Assembly (NCBI GenBank): GCA_965214705.1
Contig: OZ243972.1
Coordinates: 3,744,001 to 3,808,000 of the forward strand
From: Alphaproteobacteria bacterium
Lineage (GTDB): Bacteria; Pseudomonadota; Alphaproteobacteria; UBA828
DNA length: 64,000 bases
Reading direction: 5' to 3'
Shown: piece by piece, positions 1 to 64,000 of the stretch
Position numbering within the stretch: position 1 is the stretch's first letter
Layout of the letters: every line of letters begins with the position of its first letter
Made by a program: the position numbers and the translations under genes
Notes under the pieces: model-generated
The model's database searches: none
Told to the model about the DNA's origin: nothing
Seen by the model: the letters and a program-made list of their open reading frames with translations, nothing else

Positions 1-412
1 TGCCGATCTCCGAGATCATTGGTTCGCCTCGACCGTCGAGGCCATCCTGCCATCCCGACAGGAAGCGAGACGCTTCGTCGGCGACGGCACGTTCTTCGAG
101 GGCGTCACTCTGCAGCCGCTGGCCGCCGCGGCCGGCCGGCCGCTGCACGTTCGCTGGTCCATCGAGGGCGGCCGCGTCCTCTATAGCGAATACGGCGCGG
201 AGCCCTGGACCATTCTCGGCGAGCAAGGCAGCGGGCTCAGCTTTCAGTATGCCGATTCATCGAGGCAGTGGCTCGAGCGGTGGCCGATAGAGGGGAGCCG
301 GGAGCACATCCCGCGCATGGTCCGCCTGTTGTCGGCCGACGGCCGGACCCTCTGGCTCGCGCACTTCGACCTCTACCCCGAGCCGGTCCCCAACTACCGG
401 GAGGAATTCTGA
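1..412 (+). CDS. gspJ: Type II secretion pseudopilin GspJ-like protein, 5'-truncated by window edge
   Basis: Frame from nt 2 is open (ADLRDHWFAS...LSFQYADSSRQWLERWP...IPRMVRLL...REEF*) to TGA 410-412, which overlaps the gspK ATG. Position and the F.Y...W...WP...P..VRL tail fit GspJ. Not in the ORF track. Confidence 0.65.
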   Translation, partial: ADLRDHWFASTVEAILPSRQEARRFVGDGTFFEGVTLQPLAAAAGRPLHVRWSIEGGRVLYSEYGAEPWTILGEQGSGLSFQYADSSRQWLERWPIEGSREHIPRMVRLLSADGRTLWLAHFDLYPEPVPNYREEF

Positions 413-1452
413 TGGTCGGTCGCGCAAACGCGAACGGTTTCGTGCTGGTCGTCACGCTATGGGCGCTGGCAGCGCTCGGGCTGCTCGCCACCTATATCAA
501 CCATGTGGTGGCGACCGACGTCGACCACGCCATCGAAGAAAAGCGTGCCTTCCAGGCCGAACTCGAACGGCGCAGTACGGAGTCGACGTTGATCTACCTT
601 CTCGCCACCGGACGCATGAACCATCACGCTCTGATCCTGGAAGAGGAGCAGCAGTTCTTCGATCCGAGGCGCAACCAGACGCCGTCTCCTTTCAACGTTC
701 GAGGAGAGTTGCAGGTCACCGGCGCCGCCTATGCCGGCCTTGGAGAAACCCGCTTCTCCATCCAGGACGAGGGCGGACTGATTTCGGTCAACGCGCCACG
801 CTTTCCACCATTCGCGGCCTTTCTGGAACGCATCGGGCTTGCCGAAGAGGATACACGCCAGGTCATCGCCCGGATCGACGACTACATCGACACCGACGAC
901 ACTCTCAATCTGGGTGGCGCAGAGCGTCAGGATTATCAGCGCCAGGGCAAGGCGCCGCCGCTCAATTGGATCATGTCGAGCCCGATGGAACTCGGCGACG
1001 TTCTCGGTATCGAGAGCCTGATTCCCCGGGAGAGCTGGCCGCGGCTTTGGCCGGTGCTGACGACGCGTCCCGTCTCCAACTACAACTTCAACACCATGCA
1101 TCCCGAAATCCTCGCGGCCGTTCTCGAGCTTGACGCGTACGGCGTGCGCGGCGTTCTCAACGAGCGCGAGAAGGGCCCGCTGACGCGGCAGACCCAGCTA
1201 GCCATGCTGAGCGGTAAGCATCTGGACATCGACGAAATGGAAGTGGCCGTGGTACCGTCGAATTTCCTGAAGTTGGCGGTCTGGCATGAGACCGTGGGGC
1301 CGCGCTCGGTTGTCGGCATCGAACTGACGCCGCTCGGCGAGGTGGCCCCGTGGCGCAAGGATTATCGGTACTCGGAACCTGCTCCCCAGCGCGAAGATTC
1401 GGGCATTCCCAGTGATCCTCCTCTCGAAGCTGCGACGCCTCTTCTTCGGTAA
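412..1452 (+). CDS. gspK: Type II secretion protein K (GspK)
   Basis: ATG 412 gives MVGRANANG-FVLVVTLWALAALGLLA (prepilin-like). Motifs IQDEGGLISVN, DYIDTDD...GAE..DY and NFNT are typical of GspK. Confidence 0.9.
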   Translation: MVGRANANGFVLVVTLWALAALGLLATYINHVVATDVDHAIEEKRAFQAELERRSTESTLIYLLATGRMNHHALILEEEQQFFDPRRNQTPSPFNVRGELQVTGAAYAGLGETRFSIQDEGGLISVNAPRFPPFAAFLERIGLAEEDTRQVIARIDDYIDTDDTLNLGGAERQDYQRQGKAPPLNWIMSSPMELGDVLGIESLIPRESWPRLWPVLTTRPVSNYNFNTMHPEILAAVLELDAYGVRGVLNEREKGPLTRQTQLAMLSGKHLDIDEMEVAVVPSNFLKLAVWHETVGPRSVVGIELTPLGEVAPWRKDYRYSEPAPQREDSGIPSDPPLEAATPLLR

Positions 1453-2500
1453 GCCGAACGCCATCCAGACCCAGGCCGGCGCCCGCCGGCTGTCCTTCCG
1501 GTCGTCGATGCCCAACTGGATCGTGGGCCGGGGGCTTTGCATGTTTCGCTGCGAGGACTTCAGCGCTGTTCCCCGCAGTCGGCGCCGCGCGGCGCTGGAG
1601 TTCAAGCTGCCGGTCTGGAGCCCGTTCGAGCGCACCGGCCATCACGCCGTGTGGTCCGGCGGCGTGGCCATGGTCTGGTTTTGGGACAATGACAAGATCG
1701 CCCCGGCCCGCGAGCGTTTCTCCACGCTGTTTCCCAGGACACGAGGCGGCGTTCCGGCGCGCCTTCGAACGCTGCCCGAGACGGTGTTCTACGGGCGAAG
1801 GGCGGATGGGCTTCGCCTGCAGCCCTGCGCCGACGGCTTCGAGCTGCAACGCTGGCGCGCGAACGTGCTGGCCGACTCGTTCTGGTTCCCGGCCTACCCT
1901 CAGGAGAGCCAGCTGAGCTGGTTCGTGGCGCGGCAGGAGGGCGACGGCGGGTCGCCGCCGCTGACCTTCGGAGACATGCCGGCGCCGGCAAGCGACCAGA
2001 TGGCGCGGGAACCGTGGTCCGTTTCCCTCGATCCTCAGGAGTGGTTCGCGGCGAGCGGGGGCACTCTCGCCGCCGCGTGTCTCCTCGCGCTGGTTCTTAT
2101 CGTGCTGTGGCAGGAAGTTCGCTACTGGAAGATCAGCGAGCTGGAAGAAGCCGCGGCGCGGGAGTTCGACCGCTTGCAGGAGCAGCTCACGCCGATCCTC
2201 GAGGCACGCAACGAGCTGATCGACTTGCGCCGAACGAACCAGGCGCTTCTCCAAATTCTGCAAACGCCGTCGCAGGCCCACTTGATGAGCGCGATGGACC
2301 GCGCCATTCCGAGCGCGAACGCGGAGCTACGCGAATGGCGCTACCAGCAGGGAGAGCTCACGGTATCGATCGAGGATCGGCACGCCGATCCCATCGCTTA
2401 CATCCGCGCGCTTGAGGCGGTGCCTCTGTTCACGCAGGTCAAGGCCGAACCGGGCCCCGGTCAGGATCGCCTTGAGATTACCCTGACAGTGCGGGAATGA
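1412..2500 (+). CDS. gspL: T2SS GspL/PilN-like inner-membrane assembly protein
   Basis: Follows gspK. Cytoplasmic N-domain (WSPF...WFWD), one TM helix (LAAACLLALVLIVLW), coiled coil, PilN-like C-domain (YIRALEAVPLFTQVKAE). Start uncertain. Confidence 0.65.
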   Translation: MILLSKLRRLFFGKPNAIQTQAGARRLSFRSSMPNWIVGRGLCMFRCEDFSAVPRSRRRAALEFKLPVWSPFERTGHHAVWSGGVAMVWFWDNDKIAPARERFSTLFPRTRGGVPARLRTLPETVFYGRRADGLRLQPCADGFELQRWRANVLADSFWFPAYPQESQLSWFVARQEGDGGSPPLTFGDMPAPASDQMAREPWSVSLDPQEWFAASGGTLAAACLLALVLIVLWQEVRYWKISELEEAAAREFDRLQEQLTPILEARNELIDLRRTNQALLQILQTPSQAHLMSAMDRAIPSANAELREWRYQQGELTVSIEDRHADPIAYIRALEAVPLFTQVKAEPGPGQDRLEITLTVRE

Positions 2501-2843
2501 AGGGACCGGCGCGCGCGCTTCGTCCGTTCTTCGCGGGGCTCGCCGCGAATGCCCGGCTGCGGTGGGGCGTCCGGCTTATCCTCGGCCTTCTCATCGGCTA
2601 CGCAATCCTGCTGCAGACCGAGCGTCTCGCCGCGGTCCGGAACGACCACGACGCCGAGCTCGAACGTCTCAAGAAAGCCGAGACCCTGCTTGAACAGCAA
2701 GACGCAGTTGATCTGCTCGCAACCGAGCGAGAGAACCAGCGCAAGATCAGGTCGATGTTCTGGCAGGCGGAAACCGAGGGGCTGGCACAGGCTAAGCTTC
2801 AGGCGGCGCTTGCCCAGCTATTCGGCAATTTCGGGTTGACCAA
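2497..2843 (+). pseudogene. gspM: GspM-like T2SS protein, N-terminal fragment (split by mobile element)
   Basis: ATGA overlap with gspL; TM helix then coiled coil and AETEGLAQAKLQAAL. Host sequence ends at ...TTGACCAA (2843); the ORF reads into the element and stops at 2925. Confidence 0.75.
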
Positions 2844-2847
2844 GGTT

Positions 2848-2889
2848 AAGGGTTGGGCAGGCTCTCTCTCGAGAGCCTGCCCAACCCTT
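2848..2889. repeat. Perfect 19-bp-stem hairpin at the transposase-distal end of the element (ori-like end)
   Basis: AAGGGTTGGGCAGGCTCTC (2848-2866), loop TCTC, GAGAGCCTGCCCAACCCTT (2871-2889). Confidence 0.95.
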
Positions 2890-2903
2890 TTGAACGAAGC
2901 CGC
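2890..2903. repeat. 14-bp inverted repeat, left (subterminal) copy
   Basis: TTGAACGAAGCCGC is the exact reverse complement of GCGGCTTCGTTCAA at 5496-5509. Confidence 0.95.
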
Positions 2904-3151
2904 GGGCCACGAGAGGCGAAGTTGAGCTATGTGGAAAGTGCGCTGATGTCAGCGTCAGGCGGCATCCACCGGCAGCAGAGTTGCGCATAAAATCGACGCT
3001 CGCGCCGGTCTTTCGGCAGGCATGCGGGCGCACGCTGCGAGGACTGAGCGGGGTGTGAGCCGAGGGCTGTCAGCCCGGCTCAAGCGGAGACAGGTTCGGT
3101 CGTGCGTCGGCGCTTTGGCGCCGTTGCGCGGGGCCGAAGCGAGCGGGCGTC

Positions 3152-4393
3152 TCACGGTTTCCCCCTGTGGGTCGGCGGCAGCGCCGGCGGGCCGCGCGTC
3201 GAGCGGGGCTCATGGCGGCGGCGGATTTCGCGGACGAGGCGCATGACGCCGCCGCAGTGGGGGCAGGCCACGGGCGCGGTGCCGATCTCGGGCTCTTCGT
3301 CGGGCTCGGCCCGAGCGCCGTCCACGCTTCCCTCGGGGGCGGCGCAGCCGAGGGCGCCGAGAGCCTGGCGTGCTCTCTCCAGCGTGCTGGCGCGGCAGCC
3401 GTTGGCGAGGATGCCGAAGTAGCGAATGCGGTGCATGCCGTCCGGCAGGACGTGCCTCAGGAAGCGGCGGATGAACTCGTCGGCGCTCACGGTGGCGATG
3501 CCGTAGCGCGGCTTTCTCTGCCCCGGCGCCTTGGGCTTTCGGTGGCGGAAGGAGACCGTCTCGCCGTCGAAGGAGACGATGCGGCTGTCGGAGATGGCGA
3601 TCCTGTGCGTGTAGTGCGAGAGGTACCGGAAGACCTGCTCAGGCCCGCGGAAGGGCCGCTTGGCGTAGACCACCCAGTCCCTGGCCCGGGCGGCGGCAAG
3701 CGTGGCGTGGAACTCGCCGGGATTGGCGAGGTGGGCGAGGGTGCCGTGGAACTCCAGGTCCCCCCGGCCGTGGGCGCGGGCGAGCTCCTCGAGGAAGAGG
3801 CGGCGGAACAGGCTGCCGAGGACCTTGACGGGGGCGAGGAAGGTGGTGCTCCCCGTCTTCCACTCGCCACTGTCTACGTCGAAGCCCGCGTTGGGCACGA
3901 CCACGTGCAGGTGCGGGTGGAAGCGGAGCTTCTGATCCCAGGTATGGAGGACCGCGGTGCCGCCGATGCGCATGCCGCCGTGGCGGGGATCGGCGGCGAT
4001 GGTGCGCAGGGTCTCGGCGACGGCCCGGAAGAGGATGTCGAACACCACCCTGCGGTTGCAGAAGGCAATGGCGGCAACCTCCTTGGGCAGGGTGAAGACC
4101 ACATGGAAGTAGGGCACCGGCAGGATGTCCCCGGCGCGCTCCTCGCTCCAGAGGTTGGCGGCGAGACCCTGGCAGGTGGGGCAGTGGCGGTTGCGGCAGG
4201 AGTTGAAGAGCGGATGCTCGCGCCCGCAGCCCTCGCAGGCGTACATGTGGCCGCCGAGCACGGCGGTGCGGCACGCCTCGATGGCGCCCATGACCTTGAG
4301 CCGGGCGGCGTCGATGCGCCCTTTGTGGCGCTCACGGAAAGCGGCGCCGGCGCGGCGGAAGATCTCCGCCACGCCCGCGCGTTCGGCCTCCAC
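3152..4393 (-). CDS. IS91-family transposase (zinc-binding N-domain + Y2 HUH domain)
   Basis: CEGCG...SCRNRHCPTCQ zinc motif, YFHVVFTLP, LHTW...HPHLH (HUH), YLSHYTHR (YxxxY), FIRRFLRHVLP.G.HRIRYFGILAN, C-terminal CPHCGG. Confidence 0.95.
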   Translation of the reverse strand: MEAERAGVAEIFRRAGAAFRERHKGRIDAARLKVMGAIEACRTAVLGGHMYACEGCGREHPLFNSCRNRHCPTCQGLAANLWSEERAGDILPVPYFHVVFTLPKEVAAIAFCNRRVVFDILFRAVAETLRTIAADPRHGGMRIGGTAVLHTWDQKLRFHPHLHVVVPNAGFDVDSGEWKTGSTTFLAPVKVLGSLFRRLFLEELARAHGRGDLEFHGTLAHLANPGEFHATLAAARARDWVVYAKRPFRGPEQVFRYLSHYTHRIAISDSRIVSFDGETVSFRHRKPKAPGQRKPRYGIATVSADEFIRRFLRHVLPDGMHRIRYFGILANGCRASTLERARQALGALGCAAPEGSVDGARAEPDEEPEIGTAPVACPHCGGVMRLVREIRRRHEPRSTRGPPALPPTHRGKP

Positions 4394-4399
4394 GCGCCG

Positions 4400-5278
4400 T
4401 CAGTTGCGCAACGCTGCGAAGCCTGAGATCGGGTGGTCGAGGCCCTCGAACATCTTGCCGGTGACGCGGGCGTAGTGACGGGTCGTGTTCGCGCTTCGAT
4501 GGCCGAGCATGTCCCGGATCACCTCGATATCGCCGCCGCGCTCGAGGAGATGGGTCGCCGCCGAATGGCGCAGGCAATGGAAGGTGTAGCTGCGGTCGAG
4601 CTCGGCAATGTCGCGCGCCCTCCTGAAGGCGGCCTGCAAGGTCTCCGTTGCGATGGGCCTGTCGAGCGAGACGCCGTAGAAGAGCCAGCTCGTCGGACGC
4701 GGCCAGATGTTCCTGTAGTAGACGCGCAAGTAGTGGATGACGATGTCCGGCAACGGTGCCATTCTCTCGGTGCCGCCTTTGCCGGAGGGGATGTGCAGCA
4801 GCTTCTTCTCCGACAGGATGTCGCCGACCTTGATGGCCAAGGTCTCGGAGATGCGGAGCCCGCCGCCATAGCCGGTGACAATGGCAGCACGGTGGCGGAG
4901 GTCGGGTGTCGCAAGGATGAGGTGCTCGACCTCCTGCTCCGACATGTAGCGCGGCAGCTTGCCGGGCTTCTTGCGGGAGCGCAGGCCGGCGACATGGTCA
5001 GGCCAGCCGAGTGTGTCGATGTAGAGGAAGTTCAGCGCGGCGAAGGAGACGTTGGTCGTGCCCGGACTGAGCCCCTTGTCGATCCGCCCCAGGTACCACT
5101 GGCGCACCTGCTCGGCGTCGAGCTCGTCCGGCGAGGCGTCGTAGTACCTGGCCAGGTTCTTGATCTCGCAGATGTAGGCCTTGGACGTGCTCGCGGCCAG
5201 ATTGGCGATGCGGAGCTGCTCCTCCATGCGCTGGCGAAGAGGGGTGACGGTGTTCGTGTCGCACGCGGTCCCGGTCAT
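4400..5278 (-). CDS. Tyrosine recombinase/integrase (XerC/D-like) paired with the IS91 transposase
   Basis: Catalytic set intact: GLRISE, GKGG, HCLRHS, LGH, TTRHYA. N-terminal SAM-like domain starting TPLRQRM. ATG 5278 preferred over the track start 5440. Confidence 0.93.
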   Translation of the reverse strand: MTGTACDTNTVTPLRQRMEEQLRIANLAASTSKAYICEIKNLARYYDASPDELDAEQVRQWYLGRIDKGLSPGTTNVSFAALNFLYIDTLGWPDHVAGLRSRKKPGKLPRYMSEQEVEHLILATPDLRHRAAIVTGYGGGLRISETLAIKVGDILSEKKLLHIPSGKGGTERMAPLPDIVIHYLRVYYRNIWPRPTSWLFYGVSLDRPIATETLQAAFRRARDIAELDRSYTFHCLRHSAATHLLERGGDIEVIRDMLGHRSANTTRHYARVTGKMFEGLDHPISGFAALRN

Positions 5279-5495
5279 TATCGATCTCCCTGGATCGCGA
5301 CGGCGCGCCGCCGGACCGATCCGGCGACGGTCCGTCGCAGGGGTCGATGCTAACCACTGGTGATCGGGAGGCTGCTGGGGATCCGCCACCCGACGGGCGG
5401 AGCGCCACTGACGCAACCGGGAAGCGAACGCACAGAACAAACGGCACCCGCGACGCCTCGGAAATGAATGAACTCTACGCCGCTAACTCCGCGTA

Positions 5496-5509
5496 GCGGC
5501 TTCGTTCAA
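5496..5509. repeat. 14-bp inverted repeat, right (terminal) copy, overlapping a 7-bp hairpin
   Basis: GCGGCTTCGTTCAA; GCCGCTA (5479-5485) can also pair with TAGCGGC (5494-5500). Confidence 0.9.
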
Positions 5510-5756
5510 TACCCATTTCCGGTCGGGCTCAGGCCAACCGGTCCCTGACTTGCCGGGGATTTGGAGAATACAAGTCCGCATGGATACCAATTACCGGCCG
5601 GGACTGGAGCTTCGCATACTCCATGCTCTCGCGACCCATCCCAACAAGCTTATCGTCGATCGTCTCGATCTCAAGCGCCACAATCAGAACGAGGCCTATC
5701 TCGTCCTTATCGTTTCATCCTACTTCGTGGGCGTGGCCACACAGGAAACTAGCTGA
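5510..5756 (+). pseudogene. gspM: GspM-like T2SS protein, C-terminal fragment
   Basis: (N)THFRSGSGQPVPDLPGIWRIQVRM...KLIVDRLDL...YF...* joins the N-fragment in frame (347+247=594 nt, 197 aa). Confidence 0.75.
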
Positions 5757-7014
5757 AGAAAGCGAAATCCTCGGTATTATTGAATGGGAAGCGCAGGGCG
5801 CCGGCCGTGTGCTCGATGCCGAGGTAGCGGCGCAGCGCCTTGTGCACGTGCTTCGGGTAGATGATCGTGCCGTAAGTGTCGTCGCGGCGGAGCGTCGCCG
5901 GGTCGATCTTGTAGGCGAAGTGCAGACCGTCCGTCTCGCCCACCGCGCGCCCGGTCCATGACCGGTTCTTCTCCATGACCACGTAGCTCCCGATCGGCCA
6001 GTGATCCTTGCCGTTCACCGAGTTGTAGAAGTTCGTGCGCCCGAAGTCAGAGCCGATCACCACTACCATGCGGTCGGCCACGCCGTGCTCCTCGGAATAG
6101 TCCCAGAGATAGTCCACCGCATCGGTGAGGTTCTCGAACAGCCACCTATGCGGCGGGTCGTGGTTCGTATGGGTATCGAAGCCGCCGAGCCAGAGATCGG
6201 CGCTCACCGCGACGCCTGTCTTGAAGGCCAGCACCGTCAGCTGCGCCTGCCGGCGCAGGGAGCTGCGGTTGTCTTGCGTTTCCACCGGTTGCTCGAGCTG
6301 GTCCTCCGGCGGGATGGCATCGGCATAGGCCTTCAGCCCCTCGGCAGCGAAGGAGGAGCCATAGAAGCCTAGATGCATCTCATCCCCCGGCAGCAGGTCC
6401 GGGGTCTCAGAAAGACGCGCCACCGTCGCCGCCCGGTGCGACGCCATCGCCTCCCAGTCCTCATCGCTGAAGAACGACCCCATGTCGTCGATGGGAGAGG
6501 CGATCTCGTGCAACAGACGCGGGTCGTCGAGGCGGGTGAAGCGGGTCAGGCCTGCGGTGTTCGAGAAGCCGCCGAAGCTGAGATAAGGCACCGGAAGGGT
6601 CGGGGCATAGTGGGCGGCGCATAGCGCGCCCAGCGTCGGATAGCCCTCGGAGTTCCGCCCGCTCCAGTTGTGGACGATGCCGACCGAGTGCGCGTTCGTC
6701 TGGGCGTCGACGCCGTTGATGACCAGCATCATGCGGTTATACTTCTCGAAGAACGCTTGGTTGCCGGCGAAAGGGGCATAAGTGAGGTTGCCGGCCTGGC
6801 GGATCTCATCGGTCTCCGCCCAGTGGTTGATGACCTTCTCGCCCGGTGTATTGGCCTTGGGGTCGCAGAAGCTGGTGGGGTCCCAGCCGCCGTCGGCCTG
6901 AACGAAGACGAAGAGCTTGCCGGAATGGTCTGCGGCATGGACCAGCGGCAGGCGGAACCCCGGCGCCGCAGCGGCGAGGGCCAGCAGACCCTTGAGCACG
7001 GAGCGTCGGTTCAT
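5749..7014 (-). CDS. DUF1501 family protein with Tat signal
   Basis: MNRRSVLKGLLALAAAA twin-arginine signal; motifs DGGWDP, GGFDTH, SDFGRT, GKDHWP. Confidence 0.85.
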   Translation of the reverse strand: MNRRSVLKGLLALAAAAPGFRLPLVHAADHSGKLFVFVQADGGWDPTSFCDPKANTPGEKVINHWAETDEIRQAGNLTYAPFAGNQAFFEKYNRMMLVINGVDAQTNAHSVGIVHNWSGRNSEGYPTLGALCAAHYAPTLPVPYLSFGGFSNTAGLTRFTRLDDPRLLHEIASPIDDMGSFFSDEDWEAMASHRAATVARLSETPDLLPGDEMHLGFYGSSFAAEGLKAYADAIPPEDQLEQPVETQDNRSSLRRQAQLTVLAFKTGVAVSADLWLGGFDTHTNHDPPHRWLFENLTDAVDYLWDYSEEHGVADRMVVVIGSDFGRTNFYNSVNGKDHWPIGSYVVMEKNRSWTGRAVGETDGLHFAYKIDPATLRRDDTYGTIIYPKHVHKALRRYLGIEHTAGALRFPFNNTEDFAFFS

Positions 7015-7023
7015 CCCGGCCTC

Positions 7024-9501
7024 CTACAGGTAAAGATACCGGTAATCCATCAACAAGTACGACAGCACCACAACCCATGCCCGCGCTGAATAGTGTACGT
7101 CGGAATAGTTTATACTGTTTATGTAGGCGTCCACGCGATCCCCGTCGAACTCAATAGAGGGTCCCCATTCATTCTGCCGCTCCTGCAAGATATCGTCCAA
7201 AATTCCGTCGAAAAAGTACTTGTCTTCCCAAAATCTACAATCCCAGGGATTAAACCAATCACTTTCCGAACTGGAGCGGCGCTCCGTAACGTCGATAAAC
7301 AACTCAAATGCGGAGTTTACCTCTGGCGAATGTGGCATTACCTCAACGCCCAGAAGTTTGTCATACAGCTCGACCAGCTTGTTCCTAATTGCAGTCGCAC
7401 CGCCGCCAGAAAGTGTTTCATCCAGCACTGCTATTTGCAGCTGCGCAACGTCATCACCAACTTGATCTGCCCGCGCCACGAGTTCAAGCGTGTAGTCTCC
7501 GGCGGCTGAGACTTCGATTGGCGCGTCCACCGAGCCGCTGCAGTGAAGTGCGAAGTGGTCATAGACCGGATGATTGCAATCGCTTACGGGTTCCAGGTTT
7601 TCGAGCTCGTAACTCGCGACAATCCGGCCCGTGGCGTCTCGAATGTCAAGTCGATCCAGACGAACGTGGCGTCCCCTGTCAGATTCGTGATCGTACCAGG
7701 AGTTAAGAAAGCTCATTCTCACCGTGCTGGTGCCCGCCGGCAACGATGCTTCCAGCGAATACGTTTCCCATTCGTCTTCGGCCTCGACATGAAAGAAAGC
7801 GACGTCTCCTTGGTTAGGTATCACATTCGCATCGAAGCCAGCGAACAACTTGCGATCCTCATCCGGCAACAGATAAAGCTCGCGCAGGACTACGGGACAA
7901 CTCGTTCGCACAGCGTGTCTCTTGGCTACACCGGCCATGACAGACGTGATATCCCGCGCTCGTTCGGTGATCCCGTCAGAGTCGATACCGCCGTACAGCA
8001 GGCCAAAAGCCCCGGTCAGTTCATTTGGCAAAGCGTCACAATCGCCCCCGCAGCCGGTATCGACATGCCTACCCCACTGAAAACCAGTTAGAGCGTCCGT
8101 TTTGTGTGCCAACTCCTCAGGTGTCAGCAGGCGTCGGGCGCCCGCATCGCGCAGCGCGACCTTGCGCACCGGGTCCTCGTAGCCGAGCGCATCCGCCCGG
8201 AACCACTTGGAGAGCACAATCTCGACCAGGAGGTCCTTGAGATTGTACCGCGCTCCATAACGGAAGCCCTGCCGGAACCCCGCCGCAAGCCGCCTCACTT
8301 CGGCGCTCTGCGAGTTGGCGGCGAGAAGCTGGCCCACGAAATCGGGGTCACCCTCTTCCGCTGGCGGCTCCGCGACCTCGCTCCCCATGAGCGCCGGCCA
8401 CCAGAACCTGACCGTCGCCTCGGCGAAGCGCGGGTCTGCGACGATCTTCCGCGCAAGCCACTGCAGACCGTCCTCGCCGTCTGGCGCCAGTTCACCGCCG
8501 AAACCCGGAGTCCGCATGTCGCGGTACCACGTGTCCCCCTCTTCGTAGGGGTTGGGGATGACTGCTAGCCTAGCGTAGCCATCATCGCCATAGCGCTCAT
8601 CGTACCCGTTCGACCAGGCAGCCACTTCAACGGTGTAGGGGCCATGTTCGGGAACCTCGACGTCGATAAGAATTTCGCATTCGTAATAATCCCCCCACAG
8701 TCTGAAGTAATCTTCGCGTCCGGTGTCGGGATTACGTGGCTTATCTCCACACACGCCCCAAGACGCGACCGGCGGGACCAAGTCCTCGAACTCCACACGG
8801 GTCACCCGCCGACCCAGCGAATCGAGGACATCCAGACGGTCGAGATACACCTCCCCACCCTCTCGGGCGGCTTCGTCCCAAAAGTGGTTCGGGCGGGCCA
8901 CTTTCAGCTTCTGGATGCCGGCGGCAAGGAACAGCGGCCAACTCAGCGTTACCCGGTCTCGCCAGGAGGTTGTTTCGACATTCAGCTCGGTTCCGAGCTC
9001 TTTTTTGTAGAGTTCATGAAGCGAATCCATGCCGCCCCACTGGTCCTTGTAGAATCCTTCATCGCCGTAGTCTTGGAACGCCCCGGCAACGGGGTCCATG
9101 ACGGTGTGGCAGACGGTGCAGGCGGGGTTGCGCATGGTCGGGTTGTTGGTATCAGCCAAGGCAACCGGGTCCATGGTTCGCGAGGCGGAGTTCTCGATGT
9201 CCACGCCGAGGAAGTGATAGTAGGTCCAGCGCGCCCGCGCCCGGTTGCGGTTGGTGGCCGTCGTGGGATAGCGGAACAGGAATGAGGTCGTGTTGAGCAC
9301 GCCGGCGTACGGATAATCGGTCCGCAGGGAGCCGGGGTCCAAGACACGGGTAGCAAGAAGAGCGGGGTCATATTCGTCCTTGTAGTCTTCACCCCTTCGA
9401 TAATACTTGGAGATCTTCGACGGCTTGAACTCGTGCCAATCTTCAGGATCGTTGAATCTCGTCGTAGCCCCATAGGCTCTGGCCGCAAATGGATTGGCCA
9501 T
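7024..9501 (-). CDS. C-terminal half of a frameshifted giant secreted protein (DUF1588-like heme-motif core, two putative carbohydrate-binding inserts)
   Basis: AGVLNT..FLFRYPTTATNRNRARARW and NPACTVCHTVMDP..GAF; RRLLTPEEL; ends YLLMDYRYLYL. The frame is open upstream of ATG 9501 to the G8 run at 9714-9721. Confidence 0.75.
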   Translation of the reverse strand: MANPFAARAYGATTRFNDPEDWHEFKPSKISKYYRRGEDYKDEYDPALLATRVLDPGSLRTDYPYAGVLNTTSFLFRYPTTATNRNRARARWTYYHFLGVDIENSASRTMDPVALADTNNPTMRNPACTVCHTVMDPVAGAFQDYGDEGFYKDQWGGMDSLHELYKKELGTELNVETTSWRDRVTLSWPLFLAAGIQKLKVARPNHFWDEAAREGGEVYLDRLDVLDSLGRRVTRVEFEDLVPPVASWGVCGDKPRNPDTGREDYFRLWGDYYECEILIDVEVPEHGPYTVEVAAWSNGYDERYGDDGYARLAVIPNPYEEGDTWYRDMRTPGFGGELAPDGEDGLQWLARKIVADPRFAEATVRFWWPALMGSEVAEPPAEEGDPDFVGQLLAANSQSAEVRRLAAGFRQGFRYGARYNLKDLLVEIVLSKWFRADALGYEDPVRKVALRDAGARRLLTPEELAHKTDALTGFQWGRHVDTGCGGDCDALPNELTGAFGLLYGGIDSDGITERARDITSVMAGVAKRHAVRTSCPVVLRELYLLPDEDRKLFAGFDANVIPNQGDVAFFHVEAEDEWETYSLEASLPAGTSTVRMSFLNSWYDHESDRGRHVRLDRLDIRDATGRIVASYELENLEPVSDCNHPVYDHFALHCSGSVDAPIEVSAAGDYTLELVARADQVGDDVAQLQIAVLDETLSGGGATAIRNKLVELYDKLLGVEVMPHSPEVNSAFELFIDVTERRSSSESDWFNPWDCRFWEDKYFFDGILDDILQERQNEWGPSIEFDGDRVDAYINSINYSDVHYSARAWVVVLSYLLMDYRYLYL

Positions 9502-9566
9502 GATGTAGTCGGCCGTCAGGATCTCCGTGTACGGAAGATCGTTCTCGACAATATGGGCAATCAGCT

Positions 9567-12224
9567 CTACCGGTGCTCGTCGGAAGCCATGTTGGACTTG
9601 GTTCCACCAATTCCAGTATGACGCCCAGTCATCACTCTCAACTGCAAGCTTCGTACGTCTGTAGCTCTCATTGACGAAGTCAACAAAGAATCCCGCATTT
9701 GGATCAATGACGGCCCCCCCCTGTCCGTCAGCAGTCTGTCATTCGCGCCTCGGATGAGGAAGTCGTGGAACTCTGGTCCGGTCATCATGTTGCGGATGGT
9801 GGAGCGCAGCGCCGTCGGGCTGGCATAGATCGAGGCGTACTCTTCATCCGTCGGGATGCGGCCCGCGAATATCAGCGCCGCGCGGCGAAGCGTCTTGCGC
9901 AACGGCGCCATCTGCACAGGATCGAACAGCGTCTCAACCGTGATCACCGCTGGCACAACGTCCGCATCCAGACGGCCAAGGAACTGCTCCATCTGCGCAA
10001 AGTCCGCAGTCCCCGCCAGCACCTGCGCACCGCCCCCGTGCGACACACCCTGGATCTTGCTCAGGATGAGAGACGCCCCACTTTCGACCTCCGACAGGAA
10101 GGCCTCAAAGACCTCCAGGTTCAACGCCTCGTGGTCAGGCGTCGTGGACGGCACGAACACCAGCCGCGTGTTCCCCGACACGCCGCCTTCCACATGGCAG
10201 GCAATGCACTTCGACTGAACCACAGCCTCAGAGATGTGCTGGCTGAACAGAGCAGAAGGTCCGTCCAGATGCTCAAGGAACCGCTCCATCTGCGCGAAGT
10301 CCCTGCTCCCCGCCGGCACCTGCTCGCCGCCGCCATGCGACACACCCTGGATCTTGTTCAGGATGACCGAGGTCCCGCCCTCCATCTCCGACAGGAAGGA
10401 GGCGAAGGCCTCCAGGTTTAACGCTTCGTGGTCAGGCGTCGAGGAGCGCTCGAACACCAGCCGCGTGTTCCCGGACACGCCCCCCTCCACGTGGCAGGCG
10501 ATACACTTCGACTGCACCACAGGGCCAGAAATCCACTGTCCAAACACCGCCGCAGCCGTCGCCGTGTCCCCAGACCCTCCCGATGCGTCCGCCAGCAGGC
10601 CAAGCGTGGCGTTCGGTGCCGTCGACAGGTTCGCGAGATGCCCGCTCGGACCAGACAGCAAGTTCATCACCTTAAGACGCCGGTTCGCACTCACCCCCAG
10701 GTGCCATTCCCCATCGCCATCGCCGAGCGAGCCGGAAAGCCTGCTCCCCGTGCCCTCTTCGAGATCAGACACCGTCACCTCACGCGACGCGCCCGCCGCC
10801 AGCGTCAGCTGCACCGCGCCGCCAGCCATCGCGCCCGTGCCGTCAACCCCCCGGATGATGATCTCCGCCTCCGTCGCCGAAGGATTGATCAGCCGGAGCT
10901 TCCCCGTCTGCCCCGGTGTCTCCGCCGCATCCAGCAGCGTCACCTGATGACCCCACGCCCGGCGCGGCACCAGGTCGTGCATCGCCGACAGAAGTCCGTC
11001 CTGAACCCCCAGCGGGTGGACATAGGAGAGAACCGCAATGTCGAGAGAGGTGCTCAGCCGCAGCCGCCAGTCCCCGCTGCCCGCGCCCGTGCCCACGGGA
11101 AGTCCCTTGCCCGAGCTGCCCCCCTCAAGCTCGCCCGAGTTGATGACGAGGCTTTCCAGCGCGCTGAGCCGCAGCGTCACCGGCCCGTACGACGTGCCCG
11201 TGTCGTCGACCGCCTCGATCTCCACCCGGCCGAACTGGTCCGTGCGGTTGACGATGCGCAGCACGCCTTCGAGCTCCGTGCGCGAGGCCGAGGGGAACAG
11301 CCCCACCGTGTGGATCGTCGTCGCCCCGTCGCCGCCGTCCACCGCAGCAACCGGACCGCTCGACAGGTTGCTCATCGCCCCGCTGCTCGAACTCACCAGC
11401 AGGTTCATCACCGCGATCGGACGGTCCGCCGTCACAATCAGACGCCACCGACCCGACCCATCGCCGAGCGACCCGCTCAGACCATCGCCGTCCCCCGTCT
11501 CAAGCTCGGACGCCGTGACCATCCGCGACGCCCGTGCCGGTAGAGACAGGCGCACGGCTCCACCCGGCGAGGCGCCCTCATCATCGATCCCCTCGATGGT
11601 CACCGCCGCCGCCATAGCGCCGGGGTTGATCAGGCGCAACCGGCTCACCTGCCCGGTGGTGCTCGCGGGATTGAACAGAGCGATCCGGTACCCCGAGCCG
11701 CCCTGCCGCACCACGTCCTGCATCCCGCTCACCAGACCGTCCTGCGTCCGGGCGTAGGACAAGACCTCGATATCCAGGGTGCTGCTCAGCTCAAGGCGCC
11801 AGGCTCCTGTGCCCGCGCCGATGCCCGCGCGGAAGCCCGTCTCCGCATCGCCCTCCTCCAGATCGCCGGCATCGAAATGCACCGTCTCGCCCGCGCCGAT
11901 ATCCAGCGTCACCGGGCCATGGCGCAGGCCGGCGTCGTCGTAGGCCACGATGCTCACCGTGCCCGCCGACATCGCATGATTGATGATGCGCACATGGCCG
12001 ACGCTGCCCGTCGCCGTCGACTGCGTGAGAAGCGGCACCGTGAGCGTAGAGGACGCACCTGTCGAGGTCGTCGCCGTGCGATCAACCGCGCCATAAACAA
12101 ACGCAGCGGACACGCAAAGAACTCCGGCGAACACCACAGGGATCGCCAGAGACTTGCGCAGGCCTCGTATCAGTCGCCACGGATGTAGCCCCGCGACCGC
12201 AGCCAGCCATGTTCTTGCCAGCAT
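9567..12224 (-). CDS. N-terminal half of the frameshifted giant secreted protein: signal peptide, four beta-rich repeat modules, two CxxCH domains
   Basis: Sec-like signal (RKSLAIPVVFAGVLCVSAAFVYG), A-B-A-B modules of ~115 aa, 2x QSKCIACHVEGG...HGGG, then TLRRAALIFAGRIPT...ANDRLLTD. The last ~48 codons are off-frame read-through. Confidence 0.75.
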   Translation of the reverse strand: MLARTWLAAVAGLHPWRLIRGLRKSLAIPVVFAGVLCVSAAFVYGAVDRTATTSTGASSTLTVPLLTQSTATGSVGHVRIINHAMSAGTVSIVAYDDAGLRHGPVTLDIGAGETVHFDAGDLEEGDAETGFRAGIGAGTGAWRLELSSTLDIEVLSYARTQDGLVSGMQDVVRQGGSGYRIALFNPASTTGQVSRLRLINPGAMAAAVTIEGIDDEGASPGGAVRLSLPARASRMVTASELETGDGDGLSGSLGDGSGRWRLIVTADRPIAVMNLLVSSSSGAMSNLSSGPVAAVDGGDGATTIHTVGLFPSASRTELEGVLRIVNRTDQFGRVEIEAVDDTGTSYGPVTLRLSALESLVINSGELEGGSSGKGLPVGTGAGSGDWRLRLSTSLDIAVLSYVHPLGVQDGLLSAMHDLVPRRAWGHQVTLLDAAETPGQTGKLRLINPSATEAEIIIRGVDGTGAMAGGAVQLTLAAGASREVTVSDLEEGTGSRLSGSLGDGDGEWHLGVSANRRLKVMNLLSGPSGHLANLSTAPNATLGLLADASGGSGDTATAAAVFGQWISGPVVQSKCIACHVEGGVSGNTRLVFERSSTPDHEALNLEAFASFLSEMEGGTSVILNKIQGVSHGGGEQVPAGSRDFAQMERFLEHLDGPSALFSQHISEAVVQSKCIACHVEGGVSGNTRLVFVPSTTPDHEALNLEVFEAFLSEVESGASLILSKIQGVSHGGGAQVLAGTADFAQMEQFLGRLDADVVPAVITVETLFDPVQMAPLRKTLRRAALIFAGRIPTDEEYASIYASPTALRSTIRNMMTGPEFHDFLIRGANDRLLTDRGGPSLIQMRDSLLTSSMRATDVRSLQLRVMTGRHTGIGGTKSNMASDEHR
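9714..9721 (-). other. G8 homopolymer at the frameshift point
   Basis: Eight C on the + strand. G9 would read DRGGAVIDPNAGFF...ELIAHIVENDLPYTEILTADYIMANP and fuse the two ORFs. Confidence 0.9.
9968..10522 (-). repeat. Tandem duplication (297-bp period) of a cytochrome c-like domain
   Basis: CGACACACCCTGGATCTTG occurs at 10041 and 10338; both protein copies read VVQSKCIACHVEGGVSGNTRLVF...TPDHEALNL...KIQGVSHGGG..DFAQME.FL. Confidence 0.95.
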
Positions 12225-12270
12225 CCTAACCTGCCAGCATCTCAACCGACCCGGCCCATAAAACCACTAG

Positions 12271-12419
12271 GGAAGGTCTGAATAAGTGCCTCCTGCATTT
12301 CTCAGACGCGCAAGGCGGAAGCGCGCTTTCCGCTTTGCTCACATTTTCAGTGACTTACAGCCACCGAAAATGGTGGCACATCCCTGTGCCACGGGAACCC
12401 CTGATAAATCAGAGGTTCC
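12271..12419. mobile_element. 149-bp IS5-type MITE with CTAG target duplication
   Basis: CTAG (12267-12270), GGAAGGTCTGAATAAG ... TAAATCAGAGGTTCC, CTAG (12420-12423). Left end matches the neighbouring IS5 end at 14/16. No ORF; several internal hairpins. Confidence 0.8.
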
Positions 12420-12482
12420 CTAGAGAAGACCGCAAGCAATCTCTAAATCCAATACAACTCTACAGTCAATTCAGACAACTAG

Positions 12483-13684
12483 GGAAGGTCTGATCAAGTC
12501 GGGTGTGCCATGATTTGCGCATGAGTCGCGGATTGGATGATCGTGTCATGGCACAGGCAAGCTTTGCGGAACTGGAGCACGAGATGAAGAAGCGCCGGAC
12601 GCGGCGCGAGCTGTTCCTTGAGAAGATGGACAAGCTGGTTCCGTGGGAGCGGCTGGAACGACGGATCGAGCCGTTCTATCCGAAGGCGGGGCGCGGTCGG
12701 CGCCCGTACCCGCTTGGGGTGATGCTGCGGGTTCACTGCGTGCAGTTGTTCTACAACCTGAGCGATCCGGGGATGGAGGACCTGCTCTACGAGGTGGAGT
12801 CGGTGAGGCGTTTCGTGGGGCTGCGCCTGACGGAGGCGCTGCCCGACGAGACCACCATCCTGAACTTCCGGCATCTGCTGGAGAGGCACGATCTGGGCGC
12901 GGGTCTGTTCGAGGAGATCAATGCGCACCTGGCATCGCGCGGCCATCGGCTGCGCACGGGGACGATCGTTGACGCGAGCATCATCGAGGCGCCGTCGTCG
13001 ACGAAGAACCGGCGCCGGGCACGGGACCCCGAGATGCGTCAGACGAAGAAGGGCAAGCAGTGGTATTTCGGGATGAAGGCGCACATCGGGGTGGACGCCG
13101 GGTCGGGTCTGGCGCACAGCGTGGTGACGACGGCGGCCAACGCAAGCGACGTGACGCAGGCGGGAGCGCTGCTGCATGGCGCTGAGACGACGGCGTGGGG
13201 CGACGCGGGCTACCAGGGGGTGGAGAAGCGGCCTGAGCACCGGGATGGCGGTGTCGAGTGGCGTGTGGCGATGAAGCCGGGGCGGCGGCGGCTTCTGGGC
13301 GAGGGCGGCGCCGAAGCGGCGGCGGAGACGCGCAAGGCGTCAGTGCGGGCGAAAGTGGAGCATCCGTTCCTGTACGTGAAGCGGCACTTCGGCTACGCCA
13401 GGGTGCGCTACCGGGGCGTGGCGAAGAACAGGCAGCGCATCGCGTTGCTGCTGGGGTTCTCGAACCTGCTGATCGCCGGCCGCTACGCGACGCAATGACA
13501 GGGGAGCAGGTTGCCCGCTGCGGGCGGGACGGCGGGGAAGGAGGCGGATCGACACGGATATCACCCGTTCGCAACGCATCCCGCGACAAAAGCAGCCCCC
13601 GGCCCGTCGGCAATATCGTCGAGCTTCAAATCCAAGCTGCCTCTCCCCCTCGAAGCCGAGAAGATGGGGTTGTTCAGACTTTCC
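12483..13684 (+). mobile_element. IS5-family insertion sequence (1202 bp)
   Basis: TIRs GGAAGGTCTGATCAA / TTGTTCAGACTTTCC (13/15 match); flanks CTAG (left) and TTAA (right). Confidence 0.92.
12548..13498 (+). CDS. IS5-family DDE transposase
   Basis: KRRTRRELFL, YNLSDPGMED, PDETTILNFRHLL, IVDASII, WYFGMKAHIGVD, GDAGYQG, RAKVEHPF. ATG 12548 preferred. Confidence 0.96.
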   Translation: MAQASFAELEHEMKKRRTRRELFLEKMDKLVPWERLERRIEPFYPKAGRGRRPYPLGVMLRVHCVQLFYNLSDPGMEDLLYEVESVRRFVGLRLTEALPDETTILNFRHLLERHDLGAGLFEEINAHLASRGHRLRTGTIVDASIIEAPSSTKNRRRARDPEMRQTKKGKQWYFGMKAHIGVDAGSGLAHSVVTTAANASDVTQAGALLHGAETTAWGDAGYQGVEKRPEHRDGGVEWRVAMKPGRRRLLGEGGAEAAAETRKASVRAKVEHPFLYVKRHFGYARVRYRGVAKNRQRIALLLGFSNLLIAGRYATQ

Positions 13685-13887
13685 TTAACGTGAACAGGCC
13701 CTACCGGAACGGCGGCGAATAGAGGGCGCCGCGTCTGCTTTCGATCGAGTGTCCGGCGGTTGCCTCAGGACCGCTCTCCCCATAACATCCTGCCGCCCGG
13801 CACACGAGGAGGCCGGGCCATGATCGAATCGGCGCGTCGTCGAGCCCGAGCGGCCCGGCGTGCGCCTCACTGCGTGGGAGAGTGGTG

Positions 13888-15930
13888 TTGACAGATTATC
13901 TGGTCGGAATCGACGTCGGAGGCACGTTCACGGATTTCGTGAGCTACAATTCTGAGACCAGGGCGGTCGATGTTTGGAAGATCCTGTCGACGCCCCACGA
14001 CCCCAACGAAGGCATCCTGGGCGGGCTCGGGCGCTTCGAGGCGCCGTCGGACATCCGCAACATCAGGCTGGGGACGACGGTGGCGACCAACGCGATCCTG
14101 GAGCGCAAGGGCGCGAAGGTCGCCTACGTGACCACCGAGGGCTTTCGCGACATCCCGTTCATCCAGCGGGGCAACCGGCGCAGCCACTACGACATCACCT
14201 GGATCAAGCCGAAGCCGCTGGTCAAGCGCCGCAACTGCTACGAGGTGAACGAGCGGATCATGTCCGACGGCACGGTGCACGTGCCGCTCGACGAGGACGG
14301 GGTCCGCGCCATCGCGCAGCAGATCAGGGAGGAAGGCTCCATCGAGGCGGTGGCGGTCAACTTCCTGTTCTCGTACGTGACGCCGGATCACGAGCGGCGC
14401 GCCAAGGAGATTCTGGAGGAGGAGCTGCCGGATATCCCGATCTCCATCTCCTACGACGTGCTGCCGAAGTGGAAAGAGTACGAGCGCGCGTCCACCACCA
14501 TCGCGGACGCCTACGTCAAGCCGGTGGTGAACAGCCAGGTCGCGAACCTGCGCGAGCGCTTCAAGGGGAGCGGGGTGACCGACCAGGCCGTGGTCATCAA
14601 GTCCAACGGCGGCGAGATGACCCTGGAGGCGGCGCAGCGGACGCCGATCCAGATGACCGTCTCCGGCCCGACGGGCGGGGTGATCGCGGGCAAGCATGTC
14701 GCCAAGCTGAGCGGGATCAGCCACCTCGTCACCCTCGACATGGGCGGCACGTCGACCGACACGTCGACCATCGTGGGCGGGCAGGAGAACTTCACCACCG
14801 ACTACGAGGTGGAGTTCGGCGTCCCCATCCAGATCCCCATGATCGACATCCGCACCATCGGCGCAGGCGGCGGCTCCATCGCCTGGATCGACAAGGGCGG
14901 CATGCTGCGCGTGGGGCCCGAGAGCGCCGGCGCGAACCCCGGCCCCGCCTGCTACGGCACCGGCGGCGAGCGCCCGGCAGTGACCGACGCGAACCTGCTA
15001 CTGGGCCGCATCAACCCCGAGAACTTCCTGGGCGGCGAGATGGCCCTCGATGTCGCGGCGGCCGAGAAGGCGATCGCGACCGTTGCCGAGCCCTTGGGCC
15101 GCACCGCCGAGGAGACCGCACTCGCCATCGTGCAGATCGCCAACAACAACATGGTGGGCGCGCTGCGCTCGGTGCTGATCGAGCGCGGTCTCGACCCGCG
15201 CGACTTCGCGCTATTGGCCTTCGGCGGCGCGGGGCCGCTGCATTCGGCCGACCTGATGAACGACGCCGGCATCCCGTCGGGCGTCATTCCCAACTACCCC
15301 GGCCAGTTCTCGGCCTTCGGCTTCATCCTCACCGATGCCCGCGTCGACGTGCAGCGCACGGTGCAGATGACCTCCAAGCGCTTCGACCAGGCGCGGGCGT
15401 CGGAGGTGATGCACGCGCTGATCGAGACCGGCATCGCCGAGCTGAAGGCGCAGGGCTACGTCAAGAACATCGAGATCTACCGCTCGCTGGAGATGCGCTA
15501 TCTCGGCCAGAACTACGAGCTGGAGATCCCGGTCGCCTTCGATTCCTTCACCGACGAGACCACGCCCAAGGTCTGGCAGGCGTTCCACGACATGCATCTC
15601 GCGCGTTTCGGCTTCAACATCCCGCGCGAGGTGATCGAGGTCATCACGGTCAAGGCCACCGTGGTCTCGCTCACCGAGAAGCCCGATCTCGCCACCATCG
15701 GCAAGGCCGACGGCGAGCCCGAGGTCGTCTCCACGCGCTCGGTCGTGTTCGACGACGGGCGCCACGACACGCCGATCTACAACCGCGCCCAGCTGCGCGA
15801 CGGCCACGCGATCACCGGGCCTGCGGTCATCGAGGAGCCGGTCTCGGTGACCGTGCTGCGCCCAGGCCAACCCATGAAGGTGGATCAGTACGGCAATCTT
15901 CTGATCGGCCGCATCGCCGAGGAGTCCTGA
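13888..15930 (+). CDS. hyuA: Hydantoinase A / 5-oxoprolinase family ATP-dependent subunit
   Basis: GIDVGGTFTD, GTTVATNAILERKG, SGPTGGV, DMGGTSTD, IGAGGGSIA, AFGGAGPLH. Start TTG 13888 or GTG 13882/13885. Confidence 0.93.
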   Translation: MTDYLVGIDVGGTFTDFVSYNSETRAVDVWKILSTPHDPNEGILGGLGRFEAPSDIRNIRLGTTVATNAILERKGAKVAYVTTEGFRDIPFIQRGNRRSHYDITWIKPKPLVKRRNCYEVNERIMSDGTVHVPLDEDGVRAIAQQIREEGSIEAVAVNFLFSYVTPDHERRAKEILEEELPDIPISISYDVLPKWKEYERASTTIADAYVKPVVNSQVANLRERFKGSGVTDQAVVIKSNGGEMTLEAAQRTPIQMTVSGPTGGVIAGKHVAKLSGISHLVTLDMGGTSTDTSTIVGGQENFTTDYEVEFGVPIQIPMIDIRTIGAGGGSIAWIDKGGMLRVGPESAGANPGPACYGTGGERPAVTDANLLLGRINPENFLGGEMALDVAAAEKAIATVAEPLGRTAEETALAIVQIANNNMVGALRSVLIERGLDPRDFALLAFGGAGPLHSADLMNDAGIPSGVIPNYPGQFSAFGFILTDARVDVQRTVQMTSKRFDQARASEVMHALIETGIAELKAQGYVKNIEIYRSLEMRYLGQNYELEIPVAFDSFTDETTPKVWQAFHDMHLARFGFNIPREVIEVITVKATVVSLTEKPDLATIGKADGEPEVVSTRSVVFDDGRHDTPIYNRAQLRDGHAITGPAVIEEPVSVTVLRPGQPMKVDQYGNLLIGRIAEES

Positions 15931-15932
15931 CC

Positions 15933-17660
15933 ATGACCCAGAAGCCCGACGTCGACATGGTCGCCATGTCGATCATCGACTCCACCATGACCGCGGTCTG
16001 CCGCGAAATGGGCATCGTCCTGATGAAGACGTCGTACTCGACGATCTTCAACGAGGCGCTGGACTTCACCTGCGCGCTCGCGAGCCCCGAAGGCGAGATG
16101 ATCGCGCAGGCCGAGTACTGCCCCTCGATGATCGGCGGCGTGCCCCTGCTGGTGCGAAGCTGCGTCAAGGAGATCCCGCTGGAGACCCTCGAGCCCGGCG
16201 ACGTGATCTGCCACAACGACCCCTATCGCGGCGGCCTGCACTGCCCCGAGCACACGCTGATCAAGCCGGTCTTCGTCGATGACGAGCTCATGGGCTTCGC
16301 CATGACCATCGGGCATCTGCAGGAGATTGGCGGCATGGTGCCGGGCGCCTTCGCCGGCGAGGCGACCGAGATCTTCCACGAAGGCATCCGCGTGCCCCCG
16401 GTCAAGATCAAGAGCCGCGGCGAGGACGTGGAGGAGGTGTGGAAGCTGCTGCTCGCGAACGTCCGTACCCCCCGCTACAACTACGGCGACCTGCGCGCCC
16501 TGATCGCGGGCGTGGACGTGGGCGAGCGCGGGCTCGCGAAGCTCATCCGCAAGTACGGCAAGGACAACTTCCGCCGCAACGTTCTGGACCTGATGGACTA
16601 CTCCGAGAGCCGCATGCGCGCGGAGATCGGCGCCATCGAGGACGGCGTCTATCGCTTTCAGGACCAGGTCGAGGACGACGGCATCGAGAGCAAGCCGTAT
16701 ACGATCAAGGTGGCGGTCCACGTCCAGGGCGGGGAGGTGGTGATCGACTATTCCGGCACCTCGCCGCAGGCGCTGGGCCCGATCAACGCCACCCTCGGCG
16801 TCTCCTACTCCGCCGCCTACAACGGCATCCTGCAGGTCACCGACGAGACCATCCCGAAGAACTCGGGTTGCTTCCGCCCGATCCGCGTGGTCTCGCCGCC
16901 CGGTACCTTGCTCAACGTGGACTATCCGGGGCCGGAGGTCGGCGGCAACACCGAGACCCACTGCAAGATTGCGGGCGCGGTGATCGGCGCGTTGGCGCCG
17001 GCGCTGCCGGATCGCACCATGGCGGCGGAGGGCGCGACGCACACCAACTTCGTCTTCGGCGGCACCGATGAGGAGACCGGCGAGGCCTTCGTCTGCTACG
17101 CCATCGAGCTCTCGGGCTGGGGCGGGCGCAGCTTCGCCGACGGCAACGACGCCACCGATTCGATCAACGGCAACTGCCGGGTGGTGCCGGTGGAGGTGTT
17201 CGAGACCCGCTTCCCGTTCCGCACCGAGTCCTACATCCTGGTGCAGGATTCCGGCGGCGCCGGCCTGAATCGCGGCGGTCTCAGCACCCAGCGCACGCTC
17301 AAGAGCCTGGATACCGAGATCATGGGCAGCCAGATGTCCGACCGCCACCGCAACCGGCCCTGGGGGCTAGGCGGCGGCCAGCCCGGCGGGCTTGCTGGCA
17401 CCTGGTATCAGCAGGCGAACACGACGAGCTGGCACATGATCGACGAGGCCTTCGGCAAGGCCAGCCCGAGCAAGTGGAGCAACGTGCGCATCCGGCCTGG
17501 CGATTCGATCCGCTTCCAGACTCCGGGCGGCGGCGGCTGGGGCGATCCGCGCGAGCGCTCGCGGGAGCAGGTGATCGAGGATCTGGCCGAGGGCTACATC
17601 TCGCCCGCCTCGGCGCGGGAGCACTACGGCCTGGACGGCGCCGCCGAAGCGGCGGAGTAG
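15933..17660 (+). CDS. hyuB: Hydantoinase B / oxoprolinase family subunit
   Basis: ATG 15933 follows the hyuA stop. EMG..LMKTSYS.IFNEALDF, NDPYRGGLH, H..EIGGMVPG, EIFHEG, PVEVFE.RFP, TPGGGGWGDP. The track's 13974 start is spurious. Confidence 0.93.
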   Translation: MTQKPDVDMVAMSIIDSTMTAVCREMGIVLMKTSYSTIFNEALDFTCALASPEGEMIAQAEYCPSMIGGVPLLVRSCVKEIPLETLEPGDVICHNDPYRGGLHCPEHTLIKPVFVDDELMGFAMTIGHLQEIGGMVPGAFAGEATEIFHEGIRVPPVKIKSRGEDVEEVWKLLLANVRTPRYNYGDLRALIAGVDVGERGLAKLIRKYGKDNFRRNVLDLMDYSESRMRAEIGAIEDGVYRFQDQVEDDGIESKPYTIKVAVHVQGGEVVIDYSGTSPQALGPINATLGVSYSAAYNGILQVTDETIPKNSGCFRPIRVVSPPGTLLNVDYPGPEVGGNTETHCKIAGAVIGALAPALPDRTMAAEGATHTNFVFGGTDEETGEAFVCYAIELSGWGGRSFADGNDATDSINGNCRVVPVEVFETRFPFRTESYILVQDSGGAGLNRGGLSTQRTLKSLDTEIMGSQMSDRHRNRPWGLGGGQPGGLAGTWYQQANTTSWHMIDEAFGKASPSKWSNVRIRPGDSIRFQTPGGGGWGDPRERSREQVIEDLAEGYISPASAREHYGLDGAAEAAE

Positions 17661-17669
17661 GGCGGGCGG

Positions 17670-18908
17670 CTACGACTGGCGGCGCTCCGCAACGAGGGCG
17701 TCGAGCTTCTCGAGCAGGGCTGTGCGGTCGGGCGCGAAGTCCTGCTCGATCCACCAGTCCTCGACGGCTCTGAGGAGCTGGCCGACCTCGGGTCCCTCTG
17801 GAACGCTGCGCGCAAGCACATCGGCCCCAGTGACCGGGAACGTTGGCGTCTGCCATTCCTCGGCTGTCTCCAGCATCGCTCCCCAAGCCGCCTCGTCCTC
17901 GCTCCTTCTCTCGTCGGCCCAGGCCAGAAACACCCGGTCACGAAAGCCCTCCGCACCCAGCCGATAAAGGAGGCGCCGTTGGCCAGCCGGGTCGAGATTT
18001 AGATCGTGGACTAGTGCCGCAAGTCTCGCGGCGTCGGCGCTCGCGAGCTGCCAGCGTATGGCAATGGACCTCGCAGCGTCGGCGGCATCTCCGCCGCTGA
18101 TCAAGGCAGCGAGCCGTCTGATCGGGTCGGCGGGCTCGACGGCGGTCTGCTCGATTGCAATGAGGTTGGCAAGGCGTTCCGTCCCTTTCGCCTGTGGCAG
18201 CAGCACGTGGAGCACGCTGGTGTTGCCCATTTCTCGCACCGAGGGCACTGGATCGGGGGCCGCCAGAAGCTTCAGCACCTCCGCCTGCACCCGCTCGCCG
18301 GAAAGGGTGGGGATCGTGTGCGCCGCGTCCCTGCAGGCTGCCAGCGCGGCCAGATCAGGGGCGCCGTGGCCGTACCAGGCGTGAAAGCGGAAGAAGCGGA
18401 GAAGGCGCAGGTGGTCCTCGGCGATGCGTGTGGCGGGGTCGCCGACGAAGCGAACGCGCCCTGCTACTAGGTCGTCGAGTCCTCTGAAATAGTCATGCAA
18501 GGTGCTGCCGTCGGGCGCGGCGCTCATGGCGTTGATGGTGAAGTCGCGGCGCGCTGCGTCTTCCCGCCAGTCGTCGGTGAAGGCGACCTCGGCATGGCGG
18601 CCGTCGGTGCGCTCGTCGCGTCTGAGCGTCGTGATCTCGTAGCGCTCGCCGCCGGCAAGCGCAGTGACGGTGCCGTGCTCGATGCCGCGCGGGACGGTGC
18701 GGGTCTCGATGCCTGCGTCCCGTAGCAACGCCATCACCCGCTCGGGCGGATCGGGCGTGCCGATATCGATGTCGTCGCTCTCGCGCTCCAGCAGCGCGTC
18801 GCGCACGCAGCCGCCGACGAAGCGGACATCGGCGCCCTCGGCGGTGAGCGCGTCGATTACCGCGCGGGTGGCCGGCGCGGTGATCCAGGGAGCGTGGACG
18901 GTGCTCAG
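17670..18908 (-). CDS. cca: CCA tRNA nucleotidyltransferase / poly(A) polymerase family
   Basis: RFVGGCVRDALL..DIDI, GIEHGTVT, EITTLRRD, DAARRDFTINAM, RIAEDHLRLLRFFRF, SGERV. Start uncertain; CTG 18908 proposed. Confidence 0.92.
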   Translation of the reverse strand: MSTVHAPWITAPATRAVIDALTAEGADVRFVGGCVRDALLERESDDIDIGTPDPPERVMALLRDAGIETRTVPRGIEHGTVTALAGGERYEITTLRRDERTDGRHAEVAFTDDWREDAARRDFTINAMSAAPDGSTLHDYFRGLDDLVAGRVRFVGDPATRIAEDHLRLLRFFRFHAWYGHGAPDLAALAACRDAAHTIPTLSGERVQAEVLKLLAAPDPVPSVREMGNTSVLHVLLPQAKGTERLANLIAIEQTAVEPADPIRRLAALISGGDAADAARSIAIRWQLASADAARLAALVHDLNLDPAGQRRLLYRLGAEGFRDRVFLAWADERRSEDEAAWGAMLETAEEWQTPTFPVTGADVLARSVPEGPEVGQLLRAVEDWWIEQDFAPDRTALLEKLDALVAERRQS

Positions 18909-19183
18909 TCGATGACCTCGCCGGGCACGATCTCGCCGTCGACGATGCGCGCCGGCACGTAGGTCCCCTCGGGGTCGCCGCCGGCGGTCAACGCCCATAC
19001 CACCAGGCTCGCCGCCGCGAGAACGAGGCCGCTGCCGAGGAGCCTGACCCACGGCATCTTGCGCAGCTGCGCCGCCATATGGCTGCGGCTCAGCTGAAGC
19101 CGTCGCGACAGGATGAGGAAGGCGAAGTAAAGGATCGTCGGCGCGAGCAGGATCAGAATATGGATCAGGGTGGTTCTCAACAT
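18905..19183 (-). CDS. Small two-TM membrane protein (DUF6111-like)
   Basis: MLRTTLIHILILLAPTILYF...PW..L...GTYVPARIVDGEIVPG; typical position between nudL and cca in Alphaproteobacteria. Confidence 0.75.
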   Translation of the reverse strand: MLRTTLIHILILLAPTILYFAFLILSRRLQLSRSHMAAQLRKMPWVRLLGSGLVLAAASLVVWALTAGGDPEGTYVPARIVDGEIVPGEVID

Positions 19184-19839
19184 GATGCGCGCACCACATC
19201 CCGGAAGTTGACGAGAATCGCCGCCGTAGCGCCCCAGATATGATACGCCTCGTAGGGCATCACGTAAAAACGCCGCTCGACGCCGCCGATCGTCATCTTG
19301 TCGCGGCGGTAATTGGCGGGCTCCAGCACGAAAGAGAGCGGCACCTCGAAGACCTCTGCGACCTCGCTTGTATCCGCCTCGAAGGCCGGCGACGCCGTGA
19401 CGAAGCCGACGACAGGGGTGATGCGGTAGCCGGTGCCCACCAGATAGTCGTCGAGCCGGCCGACGATCTCGACCTGCGGTGCGGGCAGCCCGATTTCCTC
19501 CTCGGCCTCGCGCAGCGCCGTTCTCTGCGGGGTCCCGTCCTCGGGATCGGCGCGGCCGCCGGGGAAGCTGATCTGGCCGGCGTGGCGCGCGAGCCGTTCG
19601 GCTCGCTTGGTCAGCAGTACCGAGAGCGTGCCGGCACGCTCGATGACGGCGACGAGCACGGCGGCAGGCGTAATCGGCTCCGATGGCGGCAGACGGCCCC
19701 ATGACTCTTCGCTGTGACGAAGCGAGCCCGGTACGCGGGCGGCGGGCTCCCGCTCCGCTGCGGCGATGACCGCCTCCCACGGCTGGTCCGGCGCGCCCGG
19801 CGCACCACGCGCCACGGCGCGCAGAATGTCGGCTTGCAT
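19177..19839 (-). CDS. nudL: Nudix CoA pyrophosphatase
   Basis: AAVLV, LLTKRA..L..HAGQISFPGG, Nudix box ALREAEEEIGL, IWGATA. Confidence 0.92.
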   Translation of the reverse strand: MQADILRAVARGAPGAPDQPWEAVIAAAEREPAARVPGSLRHSEESWGRLPPSEPITPAAVLVAVIERAGTLSVLLTKRAERLARHAGQISFPGGRADPEDGTPQRTALREAEEEIGLPAPQVEIVGRLDDYLVGTGYRITPVVGFVTASPAFEADTSEVAEVFEVPLSFVLEPANYRRDKMTIGGVERRFYVMPYEAYHIWGATAAILVNFRDVVRASC

Positions 19840-19859
19840 CGACGGGGCTCGTCAGGCGC

Positions 19860-20378
19860 TCAGGCTGCGTCGTCGAAGGGAAAGAACACGCCGTCGCTCC
19901 AGACGCCGAGCACCGGCCGGCCCTCGATCTCCCGCTCGACGCAGAGCTCCACCAGCGGATAGTAGGCCGCGCGCGCCACCCGCGCCTCCAGGCCATCGCG
20001 AACGGTGAGGTAGGGCGCCTTCTCGTTGGACTCCGGCAAGGAGCGGAAGGCGAGGGGATGCGCGGCGTCGGCGCTCACCCACTCGTCCAGGTTGGTGCGG
20101 AAGCGCAGGCGCTGGCCCTCGCCGTTGCCCTCGGCCTCCATCTCGACCGCAATGAAGGGCACGTCGTCGACCGTGATGCGCGCCTTCTCCACCGGGGTGA
20201 CGAGCCAATAATCGCCGTCCTCGCGTCTCAGCACGCTCGCGAAGAGCTTGACCAGCGGGAGCCGGCCGATGGGGCAGCCTTCGTGAAACCACGTGCCGTC
20301 GCCCGCGATCCTGATGTCGATGTCGCCGCAGAAGAGCTGCGGCGGCCGCCCAGCGGCCGGTGCCTGCGATTCGCCCAT
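19860..20378 (-). CDS. DUF1285 family protein
   Basis: CGDIDIRIAGDGTWFHEG.PIGR..LVKLFASVLRRE, LVTPVEK..I.V.DVPF, FRTN, PY..VR.GLEA. Confidence 0.88.
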   Translation of the reverse strand: MGESQAPAAGRPPQLFCGDIDIRIAGDGTWFHEGCPIGRLPLVKLFASVLRREDGDYWLVTPVEKARITVDDVPFIAVEMEAEGNGEGQRLRFRTNLDEWVSADAAHPLAFRSLPESNEKAPYLTVRDGLEARVARAAYYPLVELCVEREIEGRPVLGVWSDGVFFPFDDAA

Positions 20379-20553
20379 GCGCGCACTATAGCCGAGCGAA
20401 GGGGTTGCGGGGTCATATCCGATGATCGCCCTGCCGCATTCGGCGAGTAGCTCGGAAGCACCCCCTCCTCACCCCAAACGTCTATATGGACGCTTCCCAC
20501 CGCTGATGCTGTCGCTCGGGAAGGTTGAGGAGGGGGCTACGAAGCCTACAGTC

Positions 20554-20728
20554 TCAGTCGTTGAAGGGGACGTGGGCGATACCCTCGTCGACCTTGATGC
20601 GGAGCACACCGCAGAAGCTGCCGAGAAACTGGTAGCAGCCGATCGTCACCACGAGATCGACGAGCCCCGCGTTGCCGAGCTCTGCACGCGGCTGAACCAC
20701 CAACGCGTTGTCAACGTCTCCGTCGCCG
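20554..20728 (-). pseudogene. Decayed copy of the 3' end of the CMD-family gene at 23354-23911
   Basis: Reads GDGDVDNALVVQPRAELGNAGLVDLVVTIGCYQFLGSFCGVLRIKVDEGIAHVPFND*. 26 mismatches in 174 nt by hand count, no indels, offset exactly 2800, no in-frame start nearby. Confidence 0.9.
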
Positions 20729-20754
20729 CGCTTCTGTAAGACCCAGCATGAAGG

Positions 20755-20792
20755 GCGCAGGGCAGGGCGCGTCAGGGCACCCCGCCCTGCGC
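20755..20792 (-). terminator. GC-rich stem-loop just after the SBP stop (terminator or stabiliser)
   Basis: Minus-strand RNA GCGCAGGGCGGGGUGC-CCUGAC-GCGCCCUGCCCUGCGC, 16-bp stem with G-U pairs; U-tail weak. Confidence 0.55.
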
Positions 20793-20800
20793 AAGGGAGG

Positions 20801-21919
20801 CTACTTCGCGAGCCAGGTGTTGAACACCTCGTCGAGCTCTGCCCGGTGGTCGGCCCACCAGACGTAGTCGAAGTCGAAAATAGTCGCGGCGTTGTTTGGA
20901 TCCGTCGGCATATGGGGCTTCATGTCGATGCCGAGATCGGCATGGTTGCCCACGAGCGGCGCCGACGAGTAGCGCGCCGGACCGTAGGAGATGAACTTCG
21001 CCTGGTCCGCCAGACGCTGCGTATCCGTGGCAAAGTGGAGATACGCCTTCACCGCATCGAGATCCTTGACGCCGACCGGCACGACCCAGCCGTCGAGATC
21101 GAAAATCTGCCGATCCCACATCATGGCGATGGGCTGGTTCTTCTCCGCGATGGCCGAGAAGAGGCGGCCGTTGTACGCCGAGGCAATGACGACCTCGCCG
21201 TCCGCCAGAAGCTGCGGCGGCTGGGCTCCCTTGGTCCACCACACCACCTGATCCTTGATAGTATCGAGCTTTGCCAAGGCACGGCTCACGCCCTCGGACG
21301 TGCTGAGCATGCCGTAGACATCCGCAGGTGCCACGCCATCGGCGAGCAGCGCCCATTCGAGATTGTTGATCGGCCGGCGCTCCAGCGAGCGCTTGCCGGG
21401 GAACTTCTCCAGATCGAACACGTCGGCGATCGAGGACGGCTGCTCACCCTCGAAGACATCGGTGCGATAGCCGAAGGTCGTGGAATAGACGATCTGCGGG
21501 ATGAAGCAGTTGGTGCCACCCGGTGACAGCGTGCCGGCGAAGAAATCCTCCGACGCTGGCGTTCCATCGGGAGCCGGGGCCAGCCACGTGTCGGGATCGA
21601 TCTCCATGATCAGGCCTTCGTCGCACGCGGTAATCGCATCGGCTGCGACCATGTCGACGATGTCCCAAGTGACGTTGTTCGACTCCACCTGTGCCCGAAC
21701 CTTGGCCAGCCCTTCGGCGGCGTTGTCGTCATTGATGATGTTGATGTCGGGGTTCGCGGCCATGTAGGGGTCGTGATAGGCCTTCTGCTGGCTCGCCGTA
21801 TAGGCGCCGCCCCACGACACGATCGTGAGGTCGAGTGCCTGGGCGCTCCCCGCCGCCAACGCGACGCCGGCGGCAACGATCGTGGAGCCCATCAAAAGCC
21901 TCACTGCCTTTAGCCTCAT
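20801..21919 (-). CDS. ABC transporter substrate-binding protein, PotD/PotF-like polyamine family (orphan)
   Basis: Signal peptide, LTIVSWGGAY..SQ, VTWDIVD, FDLEKFPGKRSL, LEWALLADGV, QLLADGEV...AYNGR. SD GAAGGAGG before ATG 21919. Confidence 0.9.
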   Translation of the reverse strand: MRLKAVRLLMGSTIVAAGVALAAGSAQALDLTIVSWGGAYTASQQKAYHDPYMAANPDINIINDDNAAEGLAKVRAQVESNNVTWDIVDMVAADAITACDEGLIMEIDPDTWLAPAPDGTPASEDFFAGTLSPGGTNCFIPQIVYSTTFGYRTDVFEGEQPSSIADVFDLEKFPGKRSLERRPINNLEWALLADGVAPADVYGMLSTSEGVSRALAKLDTIKDQVVWWTKGAQPPQLLADGEVVIASAYNGRLFSAIAEKNQPIAMMWDRQIFDLDGWVVPVGVKDLDAVKAYLHFATDTQRLADQAKFISYGPARYSSAPLVGNHADLGIDMKPHMPTDPNNAATIFDFDYVWWADHRAELDEVFNTWLAK

Positions 21920-21989
21920 TGCTTTTCCTCCTTCGGTTGAGGGTGGGATCGACCGGCCGATGCTCGACGACCGCGCCGCCCATTGCATT

Positions 21990-22075
21990 TTCGAACGGTT
22001 CTAATACTATATTGTCTATTCTATCACATAAAATACTATTGTATCGCAGCTCAAACACAGCTTTTTTGCAAAACC
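21990..22075. promoter_or_regulatory. AT-rich divergent promoter/operator region between SBP and GntR
   Basis: Strongly AT-rich patch; AATACTAT at 22003-22010 and 22032-22039, each followed closely by TTGT. Confidence 0.5.
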
Positions 22076-22371
22076 CGACCCGGCGGGCGCCAGGCACATG
22101 ATCGTCGAAACCTTGGCCGGCCGGTGGATGGCCGCGTCGAGATACGCTAGGCTCCGCGCCGATGCGTCCTATACGACTTGAGGCGAATGACGTGATCACC
22201 AACCTCGCCGAGAGTTGCCGAATGACGTCCGCAAGGGTGACGTCGGGGCGTCCCCCGACTGGTTCGCCAAGGCTGCCGTGCCACCGTCCGCTTTGCCGGT
22301 CTCGTGGCCGTGGATCGTATGGCCCCCATTGGGCAGGTCGATAGCGACCGACTCGGGCAGACACAGGACAC

Positions 22372-23319
22372 ATGAACCAGCAGGAAGCACCGCCGCCGCA
22401 GGCGGCCGCCACAGCGACAGGCGGCAGCATGCCGAGCCCGCTTCAGCTCGAGATGGCGCGAAACATCCTGGAATATCTGTGCCGCCGCGAGATGAGTGCA
22501 GGAAATCACCTCACCGAGCAGGAGCTGGTGCGCGAGTTCAAGGTGTCGCGATCGCCCATCCGTGGCGCGCTGTCGTACCTGGCACACATGGGGATCGTCG
22601 AACGACGGCCCAACCGCGGATACTTCGTCAAGCTGAGCGGCAGTGAGCTCCGTCTCGACAGTCTGGAATTGCCCAGAACGGACGACGAAGAGCTCCTGCT
22701 TACGGTGGTGGAAGACTGGTTCGAGAAGAGGGTGCCGCAGTCGTTTTCCGAGGCGGAATTCCGCAGACGCTACGGGCTGGGCAAGATGACCGCCTCGCGC
22801 ATCCTCGTGAAGCTGTCCGAAGATGGCATCATTTCGCGAAATCGCGGCCACGGATGGCGTTTCGAGCCAGCTCTCAACACCAAGGGCGCGCGCGACGAGA
22901 GCTTCGCCTTCCGCATGGCCCTGGAGCCGGCCGCGATTTGCTCGCCGACCTTCGAGCTCGATCGAGGCCTGGCGGAAATGTGTCGTCGCAGGCACGACAC
23001 GGCGCTGCAGCAGCGGGAGCTGCCTTCGTACAGCACGTTGATCGAAATCGACGCCATGTTTCACCGACTGATCGGTGTTTCATCGCGCAACAGATATTTC
23101 CTTGTGGCCATCGAGCGACAGATCTCTCTCCGGCGCAGCCTGGAGTATGCAACCTGGACTGCCGTGAGAGCGCGCGTGATCGAGTCCTGTGGCGAGCACA
23201 TGGAGATACTGGACGCGCTGGAGATAAATCGGCGCGATGACGCCGCCGAGATGATGCGACTCCACCTCGCCGGCTCTCTCGACCTCACCACCTGGCGCGA
23301 GCTCGGCAACGCCGATTGA
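22372..23319 (+). CDS. GntR/FadR family regulator with two tandem wHTH domains and an FCD domain
   Basis: LTEQELVREFKVSRSPIRGAL...NRGYFV; second FSEAEFRRRYGL...L.EDGII.RNRGHGWRF; FCD motifs FHRLIG, EHMEILDAL, M.LHL. Confidence 0.9.
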   Translation: MNQQEAPPPQAAATATGGSMPSPLQLEMARNILEYLCRREMSAGNHLTEQELVREFKVSRSPIRGALSYLAHMGIVERRPNRGYFVKLSGSELRLDSLELPRTDDEELLLTVVEDWFEKRVPQSFSEAEFRRRYGLGKMTASRILVKLSEDGIISRNRGHGWRFEPALNTKGARDESFAFRMALEPAAICSPTFELDRGLAEMCRRRHDTALQQRELPSYSTLIEIDAMFHRLIGVSSRNRYFLVAIERQISLRRSLEYATWTAVRARVIESCGEHMEILDALEINRRDDAAEMMRLHLAGSLDLTTWRELGNAD

Positions 23320-23353
23320 GTCACGGCGCCCAGCGTAACGTGGGCCGACAGCC

Positions 23354-23911
23354 TCAGTCGTTGAAGGGGACGTGGGCGACGCTCTCGTCGACTTGGATGC
23401 CGAGCACGGCGCAGAAGCTGCCGAGCAGCTGGTAGTAGCCGATCATCACCACGAGATCGACGAGGCCGGCGTCGCCGAGCTCCGCGCGCAGCCGGGCCAC
23501 CAGCGCGTCGTCCACGTCTTCGCCGCCGGCGACGAGGCGGGCGAGGCGGAGCGCGGGCCCCACGGGCGCGGGCTCCGAGTCCATCGCCGGCGTCCCGACC
23601 ACGGCGCGGTACTGCTCCGGCACCTTGTGGATGTGGTGGTCCCACTCGAAGACGTTGCCGACGGCCTGCGAGACCGTGCAGATGACCATCTCGCGCAGGT
23701 CGTTATCGAGCGCCGAGTGCCAGCGCACGTGCTCGCCCACCGAGGCGACGGCCTGGAGCGCCTCGGGACTCTGCCCCATGACCGCGAACATGTTGGGCAT
23801 GAAGGCGAGCTTGCGGGTCTCGACTACGTGGTCCCAGATCGGCATCTGCTCGGCTGAGAGGTCATCGCGCTCCGCCCGCGGCAGGCGCGGGGCTGCGGCA
23901 TAGCTGGTCAT
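23354..23911 (-). CDS. Carboxymuconolactone decarboxylase (AhpD-like) family protein
   Basis: PRLP...DLSAEQ, LREMVI, FEWDHH, GDAGLVDLV..IGYY; ATG 23911. Confidence 0.8.
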   Translation of the reverse strand: MTSYAAAPRLPRAERDDLSAEQMPIWDHVVETRKLAFMPNMFAVMGQSPEALQAVASVGEHVRWHSALDNDLREMVICTVSQAVGNVFEWDHHIHKVPEQYRAVVGTPAMDSEPAPVGPALRLARLVAGGEDVDDALVARLRAELGDAGLVDLVVMIGYYQLLGSFCAVLGIQVDESVAHVPFND

Positions 23912-23999
23912 CGGATTCTCTCTGTCGTGTTCCCTCAGGCGCATCGCGCGCTCAGGCGCGCGTTACCGCGCGACGCTACGCGCCAGTCGGCGCGGCGGT

Positions 24000-25016
24000 T
24001 CAGTCCGCGAATGCGTCGATCATCGCTTCGTGGTTGGCCAAAGATTCCTCGCGCTCGACGAAGGGGTTGGGGCAGTAGAGCAGGATGGTCTCGAACAACC
24101 CCTCGAAGCGGTCGAGCTGTCCGCGCACGTCGTCGGGCGTGCCGGCGAGCGCCAGTGCGTCGATCATGTCCTCGGTCACGAGCTCGGCCATGGCGGCCAC
24201 ATCGGCCCGTGCCCAGGCCTCGCGGATCGCCAGCTTCTCGCGCGTGAAGCCTGCCGGGTCGAGCACCTGGTCGAAGTATGGAAGCCGCGTGTAGAAGGCC
24301 ACGCAGGGCCGCGCCCGTTGCCTGGCGCGGGCACGGTCCTTGTCCACCGAGCAGATCTTGACCGCGCAGTGCTCGAACGATGACGGGTCGCGGCCGGCCC
24401 TGGAAAGCCCTTCCTTGACCGCCGGGTGCACGATCTCGGTGAAGTAGTGCGGCGTGTTGAGCACGTTGGCGAGCAGGCCATCCGCCACCTCGCCGGACAG
24501 TCTCAGCATCCCCTTCTGCACCGCGGCGAGGTAGATCGGCGGCGGCTCGCAGGGCGGCGCGATCAGGCGGCGATAGTCGCGCACTGTGATGATCTCGCCT
24601 TCGTAGTCGATCGGCGCGGTGGGAGTCGCGGTCCACATCCGCCTGATCGAATTCACATACTCCCGCATGCGCTGGACCGGCCGCTGGTACGAAACCCCGT
24701 GCCAATTCTCGTTCCATTCCTTGGGCGCGGTGCCGAGGCCCAATACGAAGCGCCCCTCGGTGAGCTCCGCCATGGACATGGCGCTGATCTCGGTCATTGC
24801 CGGCGGCCGAGCGAAGACGGCGACGCCGGTGCCGAGGCGGGCGCGCTTGCACCTGGCCGCCATGCCTGCGAGCGGCACGAAGGCATCGCGGCCAAGCTCG
24901 GTGGTCCAGAGGCTCTCCGCGCCCGCGTCCTCGGCCTTGGCCGCGAAGTCGATGGTTTCGGCCAGCGTCAAATTGTCGCCGCTGAAGAGCACGCCCCATT
25001 TCCATTTGCGGGCCAT
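24000..25016 (-). CDS. LLM-class (luciferase-like) flavin- or F420-dependent oxidoreductase
   Basis: AEDAGAESLWTTE...DAFVPL, RLGTGV, GRFVLGLG, PIYLAAV..ML.LSGEVADG, AGTPDDV; ATG 25016. Confidence 0.9.
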   Translation of the reverse strand: MARKWKWGVLFSGDNLTLAETIDFAAKAEDAGAESLWTTELGRDAFVPLAGMAARCKRARLGTGVAVFARPPAMTEISAMSMAELTEGRFVLGLGTAPKEWNENWHGVSYQRPVQRMREYVNSIRRMWTATPTAPIDYEGEIITVRDYRRLIAPPCEPPPIYLAAVQKGMLRLSGEVADGLLANVLNTPHYFTEIVHPAVKEGLSRAGRDPSSFEHCAVKICSVDKDRARARQRARPCVAFYTRLPYFDQVLDPAGFTREKLAIREAWARADVAAMAELVTEDMIDALALAGTPDDVRGQLDRFEGLFETILLYCPNPFVEREESLANHEAMIDAFAD

Positions 25017-25033
25017 CGTCTTTCTCTCTCTTG

Positions 25034-26776
25034 TCAGCGGGGCTCGGCGCGGAGCGCGGCGGTCGCGGCTTCGTCGACGCCGCCGTCGGCGGCGATGATG
25101 ACTCCGTACTGGTCCCGCGCGCGCTCGGTCGAGATGTAGCCGTCGGCGACATCGGCGGCGACCGCGTCTGCCGGGCGGGTGAGGGGATCGCCGAAGCCGC
25201 CGCCGCCGCCGGTCACCACGGCGACGCGGTCGCCCTCGCTCAGCGCCTCGTAGGGGATGCGGGCGACCCGCTTGACGCTGCCGTCGCTCTCGATCCGCAT
25301 GTAGTTGTTGGAGCCTTCGCCGCCGCCCTCCAGGCCCCAGGGACGCTCGATGGAGCGGCCGATGCTGCAATAGGTGTGCGCGTCCGCGCCCGCCACCTCG
25401 AACTCTCGGACCACGCCGAAGCCGCCCCGGTGGCGGCCGGCGCCGGCGCCGTCTTCCACGTTGAGCGCGTAGCGGCGGATGGCCAAGGGGAACTTCGCCT
25501 CGAAGAGCTCGACCGAGTAGTTGTAGGTGTCACCGTCGGTGGTGGCGATGAGTGCGCTGGTGCCGTCGCCCGCTGCGGTCGCGCCCCAGCCGCCGATCGC
25601 GGGCTCGATGTGGACGTAGACCTCGCCGCTCTCCGGATCGCGGCCATAGAAGTAGGTGCCGGCGAGGCTCATGTAGGAGCCCGCGCTGAAGCGCTCGGGC
25701 GCGACCTCGGCGAGCGCCTTCCAGGCGAGCTCGGAGGCGTGGGCGGAGCCTTCGTAATACCAGCCGGTGGGCGCGGGTTTCTCGGCGGTGAAGACGGTGC
25801 CCGGCGGGCAGACCAGGCTCACCGGGCGGAACCAGCCCTCGTTGGAGGGCGCCTGCGGGTCCACCAGCGACTTGAACACGGTCTTGACCGCCGAATCCAG
25901 CGCCCCGAAGGCGCAGTTGATCGGCCCCTTGACCATCGGGCTGGTGCCGGTGAAATCGAAGGTGATCGAATCGCCCCGGATGCGCACGACGACGGCGACG
26001 CGGAAGCGCTCCTCCGAGATGCCGTCGCCGTCGATCCAGTCCTCGGCCGCGTAGTCGCCGTCGGGCAGCGCCGCGACGGCGGCCCGGCTCAGGCGCTCGC
26101 TGGTCTCCAGGATGTGGCCGAAGGTGGCCTTGACCGCGTGGGTGCCGTAGCGGGCGAGGACCTCGTGCAGCCGCGTCTCGGCGATGCGCACGGCGGCCAG
26201 CCCTGCGTTGAAGTCGCCGAGGGACTGCACCGGCAGGCGCACGTTCTCGCGAATCAACGCGATCACGTCGTCGATGGTCTCGTCGTCCCGGCAGACCCGG
26301 ATGCCGGGGAAGTGCACGCCCTCCTGATAGATCTCGGTGGCGGTTGGCGAGATGCTGCCGGGCACGGCGCCGCCGACTTCGCTCCAGTGGGCCACGGAGA
26401 TGGCGAAGGCGAAGAGCCGACCCTCCACGAAGATCGGCTTGATCAGCGCGATGTCGCAGCTGTGGGTGCCGCCCTCGAAGGGGTCGTTGGTCATGAAGAC
26501 GTCGCCCGGCCGCATGGTCTCGCCGTGGCGGCGCACGATGGAGCGCACCTGCGGCGCGAAGGTGCCGGTGAAGAGGGTGATGCCGTTGGTCTGCACCACG
26601 AGCTCGCCGTCCGCGTCGCAAAGGCCGCAGGCGAAGTCCAGCACCTCGTAGATCACGGGGCTCATGGAGGTCTTGGCGATGACGATGCCCATCTCGTCGG
26701 CAAGCGCGAGCAGCTTGCCGCGGATGATCTCGCGCGTGACCGGATCGGCAGCGGACTGGTTAGCGGGTGCGGTCAT
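25034..26776 (-). CDS. hyuB: Second hydantoinase B / oxoprolinase family protein (no adjacent A subunit)
   Basis: DPVTREII..L...ADEMG, SPVIYEVLDFAC, NDPFEGGTH, HWSEVGGAVPGS, EIYQEG, GGGGFGDP; ATG 26776 with GGAGG SD. Confidence 0.92.
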   Translation of the reverse strand: MTAPANQSAADPVTREIIRGKLLALADEMGIVIAKTSMSPVIYEVLDFACGLCDADGELVVQTNGITLFTGTFAPQVRSIVRRHGETMRPGDVFMTNDPFEGGTHSCDIALIKPIFVEGRLFAFAISVAHWSEVGGAVPGSISPTATEIYQEGVHFPGIRVCRDDETIDDVIALIRENVRLPVQSLGDFNAGLAAVRIAETRLHEVLARYGTHAVKATFGHILETSERLSRAAVAALPDGDYAAEDWIDGDGISEERFRVAVVVRIRGDSITFDFTGTSPMVKGPINCAFGALDSAVKTVFKSLVDPQAPSNEGWFRPVSLVCPPGTVFTAEKPAPTGWYYEGSAHASELAWKALAEVAPERFSAGSYMSLAGTYFYGRDPESGEVYVHIEPAIGGWGATAAGDGTSALIATTDGDTYNYSVELFEAKFPLAIRRYALNVEDGAGAGRHRGGFGVVREFEVAGADAHTYCSIGRSIERPWGLEGGGEGSNNYMRIESDGSVKRVARIPYEALSEGDRVAVVTGGGGGFGDPLTRPADAVAADVADGYISTERARDQYGVIIAADGGVDEAATAALRAEPR

Positions 26777-26933
26777 GGTCCCTCCCGGCGCGGGATTGTT
26801 CCCGAGGCTCAGGTGTCGTGCAAGCGGGCGGGTCCGTCCGCGTCGGGCAGGAGACCCCGCACCATGGTGCGGTGGCCGTGGGCACCGGCGGGCGCCACGA
26901 TGCGCCGTTTCGTCCGATACGAAAGGAGTCATC

Positions 26934-27806
26934 GTGGCCACACAGCGACAGATCGAAGCCAACCGCCGAAACGCCCGGTCGAGCACCGGCCCGAAGACCG
27001 AGGCCGGCAAGGCCGCGTCGTCGGCCAACGCGCTCAGCCACGGCCTTACGGCCGCCGACAACGTGGTGCTGCCGGAGGAAGACCCCGATGAATTCGAGCG
27101 GCTCAGGGAGGGCGTGATCGCCGACCTCCAGCCGGCGGGCCCGCTGCAGGAGGCGCTGGCGGAGCGCGTCGCCGTGCTGCTCTGGCGCCTCGACCGCGTC
27201 GCCCGGTTCGAAGCCGGGCTCTTCGTTCACGGCCAACTCACCGTGATACGCGACAGGGTGGGCGACCCGTTTCGTTCTTCAAGCATCTTGCAGGGTCTCG
27301 CCGACCTGCCGAAGGAGGTCACGCAGTTGCAGGAGAAGTGTGCACGGTTCAAGCGCAGGATCGACGAGGACATCCAGGCCCAGGCACCCTCCGCCCAGGT
27401 GCTGGTGGAGCGGCGCCAGAGTGCGCGCGCCTTCGACCAGATTGCGCGCCACGAGGCGATGCTGCAGCGGTCGCTGAACCGGACGCTCGACGAGTTCCGC
27501 CGCTTGCGCGACGCATCGGCTGCGGCAGCCGAATCGAAGGCGCCGCCGCCGGCCGCGCCGGCCGATCCCGACCCTGCGCCGGTTCGCGACGTTCCCCCGC
27601 CTGCGTCTGCGGGCCCGCAGCCGGCCAGCGACGAGACCCGTGGCGAGGCCGGGCGCACGGGCGAAAAGGCGTTTTTGCAAAACGAAGCCAATTCAGCGCA
27701 AACGCCTGACGTGGAAGCCGATTCGAAAGCCGGAACGGAATTACCGCAGGCCGGGACCGGAGGGCCGCCACTCCCAAGAACGGAACTCGCGCCAGGGCAC
27801 GATTAG
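26934..27806 (+). CDS. Hypothetical protein of the MATxxQIxANRRNAxxSTGPKT type, with a Pro/Ala-rich tail containing LQNEANS
   Basis: SD AAGGAG then GTG 26934; STGPKTEAGKAASSANALSHGLTA, LWRLDRV, RHEAMLQRSLNRTL.E..RL. I recognise this as a widespread uncharacterised family. Confidence 0.8.
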   Translation: MATQRQIEANRRNARSSTGPKTEAGKAASSANALSHGLTAADNVVLPEEDPDEFERLREGVIADLQPAGPLQEALAERVAVLLWRLDRVARFEAGLFVHGQLTVIRDRVGDPFRSSSILQGLADLPKEVTQLQEKCARFKRRIDEDIQAQAPSAQVLVERRQSARAFDQIARHEAMLQRSLNRTLDEFRRLRDASAAAAESKAPPPAAPADPDPAPVRDVPPPASAGPQPASDETRGEAGRTGEKAFLQNEANSAQTPDVEADSKAGTELPQAGTGGPPLPRTELAPGHD

Positions 27807-27838
27807 ACCTTACCTGATCGCTGCAGCCCGAAGAGCGC

Positions 27839-28017
27839 CCACCTCCGGCTGTCCCCTTCTAAACCTATACGTTTCCCTCAGTCGGCGGGCGCTCGCATCA
27901 CGCGCCCGCGCGCGTGTGGCCGCGCGACACTCGCTTGCCTACGCGCTTACGCGCGCGGCGCAGTCGCGCCGACCGGGCCTGCGGCCCGGCATGGCGGAGG
28001 GGGACAGCGGGAGGTGG
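27839..28017. repeat. ~180-bp non-coding element bounded by 21-bp imperfect inverted repeats
   Basis: CCACCTCCGGCTGTCCCCTTC (27839-27859) vs GAGGGGGACAGCGGGAGGTGG (27997-28017): 19/21 complementary. Confidence 0.7.
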
Positions 28018-28029
28018 AGCTCCGAAGGA

Positions 28030-29139
28030 TCAGCCGAGGCGTTCGTCGATCAGCCGGTTCACCTCGGTGGCAGCTTCCATCTGGACCATGTGGCCCTGGC
28101 CCTCCATCACCGTGCAGTCCACGCCGTCCGGCAGGCCGTCGGCGTGGGAGGCGGGGATGATCTGGTCGCCCGCGCCCCAGATGACCAGCGTGGGCACGCT
28201 GCCCGCCACGTCGCGCATCGCCTCGGCCTGGGCGCCGCCCGGTGCGAAGGCATCACGGACGGTGCTGAGCGCGGCAGTGACCCCGTCGATCCGCTTGAAG
28301 GCGAGCAGGTCGTTGATGAGCTGGCGGGTCACCAGCGCCGGATCACTGAACAGCTTCTCGACGTGGGGCTTGAGGTCCTTCCGGCGCTCGGCCGAGATGA
28401 AGCCCTCCAGATAGTCCCCGTCGATATCGGAACCCAGGCCGGCGCTGCCGATCACGGTGATCGACGCCACCCTCCCCGGTGCCGCACGGGCCACGGCAAG
28501 CGCGATGGCGCCGCCCATGGAGTGGCCCACGAGATGGGCGGACTCAATCTCCAGGGCGTCGGCGAAGCCGGTGACGATATCGGCGAAGAAGCCGATGGAG
28601 CCGTCGCCCACGTCCTTGCTGGAGCTGCCGTGCCCTGGAAGGTCGAGGGCGTGGACAACCCGCTTTGCCGCGAGCGCCTCGTGGTTGAACAGCCAGTTGT
28701 TGAGATCGCCGCCGAAACCGTGGATCAGGATGACCGGCGTGCCGCCTTCGCCCCGCGTGAGGTAGCGAATCGTGCGCCCAGCGATTTCCACAGACTCGGT
28801 CGCCGGTCCGCCGTCCTCATCGTCGTCCTCGGGCGGCACGAAGTTGGCCTGAAAGTCGGTGACGAAGGCGTCGATATCGGCGTCGGCGACGCTCTCGTCG
28901 GCGACGATGCCGAGCAGGCCGCCGACCGGCAGCACGTCGCCCTCCTGGGCGACGCAACGGCGGAGCGTGCCCGCGTCCGCCGCCTCGACCGCGCTGGAGA
29001 TCTTCTCGGTCTCGATGTCGATGATCTCATCGCCCGGCGTGATCGAATCGCCCTCATCCACAAGCCATCCGGCCACCTTCCCCTCCTTCATGGAGAGGCC
29101 CCATTTGGGCATGCAAACGGTGCGGATGCCTTCGCTCAT
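28030..29139 (-). CDS. acoC: Acetoin dehydrogenase E2-type subunit (lipoyl domain + alpha/beta hydrolase)
   Basis: MPKWGLSM.EG, lipoyl IETEKI, HGFGGDLNNWLFN, GHSMGG, GHMVQME. Confidence 0.92.
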   Translation of the reverse strand: MSEGIRTVCMPKWGLSMKEGKVAGWLVDEGDSITPGDEIIDIETEKISSAVEAADAGTLRRCVAQEGDVLPVGGLLGIVADESVADADIDAFVTDFQANFVPPEDDDEDGGPATESVEIAGRTIRYLTRGEGGTPVILIHGFGGDLNNWLFNHEALAAKRVVHALDLPGHGSSSKDVGDGSIGFFADIVTGFADALEIESAHLVGHSMGGAIALAVARAAPGRVASITVIGSAGLGSDIDGDYLEGFISAERRKDLKPHVEKLFSDPALVTRQLINDLLAFKRIDGVTAALSTVRDAFAPGGAQAEAMRDVAGSVPTLVIWGAGDQIIPASHADGLPDGVDCTVMEGQGHMVQMEAATEVNRLIDERLG

Positions 29140-30149
29140 TTGCTGGACTCCATCACCGCCTTCACGGCCTTCTGCACCGCCGCGGCGTCGGGGATGTAGA
29201 GATCCTCGAGCGTATCCGAGAACGGCACGGGGGTGTGCGGTGCGGTCACCTGCTTGATCGGCCCCTTGAGGGAATCGAAGGCCTTCTCGCAGACCATCGC
29301 CGCGATATCGGTGGCCATGTTGCAGCGCGGGTGTGCCTCGTCCAGCACCACCAGCCTTCCGGTGTTCTCCACCGTCTCGATCACGGTGTCCTCGTCGAGC
29401 GGCGAGGTCGTGCGCAGGTCGACGATCTCGCACTCGATGCCGTCGTTGGCGAGCGCACTCGCCGCCTCAGCCGCGACATGAACCATACGGCCCAGCGTCA
29501 CGATCGAGACGTCATCGCCCTCGCGCACGATGTTGGCTTCGCCGAAGGGGAGCGCATAGGGCTCCTCCGGCACGTCGCCTTCAAGGGTGTAGAGCCCCTT
29601 GTGCTCGCAGAAGATCACCGGGTCGTTGTCGCGGATCGCCTGGATCAGCAGCCCCTTGGCATCGTAGGGCGTCGCCGGGGTCACGACCTTGAGCCCGGGG
29701 ATGTGGGTGAACACCGGATAGAGGCACTGCGAGTGCTGGGCGGCAGCGCGCAGCCCGGCGCCGTACATGGTGCGGATCACCACCGGCGTCTCGGCCTTGC
29801 CGCCGAACATGTAGCGGAACTTCGCCGCCTGGTTGAAGATCTGGTCGAAGCAGACGCCCATGAAGTCGATGAACATCAACTCCGCCACCGGGCGGAGGCC
29901 CGCGGTCGCCGCGCCCACGGCGGCGCCGATGAACGCGGATTCGCTGATCGGGGTGTCCATCACCCGATCGCCGTACTTGCCGTAAAGCCCCTTGGTGATG
30001 CCGAGCGGGCCGCCCCAGGCGTCGCGCTCGCCGTCGGTGCCGAGCCCGCCGGCCACGTCCTCGCCCATGACGACGACGGTCTCGTCGCGCTCCATCTCCT
30101 GCGCGAGGGCTTCGTTGATCGCCTGCTGGTAGGTCGCTGTGCGTGCCAT
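29136..30149 (-). CDS. acoB: Acetoin dehydrogenase E1 beta subunit
   Basis: DAWGGPLG.TKGL, DTPISESAFIG, FNQAAKFRYMFGGKA, AAQHSQ, HTPVPF. Confidence 0.95.
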   Translation of the reverse strand: MARTATYQQAINEALAQEMERDETVVVMGEDVAGGLGTDGERDAWGGPLGITKGLYGKYGDRVMDTPISESAFIGAAVGAATAGLRPVAELMFIDFMGVCFDQIFNQAAKFRYMFGGKAETPVVIRTMYGAGLRAAAQHSQCLYPVFTHIPGLKVVTPATPYDAKGLLIQAIRDNDPVIFCEHKGLYTLEGDVPEEPYALPFGEANIVREGDDVSIVTLGRMVHVAAEAASALANDGIECEIVDLRTTSPLDEDTVIETVENTGRLVVLDEAHPRCNMATDIAAMVCEKAFDSLKGPIKQVTAPHTPVPFSDTLEDLYIPDAAAVQKAVKAVMESSK

Positions 30150-30164
30150 GACTCTCTCCCTCGC

Positions 30165-31133
30165 TCAGTAGGATACGTAGACGTCGGTCAGAAGATCGGC
30201 GGCGGTCGGCGGCGGTGCCACCTTGGCCTTGGCGACCGCGCCATCGATCTGGGCTTCGGCCTCGCCGTCGATCGCGTCGAGATCGGCGGCATCGAGCAGG
30301 CCGGCTTCAGTCACCCTGCTGCGGAACATGGCGAGACAGTCGCGCGATTCGCGCAGCTTCTTGACCTCGTCGGGTCCGCGGTAGGTCTGCGCATCGCCCT
30401 CGAAGTGCCCGTAGTAGCGGTTGAGCTTGCATTCCAGCAGGCTCGGGCCGCCACCCTCGCGGGCGCGCTTGATGGCCTCGCCGGCGGCCTCGTAGACCGC
30501 GAAGAAGTCGTGCCCGTCGATCACGACGCCCGGCATGTTGAAGCCGCTGGCGCGGTCGGCGGCGTCGTCGCAGGCGATCGACCACTTGGACGAGGTCGAT
30601 TCCGCGTAGCCGTTGTTCTCGATCACGAAGATGCAGGGCAGGTTCCAGACCGAGGCCAAGTTGAGGCTCTCGAAGGTGGTGCCCTGGTTGGAGCCGCCGT
30701 CGCCCACGAAGGCGATGGCGACGCCGCCGGTGCCGAGCTGCTTTGCGGCCAAGCCGGCGCCGCAGATCAGCGGCGGGCCGCCGCCCACGATGCCGTTCGC
30801 GCCCATCATGCCCTTGTCGAGATCGGCGATGTGCATGGAGCCGCCCTTGCCGGCGCAGAGGCCGTCCTTACGGCCGTAGATCTCCGCCATCATGCCGTCC
30901 ACGTCGCATCCCTTGGCGATGCAGTGGCCGTGGCCGCGGTGGGTGCTGGCGATGCGGTCGCGATCGTCGAGGTGCATGCACACGCCGACGCCGCTCGCCT
31001 CTTCGCCGGCATAGAGGTGCACGAAACCCGGAATCTCGCCGGTCGCGAACTCGATGTGAAGGCGTTCCTCGAACTCGCGAATCGTGCGCATGGTTGTGTA
31101 AGCCTTCAACAATTCGTCTCTGCTGAGCTGCAT
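30165..31133 (-). CDS. acoA: Acetoin dehydrogenase E1 alpha subunit (TPP-dependent)
   Basis: IPGFVHLYAGEEA, STHRGHGHCIAKG, TPP motif GDGGSNQG...ENN, RYYGHFEGDAQTYR. Confidence 0.95.
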   Translation of the reverse strand: MQLSRDELLKAYTTMRTIREFEERLHIEFATGEIPGFVHLYAGEEASGVGVCMHLDDRDRIASTHRGHGHCIAKGCDVDGMMAEIYGRKDGLCAGKGGSMHIADLDKGMMGANGIVGGGPPLICGAGLAAKQLGTGGVAIAFVGDGGSNQGTTFESLNLASVWNLPCIFVIENNGYAESTSSKWSIACDDAADRASGFNMPGVVIDGHDFFAVYEAAGEAIKRAREGGGPSLLECKLNRYYGHFEGDAQTYRGPDEVKKLRESRDCLAMFRSRVTEAGLLDAADLDAIDGEAEAQIDGAVAKAKVAPPPTAADLLTDVYVSY

Positions 31134-31172
31134 ACCAGTGGCTCCCCTTTGCCTGCGTGGTGGCGTTCGGCC

Positions 31173-32267
<1,095 letters not shown>

Positions 32268-32303
32268 CAGTACCCCCAGACAGGCATTCGATCAGGCTCC
32301 CGC

Positions 32304-33182
32304 CTACTCTCTGACCGCGCCCATGGTCAGGCCGGCGACGAGATAGCGTCGGATCAGAAGGCCCAGGAACATCATCGGGACGGTCGTGACCACGCCTGCG
32401 GCCATGATCATGCCCCACTGAATCTTGACAGGCTGGACGAGCTCGGCCGTGGCCACCGGCAGGGTCTTGGCGCCGCCCGAGCCGATGATCGTGGCGAACA
32501 GGAAATCGTTCCAGCCGAACAGCACGCACAGCACGATGAAGGCGCCAAGCCCCGGCGCCACCAGCGGAATGATCAGCCTGAACGCCTGCCAGCGGGTGCA
32601 GCCGTCGCACTGCGCGGCTTCCTCGATCGCGTAGGGAACGTTGTCGAAGAAGCCCTTCAGAATCCAGATGGCGAAGGGGAGGTTGAAGGTGGTGTAGGCG
32701 AGAATCAGGCCAGGCAGGGTGCCGACCAGCCCGGACGAGCGGAAGATCACGTAGAGCGGCACCATCACCGCCACCACCGGCGCCATCCGGGTAGAGATGA
32801 TCCAGAAGAGCAGATCGCGCTTGCCGCGGAACTCGGCGCGGGAGAGCGCATAGGCCGCCATCGAGCCGAGCGAGACGGAGACCGCCGCCGAGCCCAGCGA
32901 CGCGATCAGGCTGTTGCGCAGGTAAGTGCCGAAATGCTTCTCGGTGAAGAGTTCGACGTAGTGCGTGCCGGTCGGCTTGAAGTCGAACATCACGCCGAGG
33001 TCGCCCCAATCGCCCGGCTCCGGCAGCTGGAACGCATCCAGAAGATCCTTGAAGGACGAGACCACCATGATGAAGAGCGGCAGCACGGTCCAGACGAAGA
33101 AGAAGATCAGGAACAGGATCGAGAGACCCTGCAGAACGCTGCGCAGCGGCGAGCGATAGCGGACGATCTCGCGGGATGCCAT
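32304..33182 (-). CDS. Carbohydrate ABC transporter permease (MalG-like)
   Basis: Multiple TM helices, YLRNSL, EAA loop IEEAAQCDGCT, KTLPV. Confidence 0.93.
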   Translation of the reverse strand: MASREIVRYRSPLRSVLQGLSILFLIFFFVWTVLPLFIMVVSSFKDLLDAFQLPEPGDWGDLGVMFDFKPTGTHYVELFTEKHFGTYLRNSLIASLGSAAVSVSLGSMAAYALSRAEFRGKRDLLFWIISTRMAPVVAVMVPLYVIFRSSGLVGTLPGLILAYTTFNLPFAIWILKGFFDNVPYAIEEAAQCDGCTRWQAFRLIIPLVAPGLGAFIVLCVLFGWNDFLFATIIGSGGAKTLPVATAELVQPVKIQWGMIMAAGVVTTVPMMFLGLLIRRYLVAGLTMGAVRE

Positions 33183-33185
33183 CGG

Positions 33186-34160
33186 CTAGTGCTCGCGCTC
33201 GGTCCTGATCTTGCGGGTCGGGTCCTCGAACACCTTGGTCAGCACGAGGCCCAGCAGGATCGTCAGCAGCAGAAGGGTGAACGCGATCGCGGCGCCACGG
33301 CCGAGTTCGAAGAACTTGAACGAGACGTCGAACAGGTAGGTCGGCAGGATCTTGGTCGCGTTGGCGGGGCCGCCGCCGGTCATGATCAGGATCGTATCGA
33401 TGAACCTGAAATTATCCATGAAGCGGAGCAGGATCGCGATCAGCAGGAAGGGGTAGAGGTTGGGCAGCGCGACGCTGAAGAAGTTGCGGAACGGCCCGGC
33501 GCCGTCGACCATGTGCGCTTCAAGCTGATCCTGCGGCACGCGCTTGAGGCCGGCGAGTGTGATGAGCGCGATCAGCGGGGTCCATTGCCAGACGTCGGTT
33601 GCGACGATCGCGAACATCGCCCAGAACCTGTTGCCGAGGATCGAGCCGCCTTCGAGCAGCCCGATGCTCTGCAACAGCCAGAAATACCAGCCGAAAGTCC
33701 CGTTATAGAGAAACATGTAAAGGAAGCCGGCGACGACGGGCGCCATCATCATCGGCATCAGGAAGATGGTGACGAGGATTTTCTCGAAGCGGTTGTTGTT
33801 GAGGATGACCGCCACGAGCACGCCGAGGCCGATCTCGACCGAGAGGCAGAGCGCGCTGTACTTGAAGAGCGTGAGCCAGCCCCTGATGAACTTCTTGTCG
33901 GAGGCGAGCCGGGAGAAGTTGTCGATGCCGGCCCACACGTCCGACTTGCCCGGCGCGAGCTGCACCTCGTGCAGGGTCATGTAGACCAGCCAGACCAGGG
34001 GATAGAGGGAGATCGCTGCTAGCAGCAGGATCGCCGGCAGCATCAGCCATAGCAGGTAGTAGCGCGGCGGCCGGTGATTGAATTCCTCCGGCACGTAATC
34101 GATCGTCCGTACACCGCGCACGACGCCGCCCGCGACATCGATGTTCGCGATGTTGGCCAT
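33186..34160 (-). CDS. Carbohydrate ABC transporter permease (MalF-like)
   Basis: G.DNF, PMMMAPVV, DVWQWTP, LEAHMVDGA, TGGGPANAT. Confidence 0.93.
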   Translation of the reverse strand: MANIANIDVAGGVVRGVRTIDYVPEEFNHRPPRYYLLWLMLPAILLLAAISLYPLVWLVYMTLHEVQLAPGKSDVWAGIDNFSRLASDKKFIRGWLTLFKYSALCLSVEIGLGVLVAVILNNNRFEKILVTIFLMPMMMAPVVAGFLYMFLYNGTFGWYFWLLQSIGLLEGGSILGNRFWAMFAIVATDVWQWTPLIALITLAGLKRVPQDQLEAHMVDGAGPFRNFFSVALPNLYPFLLIAILLRFMDNFRFIDTILIMTGGGPANATKILPTYLFDVSFKFFELGRGAAIAFTLLLLTILLGLVLTKVFEDPTRKIRTEREH

Positions 34161-34228
34161 GCGCTGGGTCTCCGCGCCGTTTCGCCGCCCGCGGCCGGCT
34201 ACTGTCTGTGTTGGTCAGAAGCCGCAAA

Positions 34229-34268
34229 CCGCCCGAGAGACGCCGGGATGCCGGCGCACCTCGGGCGG
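34229..34268 (-). other. Intercistronic stem-loop after the SBP gene (mRNA stabiliser-like)
   Basis: CCGCCCGAG (34229-34237) pairs with CTCGGGCGG (34260-34268); inner CGCCGG-GATG-CCGGCG. Confidence 0.55.
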
Positions 34269-34279
34269 AGCGGTGTTAC

Positions 34280-35809
34280 CTAGACGTCGTGGATGGAATC
34301 CAGCTCGTCCCTGATGGAGTCGCACGCCTCCTGAGCCGACAGCTCGCCGGAGATGCACTGCTGCGTGCCGACGCGAACGATCTCGTGATACTCGTTCGAC
34401 TTCGGCAGCTTCGGCCCGAGCACCATGTTGGGTGTGCGGATGCCCTTGTCGTAGACCGCCTCGAAGGTGAGCGCGTTCGGCATGGTGGTCGGCCGGTTGC
34501 GCGCCTCCTGAACCTCCGGCACGTCGAGGACGGACTTGCGGGTGGGCGTGCCGCCGACGCCGCGCAGCACCATGAGCTGCGTATCGTGGCTGCAGGCCCA
34601 GCTGGCGAAGATGAACGCTGCACGCTGCAGGTCCATGTCAGCGCCGGCGTTGATGCCGATGCCGCCGATGCCGCAGTTGGTGGCGTTCACGACATTGTCG
34701 CTGCCGTCGACGTTCCACTCGACGGCGCCCTTGGGCCCCATGGCGTAACCCGTCTTGCCGCCCGCTGCGACGGACTGCTCGGGGTCCTCCACCGAGGCCG
34801 CAAACTCGTGATACTGAATCTGCATGGCGACGCCGCCGGCGGCGTAGACCGTGTTCAGCTCCAGGGTGCCGTTGGTCAGGTTGTCGGGATGGCTGACGTC
34901 GGCGAGGGCCTTGTAGCCTTCCATCGCCTTGACCGACTGCGCATCGCCCCAGTTGGTCGGGCCGGGGTTCTTCGAGCCCAGCGTGTCGTCGACCGCGAAG
35001 TCGAGCCACTGGTTCTGCGCGTACATGTGCCGCTGGATGTCGAGCTGCGTGGTCCAGCCGAACGAGCCGTGATGCTGCGCGTAGCCGTAGGGGATTGACG
35101 AATCACGCTCGTGCATCTTTCCGAAGAACTCGGTGATATCGACCATGTCCTTGTAGGTCGTCTCGTCGGTGAACTCGAGGCGGTAGCCGTAGTCAGCCTC
35201 GAAGTCCTTGGTCAGCTTCTCGAACAGGTCCTGCCGGTAGAAGGTGCAGGACACCGCGCAGTCATAGGGGAAGGCGCGGATCGGGCCGCGCTCGTAGTAG
35301 ACGCCGCAGGCATCCAGATAATTCTCGAACCAGACGTCGCTGCCGTAACCTTGCGGGTCGAGGGGCAGGGTGTCGTCGACCGAGAACTCGTTGAGGTCGG
35401 CGTAGAAGTCCGCGAAGGGCGAGCCGATCGGCTTGTCCTGCACGTAGTTGAGGTGATAGTCGGCCTGGCCGCTACGCAGGTCGATACCGACCTTCTGCTG
35501 CACGGTGGGCAGACCGTCGGTGAGAATCTCCACCTCGATCCCGGTGAGGTCGTAGAACGCCTGGATGTTGTCGCGGATCGCGAAGGACGGCGGCGTGTTC
35601 TCGGACATGAAGACGAGCTTCGAGCCCTCGTACTGGCGCCACTTGGCTTCATCGGACGAATAGGCGTAGACCGGGCGGCGCGTGATCACCGAGTTCATGC
35701 CGACCGCGATCGAGCCCGCGCCGAGTGCGGTTGCGACACCGCCTCCGAGCTCGAGGAATTTGCGGCGACTGATCGGCTTGTACAGCGCCTTCTTGGGCAT
35801 AGAGAACAT
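34280..35809 (-). CDS. Carbohydrate ABC transporter substrate-binding protein, Tat-exported
   Basis: SRRKFL twin-arginine signal; FYDLTGIEVE, FYRQDLF, GIGGIGIN, PTRKS; heads the permease/ATPase operon. Confidence 0.88.
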   Translation of the reverse strand: MFSMPKKALYKPISRRKFLELGGGVATALGAGSIAVGMNSVITRRPVYAYSSDEAKWRQYEGSKLVFMSENTPPSFAIRDNIQAFYDLTGIEVEILTDGLPTVQQKVGIDLRSGQADYHLNYVQDKPIGSPFADFYADLNEFSVDDTLPLDPQGYGSDVWFENYLDACGVYYERGPIRAFPYDCAVSCTFYRQDLFEKLTKDFEADYGYRLEFTDETTYKDMVDITEFFGKMHERDSSIPYGYAQHHGSFGWTTQLDIQRHMYAQNQWLDFAVDDTLGSKNPGPTNWGDAQSVKAMEGYKALADVSHPDNLTNGTLELNTVYAAGGVAMQIQYHEFAASVEDPEQSVAAGGKTGYAMGPKGAVEWNVDGSDNVVNATNCGIGGIGINAGADMDLQRAAFIFASWACSHDTQLMVLRGVGGTPTRKSVLDVPEVQEARNRPTTMPNALTFEAVYDKGIRTPNMVLGPKLPKSNEYHEIVRVGTQQCISGELSAQEACDSIRDELDSIHDV

Positions 35810-36054
35810 GCTGTGCTCCTCCTTGGCGAATGTCGGGCTATGGCGTAACAGGGACGGGACGGTGTGAATATCGCGGCTCGCGCGGCAAGCTTCCGCGCGG
35901 TCTCCCTCCGCCGGCTGGCGGCAAACTGAACGTTTGTTTTCCGGGTGTCAATGGCCGCGCCGATCAGGAACAAGCTCGTGTGTTGCCCGCAAGTTCCCTC
36001 CCTGTGGTCGACGGAATTCCACCGATTCCATCGATTCAACGACGGCGAAGCTCC

Positions 36055-36085
36055 TTGACCTTCCCCCGGCAGGCGCTTGTATGGG
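36055..36085 (+). promoter_or_regulatory. MerR/CueR-type promoter upstream of the multicopper oxidase
   Basis: TTGACC, 19 nt, TATGGG. ACCTTCC half-site overlaps the -35 as in CueR promoters; right half-site degenerate. Confidence 0.5.
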
Positions 36086-36115
36086 GAATGCACGGGGCAG
36101 GAGGCCGGAAGCGGA

Positions 36116-37513
36116 ATGACCATGCGTATTTCCCGACGGGCGTTCAACGGTGGACTCGTGGGCCTCGCGGCGGCGGGCAGCACCGCATTCGGAGTTGAAC
36201 CGGCTCGCGCGGATGTGCCGACGCTGGAGGCGAATACGGGTTTTGCCCAACTCGCGCCGCCCGAGTTGCCGGCAACACCCATCTGGGGCTATGGGGGGCA
36301 AGTGCCGGGTCCGGTCGTCCGCGTTAGGCAGGGAGAGCGTGTCGAGCGGCGATTCGTCAACAGTCTGCCGCAGGCCTCGACCGTGCACTGGCATGGCATC
36401 AGGATCGATAATGCCATGGACGGGGTGCCGGATCTGACGCAGTCGGCGGTACCGCCCGGCGGCAGCTATCTATACGATTTCGTGGTGCCCGACGCCGGAA
36501 CCTACTGGTATCACTCCCACAATCGGACCTGGGAGCAACTGGCCCGCGGACTGTACGGAGCGCTCATCGTCGAGGAAGCCGACGGTGGGCCGGAGGTCGA
36601 CCGCGACGAGATCATGCTCATCGACGACTGGCGTCTCACTCAAGAGGCGCAGATCGATTCGAATTTCGGTGCCATGGGCGATCGCTCGCACGGGGGGCGT
36701 ATTGGCAATTGGGTGACGATCAACGGTGCGGGCGAATGGCGCGTCGAGGTCGGGCGGCACGAGCGGCTCCGGCTGCGGCTGGCGAACGCTGCCAACGCAC
36801 GCATCCTGGTACTGGGGCTGCACGGGCTGGAGGGCTGGGTGGTCGCCCTGGACGGGCAGCCCCTGGCCGTGCCCGAGCCCCTCGAGCGGCTCCTGCTTGC
36901 GCCGGCGCAGCGCGCCGATCTGATCGTCGATGCGACCGCCGAAGAGGGATCGGATGCGTTCCTCGTCTCGCTCGAACGCGACGGCGCCTACAGGATCGCG
37001 AGCTTCCGCGTGGACGGCACGATGAGGCCCCGACCACACGCCGCACCGGCGCCACTGGAGCCCAATCCGGTTGCGTCGCTGCGCGGTCTAGCCGAGGCAC
37101 GGTCCGCTCGGCTTCTGATGCAGGGCGGCGCCATGGGCGGCATGCAGAGCGCAATCATGGGCGGCCGTGAGACCGACATCCGCGACATGGTGGCTCGGGG
37201 AAGGGTCTGGGCCTTCAACGGCGTCGCGGACTTCGCTGCGCACCCGCTGCTCGACCTTGCAAGTGGAGAGACGGCCCGGATCGCCATCGTCAACGAAACC
37301 GCCTGGCCCCACGCGATGCATCTGCACGGTCATCATTTCCGGCGCATTGACGGCGACGGCAACGTCGGACCGCTGCGCGACACCCTGTTGCTGGACCGTC
37401 AGGAATCCGCCGAGATCGCGTTCGTGGCCGATAATCCCGGCAACTGGCTCCTTCATTGCCACATGCCGGAGCATTCAGCCGGCGGGATGGAGACCTGGAT
37501 TCGCGTCGGCTGA
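36116..37513 (+). CDS. Multicopper oxidase (laccase-like), Tat-exported
   Basis: SRRAF Tat signal; copper motifs HWHG, YWYHSH, HAMHLHGH, HCHMPEH..GM; Met-rich insert. Confidence 0.95.
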   Translation: MTMRISRRAFNGGLVGLAAAGSTAFGVEPARADVPTLEANTGFAQLAPPELPATPIWGYGGQVPGPVVRVRQGERVERRFVNSLPQASTVHWHGIRIDNAMDGVPDLTQSAVPPGGSYLYDFVVPDAGTYWYHSHNRTWEQLARGLYGALIVEEADGGPEVDRDEIMLIDDWRLTQEAQIDSNFGAMGDRSHGGRIGNWVTINGAGEWRVEVGRHERLRLRLANAANARILVLGLHGLEGWVVALDGQPLAVPEPLERLLLAPAQRADLIVDATAEEGSDAFLVSLERDGAYRIASFRVDGTMRPRPHAAPAPLEPNPVASLRGLAEARSARLLMQGGAMGGMQSAIMGGRETDIRDMVARGRVWAFNGVADFAAHPLLDLASGETARIAIVNETAWPHAMHLHGHHFRRIDGDGNVGPLRDTLLLDRQESAEIAFVADNPGNWLLHCHMPEHSAGGMETWIRVG

Positions 37514-37559
37514 GGTGCTGCGGCTACTGCCGCGGTCGCTTCGCCCGCGCGGCGGAACG

Positions 37560-39512
<1,953 letters not shown>

Positions 39513-39680
39513 GGCTCCTCCACTTCCTTCGCGCCCTCATAGCAGGCTCCCGCGCCGAACGGGAGACCCGACGAACCGAGGTGTGGGACAAGAGTTTCGG
39601 CGCAGGCATTTGCCAACTGTTCGGGTAAGATTGTGAATGCTCCGTCCCCCGAATCGCCTTGTGAGACGAGAGAGGCGCCC

Positions 39681-39989
39681 ATGATTGCCGCCGTTGCCGA
39701 GCGCACCGCCGAGATTCAGCGGCTTTGCGGTCGTCATCACTTGCTGAAGCTCGCGCTGTTCGGCTCGGCAGCAACCGGAGAGCACCGCGCCGGCGCGAGC
39801 GACTATGACTTCGTGGTGGAGTTCCCGCCGCTGCCGGCTGGCGGCTACGCTGACAGCTATTTCGGCCTGCTGGAGGACCTGGAGCAGCTACTCGGCGGCC
39901 CGGTGGAGCTGGTCGTGGGTTCGGCCATTAGGAACCCGTTCTTTCGCCAGTCAGTCGAGCGAACCAGTGCGCTTCTCTATGAGGCCTGA
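39681..39989 (+). CDS. Minimal nucleotidyltransferase (MNT) antitoxin
   Basis: LFGSAATGEH...SDYDFVVEF (GS-x10-DxD) and NPFF. Confidence 0.88.
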   Translation: MIAAVAERTAEIQRLCGRHHLLKLALFGSAATGEHRAGASDYDFVVEFPPLPAGGYADSYFGLLEDLEQLLGGPVELVVGSAIRNPFFRQSVERTSALLYEA

Positions 39990-40339
39990 AGTCCCAAAAG
40001 TATCTGTTCGACATCTGGCGCGCCGTGGAGTTGCTGACCAACTTCACTGCGGGTAAGGCGTTCGCCGATTACGCGCACGACGCCATATTGCGTTCAGCAG
40101 TCGAGCGCCAGTTTGAGATTGTCGGAGAGGCGACGGCACAGCTAGTAGCCAAACTCGACCGTGGTCTCGCCGCTCGCATCGGCGAACACCGCCGTATCGT
40201 GGCCTTCCGCAATATTCTCATCCACGGCTATGCCGATGTAGACGACCGCCTGGTGTGGGATGTGGTTGAGACCAAGCTCCCGGCCTTGCGCCGCGATGTC
40301 GAGAGGCTGTTGAGGGAGGCGGGGATGGAGCCCTCCTGA
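39979..40339 (+). pseudogene. HEPN (DUF86) toxin with one extra base near the 5' end
   Basis: ATG 39979 MRPEVPK continues as YLFDIWRAVELLTNF only after removing one base in CCCAAAAG (39993-40000). AVERQFEIVGEA and RNILIHGY (Rx4HxY) are intact. Confidence 0.8.
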
Positions 40340-40382
40340 TCGCGGGTTCGCGAGCCTGCATGCGGCGCGCCATCCACGCCGA

Positions 40383-40429
40383 TTGACATTTCGGCGATAT
40401 TCCCTATTGAAAGCGGACCGGTTTCGTCC
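40383..40429 (+). promoter_or_regulatory. suf operon promoter with candidate Rrf2 operator
   Basis: TTGACA at 40383-40388; short dyad GGAC-N7-GTCC at 40415-40429. Confidence 0.4.
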
Positions 40430-40490
40430 TATATGCCCGTCACGCACGCCCGGCGAGTGCGCGGGCGAGGCGACTGCGAGGGGGTACAGC

Positions 40491-40955
40491 ATGATCCGCG
40501 TCAGCCGCATGGCCGACTATGGTGTCGTGGCCATGACCCACATCGCGCGCGCACCGCGCGCCCGGCACACGGCGGCGAGCATCGCGGCGCAGACCGGCGT
40601 GCCTCAGCCGAGCGCGAGCAAACTCCTGAAATTGCTGGCGAAGGCCGGCATTCTGACCTCCCATCGGGGGGCCAAGGGCGGCTATGCGCTGACGCATGCG
40701 CCGGAGCAGGTCTCGGTGGCGGACCTGGTTGCCGCCGTGGACGGGCCGATCTCGCTCGCCGACTGCCTCGACGGCCCCTCCGGCATCTGCGAGCTGGAGA
40801 GCTTCTGCTCGGTGCGCGGCCCCTGGCAGAAGATCAGCGACGCGATCCGCGTGGCGCTGGAGGAGGTGACATTGGCCGATATGGCCCAGGCGGCAGAGGG
40901 CGCGGGCGAGTGGCGCGCGCCGGCTGAGTCCGCGGGCCGGGAGCACGCGTCATGA
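40491..40955 (+). CDS. Rrf2-family SUF system regulator
   Basis: [27 protein letters not shown]...C...C...C (three Cys); first gene of the suf operon. Confidence 0.92.
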
Positions 40956-42415
40956 GCGCCCAGCAGGAGGCCGCGCAGGCGGTCGAGTCCTACGCCGGCG
41001 AGCGCTACAAGTATGGCTTCGTCACCGACGTTGAGGCCGACTCCGCGCCGCCCGGCCTGGACCACGACACGATCCGCTTCATCTCCGCCAAGAAGGGTGA
41101 GCCCGAGTGGCTATTGGCGTGGCGCATCAAGGCGTTCGAGCGCTGGCTTGAGATGGAGGACGAGGAGCCAACCTGGGCCAAGCTGCACTATCCGCCCATC
41201 GATTATCAGGATGCCTGCTACTACTCGGCGCCCAAGTCGGATTCGGACCGGCCCAAGAGCCTGGACGAAGTCGACCCGGAGCTGCTGAAGACCTACGAGA
41301 AGCTCGGCATCCCGCTCCAGGAGCAGGAGATGCTGGCGGGTGTCGCGGTGGACGCGGTGTTCGACAGCGTCTCGGTCGCCACCACCTTCAAGGACAAGCT
41401 CGCCGAGATGGGCGTCATCTTCTGCTCGATCTCGGAGGCGGTGAAGGAGCATCCCGAGCTGGTGCAGCGCTACCTCGGCTCCGTGGTGCCCTATTCGGAC
41501 AACTTCTTCGCGACGCTGAACTCGGCGGTGTTCACCGACGGCTCCTTCGTCTACGTGCCCAAGGGCGTGCGCTGCCCGATGGAGCTTTCCACCTACTTCC
41601 GCATCAACGCCGCCAACACCGGGCAGTTCGAGCGCACGCTGATCATCGCCGACGAGGGCTCCTACGTCAGCTATCTCGAAGGCTGTACGGCGCCCATGCG
41701 AGACGAGAACCAGCTTCATGCGGCGGTGGTCGAGCTGATCGCGCTCGACGACGCCGAGATCAAGTATTCCACGGTGCAGAACTGGTATCCCGGCGACGCC
41801 GAGGGCAAGGGCGGGATATACAACTTCGTCACCAAGCGCGGAGCCTGCCGCGGGGCCAACGCCAAGATTTCCTGGACCCAGGTCGAGACGGGGTCCGCGA
41901 TCACCTGGAAGTACCCGAGCTGCATCCTGCAGGGCGACAATTCGGTGGGCGAGTTCTATTCCATCGCCATCACCAACAACCGCCAGCAGGCGGATACCGG
42001 CACCAAGATGATCCACATGGGCCGCAATACGAAGAGCCGGATCGTCTCCAAGGGCATCGCCGCCGGGCGCTCCGACAGCACCTATCGCGGTCTGGTCCGC
42101 ATCCAGCCCAAGGCCGAGGGCGCGCGCAACCACACCCAGTGCGATTCGCTCCTGATCGGCGCGGAATGCGGTGCCCACACCGTGCCCTACATTGAATCCC
42201 GCAACCCCACGGCGCGGGTGGAGCACGAGGCGACGACCTCCAAAATCAGCGAAGACCAACTCTTCTACTGCCGCCAGCGCGGCATCGACGAGGAGGACGC
42301 GGTGGCGCTGATCGTGAACGGCTTCTGCCGCGAGGTGCTGCAGGAGCTGCCAATGGAGTTCGCGGTCGAGGCGCAGAAGCTCGTGGCCATCAGCCTCGAA
42401 GGCAGCGTCGGCTAG
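40952..42415 (+). CDS. sufB: Fe-S cluster assembly protein SufB
   Basis: [55 protein letters not shown]. Confidence 0.98.
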
Positions 42416-42436
42416 GACGGACAGTACGGGACAGCC

Positions 42437-43207
42437 ATGTTGAAACCCATGTTAGCGATCGAGAACCTGCACGCGACCGTCGACGGCAAACCGATCCTGA
42501 ACGGCCTCGACCTCGCGGTGAACGAGGGCGAGGTGCATGCGGTGATGGGGCCCAACGGCTCCGGCAAGAGCACGCTCGCCTACGTGATCGCCGGCCGCGA
42601 GGGCTACGAGGTGACCGAGGGCTCGATCACCTACCGGGGTGAGGACTTGCTGGCCATGAGCGTGGAGGAGCGGGCGTGCAGCGGCGTCTTTCTCGCCTTC
42701 CAGTATCCGGTGGAGATTCCGGGGGTAGGCAGCGCGACCTTCCTCAAGACGGCGGTCAACGCGGCCCGCAAGCATCGCGGCGAGCAGGAATACGACGCGA
42801 TGGAGTTCCTCAAGCTGGTCAGAGAGAAGCGCGCGGCGCTCGGCATCGACGACGGCATGATGCGGCGCGCCCTCAACGTCGGCTTCTCGGGTGGCGAGAA
42901 GAAGCGCAACGAAATGCTGCAGATGGCGCTGCTGGAGCCCTCCCTCGCCATCCTCGACGAGACCGATTCCGGCCTAGATATCGACGCGCTGAAGGTGGTC
43001 GCCGACGGCATCAACGCGTTGCGCGGGCCGGAGCGGGCGATGGTGGTCATCACCCACTACCAGCGGCTGCTGGATCACGTGGTGCCGGACAAGGTGCACG
43101 TGCTCGCCGGCGGGCGCATCGTGCGCTCGGGCGGGAGCGAACTTGCGCTGGAGCTTGAGAGCCGGGGTTATGCCGGCCTCGGGCTCGAGCCGAGCGCGGC
43201 GGCCTGA
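42437..43207 (+). CDS. sufC: Fe-S cluster assembly ATPase SufC
   Basis: GPNGSGKST, FLAFQYPVEIPGV, GFSGGEKKRNE, LDETDSGLDIDAL, ITHYQRLL. Confidence 0.98.
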   Translation: MLKPMLAIENLHATVDGKPILNGLDLAVNEGEVHAVMGPNGSGKSTLAYVIAGREGYEVTEGSITYRGEDLLAMSVEERACSGVFLAFQYPVEIPGVGSATFLKTAVNAARKHRGEQEYDAMEFLKLVREKRAALGIDDGMMRRALNVGFSGGEKKRNEMLQMALLEPSLAILDETDSGLDIDALKVVADGINALRGPERAMVVITHYQRLLDHVVPDKVHVLAGGRIVRSGGSELALELESRGYAGLGLEPSAAA

Positions 43208-43223
43208 GCGGGAGCGACCAAAC

Positions 43224-44549
43224 ATGCCCGTTGCGCGAACCATTCCGTTCGACTATCCGGCACTCGGCGCTGGCCCGGCGCTCGCGCTTCCGGGCGCCGG
43301 CCTGCCGTGGCTCGATGCGCTGCGCAACGAGGGCCGGCGGCTCAGCGCGAACGGGCTGCCAAGCACCCGCACGGAGGCGTGGAAGTACACCAGTCTCACA
43401 CCGCTAACCGAACTCGAATTCCCGCACCCGGCGGCAACCGAGGCTCATGCCCTGCCGGCCAATCTCGGACCCGGCGTCTTCGATGCGCTGGAAGGGCCCT
43501 CGCTTGTATTTGTCAACGGGCGGCTCTCGGCACGTCATGCGCAACTCGACGGCCTGCCTGCCGGCCTCCGCGTGCGCGGGTTGGCCCAGGGCCTCGCAGA
43601 CGATCCGGCCGGCATCGAGGCGCTGATCGGCGGCGCCGAGACCCTCAACGGCGATCTCATGGCGGCCTTCAACGCGGCGTTTGGGGCCGACGGCTGCATC
43701 GTCGAGACCGAGCCGGGAGCGGCGGTGGAAGAGCCGGTGCGGCTCAGTTTCGGCGCCGCGCCGGGCAGCGCGCCGCTCGCCTACCACCCGCGCGTCATCG
43801 TGCGTTTGGGCGCGGGCAGCAGCCTGACTATGATCGAGTGCCACGAAGGGCCGGCGGGAGCGCCGACATGGTCAAACCCGCTCGTCGATATCGAAGTGGG
43901 CGAGGGAGCCAGGCTCAGCCATATCAAGCTGCAGGCAGAGGGCGAAAGCGCCTATCACACGGCGCTGACCAAGGCGGTGCTGGCTGGCGAGGCCCGCTAC
44001 GAGAGCCACCTGCTGGCGCTCGGCGCCCGCCTCGCCCGCCACGAAATCCATGTCCGGCTCGCGGGCGAGGGCGCGGATTGCCGACTGCGTGGCGGCTACA
44101 TGGCGCGCGGCAGCCAGCACGTGGACAACACCACGGTGATCGACCACGCGGTGCCGCATTGCGAGAGTCGCGAGGTCTACAAGGGTGTGCTGGACGATAC
44201 GGCGCGCGGGGTCTTCCAGGGCAAGATCATCGTGCGCCAGGACGCCCAGAAGACCGACGGCCACCAGCTCAACCGCACGTTGCTGCTCTCGCCCAAGGCC
44301 GAGATTGACACCAAGCCCGAGCTCGAAATCTACGCCGACGACGTGAAGTGCAGCCACGGGGCCACGGCTGGCGAGCCGGAGGAGGACCAGCTCTTCTACC
44401 TGCGCTCGCGCGGCCTCGATCACAGGACCGCGCTTGCGCTGATTGTCGAGGGCTTCATAGGCGAACTGCTGGAGGAGATTGGCCACGCGCCGGTGCAGGC
44501 GGCTTTGGTCGCGCGTGTCGCGGACTGGATCAAGGAAAGCCGATCGTGA
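43224..44549 (+). CDS. sufD: Fe-S cluster assembly protein SufD
   Basis: EAWKYT, GVFQGKI.V..DAQKTDG.Q, KPELEIYADDVKCSHGAT, FYLRSRG. Confidence 0.96.
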   Translation: MPVARTIPFDYPALGAGPALALPGAGLPWLDALRNEGRRLSANGLPSTRTEAWKYTSLTPLTELEFPHPAATEAHALPANLGPGVFDALEGPSLVFVNGRLSARHAQLDGLPAGLRVRGLAQGLADDPAGIEALIGGAETLNGDLMAAFNAAFGADGCIVETEPGAAVEEPVRLSFGAAPGSAPLAYHPRVIVRLGAGSSLTMIECHEGPAGAPTWSNPLVDIEVGEGARLSHIKLQAEGESAYHTALTKAVLAGEARYESHLLALGARLARHEIHVRLAGEGADCRLRGGYMARGSQHVDNTTVIDHAVPHCESREVYKGVLDDTARGVFQGKIIVRQDAQKTDGHQLNRTLLLSPKAEIDTKPELEIYADDVKCSHGATAGEPEEDQLFYLRSRGLDHRTALALIVEGFIGELLEEIGHAPVQAALVARVADWIKESRS

Positions 44550-45814
44550 ACACCGCTTCCGCTCAGCCCGTCGATCGATCCACGGCCGCTTCGGCGCCGT
44601 TCGATGCCGAACGCGTGCGCGCGGATTTCCCGATCCTCTCGCGCAGCGTTCACGGCAAGCCGCTCACGTTTCTGGATAGCGGCGCCAGCGCCCAGAAGCC
44701 GCGCCAGGTCATCGATGCGATCTCGCGCTGCTACGAGGCGGAGTACGCCAACATCCATCGCGGCGTCTACGAGCTGAGCGCGAAGGCGACCGAGGCCTAT
44801 GAGGGCGCCCGCGCCAGGGTGCAGCGCTTCGTAAACGCGCGCTCGGCGAGCGAGATCGTCTTCACCAAGGGCACGACCGAGGCGATCAACCTGGTTGCCG
44901 CGAGCTGGGGCGGCGCCTTTCTCGGCGAAGGCGACGAGGTTTTGCTCTCGGTGCTGGAGCACCACGCCAACATCGTGCCGTGGCAGCTGCTGCGCGAGCG
45001 CACCGGCGTCGTGCTCAAGGTGGTGCTGACAGACGAGCGCGGCGCCTTTCCGCTCGACGCCTACGAAGCTCTGATCGGACCGCGCACCAAGCTGGTCGCG
45101 ATCACCCACGTCTCAAACGTGCTGGGCACCGTGGTCCCCGTCGCCGAGGTCGTGCGCATCGCCCATGCCAACGGCGCCAAGGTGCTGATCGACGGTGCCC
45201 AGGGGATCGTCCACCAACCCGTGGACGTGCAGGCGCTGGACGTGGATTTCTACTGTTTCTCGGGCCACAAGCTCTACGGGCCGAGCGGCATCGGCGTGCT
45301 CTACGGCAAGGAGGCGCTGCTGGCCGCCATGCCGCCCTACCAGGGCGGCGGCGACATGATCGAGCGAGTCACCTTCGAGCGCACCACCTTCGCCCCGCCG
45401 CCGGCGCGGTTCGAGGCCGGCACGCCGCCCATCGCAGGCACGGTCGGCCTTCATGCCGCGATCGACTATGTCGCGTCATTCGATCCGGCGGCCGTCGCCG
45501 CCCACGAGCACGACCTGCTCGCCTACGCGACCGAGCGGCTCAGCGCCCACAACAGCGTGCGCCTCTACGGCACGGCGCCGGGGAAAGCCGCCATCGTCTC
45601 CTTCACCATGGACGGCGTGCACCCCCACGACATCGGCACCATTCTCGACCGCGCGGGCGTCGCGGTCCGGGTCGGCCATCACTGCGCGCAGCCCTTGATG
45701 GATCACTTCGATATTGCCGGCACCGTGCGGGCCTCCTTCGGCCTCTACAACACGCGCGCCGACGTCGACCGGTTGATCGGCGGGCTCGACGAGGTGCGGG
45801 AGATCTTCGGCTGA
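44546..45814 (+). CDS. sufS: Cysteine desulfurase SufS
   Basis: FLDSGASAQKP, ANIHRG, FSGHKLYGP, FEAGTP, RVGHHCAQPL; GTGA overlap with sufD. Confidence 0.97.
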   Translation: MNTASAQPVDRSTAASAPFDAERVRADFPILSRSVHGKPLTFLDSGASAQKPRQVIDAISRCYEAEYANIHRGVYELSAKATEAYEGARARVQRFVNARSASEIVFTKGTTEAINLVAASWGGAFLGEGDEVLLSVLEHHANIVPWQLLRERTGVVLKVVLTDERGAFPLDAYEALIGPRTKLVAITHVSNVLGTVVPVAEVVRIAHANGAKVLIDGAQGIVHQPVDVQALDVDFYCFSGHKLYGPSGIGVLYGKEALLAAMPPYQGGGDMIERVTFERTTFAPPPARFEAGTPPIAGTVGLHAAIDYVASFDPAAVAAHEHDLLAYATERLSAHNSVRLYGTAPGKAAIVSFTMDGVHPHDIGTILDRAGVAVRVGHHCAQPLMDHFDIAGTVRASFGLYNTRADVDRLIGGLDEVREIFG

Positions 45815-46275
45815 TGTCCGAGCTGCGCGAGCTCTACCAGGAGGTGATCCTCGATCACGGCAAGTCGCCGCGCAATTTCGGCAGGCCGCCGGCGGTGACC
45901 GGCGAATCTCACGGCCACAACCCGCTCTGCGGTGACACGATCACAATCTACGTCGATGTGGCCAACGGCGTGGTCACCGACATCGGCTTCGAGGGCAGGG
46001 GCTGCGCCATCTCGATGGCGTCGGCCTCGATGATGACCGAGATGCTGCGCGGCAAGTCCCGCGACGAGGTGGAGGCGATGTTCGCCGAGTTCCACGCTCT
46101 GGTGGCGTCGACCGAGCCGGCCTGCGAGGCGGGCTTCGAAACGCCGGATCTGGACAAGCTGATCGTGCTCGCCGGCGTGCGGGAGTTCCCGATGCGGGTC
46201 AAGTGTGCGACGCTTCCCTGGCACACGATGAAGGCGGCGCTCGACGGCGAGGGCGAGGAGGTCACGACGGAATGA
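45814..46275 (+). CDS. sufU: SUF system NifU-family protein SufU
   Basis: LYQEVILDH, NPLCGD, GCAISMASAS, RVKCATLPWH. Confidence 0.95.
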   Translation: MSELRELYQEVILDHGKSPRNFGRPPAVTGESHGHNPLCGDTITIYVDVANGVVTDIGFEGRGCAISMASASMMTEMLRGKSRDEVEAMFAEFHALVASTEPACEAGFETPDLDKLIVLAGVREFPMRVKCATLPWHTMKAALDGEGEEVTTE

Positions 46276-46823
46276 TGAACCTGTTCCGCAAGAAGCGCCC
46301 GCCCGAGGCGGAGCCGGAGCCGGCCAATCCGCCCGAAGCGGTCGAGACAACTCCCGCGCCGCCTCCTTCGCCGGCAGCCGCGCCGCAGAGCTACGAGGCC
46401 TGGTCGCCGGACGGGCCGCCCGGCGCCATAGGCGGCGGCGGACTCGCGCCCCAGCTGGTCGAGGCCGCGCCCGAGGCGGCCGAGACCCTGCCGACCCCAC
46501 CGGGCTTAAGCCCCGAGCACCCGCTCGCAGGCCAGATCGCGCGGGCCTTGAGCTCGGTCTACGACCCGGAAATCCCGGTGGACATCTACCAGCTCGGCCT
46601 TGTCTACGACGTGGCCTTGAACGAGGCCAATGACGCCCGCATATCGATGACGTTGACGACGCCCGGCTGCCCTGTGGCCGGCAGCATGCCCAGCATGGTC
46701 GAGCACGCGGTTGCGACCATGGTGGAAGGGATTGGCGATGTGGAGGTGGACCTGGTGTGGGATCCGCCCTGGTCTCCGGACATGATGTCGGAGGCTGCCC
46801 AACTCGAACTCGGCTTCATGTAG
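46272..46823 (+). CDS. sufT: DUF59 Fe-S assembly factor (SufT-like) with Pro-rich N-extension
   Basis: VYDPEIPVDIYQLGLVY, MTLTTPGCPVA, LVWDPPW..DMMSE. Confidence 0.9.
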   Translation: MMNLFRKKRPPEAEPEPANPPEAVETTPAPPPSPAAAPQSYEAWSPDGPPGAIGGGGLAPQLVEAAPEAAETLPTPPGLSPEHPLAGQIARALSSVYDPEIPVDIYQLGLVYDVALNEANDARISMTLTTPGCPVAGSMPSMVEHAVATMVEGIGDVEVDLVWDPPWSPDMMSEAAQLELGFM

Positions 46824-46847
46824 CCGTCATCGGACGCGGAATTTGAG

Positions 46848-47192
46848 ATGAAGGACATTCTCACCATCAGCGAGCGCGCGGCAGAGCGCATCAACCACCT
46901 GATGTCGCTCCGGCCGGACGATGCCGAGCCCGCCGTCGGCATCAAGATCGGGGTCAGGAACGCCGGCTGCTCCGGCATGTCCTACACCATGGACTATGCG
47001 GAGGAGGTGCCGCCCACTGCCGAGGTGATCACGCAGCGGGGCGTGACAGTGGTGGTGGACCCGGCCGCGGTGATGTTTCTGATCGGTACAGAGCTCGACT
47101 TCAGCGAGGACAAGCTCAGTGCCACCTTCGTCTTCAACAACCCCAACGTCACCAGCACCTGCGGCTGCGGCGAGAGCTTTGCCGTCAACTGA
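46848..47192 (+). CDS. sufA: A-type Fe-S carrier (SufA/IscA, HesB family)
   Basis: GCSGMSY, F.F.NPN...CGCGESF. Confidence 0.93.
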   Translation: MKDILTISERAAERINHLMSLRPDDAEPAVGIKIGVRNAGCSGMSYTMDYAEEVPPTAEVITQRGVTVVVDPAAVMFLIGTELDFSEDKLSATFVFNNPNVTSTCGCGESFAVN

Positions 47193-47242
47193 GGCCGGGC
47201 CGGCGGCAAAGCAAGAAATTACAAAACGAACCCAATTTCGCG

Positions 47243-47255
47243 CAACTTATTGATT
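47243..47255 (-). promoter_or_regulatory. Perfect IHF consensus site downstream of tRNA-Pro
   Basis: Minus strand AATCAATAAGTTG matches WATCAANNNNTTR, inside an AT-rich patch. Confidence 0.6.
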
Positions 47256-47305
47256 TAGAACCAACTTATCACGTGCCGCAGGCCCTCATGTAGGGCCAGC
47301 GGTGC

Positions 47306-47382
47306 TGGTCGGGGTGGCCGGATTTGAACCGGCGACCCTCTGCTCCCAAAGCAGATGCGCTACCTGGCTGCGCCACACCCCG
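47306..47382 (-). tRNA. tRNA-Pro (anticodon TGG)
   Basis: CGGGGTG acceptor, TCTGC-TT-TGG-GA-GCAGA anticodon arm, GGTTCAAATCC T-arm, encoded CCA. Confidence 0.97.
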
Positions 47383-47444
47383 GACCGGTTCGGACTCCAG
47401 CGCGAGTCATAAAAGCCTCGCGACCAAGCCGCAAGCGCGCGCGG

Positions 47445-48194
47445 CTAACCCTGTTCCTTCGGTCGATCGGCTGAGGGCGCGGGGCTCTCGGCTTCCGGGT
47501 CTTCTTCGTCCTCTTCCACCTTAGCTCCGGGCCTGGCGTCGGGCGGGCTGACGATGCCGCCGGAGATCACGAGCTTGACGCCTTCCTCCACGGTCATATC
47601 CAGTGGGATACAGTCCTTTCGCGGTACGAACAGGAGGAAGCCGGAGGTCGGATTGGGCGTGGTCGGCAGGAACACGTTGACCATCTCCTCCTCCGTCACC
47701 CGTTGCACCTCGCCCCGCGTGGGGCTGGTGATGAAGCCGATGACCCAGATGCCCCGGCGCGGATACTCGATCAGCACGACTTCGCGAAAGGCGTTGGCGG
47801 ACTGCGCCAGGACCGCGTCGAAGATCTGCTTGAGCACGCCATAGATCGTGCGCACCACAGGCACGCGGGCGACCAGGCTTTCGCCGAAGCGGACCAGGAA
47901 GCGGCCGGCAACGTTGGCGAACAATGCACCGACCAGCGTGACCAGGATGAGCACGATCACGATGCCGACGCCGGGCACGTTCCGGCCCAGGACGTCCGAC
48001 GGGTTGTAGGCGTCGGGGATGAGCGGAACGACCGCGCGGTCGAAGAGATCGACCACCAGCCAGAGCAGCCACAAGGTGATGCCGATCGGCGCGGTGACGA
48101 CGACGCCGGTAAAGAAGTACGTCCTGAGGCGTGCGAAGAGGCCGCGCCTACGCGGCGGCTGGATGAGGCGAGGCGGCGGCGTGCTCTCGTTCAT
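47445..48194 (-). CDS. DUF502 family membrane protein
   Basis: LRTYFFTG...API.IT, PG.G, VLIEYPRRG.W.IGF.T, VFLPTTPNPTSGFL, VISGG. Confidence 0.93.
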   Translation of the reverse strand: MNESTPPPRLIQPPRRRGLFARLRTYFFTGVVVTAPIGITLWLLWLVVDLFDRAVVPLIPDAYNPSDVLGRNVPGVGIVIVLILVTLVGALFANVAGRFLVRFGESLVARVPVVRTIYGVLKQIFDAVLAQSANAFREVVLIEYPRRGIWVIGFITSPTRGEVQRVTEEEMVNVFLPTTPNPTSGFLLFVPRKDCIPLDMTVEEGVKLVISGGIVSPPDARPGAKVEEDEEDPEAESPAPSADRPKEQG

Positions 48195-48484
48195 CTCGGG
48201 AGGTGACGCCGGCGCCCCGGCCTATCGGGGTGATCGAGCGTTCTCGTCATGATCCCGCGGCCCCGCTTGTACAGTTCCCTGTGTACCTGCCGCTCAGCGT
48301 CGTCGCCAGATTATTCGTTGTGGGGCAACGCCGAGCTTGACGCGCTGTCCGACCGTCTGAGGCTGCTTGGCGGGGTGCGACGCGGCGCCTATCATGACGC
48401 CATACGGCGCGCCTTCGCGTGGCCGCCGGCGCGATTGAGCCCGCAAGCCGGCAGGGACCGCGCGCAGCCAGGGAGGAAGAGCCG

Positions 48485-49432
48485 ATGTCCAGACAACTCA
48501 CCGTCGCCGCGGCCCAAATGGGGCCCGTTGCGCGCGCCGAGACGCGCACGCACGTGGTCGACCGGCTGATCGCGATGTTGCGCGCCGCGCACCAGGCCGG
48601 CGCCACGCTCGTGGTCTTCCCGGAACTGGCACTCACCACCTTCTTTCCGCGTTGGGTCATCGACGATCCCGAAGAACTCGACAGCTACTTCGAGACCGAG
48701 ATGCCGAACAACGAGACCCAGCCGCTCTTCGCTGCCGCGCAGGAGCTCGGTGTCGGATTCCACCTCGGCTACGCTGAGATGGTCATCGAGGACGACGGTT
48801 CAAAGCGCTATTTCAATACCGCCATCATCGTCGACCGCGAGGGGCAGATCGCCGGGAAGTACCGCAAGGTCCATATCCCCGGACATGCCGAGCCGCAGCC
48901 CGACCAGGTGCATCAGCATCTCGAGAAGCGCTACTTCGAGCCCGGCGACTTGGGCTTCCCCGTGTTCCGCACCATGGACGGCGTGATGGGGATGTGCATC
49001 TGCAACGACCGGCGTTGGCCCGAGACCTACCGGGTGATGGGTCTCCAGGGCGTCGAGATGGTCATGCTCGGCTACAACACGCCGAGCACCAATCCCTTCG
49101 CCAAGGGGCAGGAGGCGCCGCATCTCGGCATGTTCCACAACCACCTCTCCATGCAGGCCGGCGCCTATCAGAACGGCACGTGGGTGGTCGCCTCTGCCAA
49201 GGCCGGCATGGAGGAGGGCATTCACCATATGGGCGGGAGCTGCATCATCGCGCCGACCGGTGAAATCGTGGCTCAGGCCCAGACCGAGGGCGACGAGGTC
49301 ATCGCCGCGCCGATCGACTTGGAGCGCGGAGTCTATATTCGGGAGACCATCTTCAATTTCGCCGCGCACCGGCGGATCGAGCACTACGGCCTCATCTCCA
49401 GCCAGACCGGCGTGGAGCCGCCGCCTGCCTAA
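48485..49432 (+). CDS. N-carbamoyl-D-amino acid hydrolase (nitrilase superfamily)
   Basis: AAAQMGP, FPELALTTFFPRW (E), YRKVH.PGH (K), CICNDRRWPE (C), HLEKRYF. Confidence 0.92.
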   Translation: MSRQLTVAAAQMGPVARAETRTHVVDRLIAMLRAAHQAGATLVVFPELALTTFFPRWVIDDPEELDSYFETEMPNNETQPLFAAAQELGVGFHLGYAEMVIEDDGSKRYFNTAIIVDREGQIAGKYRKVHIPGHAEPQPDQVHQHLEKRYFEPGDLGFPVFRTMDGVMGMCICNDRRWPETYRVMGLQGVEMVMLGYNTPSTNPFAKGQEAPHLGMFHNHLSMQAGAYQNGTWVVASAKAGMEEGIHHMGGSCIIAPTGEIVAQAQTEGDEVIAAPIDLERGVYIRETIFNFAAHRRIEHYGLISSQTGVEPPPA

Positions 49433-49440
49433 GGGCCGAT

Positions 49441-50412
49441 TCAGACGGTGAGGACGATCTTGCCGAAGTGCGCGTTGACGCGCATGTGAGCCTGCGCCTC
49501 CGCCGCCCGCTCCAGCGGGAAGGTGCGATCGATCGGCAGGCTGAGCGTGCCGTCTTCGACTGCCTCCCATAGATCGGCACGCATGGCAGCATTGATCGCG
49601 CGCACTTCATCCACTGAGCGGGTGCGGAAGGTCACGCCGATGTAGTCGATGCGCTTCAGCGCATGCAGGTCGAAGTCGAACTCGGCAGTGAAGCCGCCGA
49701 GGCGGCCCACGTTGACGATGCGCCCCAGCACCGCCGCCGCCTGCATGGTCTGATTGGCGAGGCTACCGGAGACCTGATCGATGGTGAGGTCCACGCCCTT
49801 GCCGCCGGTGACTTCCCGCGCATGCTCCACCCATTGGGGATCGCCGGGGTCCAGCACCACGTCCGCACCCACCTCGGCGAGGCGCGCGCGCCGGCCGGCA
49901 TCGCGCGAGGTGGCGAGCACGGTGCCGGCGCCCTTGAGGCGGGCGATCTGGATCGCCATGATCCCCACACCCGAGCTCGCGCCCTGAATTAGGACGGACT
50001 CTCCTGCGGCGAGGCGGCCGTTGGTGATGAGCGCGTCGTGCATGGTCTGGAGGGCGATGGGCAGCGTTGCCGCCTCGACCGGATTGGCCGCGGCCTTGGG
50101 CACGGGGCAGACCCGGCCCCAGTCGGTGACGGCGTACTCCGCATATCCCCCGGCGCCCGAGCACATGACGTGATCGCCCGGCCGGAACTCCGGCACTTCG
50201 GCGCCCACGGCTGCGACCTCGCCGGCCCATTCGAGGCCCGCGATCGCGCCCGCGCCGCCGAGAGACCCGTGGGGCCGCCCTGCCGCCATGATCAGGTCCG
50301 CCCGGTTCAAGCCGCTGGCGGCGACTTTTACCAGGACCTCGTTGGGCTTCGGTTCGGGCACCGGCACCTCGCGGAGCGCCAAACCCTCGCCGGTCAACAC
50401 CACTGCCTTCAT
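49441..50412 (-). CDS. NAD(P)H quinone oxidoreductase / MDR-family dehydrogenase
   Basis: SGLNRADL, GLEWAGEV, GGYAEY, IQGASSGVG, HFGKIVL. Confidence 0.9.
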   Translation of the reverse strand: MKAVVLTGEGLALREVPVPEPKPNEVLVKVAASGLNRADLIMAAGRPHGSLGGAGAIAGLEWAGEVAAVGAEVPEFRPGDHVMCSGAGGYAEYAVTDWGRVCPVPKAAANPVEAATLPIALQTMHDALITNGRLAAGESVLIQGASSGVGIMAIQIARLKGAGTVLATSRDAGRRARLAEVGADVVLDPGDPQWVEHAREVTGGKGVDLTIDQVSGSLANQTMQAAAVLGRIVNVGRLGGFTAEFDFDLHALKRIDYIGVTFRTRSVDEVRAINAAMRADLWEAVEDGTLSLPIDRTFPLERAAEAQAHMRVNAHFGKIVLTV

Positions 50413-50647
50413 TCGTCGTCTCCCATCAGCATGAGCCACGTTGGTTTGACGCCATCGCGAGCGGGTCTCGCACCGTGGAACGAATCGGAAAGGGCCGTCA
50501 GAGCGTATCTCTCTCCACAGTTCTTATACCCTGTGTTGCCTCCGTGCGCCGATGAGTCGCAGCGCTTGCAACGGAGTCATGCGCGACTTACCTAATCGAT
50601 GGTTGCCGGTTGGAGTTTCTCTTGGGATGCGAAGCCTGTGTCGCCGC

Positions 50648-53188
50648 ATGACGAGACTGGCCCAGGTCGCAATCCTAGTGTTGGCCGTCGCGGGGTTGGT
50701 CTCCGCGTGCGGCGGTGGGAGTGGCGACGCCAGCCCGCAGACAACGATCCCGCCCACGCCGGACCCTCCATCCACGCCGGATCCGCCGCTCGAGCCAGAC
50801 CCACCCCCCGAGCCGGCTCCACCACCCATGCCGGATCCACCCCCCGAGCCAGACCCGCCCCCCGAGCCAGACCCGCCACCTGAGCCAGACCCGCCGCCTA
50901 TACCGGAGCCGGAACCTCCGGTTGTCTCGCCGGCGTGCGTCGAGACCGTCATCGGGTGCCTGACACCGGAGAGCTATAGAGCGCAGCGCCAGACGATCGC
51001 GGACGCGCACAGCGGCGAGGAAGACTTCAAGAATCAGTGGGGCTTGAAGGCGATCCGGGCCGATCAAGCCTACGCTCAACTCGAGCTGGAGCAGGGTATC
51101 GGTCGGGCTCCCGGCAGCGGCCAGACGGTTGGCTTGATCGACACCGGGATCGATGCAGGACACCCGGTATTCGCCGGCAAGACGATAAGCGAACACATAT
51201 CCGGAAACGCACAGGACGAGACTGGCGAATCCTTCTCCCACGGTACTGCGGTCGCAAGCGTGATCGCGGCACGGCGGGGAGCAACGTTCAACTACGTCGG
51301 TGCGGAGCCCGCGCACGGAGTCGCCTGGGGCGCCGATATCGCGATGTTGGCCATACCGACCGGCGCAGGAGGCGGCACCTACGTTCCAGTTACCGTGACC
51401 GGACAAACCAGCGCTGACGATCGGTGGGCGTCCAGGCTCAGTCACATGACCGACTGGACGATTGGCGGACGTGCGCTCGATTTCGTCAACGTCAGCGTCG
51501 GGTATCACGGGATCGTCGACCAATACAGCGAGCAGGAAATTCGCGATAGCTTCGGCGCTTCGATTGCGGCGATCGCGCAGGCGGGTGTGGCCGACAAAAC
51601 GGTCTTTGTCTGGGCTGCTGGCAACGCGCACGGGGACCCGTGCTTAGCGACCGACTTCGCGAACAACCCGGACTTGTGCGTGAACGAGACGATCAACGCC
51701 AAGTCGGTCGAATTCATGCCCGGCTGGCCGGCGCGGATCGCCGAGTTGCGCGGGCACCTCATTTCCGTCGTGGCTGTCGCCCCAGACAGTGACATGGATG
51801 GCGACTACGAGATCGCCGACTTCTCCAATCGCTGCGGCATAGCCAAGGACTGGTGCATCGCTGCACCGGGCGAGGACGTCCGGGTGGCCTATTTCGGACC
51901 CTACGAGGGGACAGCGGGAGCGCGGCGCAACGGCACTGGCGGCGGAACATCGTTTGCCGCGCCTGTGGTGACGGGCGCGCTCGTGGTGATGAAGGATTAC
52001 TTCCGCGACGAGCTGTACAACACCGATCTCGTTGCGCGGCTTATGGCGACCGCCAACAAGGGCGGCATCTATGCCGACGCGGATGTCTACGGCCAGGGCT
52101 TGCTGGACCTCGCGGCAGCGACATCACCCGCCGGCACGCCCAGCATTGCACTCGAGCAGCGTGTGGAGGGCGTCGGCGTCAGTCTGGCGGCGACCGGGCT
52201 TGGGCTGGGCGACGCCCTCGGCGACGGACTAACGCGGGCGCTCGCCGGGAAAGAAGTGGCGGCCTTCGACGAACTCGGCGCGCCATTCTGGTACTCGCTC
52301 GGCTCTCTCACCGGAGCTGCGGAGGGCCCCTCTGCACGTGCGCGGTTGCGAAGCTTCATGTCGCCAGCGCACACGAGCGAGGAAGTCGGCTCATGGCGCC
52401 CCGTCCTGGGATCGGTCGAGAGGGACAATAGTGCCAGCGCCGCCGCCGGGCTACGGCTGGTCCTGACGGACGCGCCTCGGTTGGGGGATTACGGCGGGCA
52501 TCTCTCGCTTGCCGGGCGGGCGCTGGGATTGAGCACGGCGGGGCAGGCGGGACTCGTCGCTGCAGCCTTTTCGACAGAGGGCGTGGACGGGCGGGTGCCG
52601 GTTTCGGGGGCCACGCTCGCCTGGCGACCGGAAGGAGGAGCCCCTCTCGGCCTGCACGGCGGTCTGGTGGCCGAACGTCAGGGCCTTCTCGGCTCACGTG
52701 CGGTCGGCGCCTTCGGGCGCATGGCGGCTGCATCCGCCTTCGCCGGTGTCCAGGCGAGCGAGCAGGTCGGTGCGTGGCATCTCGGTGCCAACGCCGAGAT
52801 CGGTACGGTCAACGCGTCGGTGCGCGGCGGGCTGATCGGCGATATCTCACCGCTGACTACGAGCGCCTTCGCCCTCCACGCAGCGCGGTCCTTTGCCGAT
52901 GCGGGCACGCTCACTGTCTCGGTCTCGCAGCCGCTCCGCGTCGAGGCGGGCAAGGCCCGTCTTGCAGTCCCGATCGGTCGCACGAAGGATGGTTACGTGC
53001 GCCGCAGTTCGGTGACGGCCGATCTGGTGCCCACAGGCCGGCAGATCGAACTCGCGGCTCAGTGGCGGCAGGCGCTCGCGACGGGCGGCGAGCTGCGCCT
53101 CGGCGCGGCCTGGACCCGCCATCCGGGGCACGCCGCTGTGGCGGACCCCGATATCACGTTGCTGGCAGGTTGGCGGCAGACCTTCTGA
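50648..53188 (+). CDS. Lipoprotein subtilisin-like (S8) serine protease with C-terminal beta-barrel-like domain
   Basis: Lipobox VSAC-GGG; catalytic IDTGID, SHGTAVAS, AAGN, GTSFAAP; YGQGLLD; C-terminus LLAGWRQTF. Confidence 0.88.
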   Translation: MTRLAQVAILVLAVAGLVSACGGGSGDASPQTTIPPTPDPPSTPDPPLEPDPPPEPAPPPMPDPPPEPDPPPEPDPPPEPDPPPIPEPEPPVVSPACVETVIGCLTPESYRAQRQTIADAHSGEEDFKNQWGLKAIRADQAYAQLELEQGIGRAPGSGQTVGLIDTGIDAGHPVFAGKTISEHISGNAQDETGESFSHGTAVASVIAARRGATFNYVGAEPAHGVAWGADIAMLAIPTGAGGGTYVPVTVTGQTSADDRWASRLSHMTDWTIGGRALDFVNVSVGYHGIVDQYSEQEIRDSFGASIAAIAQAGVADKTVFVWAAGNAHGDPCLATDFANNPDLCVNETINAKSVEFMPGWPARIAELRGHLISVVAVAPDSDMDGDYEIADFSNRCGIAKDWCIAAPGEDVRVAYFGPYEGTAGARRNGTGGGTSFAAPVVTGALVVMKDYFRDELYNTDLVARLMATANKGGIYADADVYGQGLLDLAAATSPAGTPSIALEQRVEGVGVSLAATGLGLGDALGDGLTRALAGKEVAAFDELGAPFWYSLGSLTGAAEGPSARARLRSFMSPAHTSEEVGSWRPVLGSVERDNSASAAAGLRLVLTDAPRLGDYGGHLSLAGRALGLSTAGQAGLVAAAFSTEGVDGRVPVSGATLAWRPEGGAPLGLHGGLVAERQGLLGSRAVGAFGRMAAASAFAGVQASEQVGAWHLGANAEIGTVNASVRGGLIGDISPLTTSAFALHAARSFADAGTLTVSVSQPLRVEAGKARLAVPIGRTKDGYVRRSSVTADLVPTGRQIELAAQWRQALATGGELRLGAAWTRHPGHAAVADPDITLLAGWRQTF
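50750..50911 (+). repeat. Nine 18-bp degenerate tandem repeats encoding a PPEPDP-type linker
   Basis: PPTPDP PSTPDP PLEPDP PPEPAP PPMPDP PPEPDP PPEPDP PPEPDP PPIPEP. Confidence 0.9.
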
Positions 53189-53428
53189 CGTGAATTTGAG
53201 TCAGTTGAATGGACGCATCGCCACCCGAGAGGGCATAGCATGTCGTGCCGTTGCGCTGGTCAGCGGCGTGCTGCTGACCGGCTGCGACAGTTCAATGACA
53301 GTGCCGCGATGGTGCTATAACGATTCGGTAACCGTTGACGCTTTTCATGGTCATGCTCAAACTTTCGTCGTCGAGTCGTTATTCGCGATAATCGGTATCG
53401 AACCCCAAGAGTGAAATGGGAGCGAGCA

Positions 53429-53704
53429 ATGAACAAGGCTGAGCTGATCAGGGCTGTCGCAAGCGACGCGGACATTTCCAACGCCGACGCTGCGCGCGCG
53501 GTGGACAGTGTGTTCGGCGCCATTACCGACACGCTGCGGAGCGGCTCCGACGTCAGGCTGGCGGGGTTTGGTTCGTTCAGCGTCGTCGAACGGAAGGCCA
53601 CGACCGGACGAAACCCCCGCACGGGCGAAACGATTGCGATCGCCGCCTCCAAGCAGCCGAAGTTCAAGGCCGGCAAGACGCTCAAGGACGCGGTCAACGC
53701 CTGA
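53429..53704 (+). CDS. hupB: Histone-like DNA-binding protein HU
   Basis: MNKAELI, GFGSF, GRNPRTGE, PKFKAGK.LKDAVN. Confidence 0.97.
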   Translation: MNKAELIRAVASDADISNADAARAVDSVFGAITDTLRSGSDVRLAGFGSFSVVERKATTGRNPRTGETIAIAASKQPKFKAGKTLKDAVNA

Positions 53705-53726
53705 TCGCTGTCCCGCCGGCTGGCGC

Positions 53727-53802
53727 GGGCGGTTAGCTCAGCTGGGAGAGCGCTTGGTTTACACCCAAGAGGTCGGCGGTTCGATCCCGTCACCGCCCAC
53801 CA
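53727..53802 (+). tRNA. tRNA-Val (anticodon TAC)
   Basis: GGGCGGT acceptor, CTTGG-TT-TAC-AC-CCAAG, GGTTCGATCC, ends ACCA. Confidence 0.97.
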
Positions 53803-53903
53803 GGCGTCGGTTGTTCCAGGAGCGCGAAGACGCGGAAGCTTAGCCGAGCAGGCCGGGCCTCGCAGTGCGCGGTCCCTTCTGTTCCCAACCTCAGCCAAGC
53901 AAC

Positions 53904-53932
53904 TTGACCCTGCCGGACCCCTGCTCTACATG
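53904..53932 (+). promoter_or_regulatory. Sigma70-type promoter for tRNA-Asp
   Basis: TTGACC, 17 nt, TACATG. Confidence 0.45.
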
Positions 53933-53972
53933 GTGACGGCCGGCGCGGCGACGGCTCGCCGTCGGATCTGTC

Positions 53973-54051
53973 GGGGGTGTAGCTCAGCCTGGTTTAGAGC
54001 GCCGGCCTGTCACGCCGGAGGTCGCGGGTTCGAGTCCCGTCACTCCCGCCA
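53973..54051 (+). tRNA. tRNA-Asp (anticodon GTC)
   Basis: GGGGGTG/CACTCCC acceptor, CCGGC-CT-GTC-AC-GCCGG, GGTTCGAGTCC, ends GCCA. Confidence 0.97.
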
Positions 54052-54223
54052 TTTCCCCGGGGCGCCGTTCTTGAGCACCGGGACGGGAAGAGCTGCAACG
54101 GGGTGCCGTTTTGATGCAGGCTGCGGGATTCGGGGGTGGCCGGGGATGGCTGCGGCGCGAATGCCGTAGGGATTCCGCCGGCGACCCGTTGGCCGCACGA
54201 GGCCGTTCGGTGGGTGATGGCCG

Positions 54224-54598
54224 ATGACTGCATCGACCGATCTTCTCCTCGAATATCTGCCCATCGTCATCTTTCTCGGTATCGCCGGTGTGATGGCGAT
54301 CGCCGCCATCGCGGGCTCCTACGTGCTCGCGCCGCAACGGCCCGATCGGGACAAGATCGCCGCCTACGAGTGCGGCTTCGACGCCTTCGAGGATGCGCGC
54401 GGCCGCTTCGACGTGCGCTTCTATCTCGTCGCCATTCTCTTCATCATCTTCGACCTCGAGGTCGCCTACCTGTTTCCGTGGGCGGTGTCGTTTAGCGAGA
54501 TCGGGCTCTACGGCTTCTGGTCGATGATCGTGTTCCTCGGGCTGCTGACCATCGGCTTCGTCTACGAGTGGAAGAAGGGCGCGCTCGAATGGGAGTAG
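54224..54598 (+). CDS. nuoA: NADH-quinone oxidoreductase subunit A
   Basis: [29 protein letters not shown]. Confidence 0.98.
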
Positions 54599-55143
54599 AG
54601 AGCACGACCGTCGGCCTGCCGGGCAAGCCGTTGCCGGCGGGTGAGACCCAGGATCAGGCGCTCGCGCTGGTCAGCGACGAGCTGAACGACAAGGGCTTCG
54701 TCGTCGCCCAGCTCGACAGCGTCATCAACTGGGCGCGCACGGGCTCGCTCTGGCCGATGACCTTCGGGCTCGCCTGCTGCGCGGTCGAGTTCATGCAGAC
54801 CATCGCGTCCCGCTACGACATCGACCGCATCGGTATGGTGCCGCGCGCGAGCCCGCGCCAATCAGACGTGATGATCGTCGCCGGCACGCTCTGCAACAAG
54901 ATGGCGCCCGCGTTCCGGAGGGTCTACGACCAGATGCCAGAGCCCCGTTACGTCATCTCGATGGGCAGCTGCGCCAATGGCGGCGGCTACTATCACTATT
55001 CCTATTCGGTGGTGCGGGGCTGCGACCGTGTCGTCCCGGTGGATGTCTACGTCCCCGGCTGTCCGCCCACGGCCGAAGCGCTGCTTTACGGCATCATGCA
55101 ATTGCAGCGGAAGATCCGGCGCGAAGGGACCATCGCGCGCTAG
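54589..55143 (+). CDS. nuoB: NADH-quinone oxidoreductase subunit B
   Basis: [35 protein letters not shown]. Confidence 0.98.
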
Positions 55144-55167
55144 CGCGCGGCGAGAGCGGGCGAGGGG

Positions 55168-55797
55168 ATGGATACGGCCGGATTACGCGACCTGGGCGAG
55201 CACGTCGCGACCAGTCTCAGCGATTACGTGTTCGCGGCTGAGGTGACCCGCGACGAGCTGACCGTGGACGCGCGCGCGGACCAGGTGGTGCGTGTGCTCA
55301 AGTTCCTGAAGGACGATCCGCGCTGCCGCTTCGAGCAGCTGACCGACCTCTGCGGCGTCGACTACCCGGAGCGCGACCCGCGCTTCGATGTCGTCTATCA
55401 CCTGCTCAGCTTGAGTCACAATTGCAGGCTGCGTCTCAAGGTTGGGGTCAACGAGGACCAGCCGGTGCCGTCGGCGACCGAGATCTACCCCTCCGCCGGA
55501 TGGTGGGAGCGCGAGACCTGGGACCTCTACGGCATCTACTTCGCCGGCAATCCGGACCTGCGCCGCCTGCTCACGGACTACGGCTTCGACGGCCATCCGT
55601 TGCGCAAGGATTTCCCGCTCACGGGCTATGTCGAGCTGCGCTACGACTCAGAGCAGAAGCGGGTTGTGTACGAGCCGGTGAAGCTCACCCAGGAGTTCCG
55701 CCGCTTCGACTTCCTGAGCCCCTGGGAAGGCGCGTCTTACCCGCTGCCGGGCGACGAGAAGGCCGATGAAGCCGGCGAGGACGGGCGCGAGTCATGA
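55168..55797 (+). CDS. nuoC: NADH-quinone oxidoreductase subunit C
   Basis: [35 protein letters not shown]. Confidence 0.98.
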
Positions 55798-56972
55798 GCG
55801 AGCGCCAAATCCGCAACATGACCGTGAACTTCGGGCCGCAGCATCCGGCGGCGCACGGCGTGCTGCGCCTGGTGCTGGAGATGGATGGCGAGGTGGTGGA
55901 GCGTGCCGACCCGCACATCGGGCTGCTCCATCGCGGCACCGAGAAGCTGATCGAGTACAAGACCTACCTGCAGGCGGTGCCCTACTTCGACCGGCTCGAC
56001 TATGTCGCGCCGATGAACCAGGAGCACGCCTACGCGCTCGCGGTCGAGGCTCTGCTCGGACTGGAGATTCCCAGACGGGCCCAGTACATCCGGGTGCTCT
56101 ACAGCGAGATTTCGCGCATCGCCAACCACTTGATGAACATCTGCACCATGGCGCTCGACGTCGGCGCGATGACGCCCTTCTTCTGGGGCTTCGAGGAGCG
56201 TGAGCTGACCATGGAGTTCTACGAGCGGGCGTCGGGCTCGCGCCTCCATGCCGCCTACTTCCGCCCCGGCGGTGTCGCCTACGATCTCGCTCCGGAGCTG
56301 CTCTCGGACATCGGCGCGTGGAACGAGAAATTCCCCAAGGTCATCGACGACATCGAGAACGTGCTGACCGAGAATCGCATCTTCAAGCAGCGGACAGTCG
56401 ATATCGGCATTCTGAGCCCGCAGGAGGCCTTCGACTGGGGGCTCACCGGGCCAGTGCTGCGCGGCTCCGGCGTCTCGTGGGACCTGCGCCGCAACCAGCC
56501 CTACGAGGTCTACAGCGAGCTCGACTTCGGGGTGCCGGTCGGCTCCAACGGCGATTGCTACGAGCGCTATCTGGTCCGCATGGAAGAGATGAGGCAATGC
56601 GTCAAGATAATCGCACAATGTCTTGAAAAGATGCCGGAAGGGCCGGTCAAGGTTCAGGACAACAAGATTACGCCACCGTCCAGGGCCGTGATGAAGGAGT
56701 CGATGGAAGCGCTGATCCATCACTTCAAGCTCTACACCGAGGGCTACCACGTGCCGGCGGGCGAGACCTACCGCGCGGTGGAGGCGCCGAAGGGCGAGTT
56801 CGGGGTCTACGTCGTGGCCGACGGCACCAACCGGCCCTATCGCTGCAAGATCAGGGCGCCGGGCTTCGCGCACTTGCAGGTGCTCGACCACATGAGCAAG
56901 GGCCACATGCTGGCGGACACGGTGGCCAACCTCGCAAGCATGGACATCGTGTTCGGGGAGATCGACCGGTGA
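55794..56972 (+). CDS. nuoD: NADH-quinone oxidoreductase subunit D
   Basis: [43 protein letters not shown]. Confidence 0.98.
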
Positions 56973-57562
56973 CGGGTACGGCGGCCAACGGCGCCGAGGC
57001 GTTCGCCTTCACGCCCGAGAACCGGGCCAAGGCGAACGCCGTGATCGCCAAGTACCCGACGGGCTGCCAGGCCAGCGCGGTGCTGCCGCTGCTCGACCTC
57101 GCCCAGCGTCAGAACGACGGCTGGATTTCCCAGGCGGTGATGGAGCACGTCGCCGAGCTGCTCGACATGGCGTCGATCCGGGTCTACGAGGTCGCCACCT
57201 TCTACACGATGCTGAACCTGGAGCCGGTCGGCCGCCATCACGTCCAGCTTTGCCGGACGACGCCCTGCTGGCTGCGGGGCTCGGACGCGCTGCGCGACGC
57301 CTGCCGGGAGGAGCTCGGCATCGGCTTAGGCGGGACCACCGAGGACGGCGTCTTCACGCTGACCGAGGTCGAGTGCCTGGGCGCCTGCGTCAACGCCCCC
57401 ATGGTGCAGATCAACGATCACTTCTACGAGGACCTCGACCCGGCGCGCATGAAGGAGATCCTGCGTGCCTTCCGGGCCGGGAGCCCGCCCGAGCCGGGCC
57501 CGCAGACCGGCCGCCAGACCTCGGCGCCGGCCTCCGGCCTGACGACACTGACCGAGCTTTGA
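56969..57562 (+). CDS. nuoE: NADH-quinone oxidoreductase subunit E
   Basis: [25 protein letters not shown]. Confidence 0.97.
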
Positions 57563-57564
57563 GC

Positions 57565-58881
57565 ATGCTCAGCGATTCCGACCGCATCTTCACCAACCTC
57601 TACGGCGCTCAGGACTGGCGCCTGGCCGGCGCCCGTGCGCGGGGCGACTGGGACGGTACGGCGGACCTGATGGCCAAGGGCCACGACTGGATCATCGATC
57701 AGGTCAAGGAGTCAGGCCTGCGCGGGCGCGGCGGCGCCGGCTTCCCGACCGGACTCAAGTGGTCCTTCATGCCGAAGGAGGAGGCCCCCGGCCGCCCGCA
57801 TTACCTCGTGGTCAATGCCGACGAGAGCGAGCCCGGCACCTGCAAGGACCGGGACATGATGCGCCACGATCCGCACAAGCTGATCGAGGGGTGCCTGATC
57901 TCGGGCTTCGCCATGCGGGCGCACGCCGCCTACATCTACATTCGGGGCGAGTTCTACGACGAAGCGGTCGCGCTGCAGGCGGCGATCGACGAGGCCTATG
58001 ACGCGGGCCTCATCGGCAAGAACCCGTGCGGCACCGATTGGCCCTTCGACATCTACCTCCACCGGGGCGCCGGCGCCTACATCTGCGGCGAGGAGACAGG
58101 GCTGCTGGAGAGCCTGGAGGGCAAGCCGGGGCGGCCCCGCCTCAAGCCGCCCTTCCCGGCGGCGGTCGGGCTCTACGGCTGCCCGTCGACGGTGAACAAC
58201 GTCGAGACTATCGCGGTCGTGCCCACCATCCTGCGCCGTGGCGCCGAGTGGTTCGCCGGCCTGGGCCGGCCCAAGAACACCGGCACCAAGGTCTTCTGCA
58301 TCTCCGGCCACGTGAATCAGCCGTGCAACGTGGAAGAGGAGATGGGCATCCCCATGCGCGAGCTGATCGAGAAGCACGCAGGCGGAGTGCGCGGCGGCTG
58401 GGACAACCTGCAGGCGGTCATTCCCGGTGGTGCCTCGGTGCCGCTGCTGCCGAAGTCGATCTGCGACGACGTGCTGATGGACTTCGATTCGCTGATGGCG
58501 GAGAAATCCGGGCTCGGCACGGCGGCGGTGATCGTGATGGACAAGTCGGCCGACGTGGTCGAGGCCATCGCCCGGCTCTCCCACTTTTACATGCACGAGA
58601 GCTGCGGCCAGTGCACGCCCTGCCGCGAGGGCACCGGATGGGTCTACCGCGTGATGCTGCGTCTCATCAGGGGCGAGGCATCGGTGGAAGAGATCGACAT
58701 GCTGTGGGACGTGGTGGGGCAGATCGAGGGGCACACCATCTGCGCCCTCGGCGATGCGGCCGCGTGGCCGGTGCAGGGGCTGATCCGCCACTTCCGGCCC
58801 GAGCTCGAGCGGCGCATCCTGGCCGAGAAGGTCGGTGGCAGCGGTGGCGAGAGCGCGGCTGCGGCAGCGGCGGCCGCCTGA
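57565..58881 (+). CDS. nuoF: NADH-quinone oxidoreductase subunit F
   Basis: [58 protein letters not shown]. Confidence 0.98.
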
Positions 58882-58892
58882 GGACGCATCCG

Positions 58893-60953
58893 ATGACGAC
58901 GCTCACCATCGACGGCGCAGAGATCACGGTGGAGCCCGGCTCGACCGTGATGCAGGCCTGCATCGAGGCCGGCAAGGAGATTCCGCACTTCTGCTTCCAC
59001 GACCGACTCTCCATCGCCGGCAACTGCCGCATGTGCCTGGTGGAGATGGAGCGCTCGCCGAAGCCCATCGCCTCGTGCGCGATGCCGGCGGCGGACGGCA
59101 TGGTGATCCGCACCGACACGCCGCAGGTCAAGAAGGCGCGGGAAGGGGTGATGGAGTTCCTGCTCATCAATCACCCGCTGGACTGCCCGATCTGCGACCA
59201 GGGCGGCGAGTGCGACCTGCAGGACCAGGCCATGGCCTATGGCCGGCACTTCAGCCGCTTCGATGAAGGCAAGCGCGCGGTCCGCGACAAGGACGTCGGG
59301 CCGCTGATCGAGACAATCATGACGCGCTGCATCCACTGCACGCGCTGCATCCGCTTCGCCGACGAGATTGCGGGGGTCGAGGAGTTTGGCGCGGTCTTCC
59401 GCGGCGAGCACATGGAAATTGGCACCTACGTCGAGAAGGCGGTGAGCTCCGAGCTCAGCGGCAACATGATCGACCTCTGCCCGGTTGGCGCGCTGACCTC
59501 CAAGCCCTACGCCTTCGTTGCGCGCTCGTGGGAGCTCCGGACCACCGAGACGGTCGACGTGCTCGACGCGGTCGGCTCCAACATCCGGGTCGATGCGCGT
59601 GGGACCGAAGTATTGCGGGTCGTGCCGCGCCTGCACGACGACATCAACGAGGAATGGCTCTCGGACAAGAGCCGCTTCGCCTACGACGGGCTGCGCCGGC
59701 GCCGCCTCGACCGCTGCTACGTGCGGCGAAATGGCGCGCTGGAAGCCGCAAGCTGGGTCGAGGCGTTCGACGCCATCGCAGCGGCGGCAGAGGGCCTCGA
59801 CGGCAGCCAGATCGCGACGCTGGCGGGCGACACGGCGGACTGCGAAGCCATGACCGCGATCGCCGATCTCATGGCGGCGCTGGGCTCGCCCAACCTCGAT
59901 TGCCGGCAGGACGGGGCCAGGCTCGATGCGACGAGCCGGGTCTCCTACCTGTTCAACACCACAATCGCCGGGATCGAGGAGGCGGATGCGATCCTCCTGA
60001 TCGGCACCAACCCGCGCTGGGAGGCGTCGCTGGTCAACGCGCGCATCCGCAAGCGCTGGCGCCGGGGCGGGCTGAAAGTCGGCGTCATCGGCCCGCAAGC
60101 GGACCTGACCTACCCCTACCATCATCTGGGAGATGGGCCGCAGAGCCTCGCCACGCTCGCGAAGGGTGGCGACGCCTTCGCCGACGTTCTGAAGATGGCC
60201 GAGAAGCCGATGCTGATCGTCGGCATGGGGGCGCTGACGCGGCCCGACGGCGCCGAGGTGCTGGCGCACGCCAGAGCGGTCGCAGAGGCGACGGGCATGG
60301 TCGCCGACGGCTGGAACGGCTTCAACGTGCTGCATACGGCAGCCGCCCGCGTCGGCGGGCTCGACCTCGGCTTCGTGCCGGGGGAGGGGGGCTGCGACAC
60401 GGCGGCCATCTGCGAGGGCGCCGCGAGCGGCGGGATCAAGCTGCTCTACCTGCTGGGCGCGGACGAGATTGCGCTGGAGCGGCCCGAGAACTGCTTCGTC
60501 GTCTACCAGGGTCACCACGGCGATGCCGGGGCGCGGCTCGCCGACGTGATCCTGCCGGGCGCCGCCTACACCGAGAAGGACGGCACCTACGTCAACCTGG
60601 AAGGCCGGCCGCAGCGGGCCTACGCGGCATCCGCGCCGCTCGGCGATGCGCGTGAGGACTGGCGCATCCTGCGCGCGCTCTCTGCCCGTCTCGGCAACCC
60701 GCTTGCCTACGACACGCTGGACGAGCTGCGCGCCCGGATGATGGAGCGTGCGCCCGCGCTTGCCGCCATCGACGAGATCACACCGGCGCCGTGGGGCGAT
60801 TTCGGTGCTGCCGGCGCCATGGACGACGCGCCCTTCGCGTGCCCCATCGGCGACTTCTACCTGACGGACCCGATTACCCGCGCGTCCCAGACCATGACCG
60901 AGTGCAGCGCCGCGTTCGTCGCTTCGGCAGAAGAGGCCCGCGCCGATGGCTGA
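58893..60953 (+). CDS. nuoG: NADH-quinone oxidoreductase subunit G
   Basis: [50 protein letters not shown]. Confidence 0.98.
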
Positions 60954-61962
60954 AGCGGGAGTCTGGAGCACCTACTTCTACCCGCTGTTCCTGACCATCG
61001 GGTACATCCTCGCGATCGTGGTGCCGCTGCTGCTGGTGCTCGCCTTCATCACGTATTTCGAACGCAAGGTGTGGGCGGCGATACAGCTGCGCAAGGGGCC
61101 CAACGTGGTGGGGCCCTTCGGCCTGCTGCAGCCGGTGGCGGACGGGATCAAGTGCCTGTTCAAGGAGACCATCGTCCCCGCCGGCGCCAATCGCATGCTC
61201 TTCGTGCTGGCGCCGATGGTGACCTTCAGCCTCGGCCTCATCGGCTGGGCGGTGATCCCCTTCGACCAGCACCTCGTGCTCGCCGACCTGAATGTCGGGC
61301 TGCTCTACCTCTTCGCGGTCTCTTCGCTCGGCGTCTACGGCATCATCATCGCGGGCTGGGCCAGCAACTCGAAGTATGCCTTCCTCGGCGCGCTGCGCTC
61401 GGCGGCGCAGATGGTCTCCTACGAGGTCTCCATCGGCTTCGTCCTCGTGACGGTGCTGCTCTGCGTCGGCTCGCTCAACCTCAACGACATCGTCGAGGCG
61501 CAGAAGGGCCTCTGGTTCTTCATCCCGCTGTTCCCGATGTTCGTGATCTACGTGGTGTCCGCGCTGGCGGAGACCAACCGCACGCCCTTCGACCTGCCGG
61601 AAGCTGAGGGCGAGCTGGTGGCCGGCTACCAGGTGGAATACTCGTCGATGACCTGGCTGCTTTTCATGATGGGGGAGTACGCCAACATCGTCCTCCTGAG
61701 TGGGCTCAGTGTGATCCTGTTCCTCGGTGGCTGGCTGCCGCCGTTCCACGTCGAGCCGCTGATGGCGGTTCCCGGCGTGGTCTGGTTCCTGCTGAAGACC
61801 GCGGTGGTCGTGTTCTTTTTCACGTGGACCCGCGCGACGCTGCCGCGCTACCGCTACGATCAGCTCATGCGGCTCGGCTGGAAGGTGTTCCTGCCCGCCT
61901 CGCTCGCCATGGTCGTGATCGTCGCCGGCGCGCTGCACGCGTTCGACTGGTTGCCGAGGTAG
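60946..61962 (+). CDS. nuoH: NADH-quinone oxidoreductase subunit H
   Basis: [49 protein letters not shown]. Confidence 0.98.
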
Positions 61963-62026
61963 GTCACTGTGGCGACGGCTGGCGGCCTGTGCTATGGCCG
62001 CGCCCGGCGCCGACAAGGAGGTCGCC

Positions 62027-62515
62027 ATGCCAGCGATTGAGCAGACAGTTCGATCCTTGCTCCTGACCGAGCTGGCGGTTGGGCTCGGCGTGACCTTCAA
62101 GTCGATGTTCAAGCGCAAGGCGACGCTCAACTACCCCTACGAGAAGGGCATGCTGAGCCCGCGCTTTCGCGGCGAGCACGCGCTGCGCCGCTACCCCAAC
62201 GGCGAGGAGCGCTGCATCGCCTGCAAGCTGTGCGAGGCGATCTGCCCCGCGCAGGCCATCACCATCGAGGCGGAGCCGAGGGAGGACGGCAGCCGGCGCA
62301 CCACGCGCTACGACATCGACATGGTGAAGTGCATCTATTGCGGCTTCTGTCAGGAGGCTTGCCCGGTCGACGCCATCGTCGAGGGGCCGAACTTCGAGTT
62401 TGCCGCCGAGACCCGCGAGGAGCTGCTCTACAACAAGGAGAAGCTGCTCGACAACGGCGACCGCTGGGAGCGGGAGATCGCCGCGAACCTGAGCGCGGAG
62501 GCACCCTACCGCTGA
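62027..62515 (+). CDS. nuoI: NADH-quinone oxidoreductase subunit I
   Basis: [12 protein letters not shown] and [12 protein letters not shown]; SD AAGGAGG before ATG 62027. Confidence 0.98.
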
Positions 62516-62564
62516 GCCGGGATCGGCAGGGGCGGAACGGTAAGCCAAGCGGGACCACGGCACG

Positions 62565-63194
62565 ATGATCATCCAGACGATCATGTTCTATGTCCTTGCC
62601 GTGGTGACGGTGGGGGCGGGCGTCATGGTGATCGCCTCGCGCAACCCGGTTCACTCGGTGCTGTTCCTGATCCTGGCGTTCTTCAACTCGGCCGGGCTCT
62701 TCGTGATGATGGGCGCCGAGTTCCTGGCGATGATCCTGATCATCGTCTACGTCGGCGCGGTCGCCGTGCTCTTCCTCTTTGTCGTGATGATGCTGAACAT
62801 CAACTTCGCGGAGCTGCGTGCGGGCTTTCTGCAATATCTGCCCATCGGCGGCGTCATCGGCATCATACTGCTCGCCGAGCTGGTGCTGGTCTTCGCCTCG
62901 GGCGCCATCGACATCGAGGTGCCGACGACGGTGGCATCGCCGACGCCGCCGGCCGACGAGATCACCAACACGCAAGCGCTGGGCGACGTGCTCTACACGC
63001 ACTACGCCTACCTCTTCCAGGGCGCGGGCTTCATCCTCCTGATCGCGATGGTGGGCGCCATCGTGCTCACCCACCGGCGCCGCGTCGACGTCCGGCGCCA
63101 GCGCATCGCCGATCAGGTGGCGCGCGATCCCAAGGCAGCCGTTCAGGTCACCGACATCGAGCCGGGCGCGGAGGGGACATGGAAATCGGACTGA
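62565..63194 (+). CDS. nuoJ: NADH-quinone oxidoreductase subunit J
   Basis: [15 protein letters not shown]...[17 protein letters not shown]. Confidence 0.97.
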
Positions 63195-63487
63195 CCCATT
63201 ACCTCACCGTGGCCGCGGTCCTGTTCACCCTCGGCGTCGTCGGTATCTTCCTCAACCGCAAGAACGTCATCATCATCCTGATGGCGATCGAGCTGATGCT
63301 GCTTGCGGTCAACATCAACCTGGTCGCCTTCTCGACCTTCCTCAACGACATGGTGGGCCAGGTCTTCGCCATGCTCGTGCTCACGGTCGCCGCCGCCGAG
63401 GCTGCGATCGGTCTCGCCATCCTGGTCGTCTACTTCCGCAATCGCGGCAGCATCGCCGTCGAGGACGTCAACGTGATGAAGGGTTAG
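63179..63487 (+). CDS. nuoK: NADH-quinone oxidoreductase subunit K
   Basis: [24 protein letters not shown]. Confidence 0.97.
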
Positions 63488-63493
63488 GCGCCG

Positions 63494-64000
63494 GTGCTCT
63501 ATTACGCCGCGCCCATTTTCCTGCCGCTCTTCGGGGCGGTAATCGCCGGCCTGTTCGGCCGGGTGATCGGCGCGCGCGGTGCCCAGCTCGTCACCTGCGG
63601 CGCGATGGGCGTCGCCGCGGTGATGGCGATCGTGGTCTTCACCGAGGTCGTGCTCCAGGGCGAGACCGCGACCATCGTCCTCTTCGACTGGTTCGCCTCC
63701 GGCGATCTCGACGTCGACTGGCTGCTCAGGTTCGACGAGCTGACCGGGGTGATGGTCTTCGTCGTCTGCGTGGTCTCGTTCCTGATCCACGTCTATTCGA
63801 TCGGCTACATGGCGCACGACCCCCATGTGCCGCGCTTCTTCGCCTACCTCTCGCTCTTCACCTTCTTCATGCTGGCGCTGGTCAGCGCCGACAACTTCTT
63901 GCAGATGTTCTTCGGCTGGGAGGGCGTCGGCCTCGTCTCCTATCTGCTGATCGGCTTCTGGTACAAGCGGCCATCGGCGAATGCCGCGGCGATCAAGGCC
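63494..64000 (+). CDS. nuoL: NADH-quinone oxidoreductase subunit L, 3'-truncated by window edge
   Basis: GTG 63494 MLYYAAPIFLPL...; IHVYSIGYMAHDP..PRFFAYLSLFTF.ML, FFGWEGVGL.SYLLIGFW. Not in the ORF track. Confidence 0.96.
   Translation, partial: MLYYAAPIFLPLFGAVIAGLFGRVIGARGAQLVTCGAMGVAAVMAIVVFTEVVLQGETATIVLFDWFASGDLDVDWLLRFDELTGVMVFVVCVVSFLIHVYSIGYMAHDPHVPRFFAYLSLFTFFMLALVSADNFLQMFFGWEGVGLVSYLLIGFWYKRPSANAAAIKA

Follow-up and report, generated by a model that had tools for sequence, protein, structure and literature searches.

The window, by which we mean the whole 64,000-nucleotide stretch of DNA analysed here, covers the right-hand end of an island, about 34 kb long and acquired by horizontal transfer, whose type II secretion system (T2SS), a divergent, Xps-like gspC-D-O-E-F-G-H-I-J-K-L-M cluster, meets a two-gene unit for a giant haem-motif protein and a DUF1501-family protein. 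Our preferred reading, to which we give a probability of roughly 55%, is a mobile T2SS-plus-cargo cassette, in which such two-gene units are most likely the cargo of the T2SS and which has decayed in this strain. The features concerned are as follows.

2..412, + strand: 3' part of gspJ (minor pseudopilin); the start of the gene lies upstream of the window
409..1452, + strand: gspK (minor pseudopilin; PF21687 T2SSK_1st, 27.9 bits, cut-off 26.2)
1412..2500, + strand: gspL-like gene, 362 aa, placed between gspK and gspM
2497..2840, + strand: 5' part of gspM, cut by an insertion; the frame resumes at 5507
2841..5506, - strand: inserted mobile element of 2,666 bp that splits gspM, with an IS91-family Y2 transposase and a tyrosine recombinase
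2848..2889: hairpin in this element
3152..4393, - strand: IS91-family Y2 transposase (PF04986, 184 bits; PF14319, 104 bits)
4400..5440, - strand: tyrosine recombinase (PF00589, 114 bits)
5507..5756, + strand: 3' part of gspM, stop TGA at 5754-5756
5749..7014, - strand: DUF1501-family protein, 421 aa, twin-arginine signal (PF07394, 64.4 bits)
7024..12224/12245, - strand: giant PSD/PSCyt3-type gene with one frameshift
9714..9721, - strand: G8 run (C8 on the + strand), the frameshift of the giant; G9 restores the frame
12503..13498, + strand: IS5-type DDE transposase (PF01609, 101.7 bits; PF05598, 65.3 bits)

The part of gspJ in the window matches the T2SSJ profile PF11612 at 16.8 bits, under its cut-off; the full ORF (L001:17825-18412) carries a prepilin N-methylation motif, and the identity of the gene is supported by the order G-H-I-J-K, kept in loci L009, L010, L016 and L081. 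For gspK, which reaches 47.6 bits with NCBIfam GspK (under the cut-off of 130), the alignment with homologues begins at residue 47 of the ORF 268..1452, which points to the ATG at 409 as the probable start. The gspL-like gene matched nothing in Pfam or NCBIfam and is assigned by its position and by a single hydrophobic segment some two thirds of the way into the product, which is 64-93% identical to those of L016, L009 and L010; its profile matches 422 protein clusters. The 3' part of gspM is 57-82% identical to those of other loci, and the unbroken L016 homologue (197 aa) scores 27 bits with NCBIfam GspM_XpsM, under the cut-off of 60. The original prediction had gspJ-K-L-M running into the two-gene operon with an 8-nt overlap; gspJ, gspK and gspL are in place and the overlap is real, but gspM is split, and the overlap with the DUF1501 stop (5749-5751) involves its 3' fragment alone.

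Read with G9 and from the ATG at 12224, the giant has about 1,733 aa, in agreement with the ~1730-aa signal-peptide protein predicted beside the DUF1501 gene. It consists of a signal peptide, four ASRT-like beta-sandwich modules, two CxxCH modules and a helical core that holds a third CxxCH and two CBM-like inserts; no lipobox was seen at its N-terminus. The repeated beta modules, also foreseen, are present in the structure model, and in fold comparison they match TM1070 (1nc7; Z 10.5, 101 residues aligned, rmsd 2.8) and ASRT (2ii7; Z 9.0), with weak Pfam DUF5719 or ASRT matches in some homologues. ASRT-like modules also recur in large proteins of three further kinds beside this T2SS type. The core is PSCyt3/DUF1588-like, as had been proposed, at 25.7 bits (under the cut-off of 27). 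As for the two putative CBM inserts of the prediction, one matches CBM60 at 28.6 bits (cut-off 28.2) and the second appears in the model as a homologous beta-sandwich; fold comparison of an insert returned CBM-like sandwiches (8pxt_A, Z 9.9). All three predicted CxxCH motifs are in the giant (residues 581, 680 and the PSCyt3 region), but only two are family-wide (43/43 and 42/42 rows), and the second haem module occurs in 19 of 43 rows. It counts against our preferred reading that the Pfam PSCyt3 and PSD4 scores of both copies in this genome lie under their cut-offs, that the haem modules are modelled at moderate confidence (pLDDT 55-88) and that in fold comparison their top cytochrome hit is a weak one (PccH, Z 4.8). 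The family of the giant is a large one, with at least 1,698 matches at E<=1e-3 among 7,996 candidates scored and 1,606 cluster representatives, and it extends outside the PVC group to Gammaproteobacteria-, Binatia-, Acidobacteriota- and other labelled genomes.

The DUF1501 protein covers profile positions 238-349 of 390 of PF07394. Its TAT_signal score is 19.5 bits, under the cut-off of 22.7, and the RR motif is found in 15 of 15 aligned N-termini, bearing out the twin-arginine partner that had been predicted. Invariant D/H clusters (DTH, SDF, KDHW) run through these proteins, and the partner is probably a metalloenzyme of the alkaline-phosphatase superfamily that would be exported by Tat. Its pairing with the giant is near-universal: at 68 of the 69 loci holding a giant 3' end, a DUF1501 gene starts at most 300 nt downstream on the same strand, with a median gap of 15 nt.

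The T2SS-cargo system is decaying in this strain. The element that splits gspM has 68 near-full-length copies in the genome (97.9-100% identity) and a contig depth of ~900 in run X1, versus ~14 in the flanks; its empty site is found in one run-X5 contig, which joins 2840 to 5507. Outside the window, on its upstream side, a DDE transposase interrupts gspF and a second transposase lies between gspO and gspE. The IS5-type transposase marks the island's right edge or stands close to it, with ordinary metabolic genes beyond. A second, rearranged copy of the island (copy B) has an intact giant (P0001, 1,747 aa) and is without gspM and the 3' half of gspL; copy A, in the window, combines the IS-broken gspM and gspF with the G9-to-G8 frameshift of the giant. 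The genome retains no intact gspM. That the system is broken in this strain had been overlooked in the original prediction.

Natural samples show the frameshifting run in both lengths: contigs of X1 and X6 have C8 and those of X5 and X7 have C9, the X5 contig being otherwise identical over 264 nt. Intact alleles exist, since G9 and an unbroken gspM are found in contigs of other samples. Homopolymer tracts are classic slipped-strand switches, and the two lengths would also fit a phase-variation switch for the giant, as opposed to a one-off inactivating mutation. We consider such a switch very improbable: each run shows a single length (0/11.3 depth in X1 and 7.16/7.16 in X5, in contigs, which drop rare variants), the strain also has IS breaks in gspF and gspM, and the run is missing from the corresponding site of the copy B paralogue and of other homologues.

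The distribution of these genes is that of a package. The genome holds 2 T2SSG pseudopilin genes, both in the island copies, and 3 DUF1501 matches (one a fragment), all beside its only 2 T2SS copies; it also encodes TatC and cytochrome c assembly genes. T2SSG was found in none of 24 genomes of the same family, and neither the giant nor this GspL in any of 40 relatives of the host. Likewise, among 25 relatives of the Defluviicoccus-labelled genome a single one had T2SSG, and its locus yielded no more than distant matches to GspG and GspO (30-40% identity). In 20 of 20 giant-bearing genomes tested, either a GspL-type or a T2SSG match was present.

Seen from the T2SS, linkage to the giants is strong. 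They lie directly beside the T2SS in all seven loci found with the close T2SS subtype (copies A and B, L016, L009/L011, L010, L081 and G092; 6 genomes with four phylum labels). In L016 the two are convergent, as in the window; in L009/L011, one Binatia-labelled chromosome, giants stand on both T2SS flanks; in G092, three giants are followed by a convergent gspM; and in copy B, giant-DUF1501 lies upstream of gspC. On the Defluviicoccus-labelled contig L010, giant-DUF1501-gspO-E-F-G-H-I-J-K-L-M runs on one strand with a 56-nt gap, and L081 has the same order with a 99-nt gap. As the linkage may descend from one ancestral event spread by transfer, the seven loci are not independent. The enrichment of pairs next to gsp clusters, originally proposed as a test, thus gets a split answer, strong in this direction and weak in the other: gsp genes occur in the fetched flanks of 4 of 72 best-matching giant loci (3/59 genomes by record title), a survey drawn from the best 80 of 233 matches and including some short contigs. 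Moreover, giant pairs have an ApbE-DUF3570-TlpA-like trio as their neighbour at a similar frequency (5/72 best-matching loci and both copies in this genome), so that adjacency alone is not T2SS-specific.

The 68 of 72 loci with no gsp genes in their flanks would suit a looser relation, in which the T2SS and the giant/DUF1501 pairs share an island by hitchhiking and the T2SS secretes something else, or nothing specific. In 7 gammaproteobacterial genomes with a more distant T2SS (GspL 41-59% identical), no giant core or DUF1501 was found within ~15-20 kb of the T2SS. The island is also full of IS elements and rearranged between copies A and B, and other large secreted-looking proteins lie beside the T2SS in L081, G044 and G052. 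We regard hitchhiking as doubtful, though deserving serious consideration, because the adjacency persists through several arrangements and four phylum labels, two loci have the same-strand layout with 56-99-nt gaps, the recipient lineages are otherwise without a T2SS, and every DUF1501 copy of this genome adjoins a T2SS copy. Reverse adjacency and package acquisition thus support, for one subclade, a co-transferred T2SS with its probable cargo.

Comparable arrangements exist. Pullulanase PulA is encoded with the Pul T2SS and LapA with the Hxc T2SS, and the SslE operon has the order yghJ-pppA-…, which the giant-DUF1501-gspO… order of L010 and L081 recalls. As with E. coli SslE (YghJ) and T2SS-beta, a large protein, secreted or displayed on the surface in the known cases and here presumably exported, is encoded beside an accessory T2SS or shares an operon with it. 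Unlike SslE, the giant is neither a lipoprotein nor a zinc protease, comes with a Tat-exported partner and occurs one to three times for each T2SS. Secretion of SslE by its dedicated T2SS is described in the cited part of PMC5012682.

The other relatives are the two-gene PSCyt/PSD and DUF1501 modules of Planctomycetes and Verrucomicrobia, covered in the cited parts of Kamneva et al. 2012 (PMC3542564) and PMC5615132. As described there, they too join a multidomain CxxCH protein, often with carbohydrate-binding domains, to an often twin-arginine DUF1501 protein. The published partners of DUF1501 carry PSCyt1/PSCyt2/PSD1, whereas ours is PSD4/PSCyt3-like, with scores close to the thresholds, bears CBM60-like inserts as well as an ASRT-like stalk, and is tied to a T2SS in one subclade. 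A full-text literature search found no paper combining 'DUF1501' with 'type II secretion'. It has been proposed for the planctomycete and verrucomicrobial modules that they act in the periplasm on imported oligomers, and the pair studied here might likewise never cross the outer membrane. Verrucomicrobial PSCyt proteins are predicted to be periplasmic or cytoplasmic in the cited part of PMC5615132, and among stalk-less members in Acidobacteriota-, Bryobacterales- and Entotheonella-labelled genomes this T2SS subtype was found in 0 of 6. We consider a periplasmic pair unlikely, because an Ig-like stalk together with six putative sugar-binding sandwiches is the kind of architecture typically seen in secreted or surface proteins, and because the unit was co-acquired with the genome's only T2SS.

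In our preferred reading, the giant would be exported by Sec and, once periplasmic, be loaded with c-type haem at the conserved CxxCH motifs, while the DUF1501 metalloenzyme would leave the cytoplasm folded, through Tat. One or both would then be moved across the outer membrane by the T2SS. PlcH is an example among the Pseudomonas aeruginosa phospholipases that follow Tat and then a T2SS. These are described as folded Tat substrates secreted from the periplasm, and the Tat motif and neighbouring T2SS suggest a similar path here; onward secretion of some Tat-exported proteins is reported in the cited part of PMC4899797. Sugar binding is predicted for the ASRT/TM1070 beta-sandwich superfamily, which includes extracellular versions, in the cited part of De Souza, Iyer and Aravind 2009 (PMC2739507); here four tandem copies open a haem-motif giant. 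Of the accessory T2SS originally proposed for a surface haem/glycan complex, the co-transferred system with probable cargo stands for one subclade; a T2SS reserved for these proteins, their display on the surface, bound haem and bound glycan are putative. The data themselves show the genes and their breaks, the pairing, the conserved neighbourhood, the pattern of acquisition and the predicted folds, from which secretion through this T2SS, the binding of haem and sugar and the chemistry are inferred. Outside the cell, the four ASRT-like and two CBM60-like sandwiches may hold a glycan substrate, which would then undergo a redox and/or hydrolytic reaction.

We examined the left end of the window, where the original prediction had placed gspJ-K-L-M head-on, with an 8-nt overlap, against an operon encoding a giant CxxCH-motif protein and a DUF1501 partner. 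The genome under study (G000) has 7.9 Mb in three contigs and 67% G+C; the window corresponds to G000:C1:3744001-3808000.

Features around gspM in the window
2..412, + strand, 3' end of gspJ
409..1452, + strand, gspK
1412..2500, + strand, gspL-like gene
from 2497, cut at 2841, + strand, 5' part of gspM, first 114 codons gspM-like
3152..4393, - strand, IS91-family Y2 transposase of the inserted element
4400..5440, - strand, tyrosine recombinase of the inserted element
5507..5756, + strand, 3' part of gspM, frame resuming after the element
5749..7014, - strand, DUF1501 gene

Genes and overlap were found as described, but the gspM frame is interrupted at 2841 by a 2,666-bp element (2841..5506), and only the 3' gspM fragment overlaps the DUF1501 stop; the earlier observation is in this sense partly confirmed. 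The element is an insertion, since one contig of sequencing run X5 represents the empty site, running directly from 2840 to 5507 (depth 13.4, shorter side 30 letters), and the gspM homologue of another T2SS-linked locus, L016, is uninterrupted (197 aa). G000 carries 68 near-full-length copies of this IS91/integrase element at 97.9-100% identity (32 on contig C1, 22 on C3 and 14 on C2), and in runs X1 and X6 the depth of its contig is ~65-fold that of the flanks: the genome has undergone a massive IS expansion.

The 18 kb upstream of the window (L001) contain, in this order, gspC, gspD, gspO, a transposase, gspE, a split gspF and gspG, H, I and J. Profiles matched GspD (Secretin, 148 bits, plus Secretin_N), GspE (T2SSE, 427.6 bits), GspF (T2SSF, 93.9 bits), the prepilin peptidase (Peptidase_A24, 76.9 bits) and the major pseudopilin GspG (T2SSG, 120.3 bits), and N-methylation motifs were found in the minor pseudopilins H, I and J. 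GspK matched T2SSK_1st at 27.9 bits (cut-off 26.2) and the NCBIfam GspK model at 47.6 bits, under its cut-off of 130. GspC and GspL had no family match in the profile scans, and the intact L016 homologue of GspM reached 27 bits with GspM_XpsM, under the cut-off of 60; all three were assigned only from order, size and hydrophobic segments. The gspF of this island (copy A) is split by the gene of a 620-aa DDE transposase. With gspM and gspF both interrupted, no fewer than two core genes of the copy A T2SS are broken.

The giant gene of copy A is also broken. Two ORFs on the - strand, 9567..12245 and 7024..9501, form one gene, interrupted at a G8 run (9714..9721) where G9 would restore the frame. 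An assembly error at this homopolymer was considered and rejected, as the same run, C8 on the + strand, is present in contigs of X1 and X6, from two studies, X1 being possibly the source sample. On the contrary, one extra C was found in an X5 contig (264 nt, otherwise identical) and in an X7 contig. The break is therefore a real allele, with intact alleles elsewhere, and we favour a mutation over a switch because a single tract length was seen per run, although contigs may miss rare variants.

Two other places on the same contig carry parts of the island.

Island copies and remnants on C1 outside copy A
C1:1991572-2009486, copy B, rearranged island
C1:3724648-3725280, third DUF1501 (remnant), on the far side of copy A beside a P4-type integrase fragment

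Copy B consists of an intact giant gene (encoding P0001, 1,747 aa), DUF1501, an ApbE fragment, gspC-D-O-E-F-G-H-I-J-K, with gspF intact, and a gspL that the IS91/integrase element, found also in the window gspM, truncates at ~residue 196; copy B has no gspM. Searching G000 revealed no T2SSG pseudopilin gene beyond copies A and B, no intact gspM, and no DUF1501 beyond the two copies and the third remnant. In this strain the T2SS-cargo system is thus decayed, a wreck from IS expansion.

Comparison of the two copies showed T2SS DNA 97-100% identical and a giant/DUF1501 unit 83% identical overall (63-98% along its length). The 5' half of the giant gene and DUF1501 are at 90-98% nucleotide identity in bins, and the 3' half is the most divergent stretch, at 63-72% in several 300-nt bins. 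This 3' half has a G+C of 47-60% in both giant genes (window 7024..9900; G000:C1:2004218-2007000), against 67% for the genome; a recent foreign patch as its source was rejected, copy B having the same dip. Roughly 19 kb to the left of the window (G000:C1:3723785-3725280), a P4-type integrase-like ORF reads into the DUF1501 3' fragment, which is 88% identical to residues 214-420 and followed by two transposases. Probably the island's left end lies here in degraded form, together with what is left of a further giant/DUF1501 unit. We also noticed hydantoinase/oxoprolinase A and B genes right of the island (window 13882..15930 and 25034..27061), and, left of it (G000:C1:3716554-3720668), ORF N-termini that look hydantoinase-like by eye only, without a family-library scan. 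A hydantoinase/oxoprolinase locus, or its vicinity, may be where the island inserted.

The architecture of the giant was read from its sequence, Pfam matches and two AlphaFold models. Its N-terminus is a hydrophobic signal; the models predict four beta-sandwich modules at residues 68-540 (pLDDT ~90), then two CxxCH modules, both helical, at 564-760 (pLDDT 55-88) and a mostly helical core (pLDDT 85.3, pTM 0.80) that contains the third CxxCH as well as two beta-sandwich inserts homologous to each other. Signal, beta modules, three CxxCH and two CBM-like inserts had all been anticipated, but the DUF1588-like core of the original prediction stays below the cut-off of 27: PSCyt3 (PF07627) scores 25.7 bits in the window and 26.1 bits in copy B, and PSD4 (PF07631) 19.7 bits in copy B, under its cut-off of 23.3. 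In the homologue P0040 both exceed their cut-offs (31.6 and 23.6 bits), and precomputed PF07627 is present in many giant homologues. The CxxCH of the PSCyt3 region, the third, is found in 42/42 rows of alignment A2 and 21/22 rows of A1, and the first in 43/43 aligned homologues; only 19/43 have the second haem module, a duplication.

Sequence matches of the haem modules were only local, one of them to Cytochrome_CBB3 (E 1e-3). Another, the NCBIfam match of the module at P0001 residues 551-664 to RoxC ('putative rubber dioxygenase'), scores 38.5 bits where the cut-off is 900 and probably reflects no more than a common c-type haem module; the best cytochrome fold match, PccH, is weak (Z 4.8). 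A putative sugar-binding module is matched by CBM60 (PF16841, cut-off 28.2), which scores 28.6 bits in the window, 30.6 in copy B and 40 in P0040, and the second insert (model residues 703-843) gave CBM/PPC-type sandwich matches at Z 7-9.9. The beta modules are closest in fold to TM1070 (1nc7_A, Z 10.5, rmsd 2.8, 101/116 residues) and to ASRT, the sensory rhodopsin transducer of Anabaena (2ii7_A, Z 9.0, rmsd 6.0, 101/112 residues), the next row of the fold search dropping to Z 6.0; Pfam DUF5719 reaches 26.9 bits in P0040. Sugar binding has been predicted for the ASRT/TM1070 superfamily, according to PMC2739507. Foldseek of the helical core against the PDB returned only spurious long alignments (TM <= 0.11), a wide fold search of this core filled its match list with one beta-sandwich insert, and the N-terminal part gave only generic Ig/macroglobulin-like tandem matches.

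The twin-arginine DUF1501 partner stood up to analysis: it matches PF07394 at 64.4 bits (cut-off 27), aligning profile positions 238-349 of 390 only, and an RR-x-x-L-K type motif was found in 15/15 aligned N-termini; Pfam TAT_signal reaches 19.5 bits, short of the 22.7 cut-off. G000 encodes TatC and cytochrome c assembly genes. We take PF07394 to belong to the alkaline-phosphatase-like superfamily, following its clan assignment, and the D/H clusters invariant among DUF1501 homologues would be as expected for a metal site of that type. No solved DUF1501 relative was found in the PDB by sequence or profile search, and co-folding the giant core (A2 residues 1-606) with DUF1501 (28-421) gave a score of 0.00, uninformative either way.

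The giant family comprises at least 1,698 matches at E<=1e-3 among 7,996 candidates scored (1,606 cluster representatives). A scan of genome contigs yielded 233 relatives, the best 80 of which correspond to 72 loci in 59 records by title. The 3' end of the giant is present in 69 of these 72 best-matching loci, and in 68/69 a DUF1501 gene on the same strand starts <=300 nt downstream (median gap 15 nt), the sole exception being locus L063 (2,247 nt). The pairing of DUF1501 with haem-motif genes holds, and it was already in print, known and unexplained, according to passages of PMC3542564. Together with passages of PMC5615132, these present CxxCH-motif PSCyt/PSD proteins with DUF1501 as abundant in several phyla and their role as a blank. 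A full-text search ('DUF1501' with 'type II secretion') found no tie of PSCyt/DUF1501 to T2SS in print.

We tested this tie in both directions, as giant-DUF1501 pairs had been expected to be enriched beside gsp clusters. Starting from the giants, gsp genes were found in the fetched flanks of only 4/72 best-matching loci: L009 and L011 (one Binatia-labelled chromosome), L010 (a Defluviicoccus-labelled contig) and L016. These hold the closest giants among the best 80 of 233 (66-71% identity). Starting from the T2SS, on the contrary, giants adjoin it at each of the 7 loci of the close subtype that were found, those whose GspL shares at least 64% identity with that of the window: own copies A and B, L016, L009/L011, L010, L081 and G092. 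L009/L011 has three giants, flanking both T2SS ends, and locus G092 three beside its T2SS. In L010 and L081, a metagenome locus, giant-DUF1501-gspO-E-F-G-H-I-J-K-L-M share a strand, the gap being 56 nt in L010 and 99 nt in L081. Putative cargo adjoining or co-oriented with the T2SS, as in SslE-type operons, is thus found in all 7 close-subtype loci, in two of them on the same strand. A GspL-profile scan of metagenome contigs, which reaches few relatives, returned 1 locus (L081), against 422 GspL-type clusters among proteins. In seven gammaproteobacterial genomes, whose GspL shares 41-59% identity with that of the window, no giant core or DUF1501 was found within ~15-20 kb of the T2SS, although giants occur elsewhere in these genomes. 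As a side observation, ten longest-contig sizes are common to the giant and GspL match lists, hinting at more co-located pairs.

The accessory T2SS with its cargo, as first interpreted, is therefore partly supported, in one subclade. Reading this T2SS as strictly dedicated to the giants would agree with the 7/7 close-subtype loci, but it is strained by the majority of the giant family, which does not adjoin a T2SS. The linked loci, moreover, may stem from one origin. A third counterpoint comes from an equally frequent neighbour, the trio ApbE-DUF3570-AhpC/TlpA-like thioredoxin, which has the DUF1501 remnant on one side and gspC on the other (L001:2587-5478, i.e. G000:C1:3728587-3731478). It adjoins giant/DUF1501 pairs in 5/72 best-matching loci without T2SS (L015, L024, L027, L032 and L071) and in both own copies, and may assist the pair as a set of maturation or redox helpers.

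We asked whether relatives of the bearers share the island. The giant and the window-type GspL were absent from 40/40 relatives of G000 (20 of the same genus), and a T2SSG match was found in 0/24 same-family genomes. For the Defluviicoccus-labelled genome, T2SSG was found in 1/25 relatives, at a locus with only distant GspG and GspO (30-40% identity). From these counts, the T2SS and its neighbours arrived together in lineages otherwise without T2SS. A GspL-type or T2SSG match was present in 20/20 giant-bearing genomes tested, a number to be read knowing that kin are non-independent and T2SSs common in some groups. The spread crosses phyla, among genomes and runs whose labels are sponge, coral or marine metagenome. 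We noticed three T2SSG matches, on three contigs, in G058, the genome of L016, which may hold several cassette copies, like G000.

The pair of ASRT-like modules that heads the giants was also found in three other large, secreted-looking and unrelated proteins beside this T2SS type.

Other proteins with ASRT-like modules beside the T2SS
L081:12997-18507, FGE-sulfatase protein, 1,836 aa, ASRT-like pair
L088:8876-16240 (genome G044), fn3/cadherin/LRR/leishmanolysin protein, 2,454 aa, ASRT-like pair
L093:7765-10230 (genome G052), secreted-looking protein, 821 aa, ASRT-like modules at the C-terminus

This GspL type is present in 7/9 unlinked and 6/6 linked genomes with module-bearing giants, and in 0/6 genomes with module-less giants, counts that taxonomy confounds. 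The linked taxa are few, and each unlinked genome carries several paralogues.

The most economical account of these data would be a mobile cassette, whose T2SS would export the giant and DUF1501 proteins encoded beside it. SslE, secreted via a dedicated T2SS according to PMC5012682 and PMC3707838, is a parallel, and some Tat-exported proteins go further, out of the cell (PMC4899797), a precedent for the route of DUF1501. Both parts are known, the T2SS with adjacent cargo and the PSCyt/DUF1501 module, and their combination is a variant of both. A bolder reading would have a self-contained T2SS-plus-cargo cassette crossing phyla in marine host-associated communities and giving recipients without T2SS a surface oxidative/hydrolytic processing of glycans, with the ASRT-like pair as cargo mark or surface holder; its probability is low, roughly 15%.

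If true, it would provide the PSCyt/DUF1501 module family, which has lacked an explanation since 2004-2012, with its first localisation and first functional handle. A giant subclade travelling with its own T2SS suggests that PSCyt/DUF1501 proteins act extracellularly, and the compact cassette of the L010/L081 type (~20 kb) would offer a handle on secretion, haem content and substrate. Moreover, the spread across phyla under sponge, coral and marine labels points to a transferable trait, life on host glycans.

Follow-up and report, generated by a model that had tools for sequence, protein, structure and literature searches.

A high-copy IS91-family insertion sequence with an upstream tyrosine recombinase gene, and the possibility that it integrates as a folded single-stranded junction

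The element and its genes

The window analyzed here is a 64,000-nucleotide stretch of an alphaproteobacterial contig, and all positions refer to it. Positions 2844 to 5509 hold an active IS91-family insertion sequence, a member of the subgroup in which an HUH-Y2 transposase gene (tnpA) is immediately preceded by a tyrosine recombinase gene (int) (Table 1). The combination of an integrase with an IS91 element had been predicted from the DNA alone and is borne out by the Pfam and NCBIfam matches of the two proteins. TnpA matched Pfam Y2_Tnp (2.7e-54) and Zn_Tnp_IS91 (4.3e-30) and scored 382.5 bits against the NCBIfam equivalog NF033538 (cut-off, 125); its translation shows HPHLH and YLSHY, which we take to be the HUH and YxxxY motifs. 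Int, whose stop codon is 6 nt ahead of the tnpA start, matched Pfam Phage_integrase (6.7e-33) and Phage_int_SAM_4 (7e-12). Its nearest solved structures were XerC-like 4a8e, XerD, and IntI4, the match to IntI4 being split. Against the integron integrase profile TIGR02249, it scored 130.1 bits (cut-off, 265) in two stretches and, judging from its sequence, is not a member of the integron integrases. The catalytic residues R-K-H-R-H-Y were intact in 55 to 56 of 56 Int homologues (27 to 66% identity), and 73 of the 80 loci found with this TnpA had int immediately ahead of tnpA on the same strand.

Int-bearing IS91-family elements are already catalogued. ISfinder lists IS91-family members with an upstream integrase, and int-bearing members share the two-gene layout described here. 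We found no printed account of the ends, junction fold, target logo, or integrase role of int-bearing IS91 elements.

TABLE 1 Features of the insertion sequence and its insertion point, in window coordinates
Feature	Positions	Strand	Basis or remark
Host flank TTGACCAA, target half-site 5' of the insertion point, ending in CAA	2837-2843	+	
Complete insertion sequence, 2,666 bp	2844-5509	genes on -	Copies and empty sites
GGTT, 5' tail of the + strand (antisense to the genes)	2844-2847	+	Bulge of 4 nt when the junction is folded
Ori-end hairpin, perfect 19-bp stem (2848-2866/2871-2889), loop TCTC (2867-2870)	2848-2889	.	
Second inverted arm TTGGGCA, inside the hairpin, paired with TGCCCAA (2878-2884)	2853-2859	+	Pattern YGNNNAA
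Subterminal 14-bp inverted repeat TTGAACGAAGCCGC, at the hairpin foot	2890-2903	+	
tnpA, IS91-family HUH-Y2 transposase, 413 aa	3152-4393	-	Pfam, NCBIfam
int, Xer/integron-like tyrosine recombinase	4400-5278	-	Pfam, nearest solved structures
Ter-end palindrome, GCCGCTA-8 nt-TAGCGGC	5479-5500	.	Sequence, fold, comparison with IS91/IS1294
Terminal copy of the 14-bp inverted repeat, GCGGCTTCGTTCAA, ending in CGTTCAA, after which the element stops	5496-5509	+	

Position 2844, downstream of tnpA, is the ori-type end; position 5509, upstream of int, is the ter-type end, where a ter-type palindrome is followed by TTCGTTCAA. The terminal repeat copy is the perfect complement of the subterminal one, and repeat finding listed both this 14-bp pair and the hairpin stem; the predicted arrangement, with one copy terminal and the other behind a perfect 19-bp hairpin, is thus seen directly in the sequence. 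The pattern YGNNNAA is common to the second arm, the ter end, and the target.

With IS91, IS801, and IS1294 the element shares an orthologous transposase, the absence of target duplication, and subterminal palindromes at both ends. The ter ends of IS91 and IS1294 (GCAGCC-tggc-GGCTGC with GTTC behind it) align with the ter-end palindrome and GTTC of the element. Another common trait is a short target, located 5' of the ori end and similar to the ter cleavage site; PMC13181058 gives this as characteristic of the IS91 family, along with subterminal palindromes at oriIS and terIS. Relative to IS91 and IS1294, the element adds the tyrosine recombinase gene, the 14-bp terminal/subterminal inverted repeat, and a pairing between the ter and ori ends; IS91 is described in a review as being without inverted repeats (PMC5714925). 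The target also differs, being NCAA with signals from -8 to +8 and not CTTG or GTTC. The original prediction had read the boundary AACC|TTG as an echo of the IS91 target CTTG, but this was the wrong strand: the element has NCAA where IS91 has CTTG/GTTC before oriIS (strand checked on L123).

Copies, ends, and empty sites

A BLAST search of 2844 to 5509 against its own genome returned 132 matched pieces. At >97% identity these included 92 left ends, every one beginning GGTTAAGGG, and 89 right ends, corresponding to about ninety near-identical copies. With about 90 ends in one genome, this lineage is unusually successful. Full-length copies that differed in their pair of flanks numbered 62, all with CGTTCAA at the end, and an uninterrupted paralogous empty site was found for 13 of them. 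Ten of the 13 comparisons were precise and none showed a target duplication; two had one or two extra A's at the left junction, and one had a G>A change at -2. The predicted ends of the element are fixed by these left ends, right ends, and empty sites.

A 2-bp duplication of AA was rejected because copies flanked on the left by CAT or GAT also have CAA at their end. Eight copies appeared to share a left flank ending GGAAGTTCG, which was really a 2.1-kb insertion sequence at TTAAG inside the element; their true flanks were NAA or NAT. The element was also present, as assembled contigs, in 20 public runs. The circular joint (5509>2844) was not seen in the contigs of four of these data sets, contigs being uninformative on its absence, and tandem copies occurred in three genomes.

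Target site

We built the target logo from 53 independent sites, taken from 62 distinct insertions with the eight IS-interrupted copies and a tandem pair left out. Insertion was always immediately 3' of AA, without duplication, in the context CGNNCAA|R-N5-TT. On the left side, A was found at -1 in 43 sites and at -2 in 50, C at -3 in 28, G at -6 in 39, and C at -7 in 31. On the right side, +1 was G or A in 44 sites, with C the rarest base there (2/53), and T was found at +7 in 28 and at +8 in 24, T making up 16.6% of the genome. On its right side the target dyad was weak (G at +9 in 20 sites, C at +12 in 26, and G at +13 in 24). The AA|N6|TT pattern was seen again for an independent relative from a different genome, with A at -2 in 19/19 sites and T at +8 in 12/17. 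The base at +1 tracked the first base of the element, being G in 25/53 sites for the element beginning GGTT, T in 10/17 for one beginning TCTT, and T at all sites of a Bradyrhizobium relative.

To ask whether the target could itself be a hairpin, complementarity between positions -k and +(spacer+k) was compared with shuffled pairings for spacers of 4 to 8, and it was no higher; the AA and TT signals are independent preferences, not a stem. No replication-strand bias was seen by local GC skew (46 copies co-oriented and 43 anti-oriented), which fits a double-stranded target.

Folding of the joined ends

Folding of the joined ends with DNA parameters gave 14 bp, a 4-nt bulge, and 19 bp (-42.5 kcal/mol), reproducing the interrupted stem of the original prediction. 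The hairpin alone had a free energy of -24.8 kcal/mol, and 300 shuffles gave -9.8 ± 2.3 kcal/mol. In the folded junction, CGTTCAA and TGCCCAA form inverted arms with 9 nt between them on the strand proposed to be cut and 5 nt on the opposite one.

On contig C2, a head-to-tail tandem that arose naturally has CGTTCAA|GGTTAAGG at its junction. This junction is a 78-nt palindrome, in which AACC has been added opposite GGTT and the loop is inverted. The loop at left ends (n = 94) was TCTC in 86 cases and the inverse, GAGA, in 8. Because the C2 junction has been perfected to 78 nt and the loop inverted in 8 of 94 ends, the hairpin has evidently formed in vivo.

Conservation of the end layout among relatives

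We examined three further families in the same genome together with loci from other genomes. The layout of a terminal repeat at one end and a subterminal repeat, hairpin, and short tail at the other was kept in all of them, and an alignment of nine related ori ends showed compensatory double changes at 7 of 15 stem pairs. The inner bases of the two repeat copies showed matched changes among relatives, and the TTG/CAA bases never varied in the relatives that we looked at. Seven of 9 close relatives had the second arm at the same two distances, precisely 9 nt to the 5' end and 5 nt to the subterminal repeat, and in all close relatives aligned, the subterminal repeat was 0 to 3 nt from the hairpin foot. 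The 4-nt bulge did not generalize: its exact size is peculiar to this element. Relatives have TCTT in place of GGTT, and the junction of close relatives has 7 nt facing 3 nt, with more in the Bradyrhizobium group.

Pairing between the ter and ori ends was found in all five int-bearing families tested (8 to 26 pairs; gain, -4.5 to -14.6 kcal/mol) and was absent in int-less IS91 and IS1294 (0 and 3 pairs; gain, 0 and -2.3 kcal/mol), these two elements making up the int-less side of the comparison. The earlier suggestion that the tyrosine recombinase acts on the inverted repeats is supported indirectly by this contrast and by the retained catalytic residues of Int.

Possible integration of a folded single-stranded junction

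In the reading that we tentatively favor, TnpA makes single-stranded circles, and the Xer/integron-like Int integrates their folded junction by one strand exchange. TnpA would nick at host-AA|GGTT, the + strand (antisense to the genes) would be displaced by rolling-circle replication, and TnpA would close the displaced strand at CAA| into a single-stranded circle, as for IS91 itself. In the circle, the 14-nt ter end would pair with the subterminal repeat, its complement, next to the base of the ori hairpin, and the long hairpin so formed would present the arms CGTTCAA and TGCCCAA in inverted orientation with their 9-nt and 5-nt spacing. The folded junction would then be a pseudo core site of the kind known from integron attC and the single-stranded CTX phage genome. 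Int would bind the folded junction together with a double-stranded target that matches it loosely (arm-AA, 6 bp, TT-arm) and exchange one strand at CAA|, with replication completing the insertion. In favor of this reading we count the target logo with its AA|N6|TT pattern, the +1 base that tracks the element's first base, the computed fold, the presence of ter-ori pairing in the int-bearing families but not in IS91 or IS1294, the 9/5-spaced second arm within a drifting stem, and the retention of the Int catalytic residues and of int beside tnpA. We assume here a likeness of the element's sites to Xer core sites. In its general form the proposal is a shade more doubtful: such elements may be two-enzyme hybrids, in which an HUH enzyme copies out a single-stranded circle and Int inserts an attC- or CTX-like fold into loose, Xer-core-like sites in double-stranded DNA.

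Recombination of integron attC with attI by IntI is similar in outline. It too involves a folded strand, two inverted boxes, and bases unpaired on one side, a simple tyrosine recombinase exchanging one strand directly behind AA, and the ter end GTTCAA presumably fits the RYYYAA part of the attC core. Integron crossover, however, falls between AA and C; the cut in our element also follows AA, but C is the rarest base at +1, and there is no cassette array at the element. Work by Val et al. in 2005 reportedly found that the single-stranded CTX phage genome folds into a pseudo dif site that is integrated by one XerC strand exchange. The likeness that we propose comprises single-stranded circles from HUH rolling-circle replication, a site made by folding, and irreversible Xer-type integration without duplication. 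A CTX-type site has two inverted recombinase arms made by folding, with an unpaired center; in our element, CGTTCAA and TGCCCAA are present and conserved with their 9/5 spacing as candidate arms, to which Int may bind. Unlike the CTX phage, both enzymes would be carried on a 2.7-kb insertion sequence, and there are many loose targets and not dif.

A preprint places the tyrosine recombinases of IS91 elements with the integron integrases, without the IntI insertion (bioRxiv 10.1101/542381). For IS91, PMC13181058 states that only the bottom-strand single-stranded circle inserts and that canonical TnpA inserts circles by itself. Since IS91 TnpA suffices and the orthologue studied here has intact motifs, an Int-catalyzed step is not needed for the products. 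Other observations also count against integration by Int: the rule that the target resembles ter already holds in IS91 relatives without Int, the fold has 9/5 spacing where the target has 6 bp, the dyad in the target is weak on its right side, and the int-less elements compared were two.

Should Int indeed insert the junction in this folded, single-stranded form, the element would join integrons and CTX-type phages as a third, independent case in which recombination sites are made by folding a single strand. This would link rolling-circle transposons to integron-like recombination. It would possibly explain, through the likeness of the hairpin to integron sites, the role of the element's second enzyme, and it could explain the presence of relatives at integron attC sites, such as ISShvi3, which has been called IS91-like (PMC9229058). 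The material is clean, with about 90 near-identical copies, exact ends, empty sites, a natural tandem junction, a 16-bp target logo seen again in a second genome, and the contrast with int-less IS91 and IS1294.

Alternative explanations

The main rival, which we rate as only slightly less likely than integration by Int, is that TnpA does all of the chemistry as in IS91, nicking at ori, closing the circle at ter, and inserting it 3' of a ter-like sequence, and that Int is accessory. The fold-back would then bring the 3' end beside the 5' end for termination and circle closure, and Int may resolve tandems or cointegrates or control termination like Orf121 of IS91. This agrees with TnpA being an IS91 equivalog with the zinc-binding domain and both motifs, and with the correspondence of the ter palindrome and GTTC to the IS1294 and IS91 ter ends; the lack of duplication and the mimicry of ter by the target are family traits according to PMC13181058. 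The extra A's at the ori junction in 2 of 13 comparisons fit an imprecise nick, the donor flank being AA, and the tandems in three genomes would give a resolvase work. Copies in which tnpA is split by another insertion sequence have many different flanks, so they may be mobilized in trans, which is likewise in keeping with action by TnpA. Left unexplained are the inverted repeat and ter-ori pairing found only in the int-bearing elements tested, the second, inverted AA/TT target signal 6 bp away, and the second arm with its fixed 9/5 spacing in a drifting hairpin. Moreover, a purely regulatory Int would have no need for the full catalytic hexad. On this view the element would be an ordinary insertion sequence, albeit a very successful one.

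We consider it unlikely that the fold-back has no function of its own, with the repeats serving as double-stranded protein sites, the hairpin as ori, and their adjacency incidental. Matched changes in the two repeat copies would be expected of any repeat bound by one protein, and the unpaired bases at the junction vary in number, both of which suit this explanation. It is at odds with the close placement of the subterminal repeat at the hairpin foot, with the 9/5 spacing in most close relatives, and with the hairpin having evidently formed in vivo.

The original prediction had suggested a fold-back guide of the IS200/IS605 kind, in which the cleavage site would be selected by pairing of TTG(AACG), at the hairpin foot, with three partners: the ter end, the flank of the donor, and the target. 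IS608 and its relatives share with the element an HUH enzyme, subterminal hairpins, the lack of duplication, and a target equal to the sequence at one end. The left half of the target does copy the element's own ter end, CGTTCAA, matching it at -7, -6, -3, -2, and -1; the integrated ori end folded with its host flank pairs the flank CAA with TTG; and in a Bradyrhizobium relative, the TCC 3' of the cut is complementary to an internal GGA preceding TTGAAC. The guide, however, has AA facing -4 and -5, yet the predicted T was not preferred at either position among the 53 sites (8/53 and 14/53), and most close relatives have 3 nt between the repeat and the hairpin foot. The cleavage-side repeat bases, TGAAC/GTTCA, showed at most single-base changes in the relatives looked at; because they are nearly invariant, there is no guide/target covariation to observe, and neither the covarying guide pairing nor the replication-strand bias of IS200/IS605 was seen in the element. 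With an enzyme that is moreover a Y2 and not a Y1 HUH protein, a guide of this kind is very improbable.

The outer GGA...TTCC of the Bradyrhizobium relatives was considered as element sequence and rejected; it belongs to the target, because CTCAAGA|TTGAACG is the sequence at a Bradyrhizobium tandem junction. For the Bradyrhizobium relative, the left arm of the target, GGAA, does not copy the ter arm, a further observation that counts against integration by Int.

Element boundaries and copies

The 2,666-bp element carries two genes, int (tyrosine recombinase, Int) and tnpA (HUH-Y2 transposase, TnpA), with six bases between the int stop and tnpA. We refer to the 2844 side, downstream of tnpA, as the ori end and to the 5509 side, upstream of int, as the ter end. 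The tail, hairpin, and repeats described in the original prediction match the sequence read at 2844-2903 and 5496-5509. The transposase is an IS91 equivalog in NCBIfam (382.5 bits versus a cutoff of 125). The two-gene IS91 subgroup (int and tnpA) is already known; our literature search yielded no published description of its ends, its junction fold, its target logo, or what the integrase does.

Features of the element, in window coordinates
Feature	Position	Strand	Evidence
GGTT tail	2844-2847		
Perfect 19-bp hairpin, loop TCTC	2848-2889		
TTGAACGAAGCCGC, subterminal repeat copy	2890-2903		Repeat search
Perfect complement of TTGAACGAAGCCGC	5496-5509		Repeat search
int, tyrosine recombinase	about 5278-4400	-	Pfam Phage_integrase 6.7e-33, Phage_int_SAM_4 7e-12
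tnpA, transposase	4393-3152	-	Pfam Y2_Tnp and IS91 zinc-binding domain

A BLAST search of the window's own genome (7.9 Mb, 3 contigs, 67% G+C) with the element returned 132 matched pieces, and 92 left and 89 right ends were found at >97% identity. Every left end started with GGTTAAGGG, every full-length copy ended in CGTTCAA, and 62 full-length copies had distinct flank pairs. Because many copies are nested in other repeated elements, an uninterrupted paralogous empty site was available for 13 of the 62. Insertion was precise and without duplication in 10 of these 13 comparisons; two had one or two extra A's between the target and GGTT, and one, an old copy, had G>A at position -2 (negative positions lie 5' of the insertion point). 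The common ends of the copies and the empty sites thus define the element as exactly 2844-5509, the boundaries originally proposed. Insertions showed no bias by replication direction (46 versus 43).

Target site

The target logo was built from 53 independent full-length insertions (the 62 minus 7 with a nested IS and 2 belonging to a tandem) against a genome background of 16.6% A and 16.6% T. Preferred bases were C at -8 (29/53), C at -7 (31/53), G at -6 (39/53), C at -3 (28/53), A at -2 (50/53), A at -1 (43/53), G or A at +1 (44/53), T at +7 (28/53), and T at +8 (24/53). The left half, CGNNCAA, agrees at five positions with CGTTCAA, the final seven bases of the element itself; the 53-site logo has no T preference at -4 and -5. 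Since the right half mirrors this more weakly (TT followed by G or T, and farther out C at +12 plus G at +13), the target reads [C/A]AA, 6 bp, TT[G/T]. We rejected the target as a hairpin, as complementarity of the halves within single sites was no greater than composition predicts. A relative with 19 ori-end flanks gave a similar set of preferences (A at -2, 19/19; A at -1, 15/19; T at +1, 10/17; T at +8, 12/17), and the +1 base tracks each element's first base, G for GGTT in the window's element and T for TCTT in the relative. AA lies immediately 5' of the tail in all nine close ori ends and, because it varies among the relative's flanks (15/19 AA), is part of the target in the relative too.

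Junction fold and its conservation

Folding the joined ends with DNA parameters reproduced the predicted stem of 14 bp and 19 bp with a 4-nt bulge at -42.5 kcal/mol, compared with -24.8 for the hairpin alone and -9.8 +/- 2.3 for shuffles. Tandems were observed in three genomes. In a head-to-tail tandem on contig C2 of the window's own genome (about 646552-646629), the two copies meet in a perfect palindrome of 78 nt, in which an added AACC faces the GGTT bulge and the inverted loop reads GAGA; the loop is also inverted in 8/94 left ends. Hairpin formation in vivo has left traces in this perfected junction and in the inverted loops. On contig C1 (3505988-3506037), a 50-nt GGTT-hairpin-AACC piece stands alone, unattached to a copy of the element, immediately beyond the ter end of another int-bearing IS91 element (family D).

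A transposase scan of one genome per species yielded 80 loci, mostly from Alphaproteobacteria, with int directly upstream of the transposase gene in 73. All relatives examined in detail (three further families of the window's own genome and loci from other genomes) share one layout, which in gene orientation runs from flank to TTGAACGAAGCCGC, int, and tnpA, followed by GCGGCTTCGTTCAA, 0 to 3 nt, a hairpin whose sequence varies, a conserved short tail, and flank. An alignment of the nine close ori ends showed compensatory double changes in 7/15 stem pairs. Inner bases of the repeat vary in concert between its two copies (GCCGC/GCGGC to GGCGC/GCGCC, AACCGC/GCGGTT, etc.), and the cleavage-side bases remain TGAAC/GTTCA with single-base changes at most. 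The exact 4-nt bulge is particular to the element in the window; in close relatives, 7 nt on one side lie opposite 3 nt on the other.

What is conserved is another geometry, in which the hairpin contains a second inverted arm, TGCCCAA in the window's element and TGCTCAA, TGGTCAA, TACTCAA, TGCCTAA, TGATTAA, or TGCTAAA in relatives. In 7/9 elements, this arm is separated from the 5' end by exactly 9 nt on one strand and, on the opposite strand, by 5 nt from the subterminal repeat.

A Bradyrhizobium genome carries 25 copies, including a tandem whose junction has the sequence CTCAAGA-TTGAACG. From this junction, the outer GGA and TTCC belong to the target, which is about GGAA-TCC, and junction and target have AATC in common. 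GATTC occurs about 17 to 20 nt beyond the end in all right flanks of this group (loci L093-L117 in genome G001 and loci L049, L062, L073, L079, and L091), and GAATC often lies a few bases before the element on the left; the group may therefore be homing to a repeat with structure.

Integrase and comparison with IS91 and IS1294

The recombinase scored below the profile cutoffs for XerA, XerC, and integron integrase, and its nearest solved relatives are an XerC-like protein, XerD, and IntI4. The R-K-H-R-H-Y residues are kept in 55 to 56 of 56 distinct homologues (27 to 66% identity), indicating that Int is under selection as an enzyme, beyond DNA binding alone. A tyrosine recombinase survey assigns IS91-element enzymes to an "integron-like" subgroup that lacks the IntI insertion (bioRxiv 10.1101/542381), and another study mentions ISShvi3, an IS91-like element, adjoining an attC site (PMC9229058).

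IS91 (with orf121) and IS1294 were taken from E. coli plasmid records, with ends set by cross-plasmid similarity; these agree with the ends described in PMC13181058. On the antisense strand relative to tnpA, the IS91 ori end is preceded by GTTC, and the IS91 and IS1294 ter ends have CTCG and GTTC, respectively, behind a GCAGCC-tggc-GGCTGC palindrome. The window's ter end aligns with these as palindrome, TTC, GTTC, and AA. This alignment puts the proposed echo of the IS91 target CTTG on the wrong strand; the equivalent here is NCAA. When 30 nt of ter were joined to 110 nt of ori, five int-bearing families formed 8 to 26 ter-ori pairs (gain, -4.5 to -14.6 kcal/mol), versus 0 pairs (0 kcal/mol) for IS91 and 3 pairs (-2.3 kcal/mol) for IS1294. 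A review likewise describes IS91 as without inverted repeats (PMC5714925). Thus, fold-back goes with the integrase in this small sample, in which the two int-less elements lack the fold.

Proposed mechanism

We tentatively favor a reading in which TnpA makes a circle whose folded junction is recombined by Int into a double-stranded target. As in IS91, TnpA would copy out a circle of the + strand, and the circle junction would fold to a pseudo core site in which two YGNNNAA arms are inverted relative to each other and one strand has unpaired bases. After CAA, Int would then exchange one strand with a double-stranded site of loose similarity, and the insertion would be completed by replication. 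Precedents for folded pseudo core sites are the attC sites of integrons and the CTX phage genome in its single-stranded form, and Xer-type core-site arms likewise end in AA and TT flanking a 6- to 8-bp center. The element's identity, ends, copy number, duplication-free insertion, target logo, and fold, with the fold's conservation and its absence in two int-less relatives, are observed, and we infer entirely which enzyme cuts what.

It is quite conceivable, as the main alternative, that TnpA catalyzes every step and Int plays an accessory part. Such a scheme would require nothing new, but it would not account for the AA-N6-TT dyad, the second arm, or the association of the fold with Int. That the fold is incidental seems unlikely. 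Least probable is the IS608-like base-pairing guide of the original prediction, which agrees with five of seven target positions and, in the Bradyrhizobium group, with TCC being complementary to GGA but fails at -4 and -5.

Other insertion sequences and element abundance

The window's own genome is extremely IS-rich, with 116 matches to the Y2 transposase family, several other multicopy IS, and many nested insertions. An apparent shared left flank of eight copies, GGAAGTTCG, is explained by a 2.1-kb IS nested in the element at TTAAG (element positions 3-7, window 2846-2850) with a 5-bp duplication. This IS (592-aa ORF; terminal repeats CCGAACTTCC/GGAAGTTCGG; e.g., contig C3, 1555947-1558050) is present in 8 element copies in both orientations and elsewhere lies at NTTAAG as well. 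A 1.65-kb IS that looks IS110-like (440-aa ORF; e.g., contig C1, 1661344-1662994) splits tnpA at the identical base (window about 4204, element position 1361) in about 20 element copies; 18 full copies of this IS occur in the genome, mostly at this site. Either the IS is specific for this site or a composite element is spreading in trans.

A second int-bearing IS91 family in the same genome (contig C1, 1526488-1529101, and about 9 more copies; 2,614 bp; Int, 293 aa; TnpA, 407 aa) shares this end layout. Palindromes such as GTTGAGCTCAAC or GTTCAACTGCAC, which resemble the family's own repeat, are frequent in its flanks, and on two occasions the element of the window has inserted precisely at the family's ter end. 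In genome G002 (contig C2, 605456-610445; loci L139/L154), a full related copy and, 2 nt beyond it, a 5'-truncated one starting at element position 329 form a near-tandem. In public-run contigs (several organisms, 12 studies; window 2744-5609), word depth in the element was about 50 to 90 times that in the flanks (880 to 940 versus 9.5 to 17 in run X1; 464 versus 5 in run X4), indicating that the element is high copy in other samples too.

Follow-up and report, generated by a model that had tools for sequence, protein, structure and literature searches.

What is an AT-rich word doing in the reading frame of a hypothetical gene, and why does nearly the same word recur in non-coding DNA some 19.5 kb away? 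This question is raised by a locus in a 64,000-nt stretch of alphaproteobacterial DNA (contig OZ243972.1, positions 3,744,001 to 3,808,000; hereafter the window) with an overall GC content of 67%. The original prediction held that the peptide read from the word, QNEAN or QNEPN, is a by-product of a conserved cis site in the DNA, and that gene and site together make up a minimal selfish or recombination unit with non-autonomous copies.

Features of the locus

The gene lies on the plus strand at 26934-27806, from a GTG start at 26934 to a stop codon that ends at 27806, and encodes a protein of 290 aa. Letters and coordinates agree with its description as a lone plus-strand gene in a minus-strand cluster. 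It is the sole plus-strand gene between the minus-strand hyuB gene and an acetoin-type E1/E2 cluster, in a neighbourhood that comprises hyuB (PF02538), a luciferase-like monooxygenase gene and the acetoin-type E1-alpha/E1-beta/lipoyl-hydrolase cluster. A sigma-70-like site was not found in 26700-28100.

Two upstream features read as claimed. A perfect, strand-neutral 16-nt palindrome, CCGCACCATGGTGCGG, occupies 26857-26872 and forms the left boundary of a repeated gene unit. The leader hairpin (26908-26929, plus strand) consists of TTTCGT (26908-26913), ccgat and ACGAAA (26919-26924), and adjoins the Shine-Dalgarno sequence GGAG at 26925. The TTTCGT arm also occurs in two congeners (G006 and G009), as far as the compared sequence reaches, and the gene copies of a further congener (G018) have a different 6-bp hairpin at the same leader position.

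The protein core, residues 1-200 (26934-27533, plus strand), starts with a basic N-terminal segment (ANRRNA..STGP.T..GK...N...HGL) and continues with a long helical hairpin. It is followed by a Pro/Ala-rich tail, residues 201-290 (27534-27806, plus strand). In the tails of 20 relatives that were compared, length and sequence vary except for the AT-rich word of roughly 40 nt, cgTTTTTGCAAAACGAAGCCAATTCAGCGCAAACGCCTGAcg, which lies at 27670-27712 on the plus strand. The predicted likeness of TGCAAAACGAAGCCAATTCAGCGCAA at 27676-27701 to the letters at 47220-47245 holds, with 22 of 26 positions identical. The latter belong to a gene-less copy (hereafter orphan) at 47200-47270 on the plus strand, which has an A-rich 5' part and an AT-rich 3' part and matches the profile of the word. 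Upstream of this orphan is the stop codon of an Fe-S assembly gene (46848-47192); on its other side, a tRNA-Pro gene on the minus strand (47306-47382) turns its 3' end towards the orphan, at a distance of 60 nt and without overlap. A third site that had been put forward, at 22063-22074, turned out to share a 12-mer only, without a match to the profile of the ten genome copies described below.

The protein family

The protein belongs to a very large family without a name in any library searched. With 50%-identity cluster representatives as the search set, 25,999 relatives were found at E <= 1e-3, of which 9,587 remained at E <= 1e-10. Members are typically 200-230 aa long, and in eight clusters of the family all source names were 'hypothetical protein' or absent. 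Pfam and NCBIfam contained no family above threshold for the 290-aa protein, and at E <= 1 Pfam returned only two sub-threshold chance rows. Profile searches of PHROGs, PADLOC and the PDB with the protein gave no match either; all PADLOC rows were below threshold (best E 0.031), and none was to a toxin-antitoxin model. The proposed likeness of the STGP.T..GK...N...HG segment to HGGxSTG-type proteins found no support in any of the libraries searched.

An AlphaFold2 model of residues 1-200, based on 74 sequences, was all-helical with a pLDDT of 87.6. It predicts two short N-terminal helices that bear G19, P20, H36 and G37, followed by the long helical hairpin; the invariant residues of the family are G19, P20, H36, G37, E49, R88 and E93. 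With this core model, Foldseek gave no fold match at E <= 1e-3; generic coiled coils had the highest VIA Z, 8.0, a score that is uninformative for helical models. Profile and fold searches revealed no signature of a DDE, HUH, serine or tyrosine recombinase in the protein. A role as transposase would be pure conjecture, because no enzyme-like motif, fold or family was found.

The family is patchily distributed, being present in 10 of 301 sampled Pseudomonadota genomes and in 11 of 20 congeners. A phage or plasmid origin was considered and rejected. The viral contigs and phage records searched held no relatives of the gene, and 72,556 plasmids yielded only three partial matches, of which the one examined lacked the word. 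For the same reasons, the 'viral' labels in the Atlas are not borne out.

Constraint on the word

The codon alignment of 15 homologues from the genus (49-96% protein identity) showed that codons within the word are frozen: Q249 is CAA in 13 of 13 sequences, E251 is GAA in 15 of 15, N253 is AAT in 14 of 15 and Q256 is CAA in 15 of 15. These frozen codons are rare and A/T-ending. Outside the word, Q is encoded by CAG in 43 of 45 cases, and conserved residues vary synonymously with G/C-ending codons. Hence, the synonymous variation that a constraint on the protein would leave was not seen in the word of these 15 homologues.

The reading frame of the word is not fixed. Another frame, reading KTKP, occurs in 3 of 20 close relatives, and other lineages read the same DNA as KRSQ, KTNPI or KQTQF. 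Among distant alphaproteobacterial homologues, one carries the word twice in the third frame (L075), and two have it 52 and 116 nt past the stop codon (L076 and L081). As anticipated in the original prediction, the DNA of the motif is kept in any of three frames, or beyond the stop.

Base composition points in the same direction. The core has GC contents of 0.74/0.47/0.87 at the three codon positions, similar to host genes. The values for the tail are flat (0.78/0.65/0.70), and they are likewise flattened in all 15 genus homologues. Because its codon periodicity is flat, the tail is best seen, on compositional grounds, as 3' non-coding-like DNA that is kept open in a GC-rich genome. The frozen rare codons, the several frames and past-stop positions, and the missing periodicity of the tail all support the claim that the QNEAN/QNEPN peptide is a by-product of a nucleotide site. 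Judged from these sequence patterns, the word is almost certainly a nucleic-acid element. The accompanying claim that proteins of this family often end in QNEPN or QNEAN holds in part only: close relatives carry the peptide inside the tail (..FLQNEANSAQT..), whereas the frame does end as QNEPNF(A/S)-stop in the orphan copies.

Alternatively, QNEAN/QNEPN could be a functional peptide motif of the tail, its DNA likeness elsewhere being coincidental. The peptide is indeed kept in 15 of 20 close relatives. Yet, its synonymous sites are frozen on disfavoured codons, the word also stands in other frames or past the stop, and the same genome contains nine non-coding copies where none is expected. With the codon and frame data this reading is, in our assessment, already contradicted, and the probability that we leave it is negligible.

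Copies of the word within the genus

In the window, the 14-mer CAAAACGAANCCAA has two occurrences, where 100 shuffles gave 0. The 7.92-Mb genome to which the window belongs (G000) has ten, against one for the reversed control. A profile of the copies recovered exactly those ten in this genome, and the next best match had an E value of 0.74. Since tblastn found only a single copy of the gene, nine of the ten word copies are orphans, without paralogues of the gene behind them in this genome. In line with expectation, orphan copies are therefore more frequent than chance.

Alignment of 59 orphans from six genomes of the genus, which are not independent because some loci are orthologous between close genomes, revealed a conserved stretch of ~80 nt. 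The consensus has a GC-rich start, an A-run, GAAATTA/G, CAAAACGAA(C/G)CCAATTTC, then ..TAAC...TTGAT, and an AT-rich end. Pfam-checked orphans follow der, a CO-dehydrogenase flavoprotein gene, rpoD, lipA, Fe-S assembly and B12-radical-SAM genes, and others; at the lipA orphan, a further small ORF lies between lipA and the word. Two more orphans follow a putative atpC and a putative glutamine-synthetase-like gene, assigned by sequence signatures only. The spacer that holds the window orphan is only 27-33 nt long in the congeners G008 and G012, where it lacks the word.

Orphans of the genus are placed in sense behind genes. The upstream coding sequence is on the same strand in 50 of the 53 scorable orphans and on the opposite strand in three (six were unscorable). 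The gap between the last sense codon and the word is mostly 22-106 nt (~20-110 nt overall), and its frame is not fixed. The gene downstream of the orphans is on either strand (27 plus vs 23 minus).

Several functions for the word were examined and rejected. A read-through tag would call for a fixed frame between the upstream stop and the word. A promoter for the downstream gene does not fit that gene's strand, which goes either way, nor the result for sigma-70-like sites at the locus. A structured RNA was rejected as well: a TAA-centred mini-hairpin paired no better than in shuffles, and RNAalifold predicted 0 pairs on 30 orphans. At gathering score, Rfam matched only tRNAs in the window, and at E <= 1 it gave no relevant match in 20 word loci from three phyla. 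An integrase att site was dismissed because a single integrase was found among 150 neighbouring ORFs; integrase-bearing elements near two orphans of G000 begin 387 and 1015 nt away.

Co-occurrence of gene and word

All 19 gene loci in the genus carry the word on the gene strand. The 11 gene-positive congeners have 5, 5, 17, 9, 5, 4, 17, 11, 42, 8 and 10 copies of the word, compared to 1, 1, 2, 0, 0, 0, 4, 0 and 0 in the nine gene-negative congeners. After subtraction of gene-borne copies, at least three orphans remain in 10 of 11 gene-positive congeners vs 1 of 9 gene-negative ones; the gene-negative congener G014 has four copies. Among 300 other Pseudomonadota genomes, the exact 15-mer was present as one copy each in six and absent from 294.

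We also scanned 596 Gb of sequence across phyla, with one genome per species, for a 17-mer of the word. It was found at at least 120 places, overwhelmingly in Planctomycetota, Acidobacteriota, Verrucomicrobiota and alphaproteobacterial assemblies, often several times per genome and in tandem arrays. Lone matches in other taxa are meaningless, because a few hundred chance matches are expected in 596 Gb. All five motif-rich genomes examined from other phyla hold the family, with 31, 9, 20, 1 and 10 matches. In two genomes (G361 and G362), the gene core is followed by 1-8 same-strand words at irregular spacing of 35-179 nt, none of them inverted. Overall, six of nine gene loci in genomes of other phyla have 1-8 same-strand words downstream, and two Bryobacterales loci have no downstream word. 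The planctomycete G361 contains 458 copies of the word, a background of one per 17 kb over both strands, and all three of its gene loci examined have same-strand words within about 1.1 kb. A type III toxin-antitoxin system, which arrays next to a gene might suggest, was rejected: the arrays lie downstream, their spacing is irregular, and PADLOC gave no toxin-antitoxin row.

In 60 further planctomycete genomes of the order of G361, nine of 13 gene-positive genomes had five or more copies of the word and four had fewer, compared to three and 44, respectively, of the 47 gene-negative genomes. For this association Fisher p = 8.5e-6, a value uncorrected for kinship among genomes that are kin and of unknown completeness. 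The exceptions are four gene-positive genomes with 0-2 copies and three gene-negative genomes with 8-26.

Not all of the evidence points this way. Of 80 cross-phylum word loci, only two have a family gene within 1.2 kb; the neighbours are ordinary housekeeping genes, with one integrase in 150 ORFs. Outside the genus, the sense placement was not reproduced: the coding sequence upstream of the word was on the same strand in 12 cases, on the opposite strand in 17 and unscorable in 50, as judged from crude ORF calls. Among 80 soil-metagenome loci of the commonest subclade of the family, one has a same-strand downstream word and three, of one sequence type, have an antisense word. The genes of this soil subclade have a conserved promoter-like box of their own about 60 nt upstream.

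The idea of gene plus site as one unit is supported in outline by the co-occurrence in two phyla, by the arrays behind the gene in Planctomycetota and by non-coding derivatives (see below), but most family members sampled from soil are without the word. On balance, gene and word are probably functionally coupled.

Mobility and residence of the gene

The clearest signs of mobility come from the congener G018. It has about eight gene copies, three of which are 99.5-99.7% identical over 972-979 bp. Homology among six of these copies begins at the palindrome, and their right boundary lies about 15 nt past the stop, where other repeats follow. The boundaries of the gene unit are therefore fuzzy. 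When G000 was compared with non-syntenic copies in three congeners (G003, G007 and G002), homology began at 26850-26857 of the window. Two RNA-library contigs that reach the gene break at 26853 and 26855, although these are contigs only and hence weak evidence.

Furthermore, G018 contains ~10 copies of a 495-bp non-coding element, and G000 contains a single one (C3:1711310-1711540). These elements begin with the palindrome and the next ~40 nt of the left end of the gene unit, and end in one or two words. The multi-copy gene and these derivatives with a shared left end support, in outline, a minimal mobile unit with gene-less copies. However, terminal inverted repeats or target duplications were not seen at the six G018 copies, at filled and empty sites or at orphan boundaries.

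The palindrome has a life of its own. With up to one mismatch, G000 contains 76 matches to it and the gene-less congener G008 contains 94, compared to 2-6 for controls. It is an independent repeat family, abundant also where the gene is absent.

Comparison of relatives gave a mixed picture. An empty site, which the original prediction had suggested looking for, appears in G008, where hyuB is followed after 37 nt by the gene that lies beyond the 1.0-kb unit in G006 and G009; yet the empty state may also be due to deletion. Synteny across relatives, which the original prediction had named as evidence against it, was found in part: the gene stands behind hyuB in seven relatives, with flanks that are 83-96% identical. 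In the lineage of the window, the gene is therefore an old resident.

Comparison with known systems

A gene with a dispersed cognate repeat is a known kind of system, but the present protein and site architecture are not known. The closest comparison is with RAYTs, the REP-associated tyrosine transposases, and REPINs, the REP doublets (PMC3116915). These systems have a cognate short repeat beside the gene, gene-less copies that are extragenic and often found at gene ends and in clusters, and a repeat family that is tied to the presence of the gene; inheritance of the gene is mostly vertical among close relatives, whereas distant groups show signs of lateral transfer (PMC3116915). The present gene and word resemble them in these respects, and share with them both the cognate repeat beside the gene and the co-occurrence of gene and repeat.

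In contrast, the present protein is not a Y1/HUH transposase and has no Pfam match. The word is non-palindromic, forms no hairpin and never occurs as inverted doublets, inverted copies being absent from the five planctomycete loci and nine gene loci inspected. The present gene is also multi-copy in some genomes (G018 and G361). As an explanation of the palindromes, a RAYT was rejected, since a Y1 transposase was not found in the genus genomes searched; PF01797 was absent from G000, G018, G003, G008 and G011, and was found in 6 of 14 control genomes.

Insertion sequences with their MITEs offer a second comparison. Like these, the present system has an autonomous-looking 1-kb one-gene unit that is multi-copy in G018, and shorter non-coding derivatives that retain the left end of the gene unit and the word. 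It differs in that no terminal inverted repeats, target-site duplications or recombinase signature were seen, and in that most orphans, of about 80 nt, keep only the word and not both ends.

Small mobile repeats can also invade coding sequence and lengthen the encoded peptide, as Rickettsia palindromic elements do. Enterobacterial RU elements are another case (PMC2759123). In both, as in our case, a repeat is read through in an open frame and a conserved-looking peptide is a by-product of DNA. However, those elements are palindromic or MITE-like and are not known to be tied to one gene family, whereas the present repeat keeps a constant position within a single family.

Another parallel is parS inside parB (spo0J) of Bacillus subtilis, a cis site in the coding 3' part of the gene for its own protein. 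It has a few further copies at other places and is itself conserved between phyla. The present word is similar in being embedded in the coding 3' part of a gene, with further copies elsewhere and conservation across phyla. Yet, parS is palindromic and shows no bias towards the sense of transcription, and the fold of ParB is known, whereas our word is non-palindromic and has such a bias in the genus, and the protein is without a known fold.

Alternative explanations

Coupling of gene and word has to be weighed against two other readings. The word might be a small repeat or mobile element in its own right that comes to lie behind genes, those of the family being no exception; its co-occurrence with the gene would then reflect repeat-rich, transfer-prone genomes that collect both. 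This would account for the 78 of 80 cross-phylum word loci that have ordinary housekeeping neighbours and no family gene, for the 79 of 80 soil family genes without a same-strand word, and for genomes that have the word without the gene (G014, G395, G414 and G419); moreover, the neighbouring palindrome is demonstrably a family of its own. It does not account for the fixed position of the word in the tail of all 19 genus copies at 49-96% identity. Nor does it fit the recurrence of gene-word adjacency in Alphaproteobacteria and Planctomycetota, the same-strand words near all three G361 loci examined despite a genomic background of one copy per 17 kb, or the co-occurrence tables in the genus and the planctomycete order. 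We consider an independent repeat unlikely.

The word could also be a host 3'-UTR signal, for transcript end-formation, stability or a host RNA-binding factor, which an ordinary host gene happens to use. Its strict sense placement 20-110 nt past the stops of der, rpoD, lipA, the Fe-S assembly gene and others would be expected of such a signal, and RNA-library contigs do reach the gene, although as contigs they weigh little. However, a host signal is hard to reconcile with copy numbers that range from 0 to 42 in one genus, with 0 in five congeners, or with the orthologous spacers of G008 and G012 that lack the word. The 15-mer is missing from 294 of 300 other Pseudomonadota genomes and single in the other six, and the word has neither a conserved structure nor an Rfam match. 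A host signal therefore seems quite improbable to us.

A proposed two-part system and its implications

The reading that we prefer, with some reserve, pairs gene and word in a two-part system like RAYT/REPIN, except that the protein is unrelated and the site is not a palindrome; its mechanism is a proposal only. A short cis site would be retained where the gene itself ends, while gene-less copies of the site spread genome-wide. The linear word would be recognised on single-stranded DNA or on a transcript by the helical protein, probably by means of the conserved basic segment at its N-terminus, and this recognition would promote the copying of the word or its retention. QNEAN would then merely be what an open frame happens to encode in GC-rich DNA, and the gene behind hyuB in the lineage of the window would be a resident copy that is passed on vertically.

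That orphans are strictly in sense and lack structure favours single-strand recognition, either of the transcript or of non-template or lagging-strand DNA. The same two observations could equally be explained by insertion that targets terminators. Whether the protein binds the word directly is, in our judgement, evenly balanced; that it mobilises the word is a more tentative suggestion. The most far-reaching version would be a new selfish system, in which a helical protein of a huge unannotated family, without known recombinase chemistry, recognises a linear, non-palindromic 20-40-nt word on single-stranded nucleic acid and causes it to be copied into host transcription units at their 3' ends. 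We put this version forward as rather doubtful. Its range would include at least Alphaproteobacteria and Planctomycetota, and probably also Acidobacteriota and Verrucomicrobiota.

A published description of the word was not found in the literature searched, a scope that excluded subscription journals and supplements. The word recurs letter for letter in several phyla, with up to 458 copies per genome. If gene and word are functionally coupled, they would provide a second, mechanistically unrelated example of a gene-repeat partnership like that of RAYTs and REPINs, and a large set of proteins now called 'hypothetical' would gain a function. Coupling would also explain many spurious short ORFs and odd tails (QNEPN, KTNPI, KRTQF) in annotated genomes of high GC content. 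Within the genus, the strict placement in sense behind genes makes an RNA-level or terminator-targeted mechanism directly testable.

Sequence context of the word

The word, a ~40-nt AT-rich DNA repeat in the tail of the window gene (27670-27712), has a partial likeness within the same gene. The DNA encoding the conserved N-terminal peptide ..QIEAN.. (26949-26963) and the tail word (27678-27692) are alike at 12 of 15 positions (CAGATCGAAGCCAAC vs CAAAACGAAGCCAAT), and in L074 and L079, two relatives with a higher AT content, the DNA encoding the N-terminus itself scores as a word match. This likeness could be due to chance, or the N-terminal coding DNA could be the source from which the word arose.

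A second, loosely conserved box (..GATCGGGRCGCCG..) lies ~100 nt past the word in the genus orphans, i.e. word copies without the gene, and is present in about one third of the 30 aligned copies (alignment columns 112-128). At six Pirellulales loci (L085, L105, L109, L128, L130, L151), an AT directly before the word creates an ATG, tandem overlapping copies (AAACGAACCCAAAACGAACCCAAT..) follow ~75 nt downstream of the word, and the interval separating the word from these copies shows coding-like conservation (..QMNV....YEN..).

Recombinase-like elements and flanking repeats

One of these loci, the planctomycete L109, contains a single open frame (1088-1945) in which a degenerate family-like N-terminus (..NRRNAPNST..) is combined with three word copies and a domain matching Phage_integrase (PF00589, E = 6.5e-7). 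The source genome of the window carries two copies of an element with a tyrosine-recombinase-like ORF (C2:371310-372610 and C3:1712490-1713790), which are 99.5% identical; the copy on C3 appears to be inserted into a different transposase-like gene. Each of these two copies lies downstream of an orphan of this genome (near L008, L009), at distances of 387 and 1015 nt, and no connection between them and the word was seen. The assembly comprises 7.92 Mb in three contigs, exceeds every congener in size (2.8-6.3 Mb), and has a contamination of 8.7% by marker genes.

Immediately to the right of the window gene, an imperfect inverted repeat (CGCCCACCTCCGGCTGTCCCC / GGAGGGGGACAGCGGGAGGTGGAG; 27836-27856 and 27996-28019) encloses ~140 nt. 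Contig depth of both DNA and RNA peaks here (27903-28024), which suggests a further multi-copy repeat. In G018, a congener with ~8 gene copies, a ~52-nt GC-rich palindromic repeat (..CCTCACCCCGGCCCTCTCC..GGAGAGGG..) accompanies several copies (L027-L030), to the left of some and to the right and inverted at others; at L028 it occurs on both sides.

Upstream region in the soil subclade

In the commonest subclade of the family (soil-metagenome loci L203-L259), a conserved CTACAAT box precedes the start codon by ~60 nt, and a TGGATG..CATCCA-type palindrome often lies ahead of the box. This arrangement of sequence motifs suggests that members of this subclade have a self-contained, possibly autoregulated promoter.
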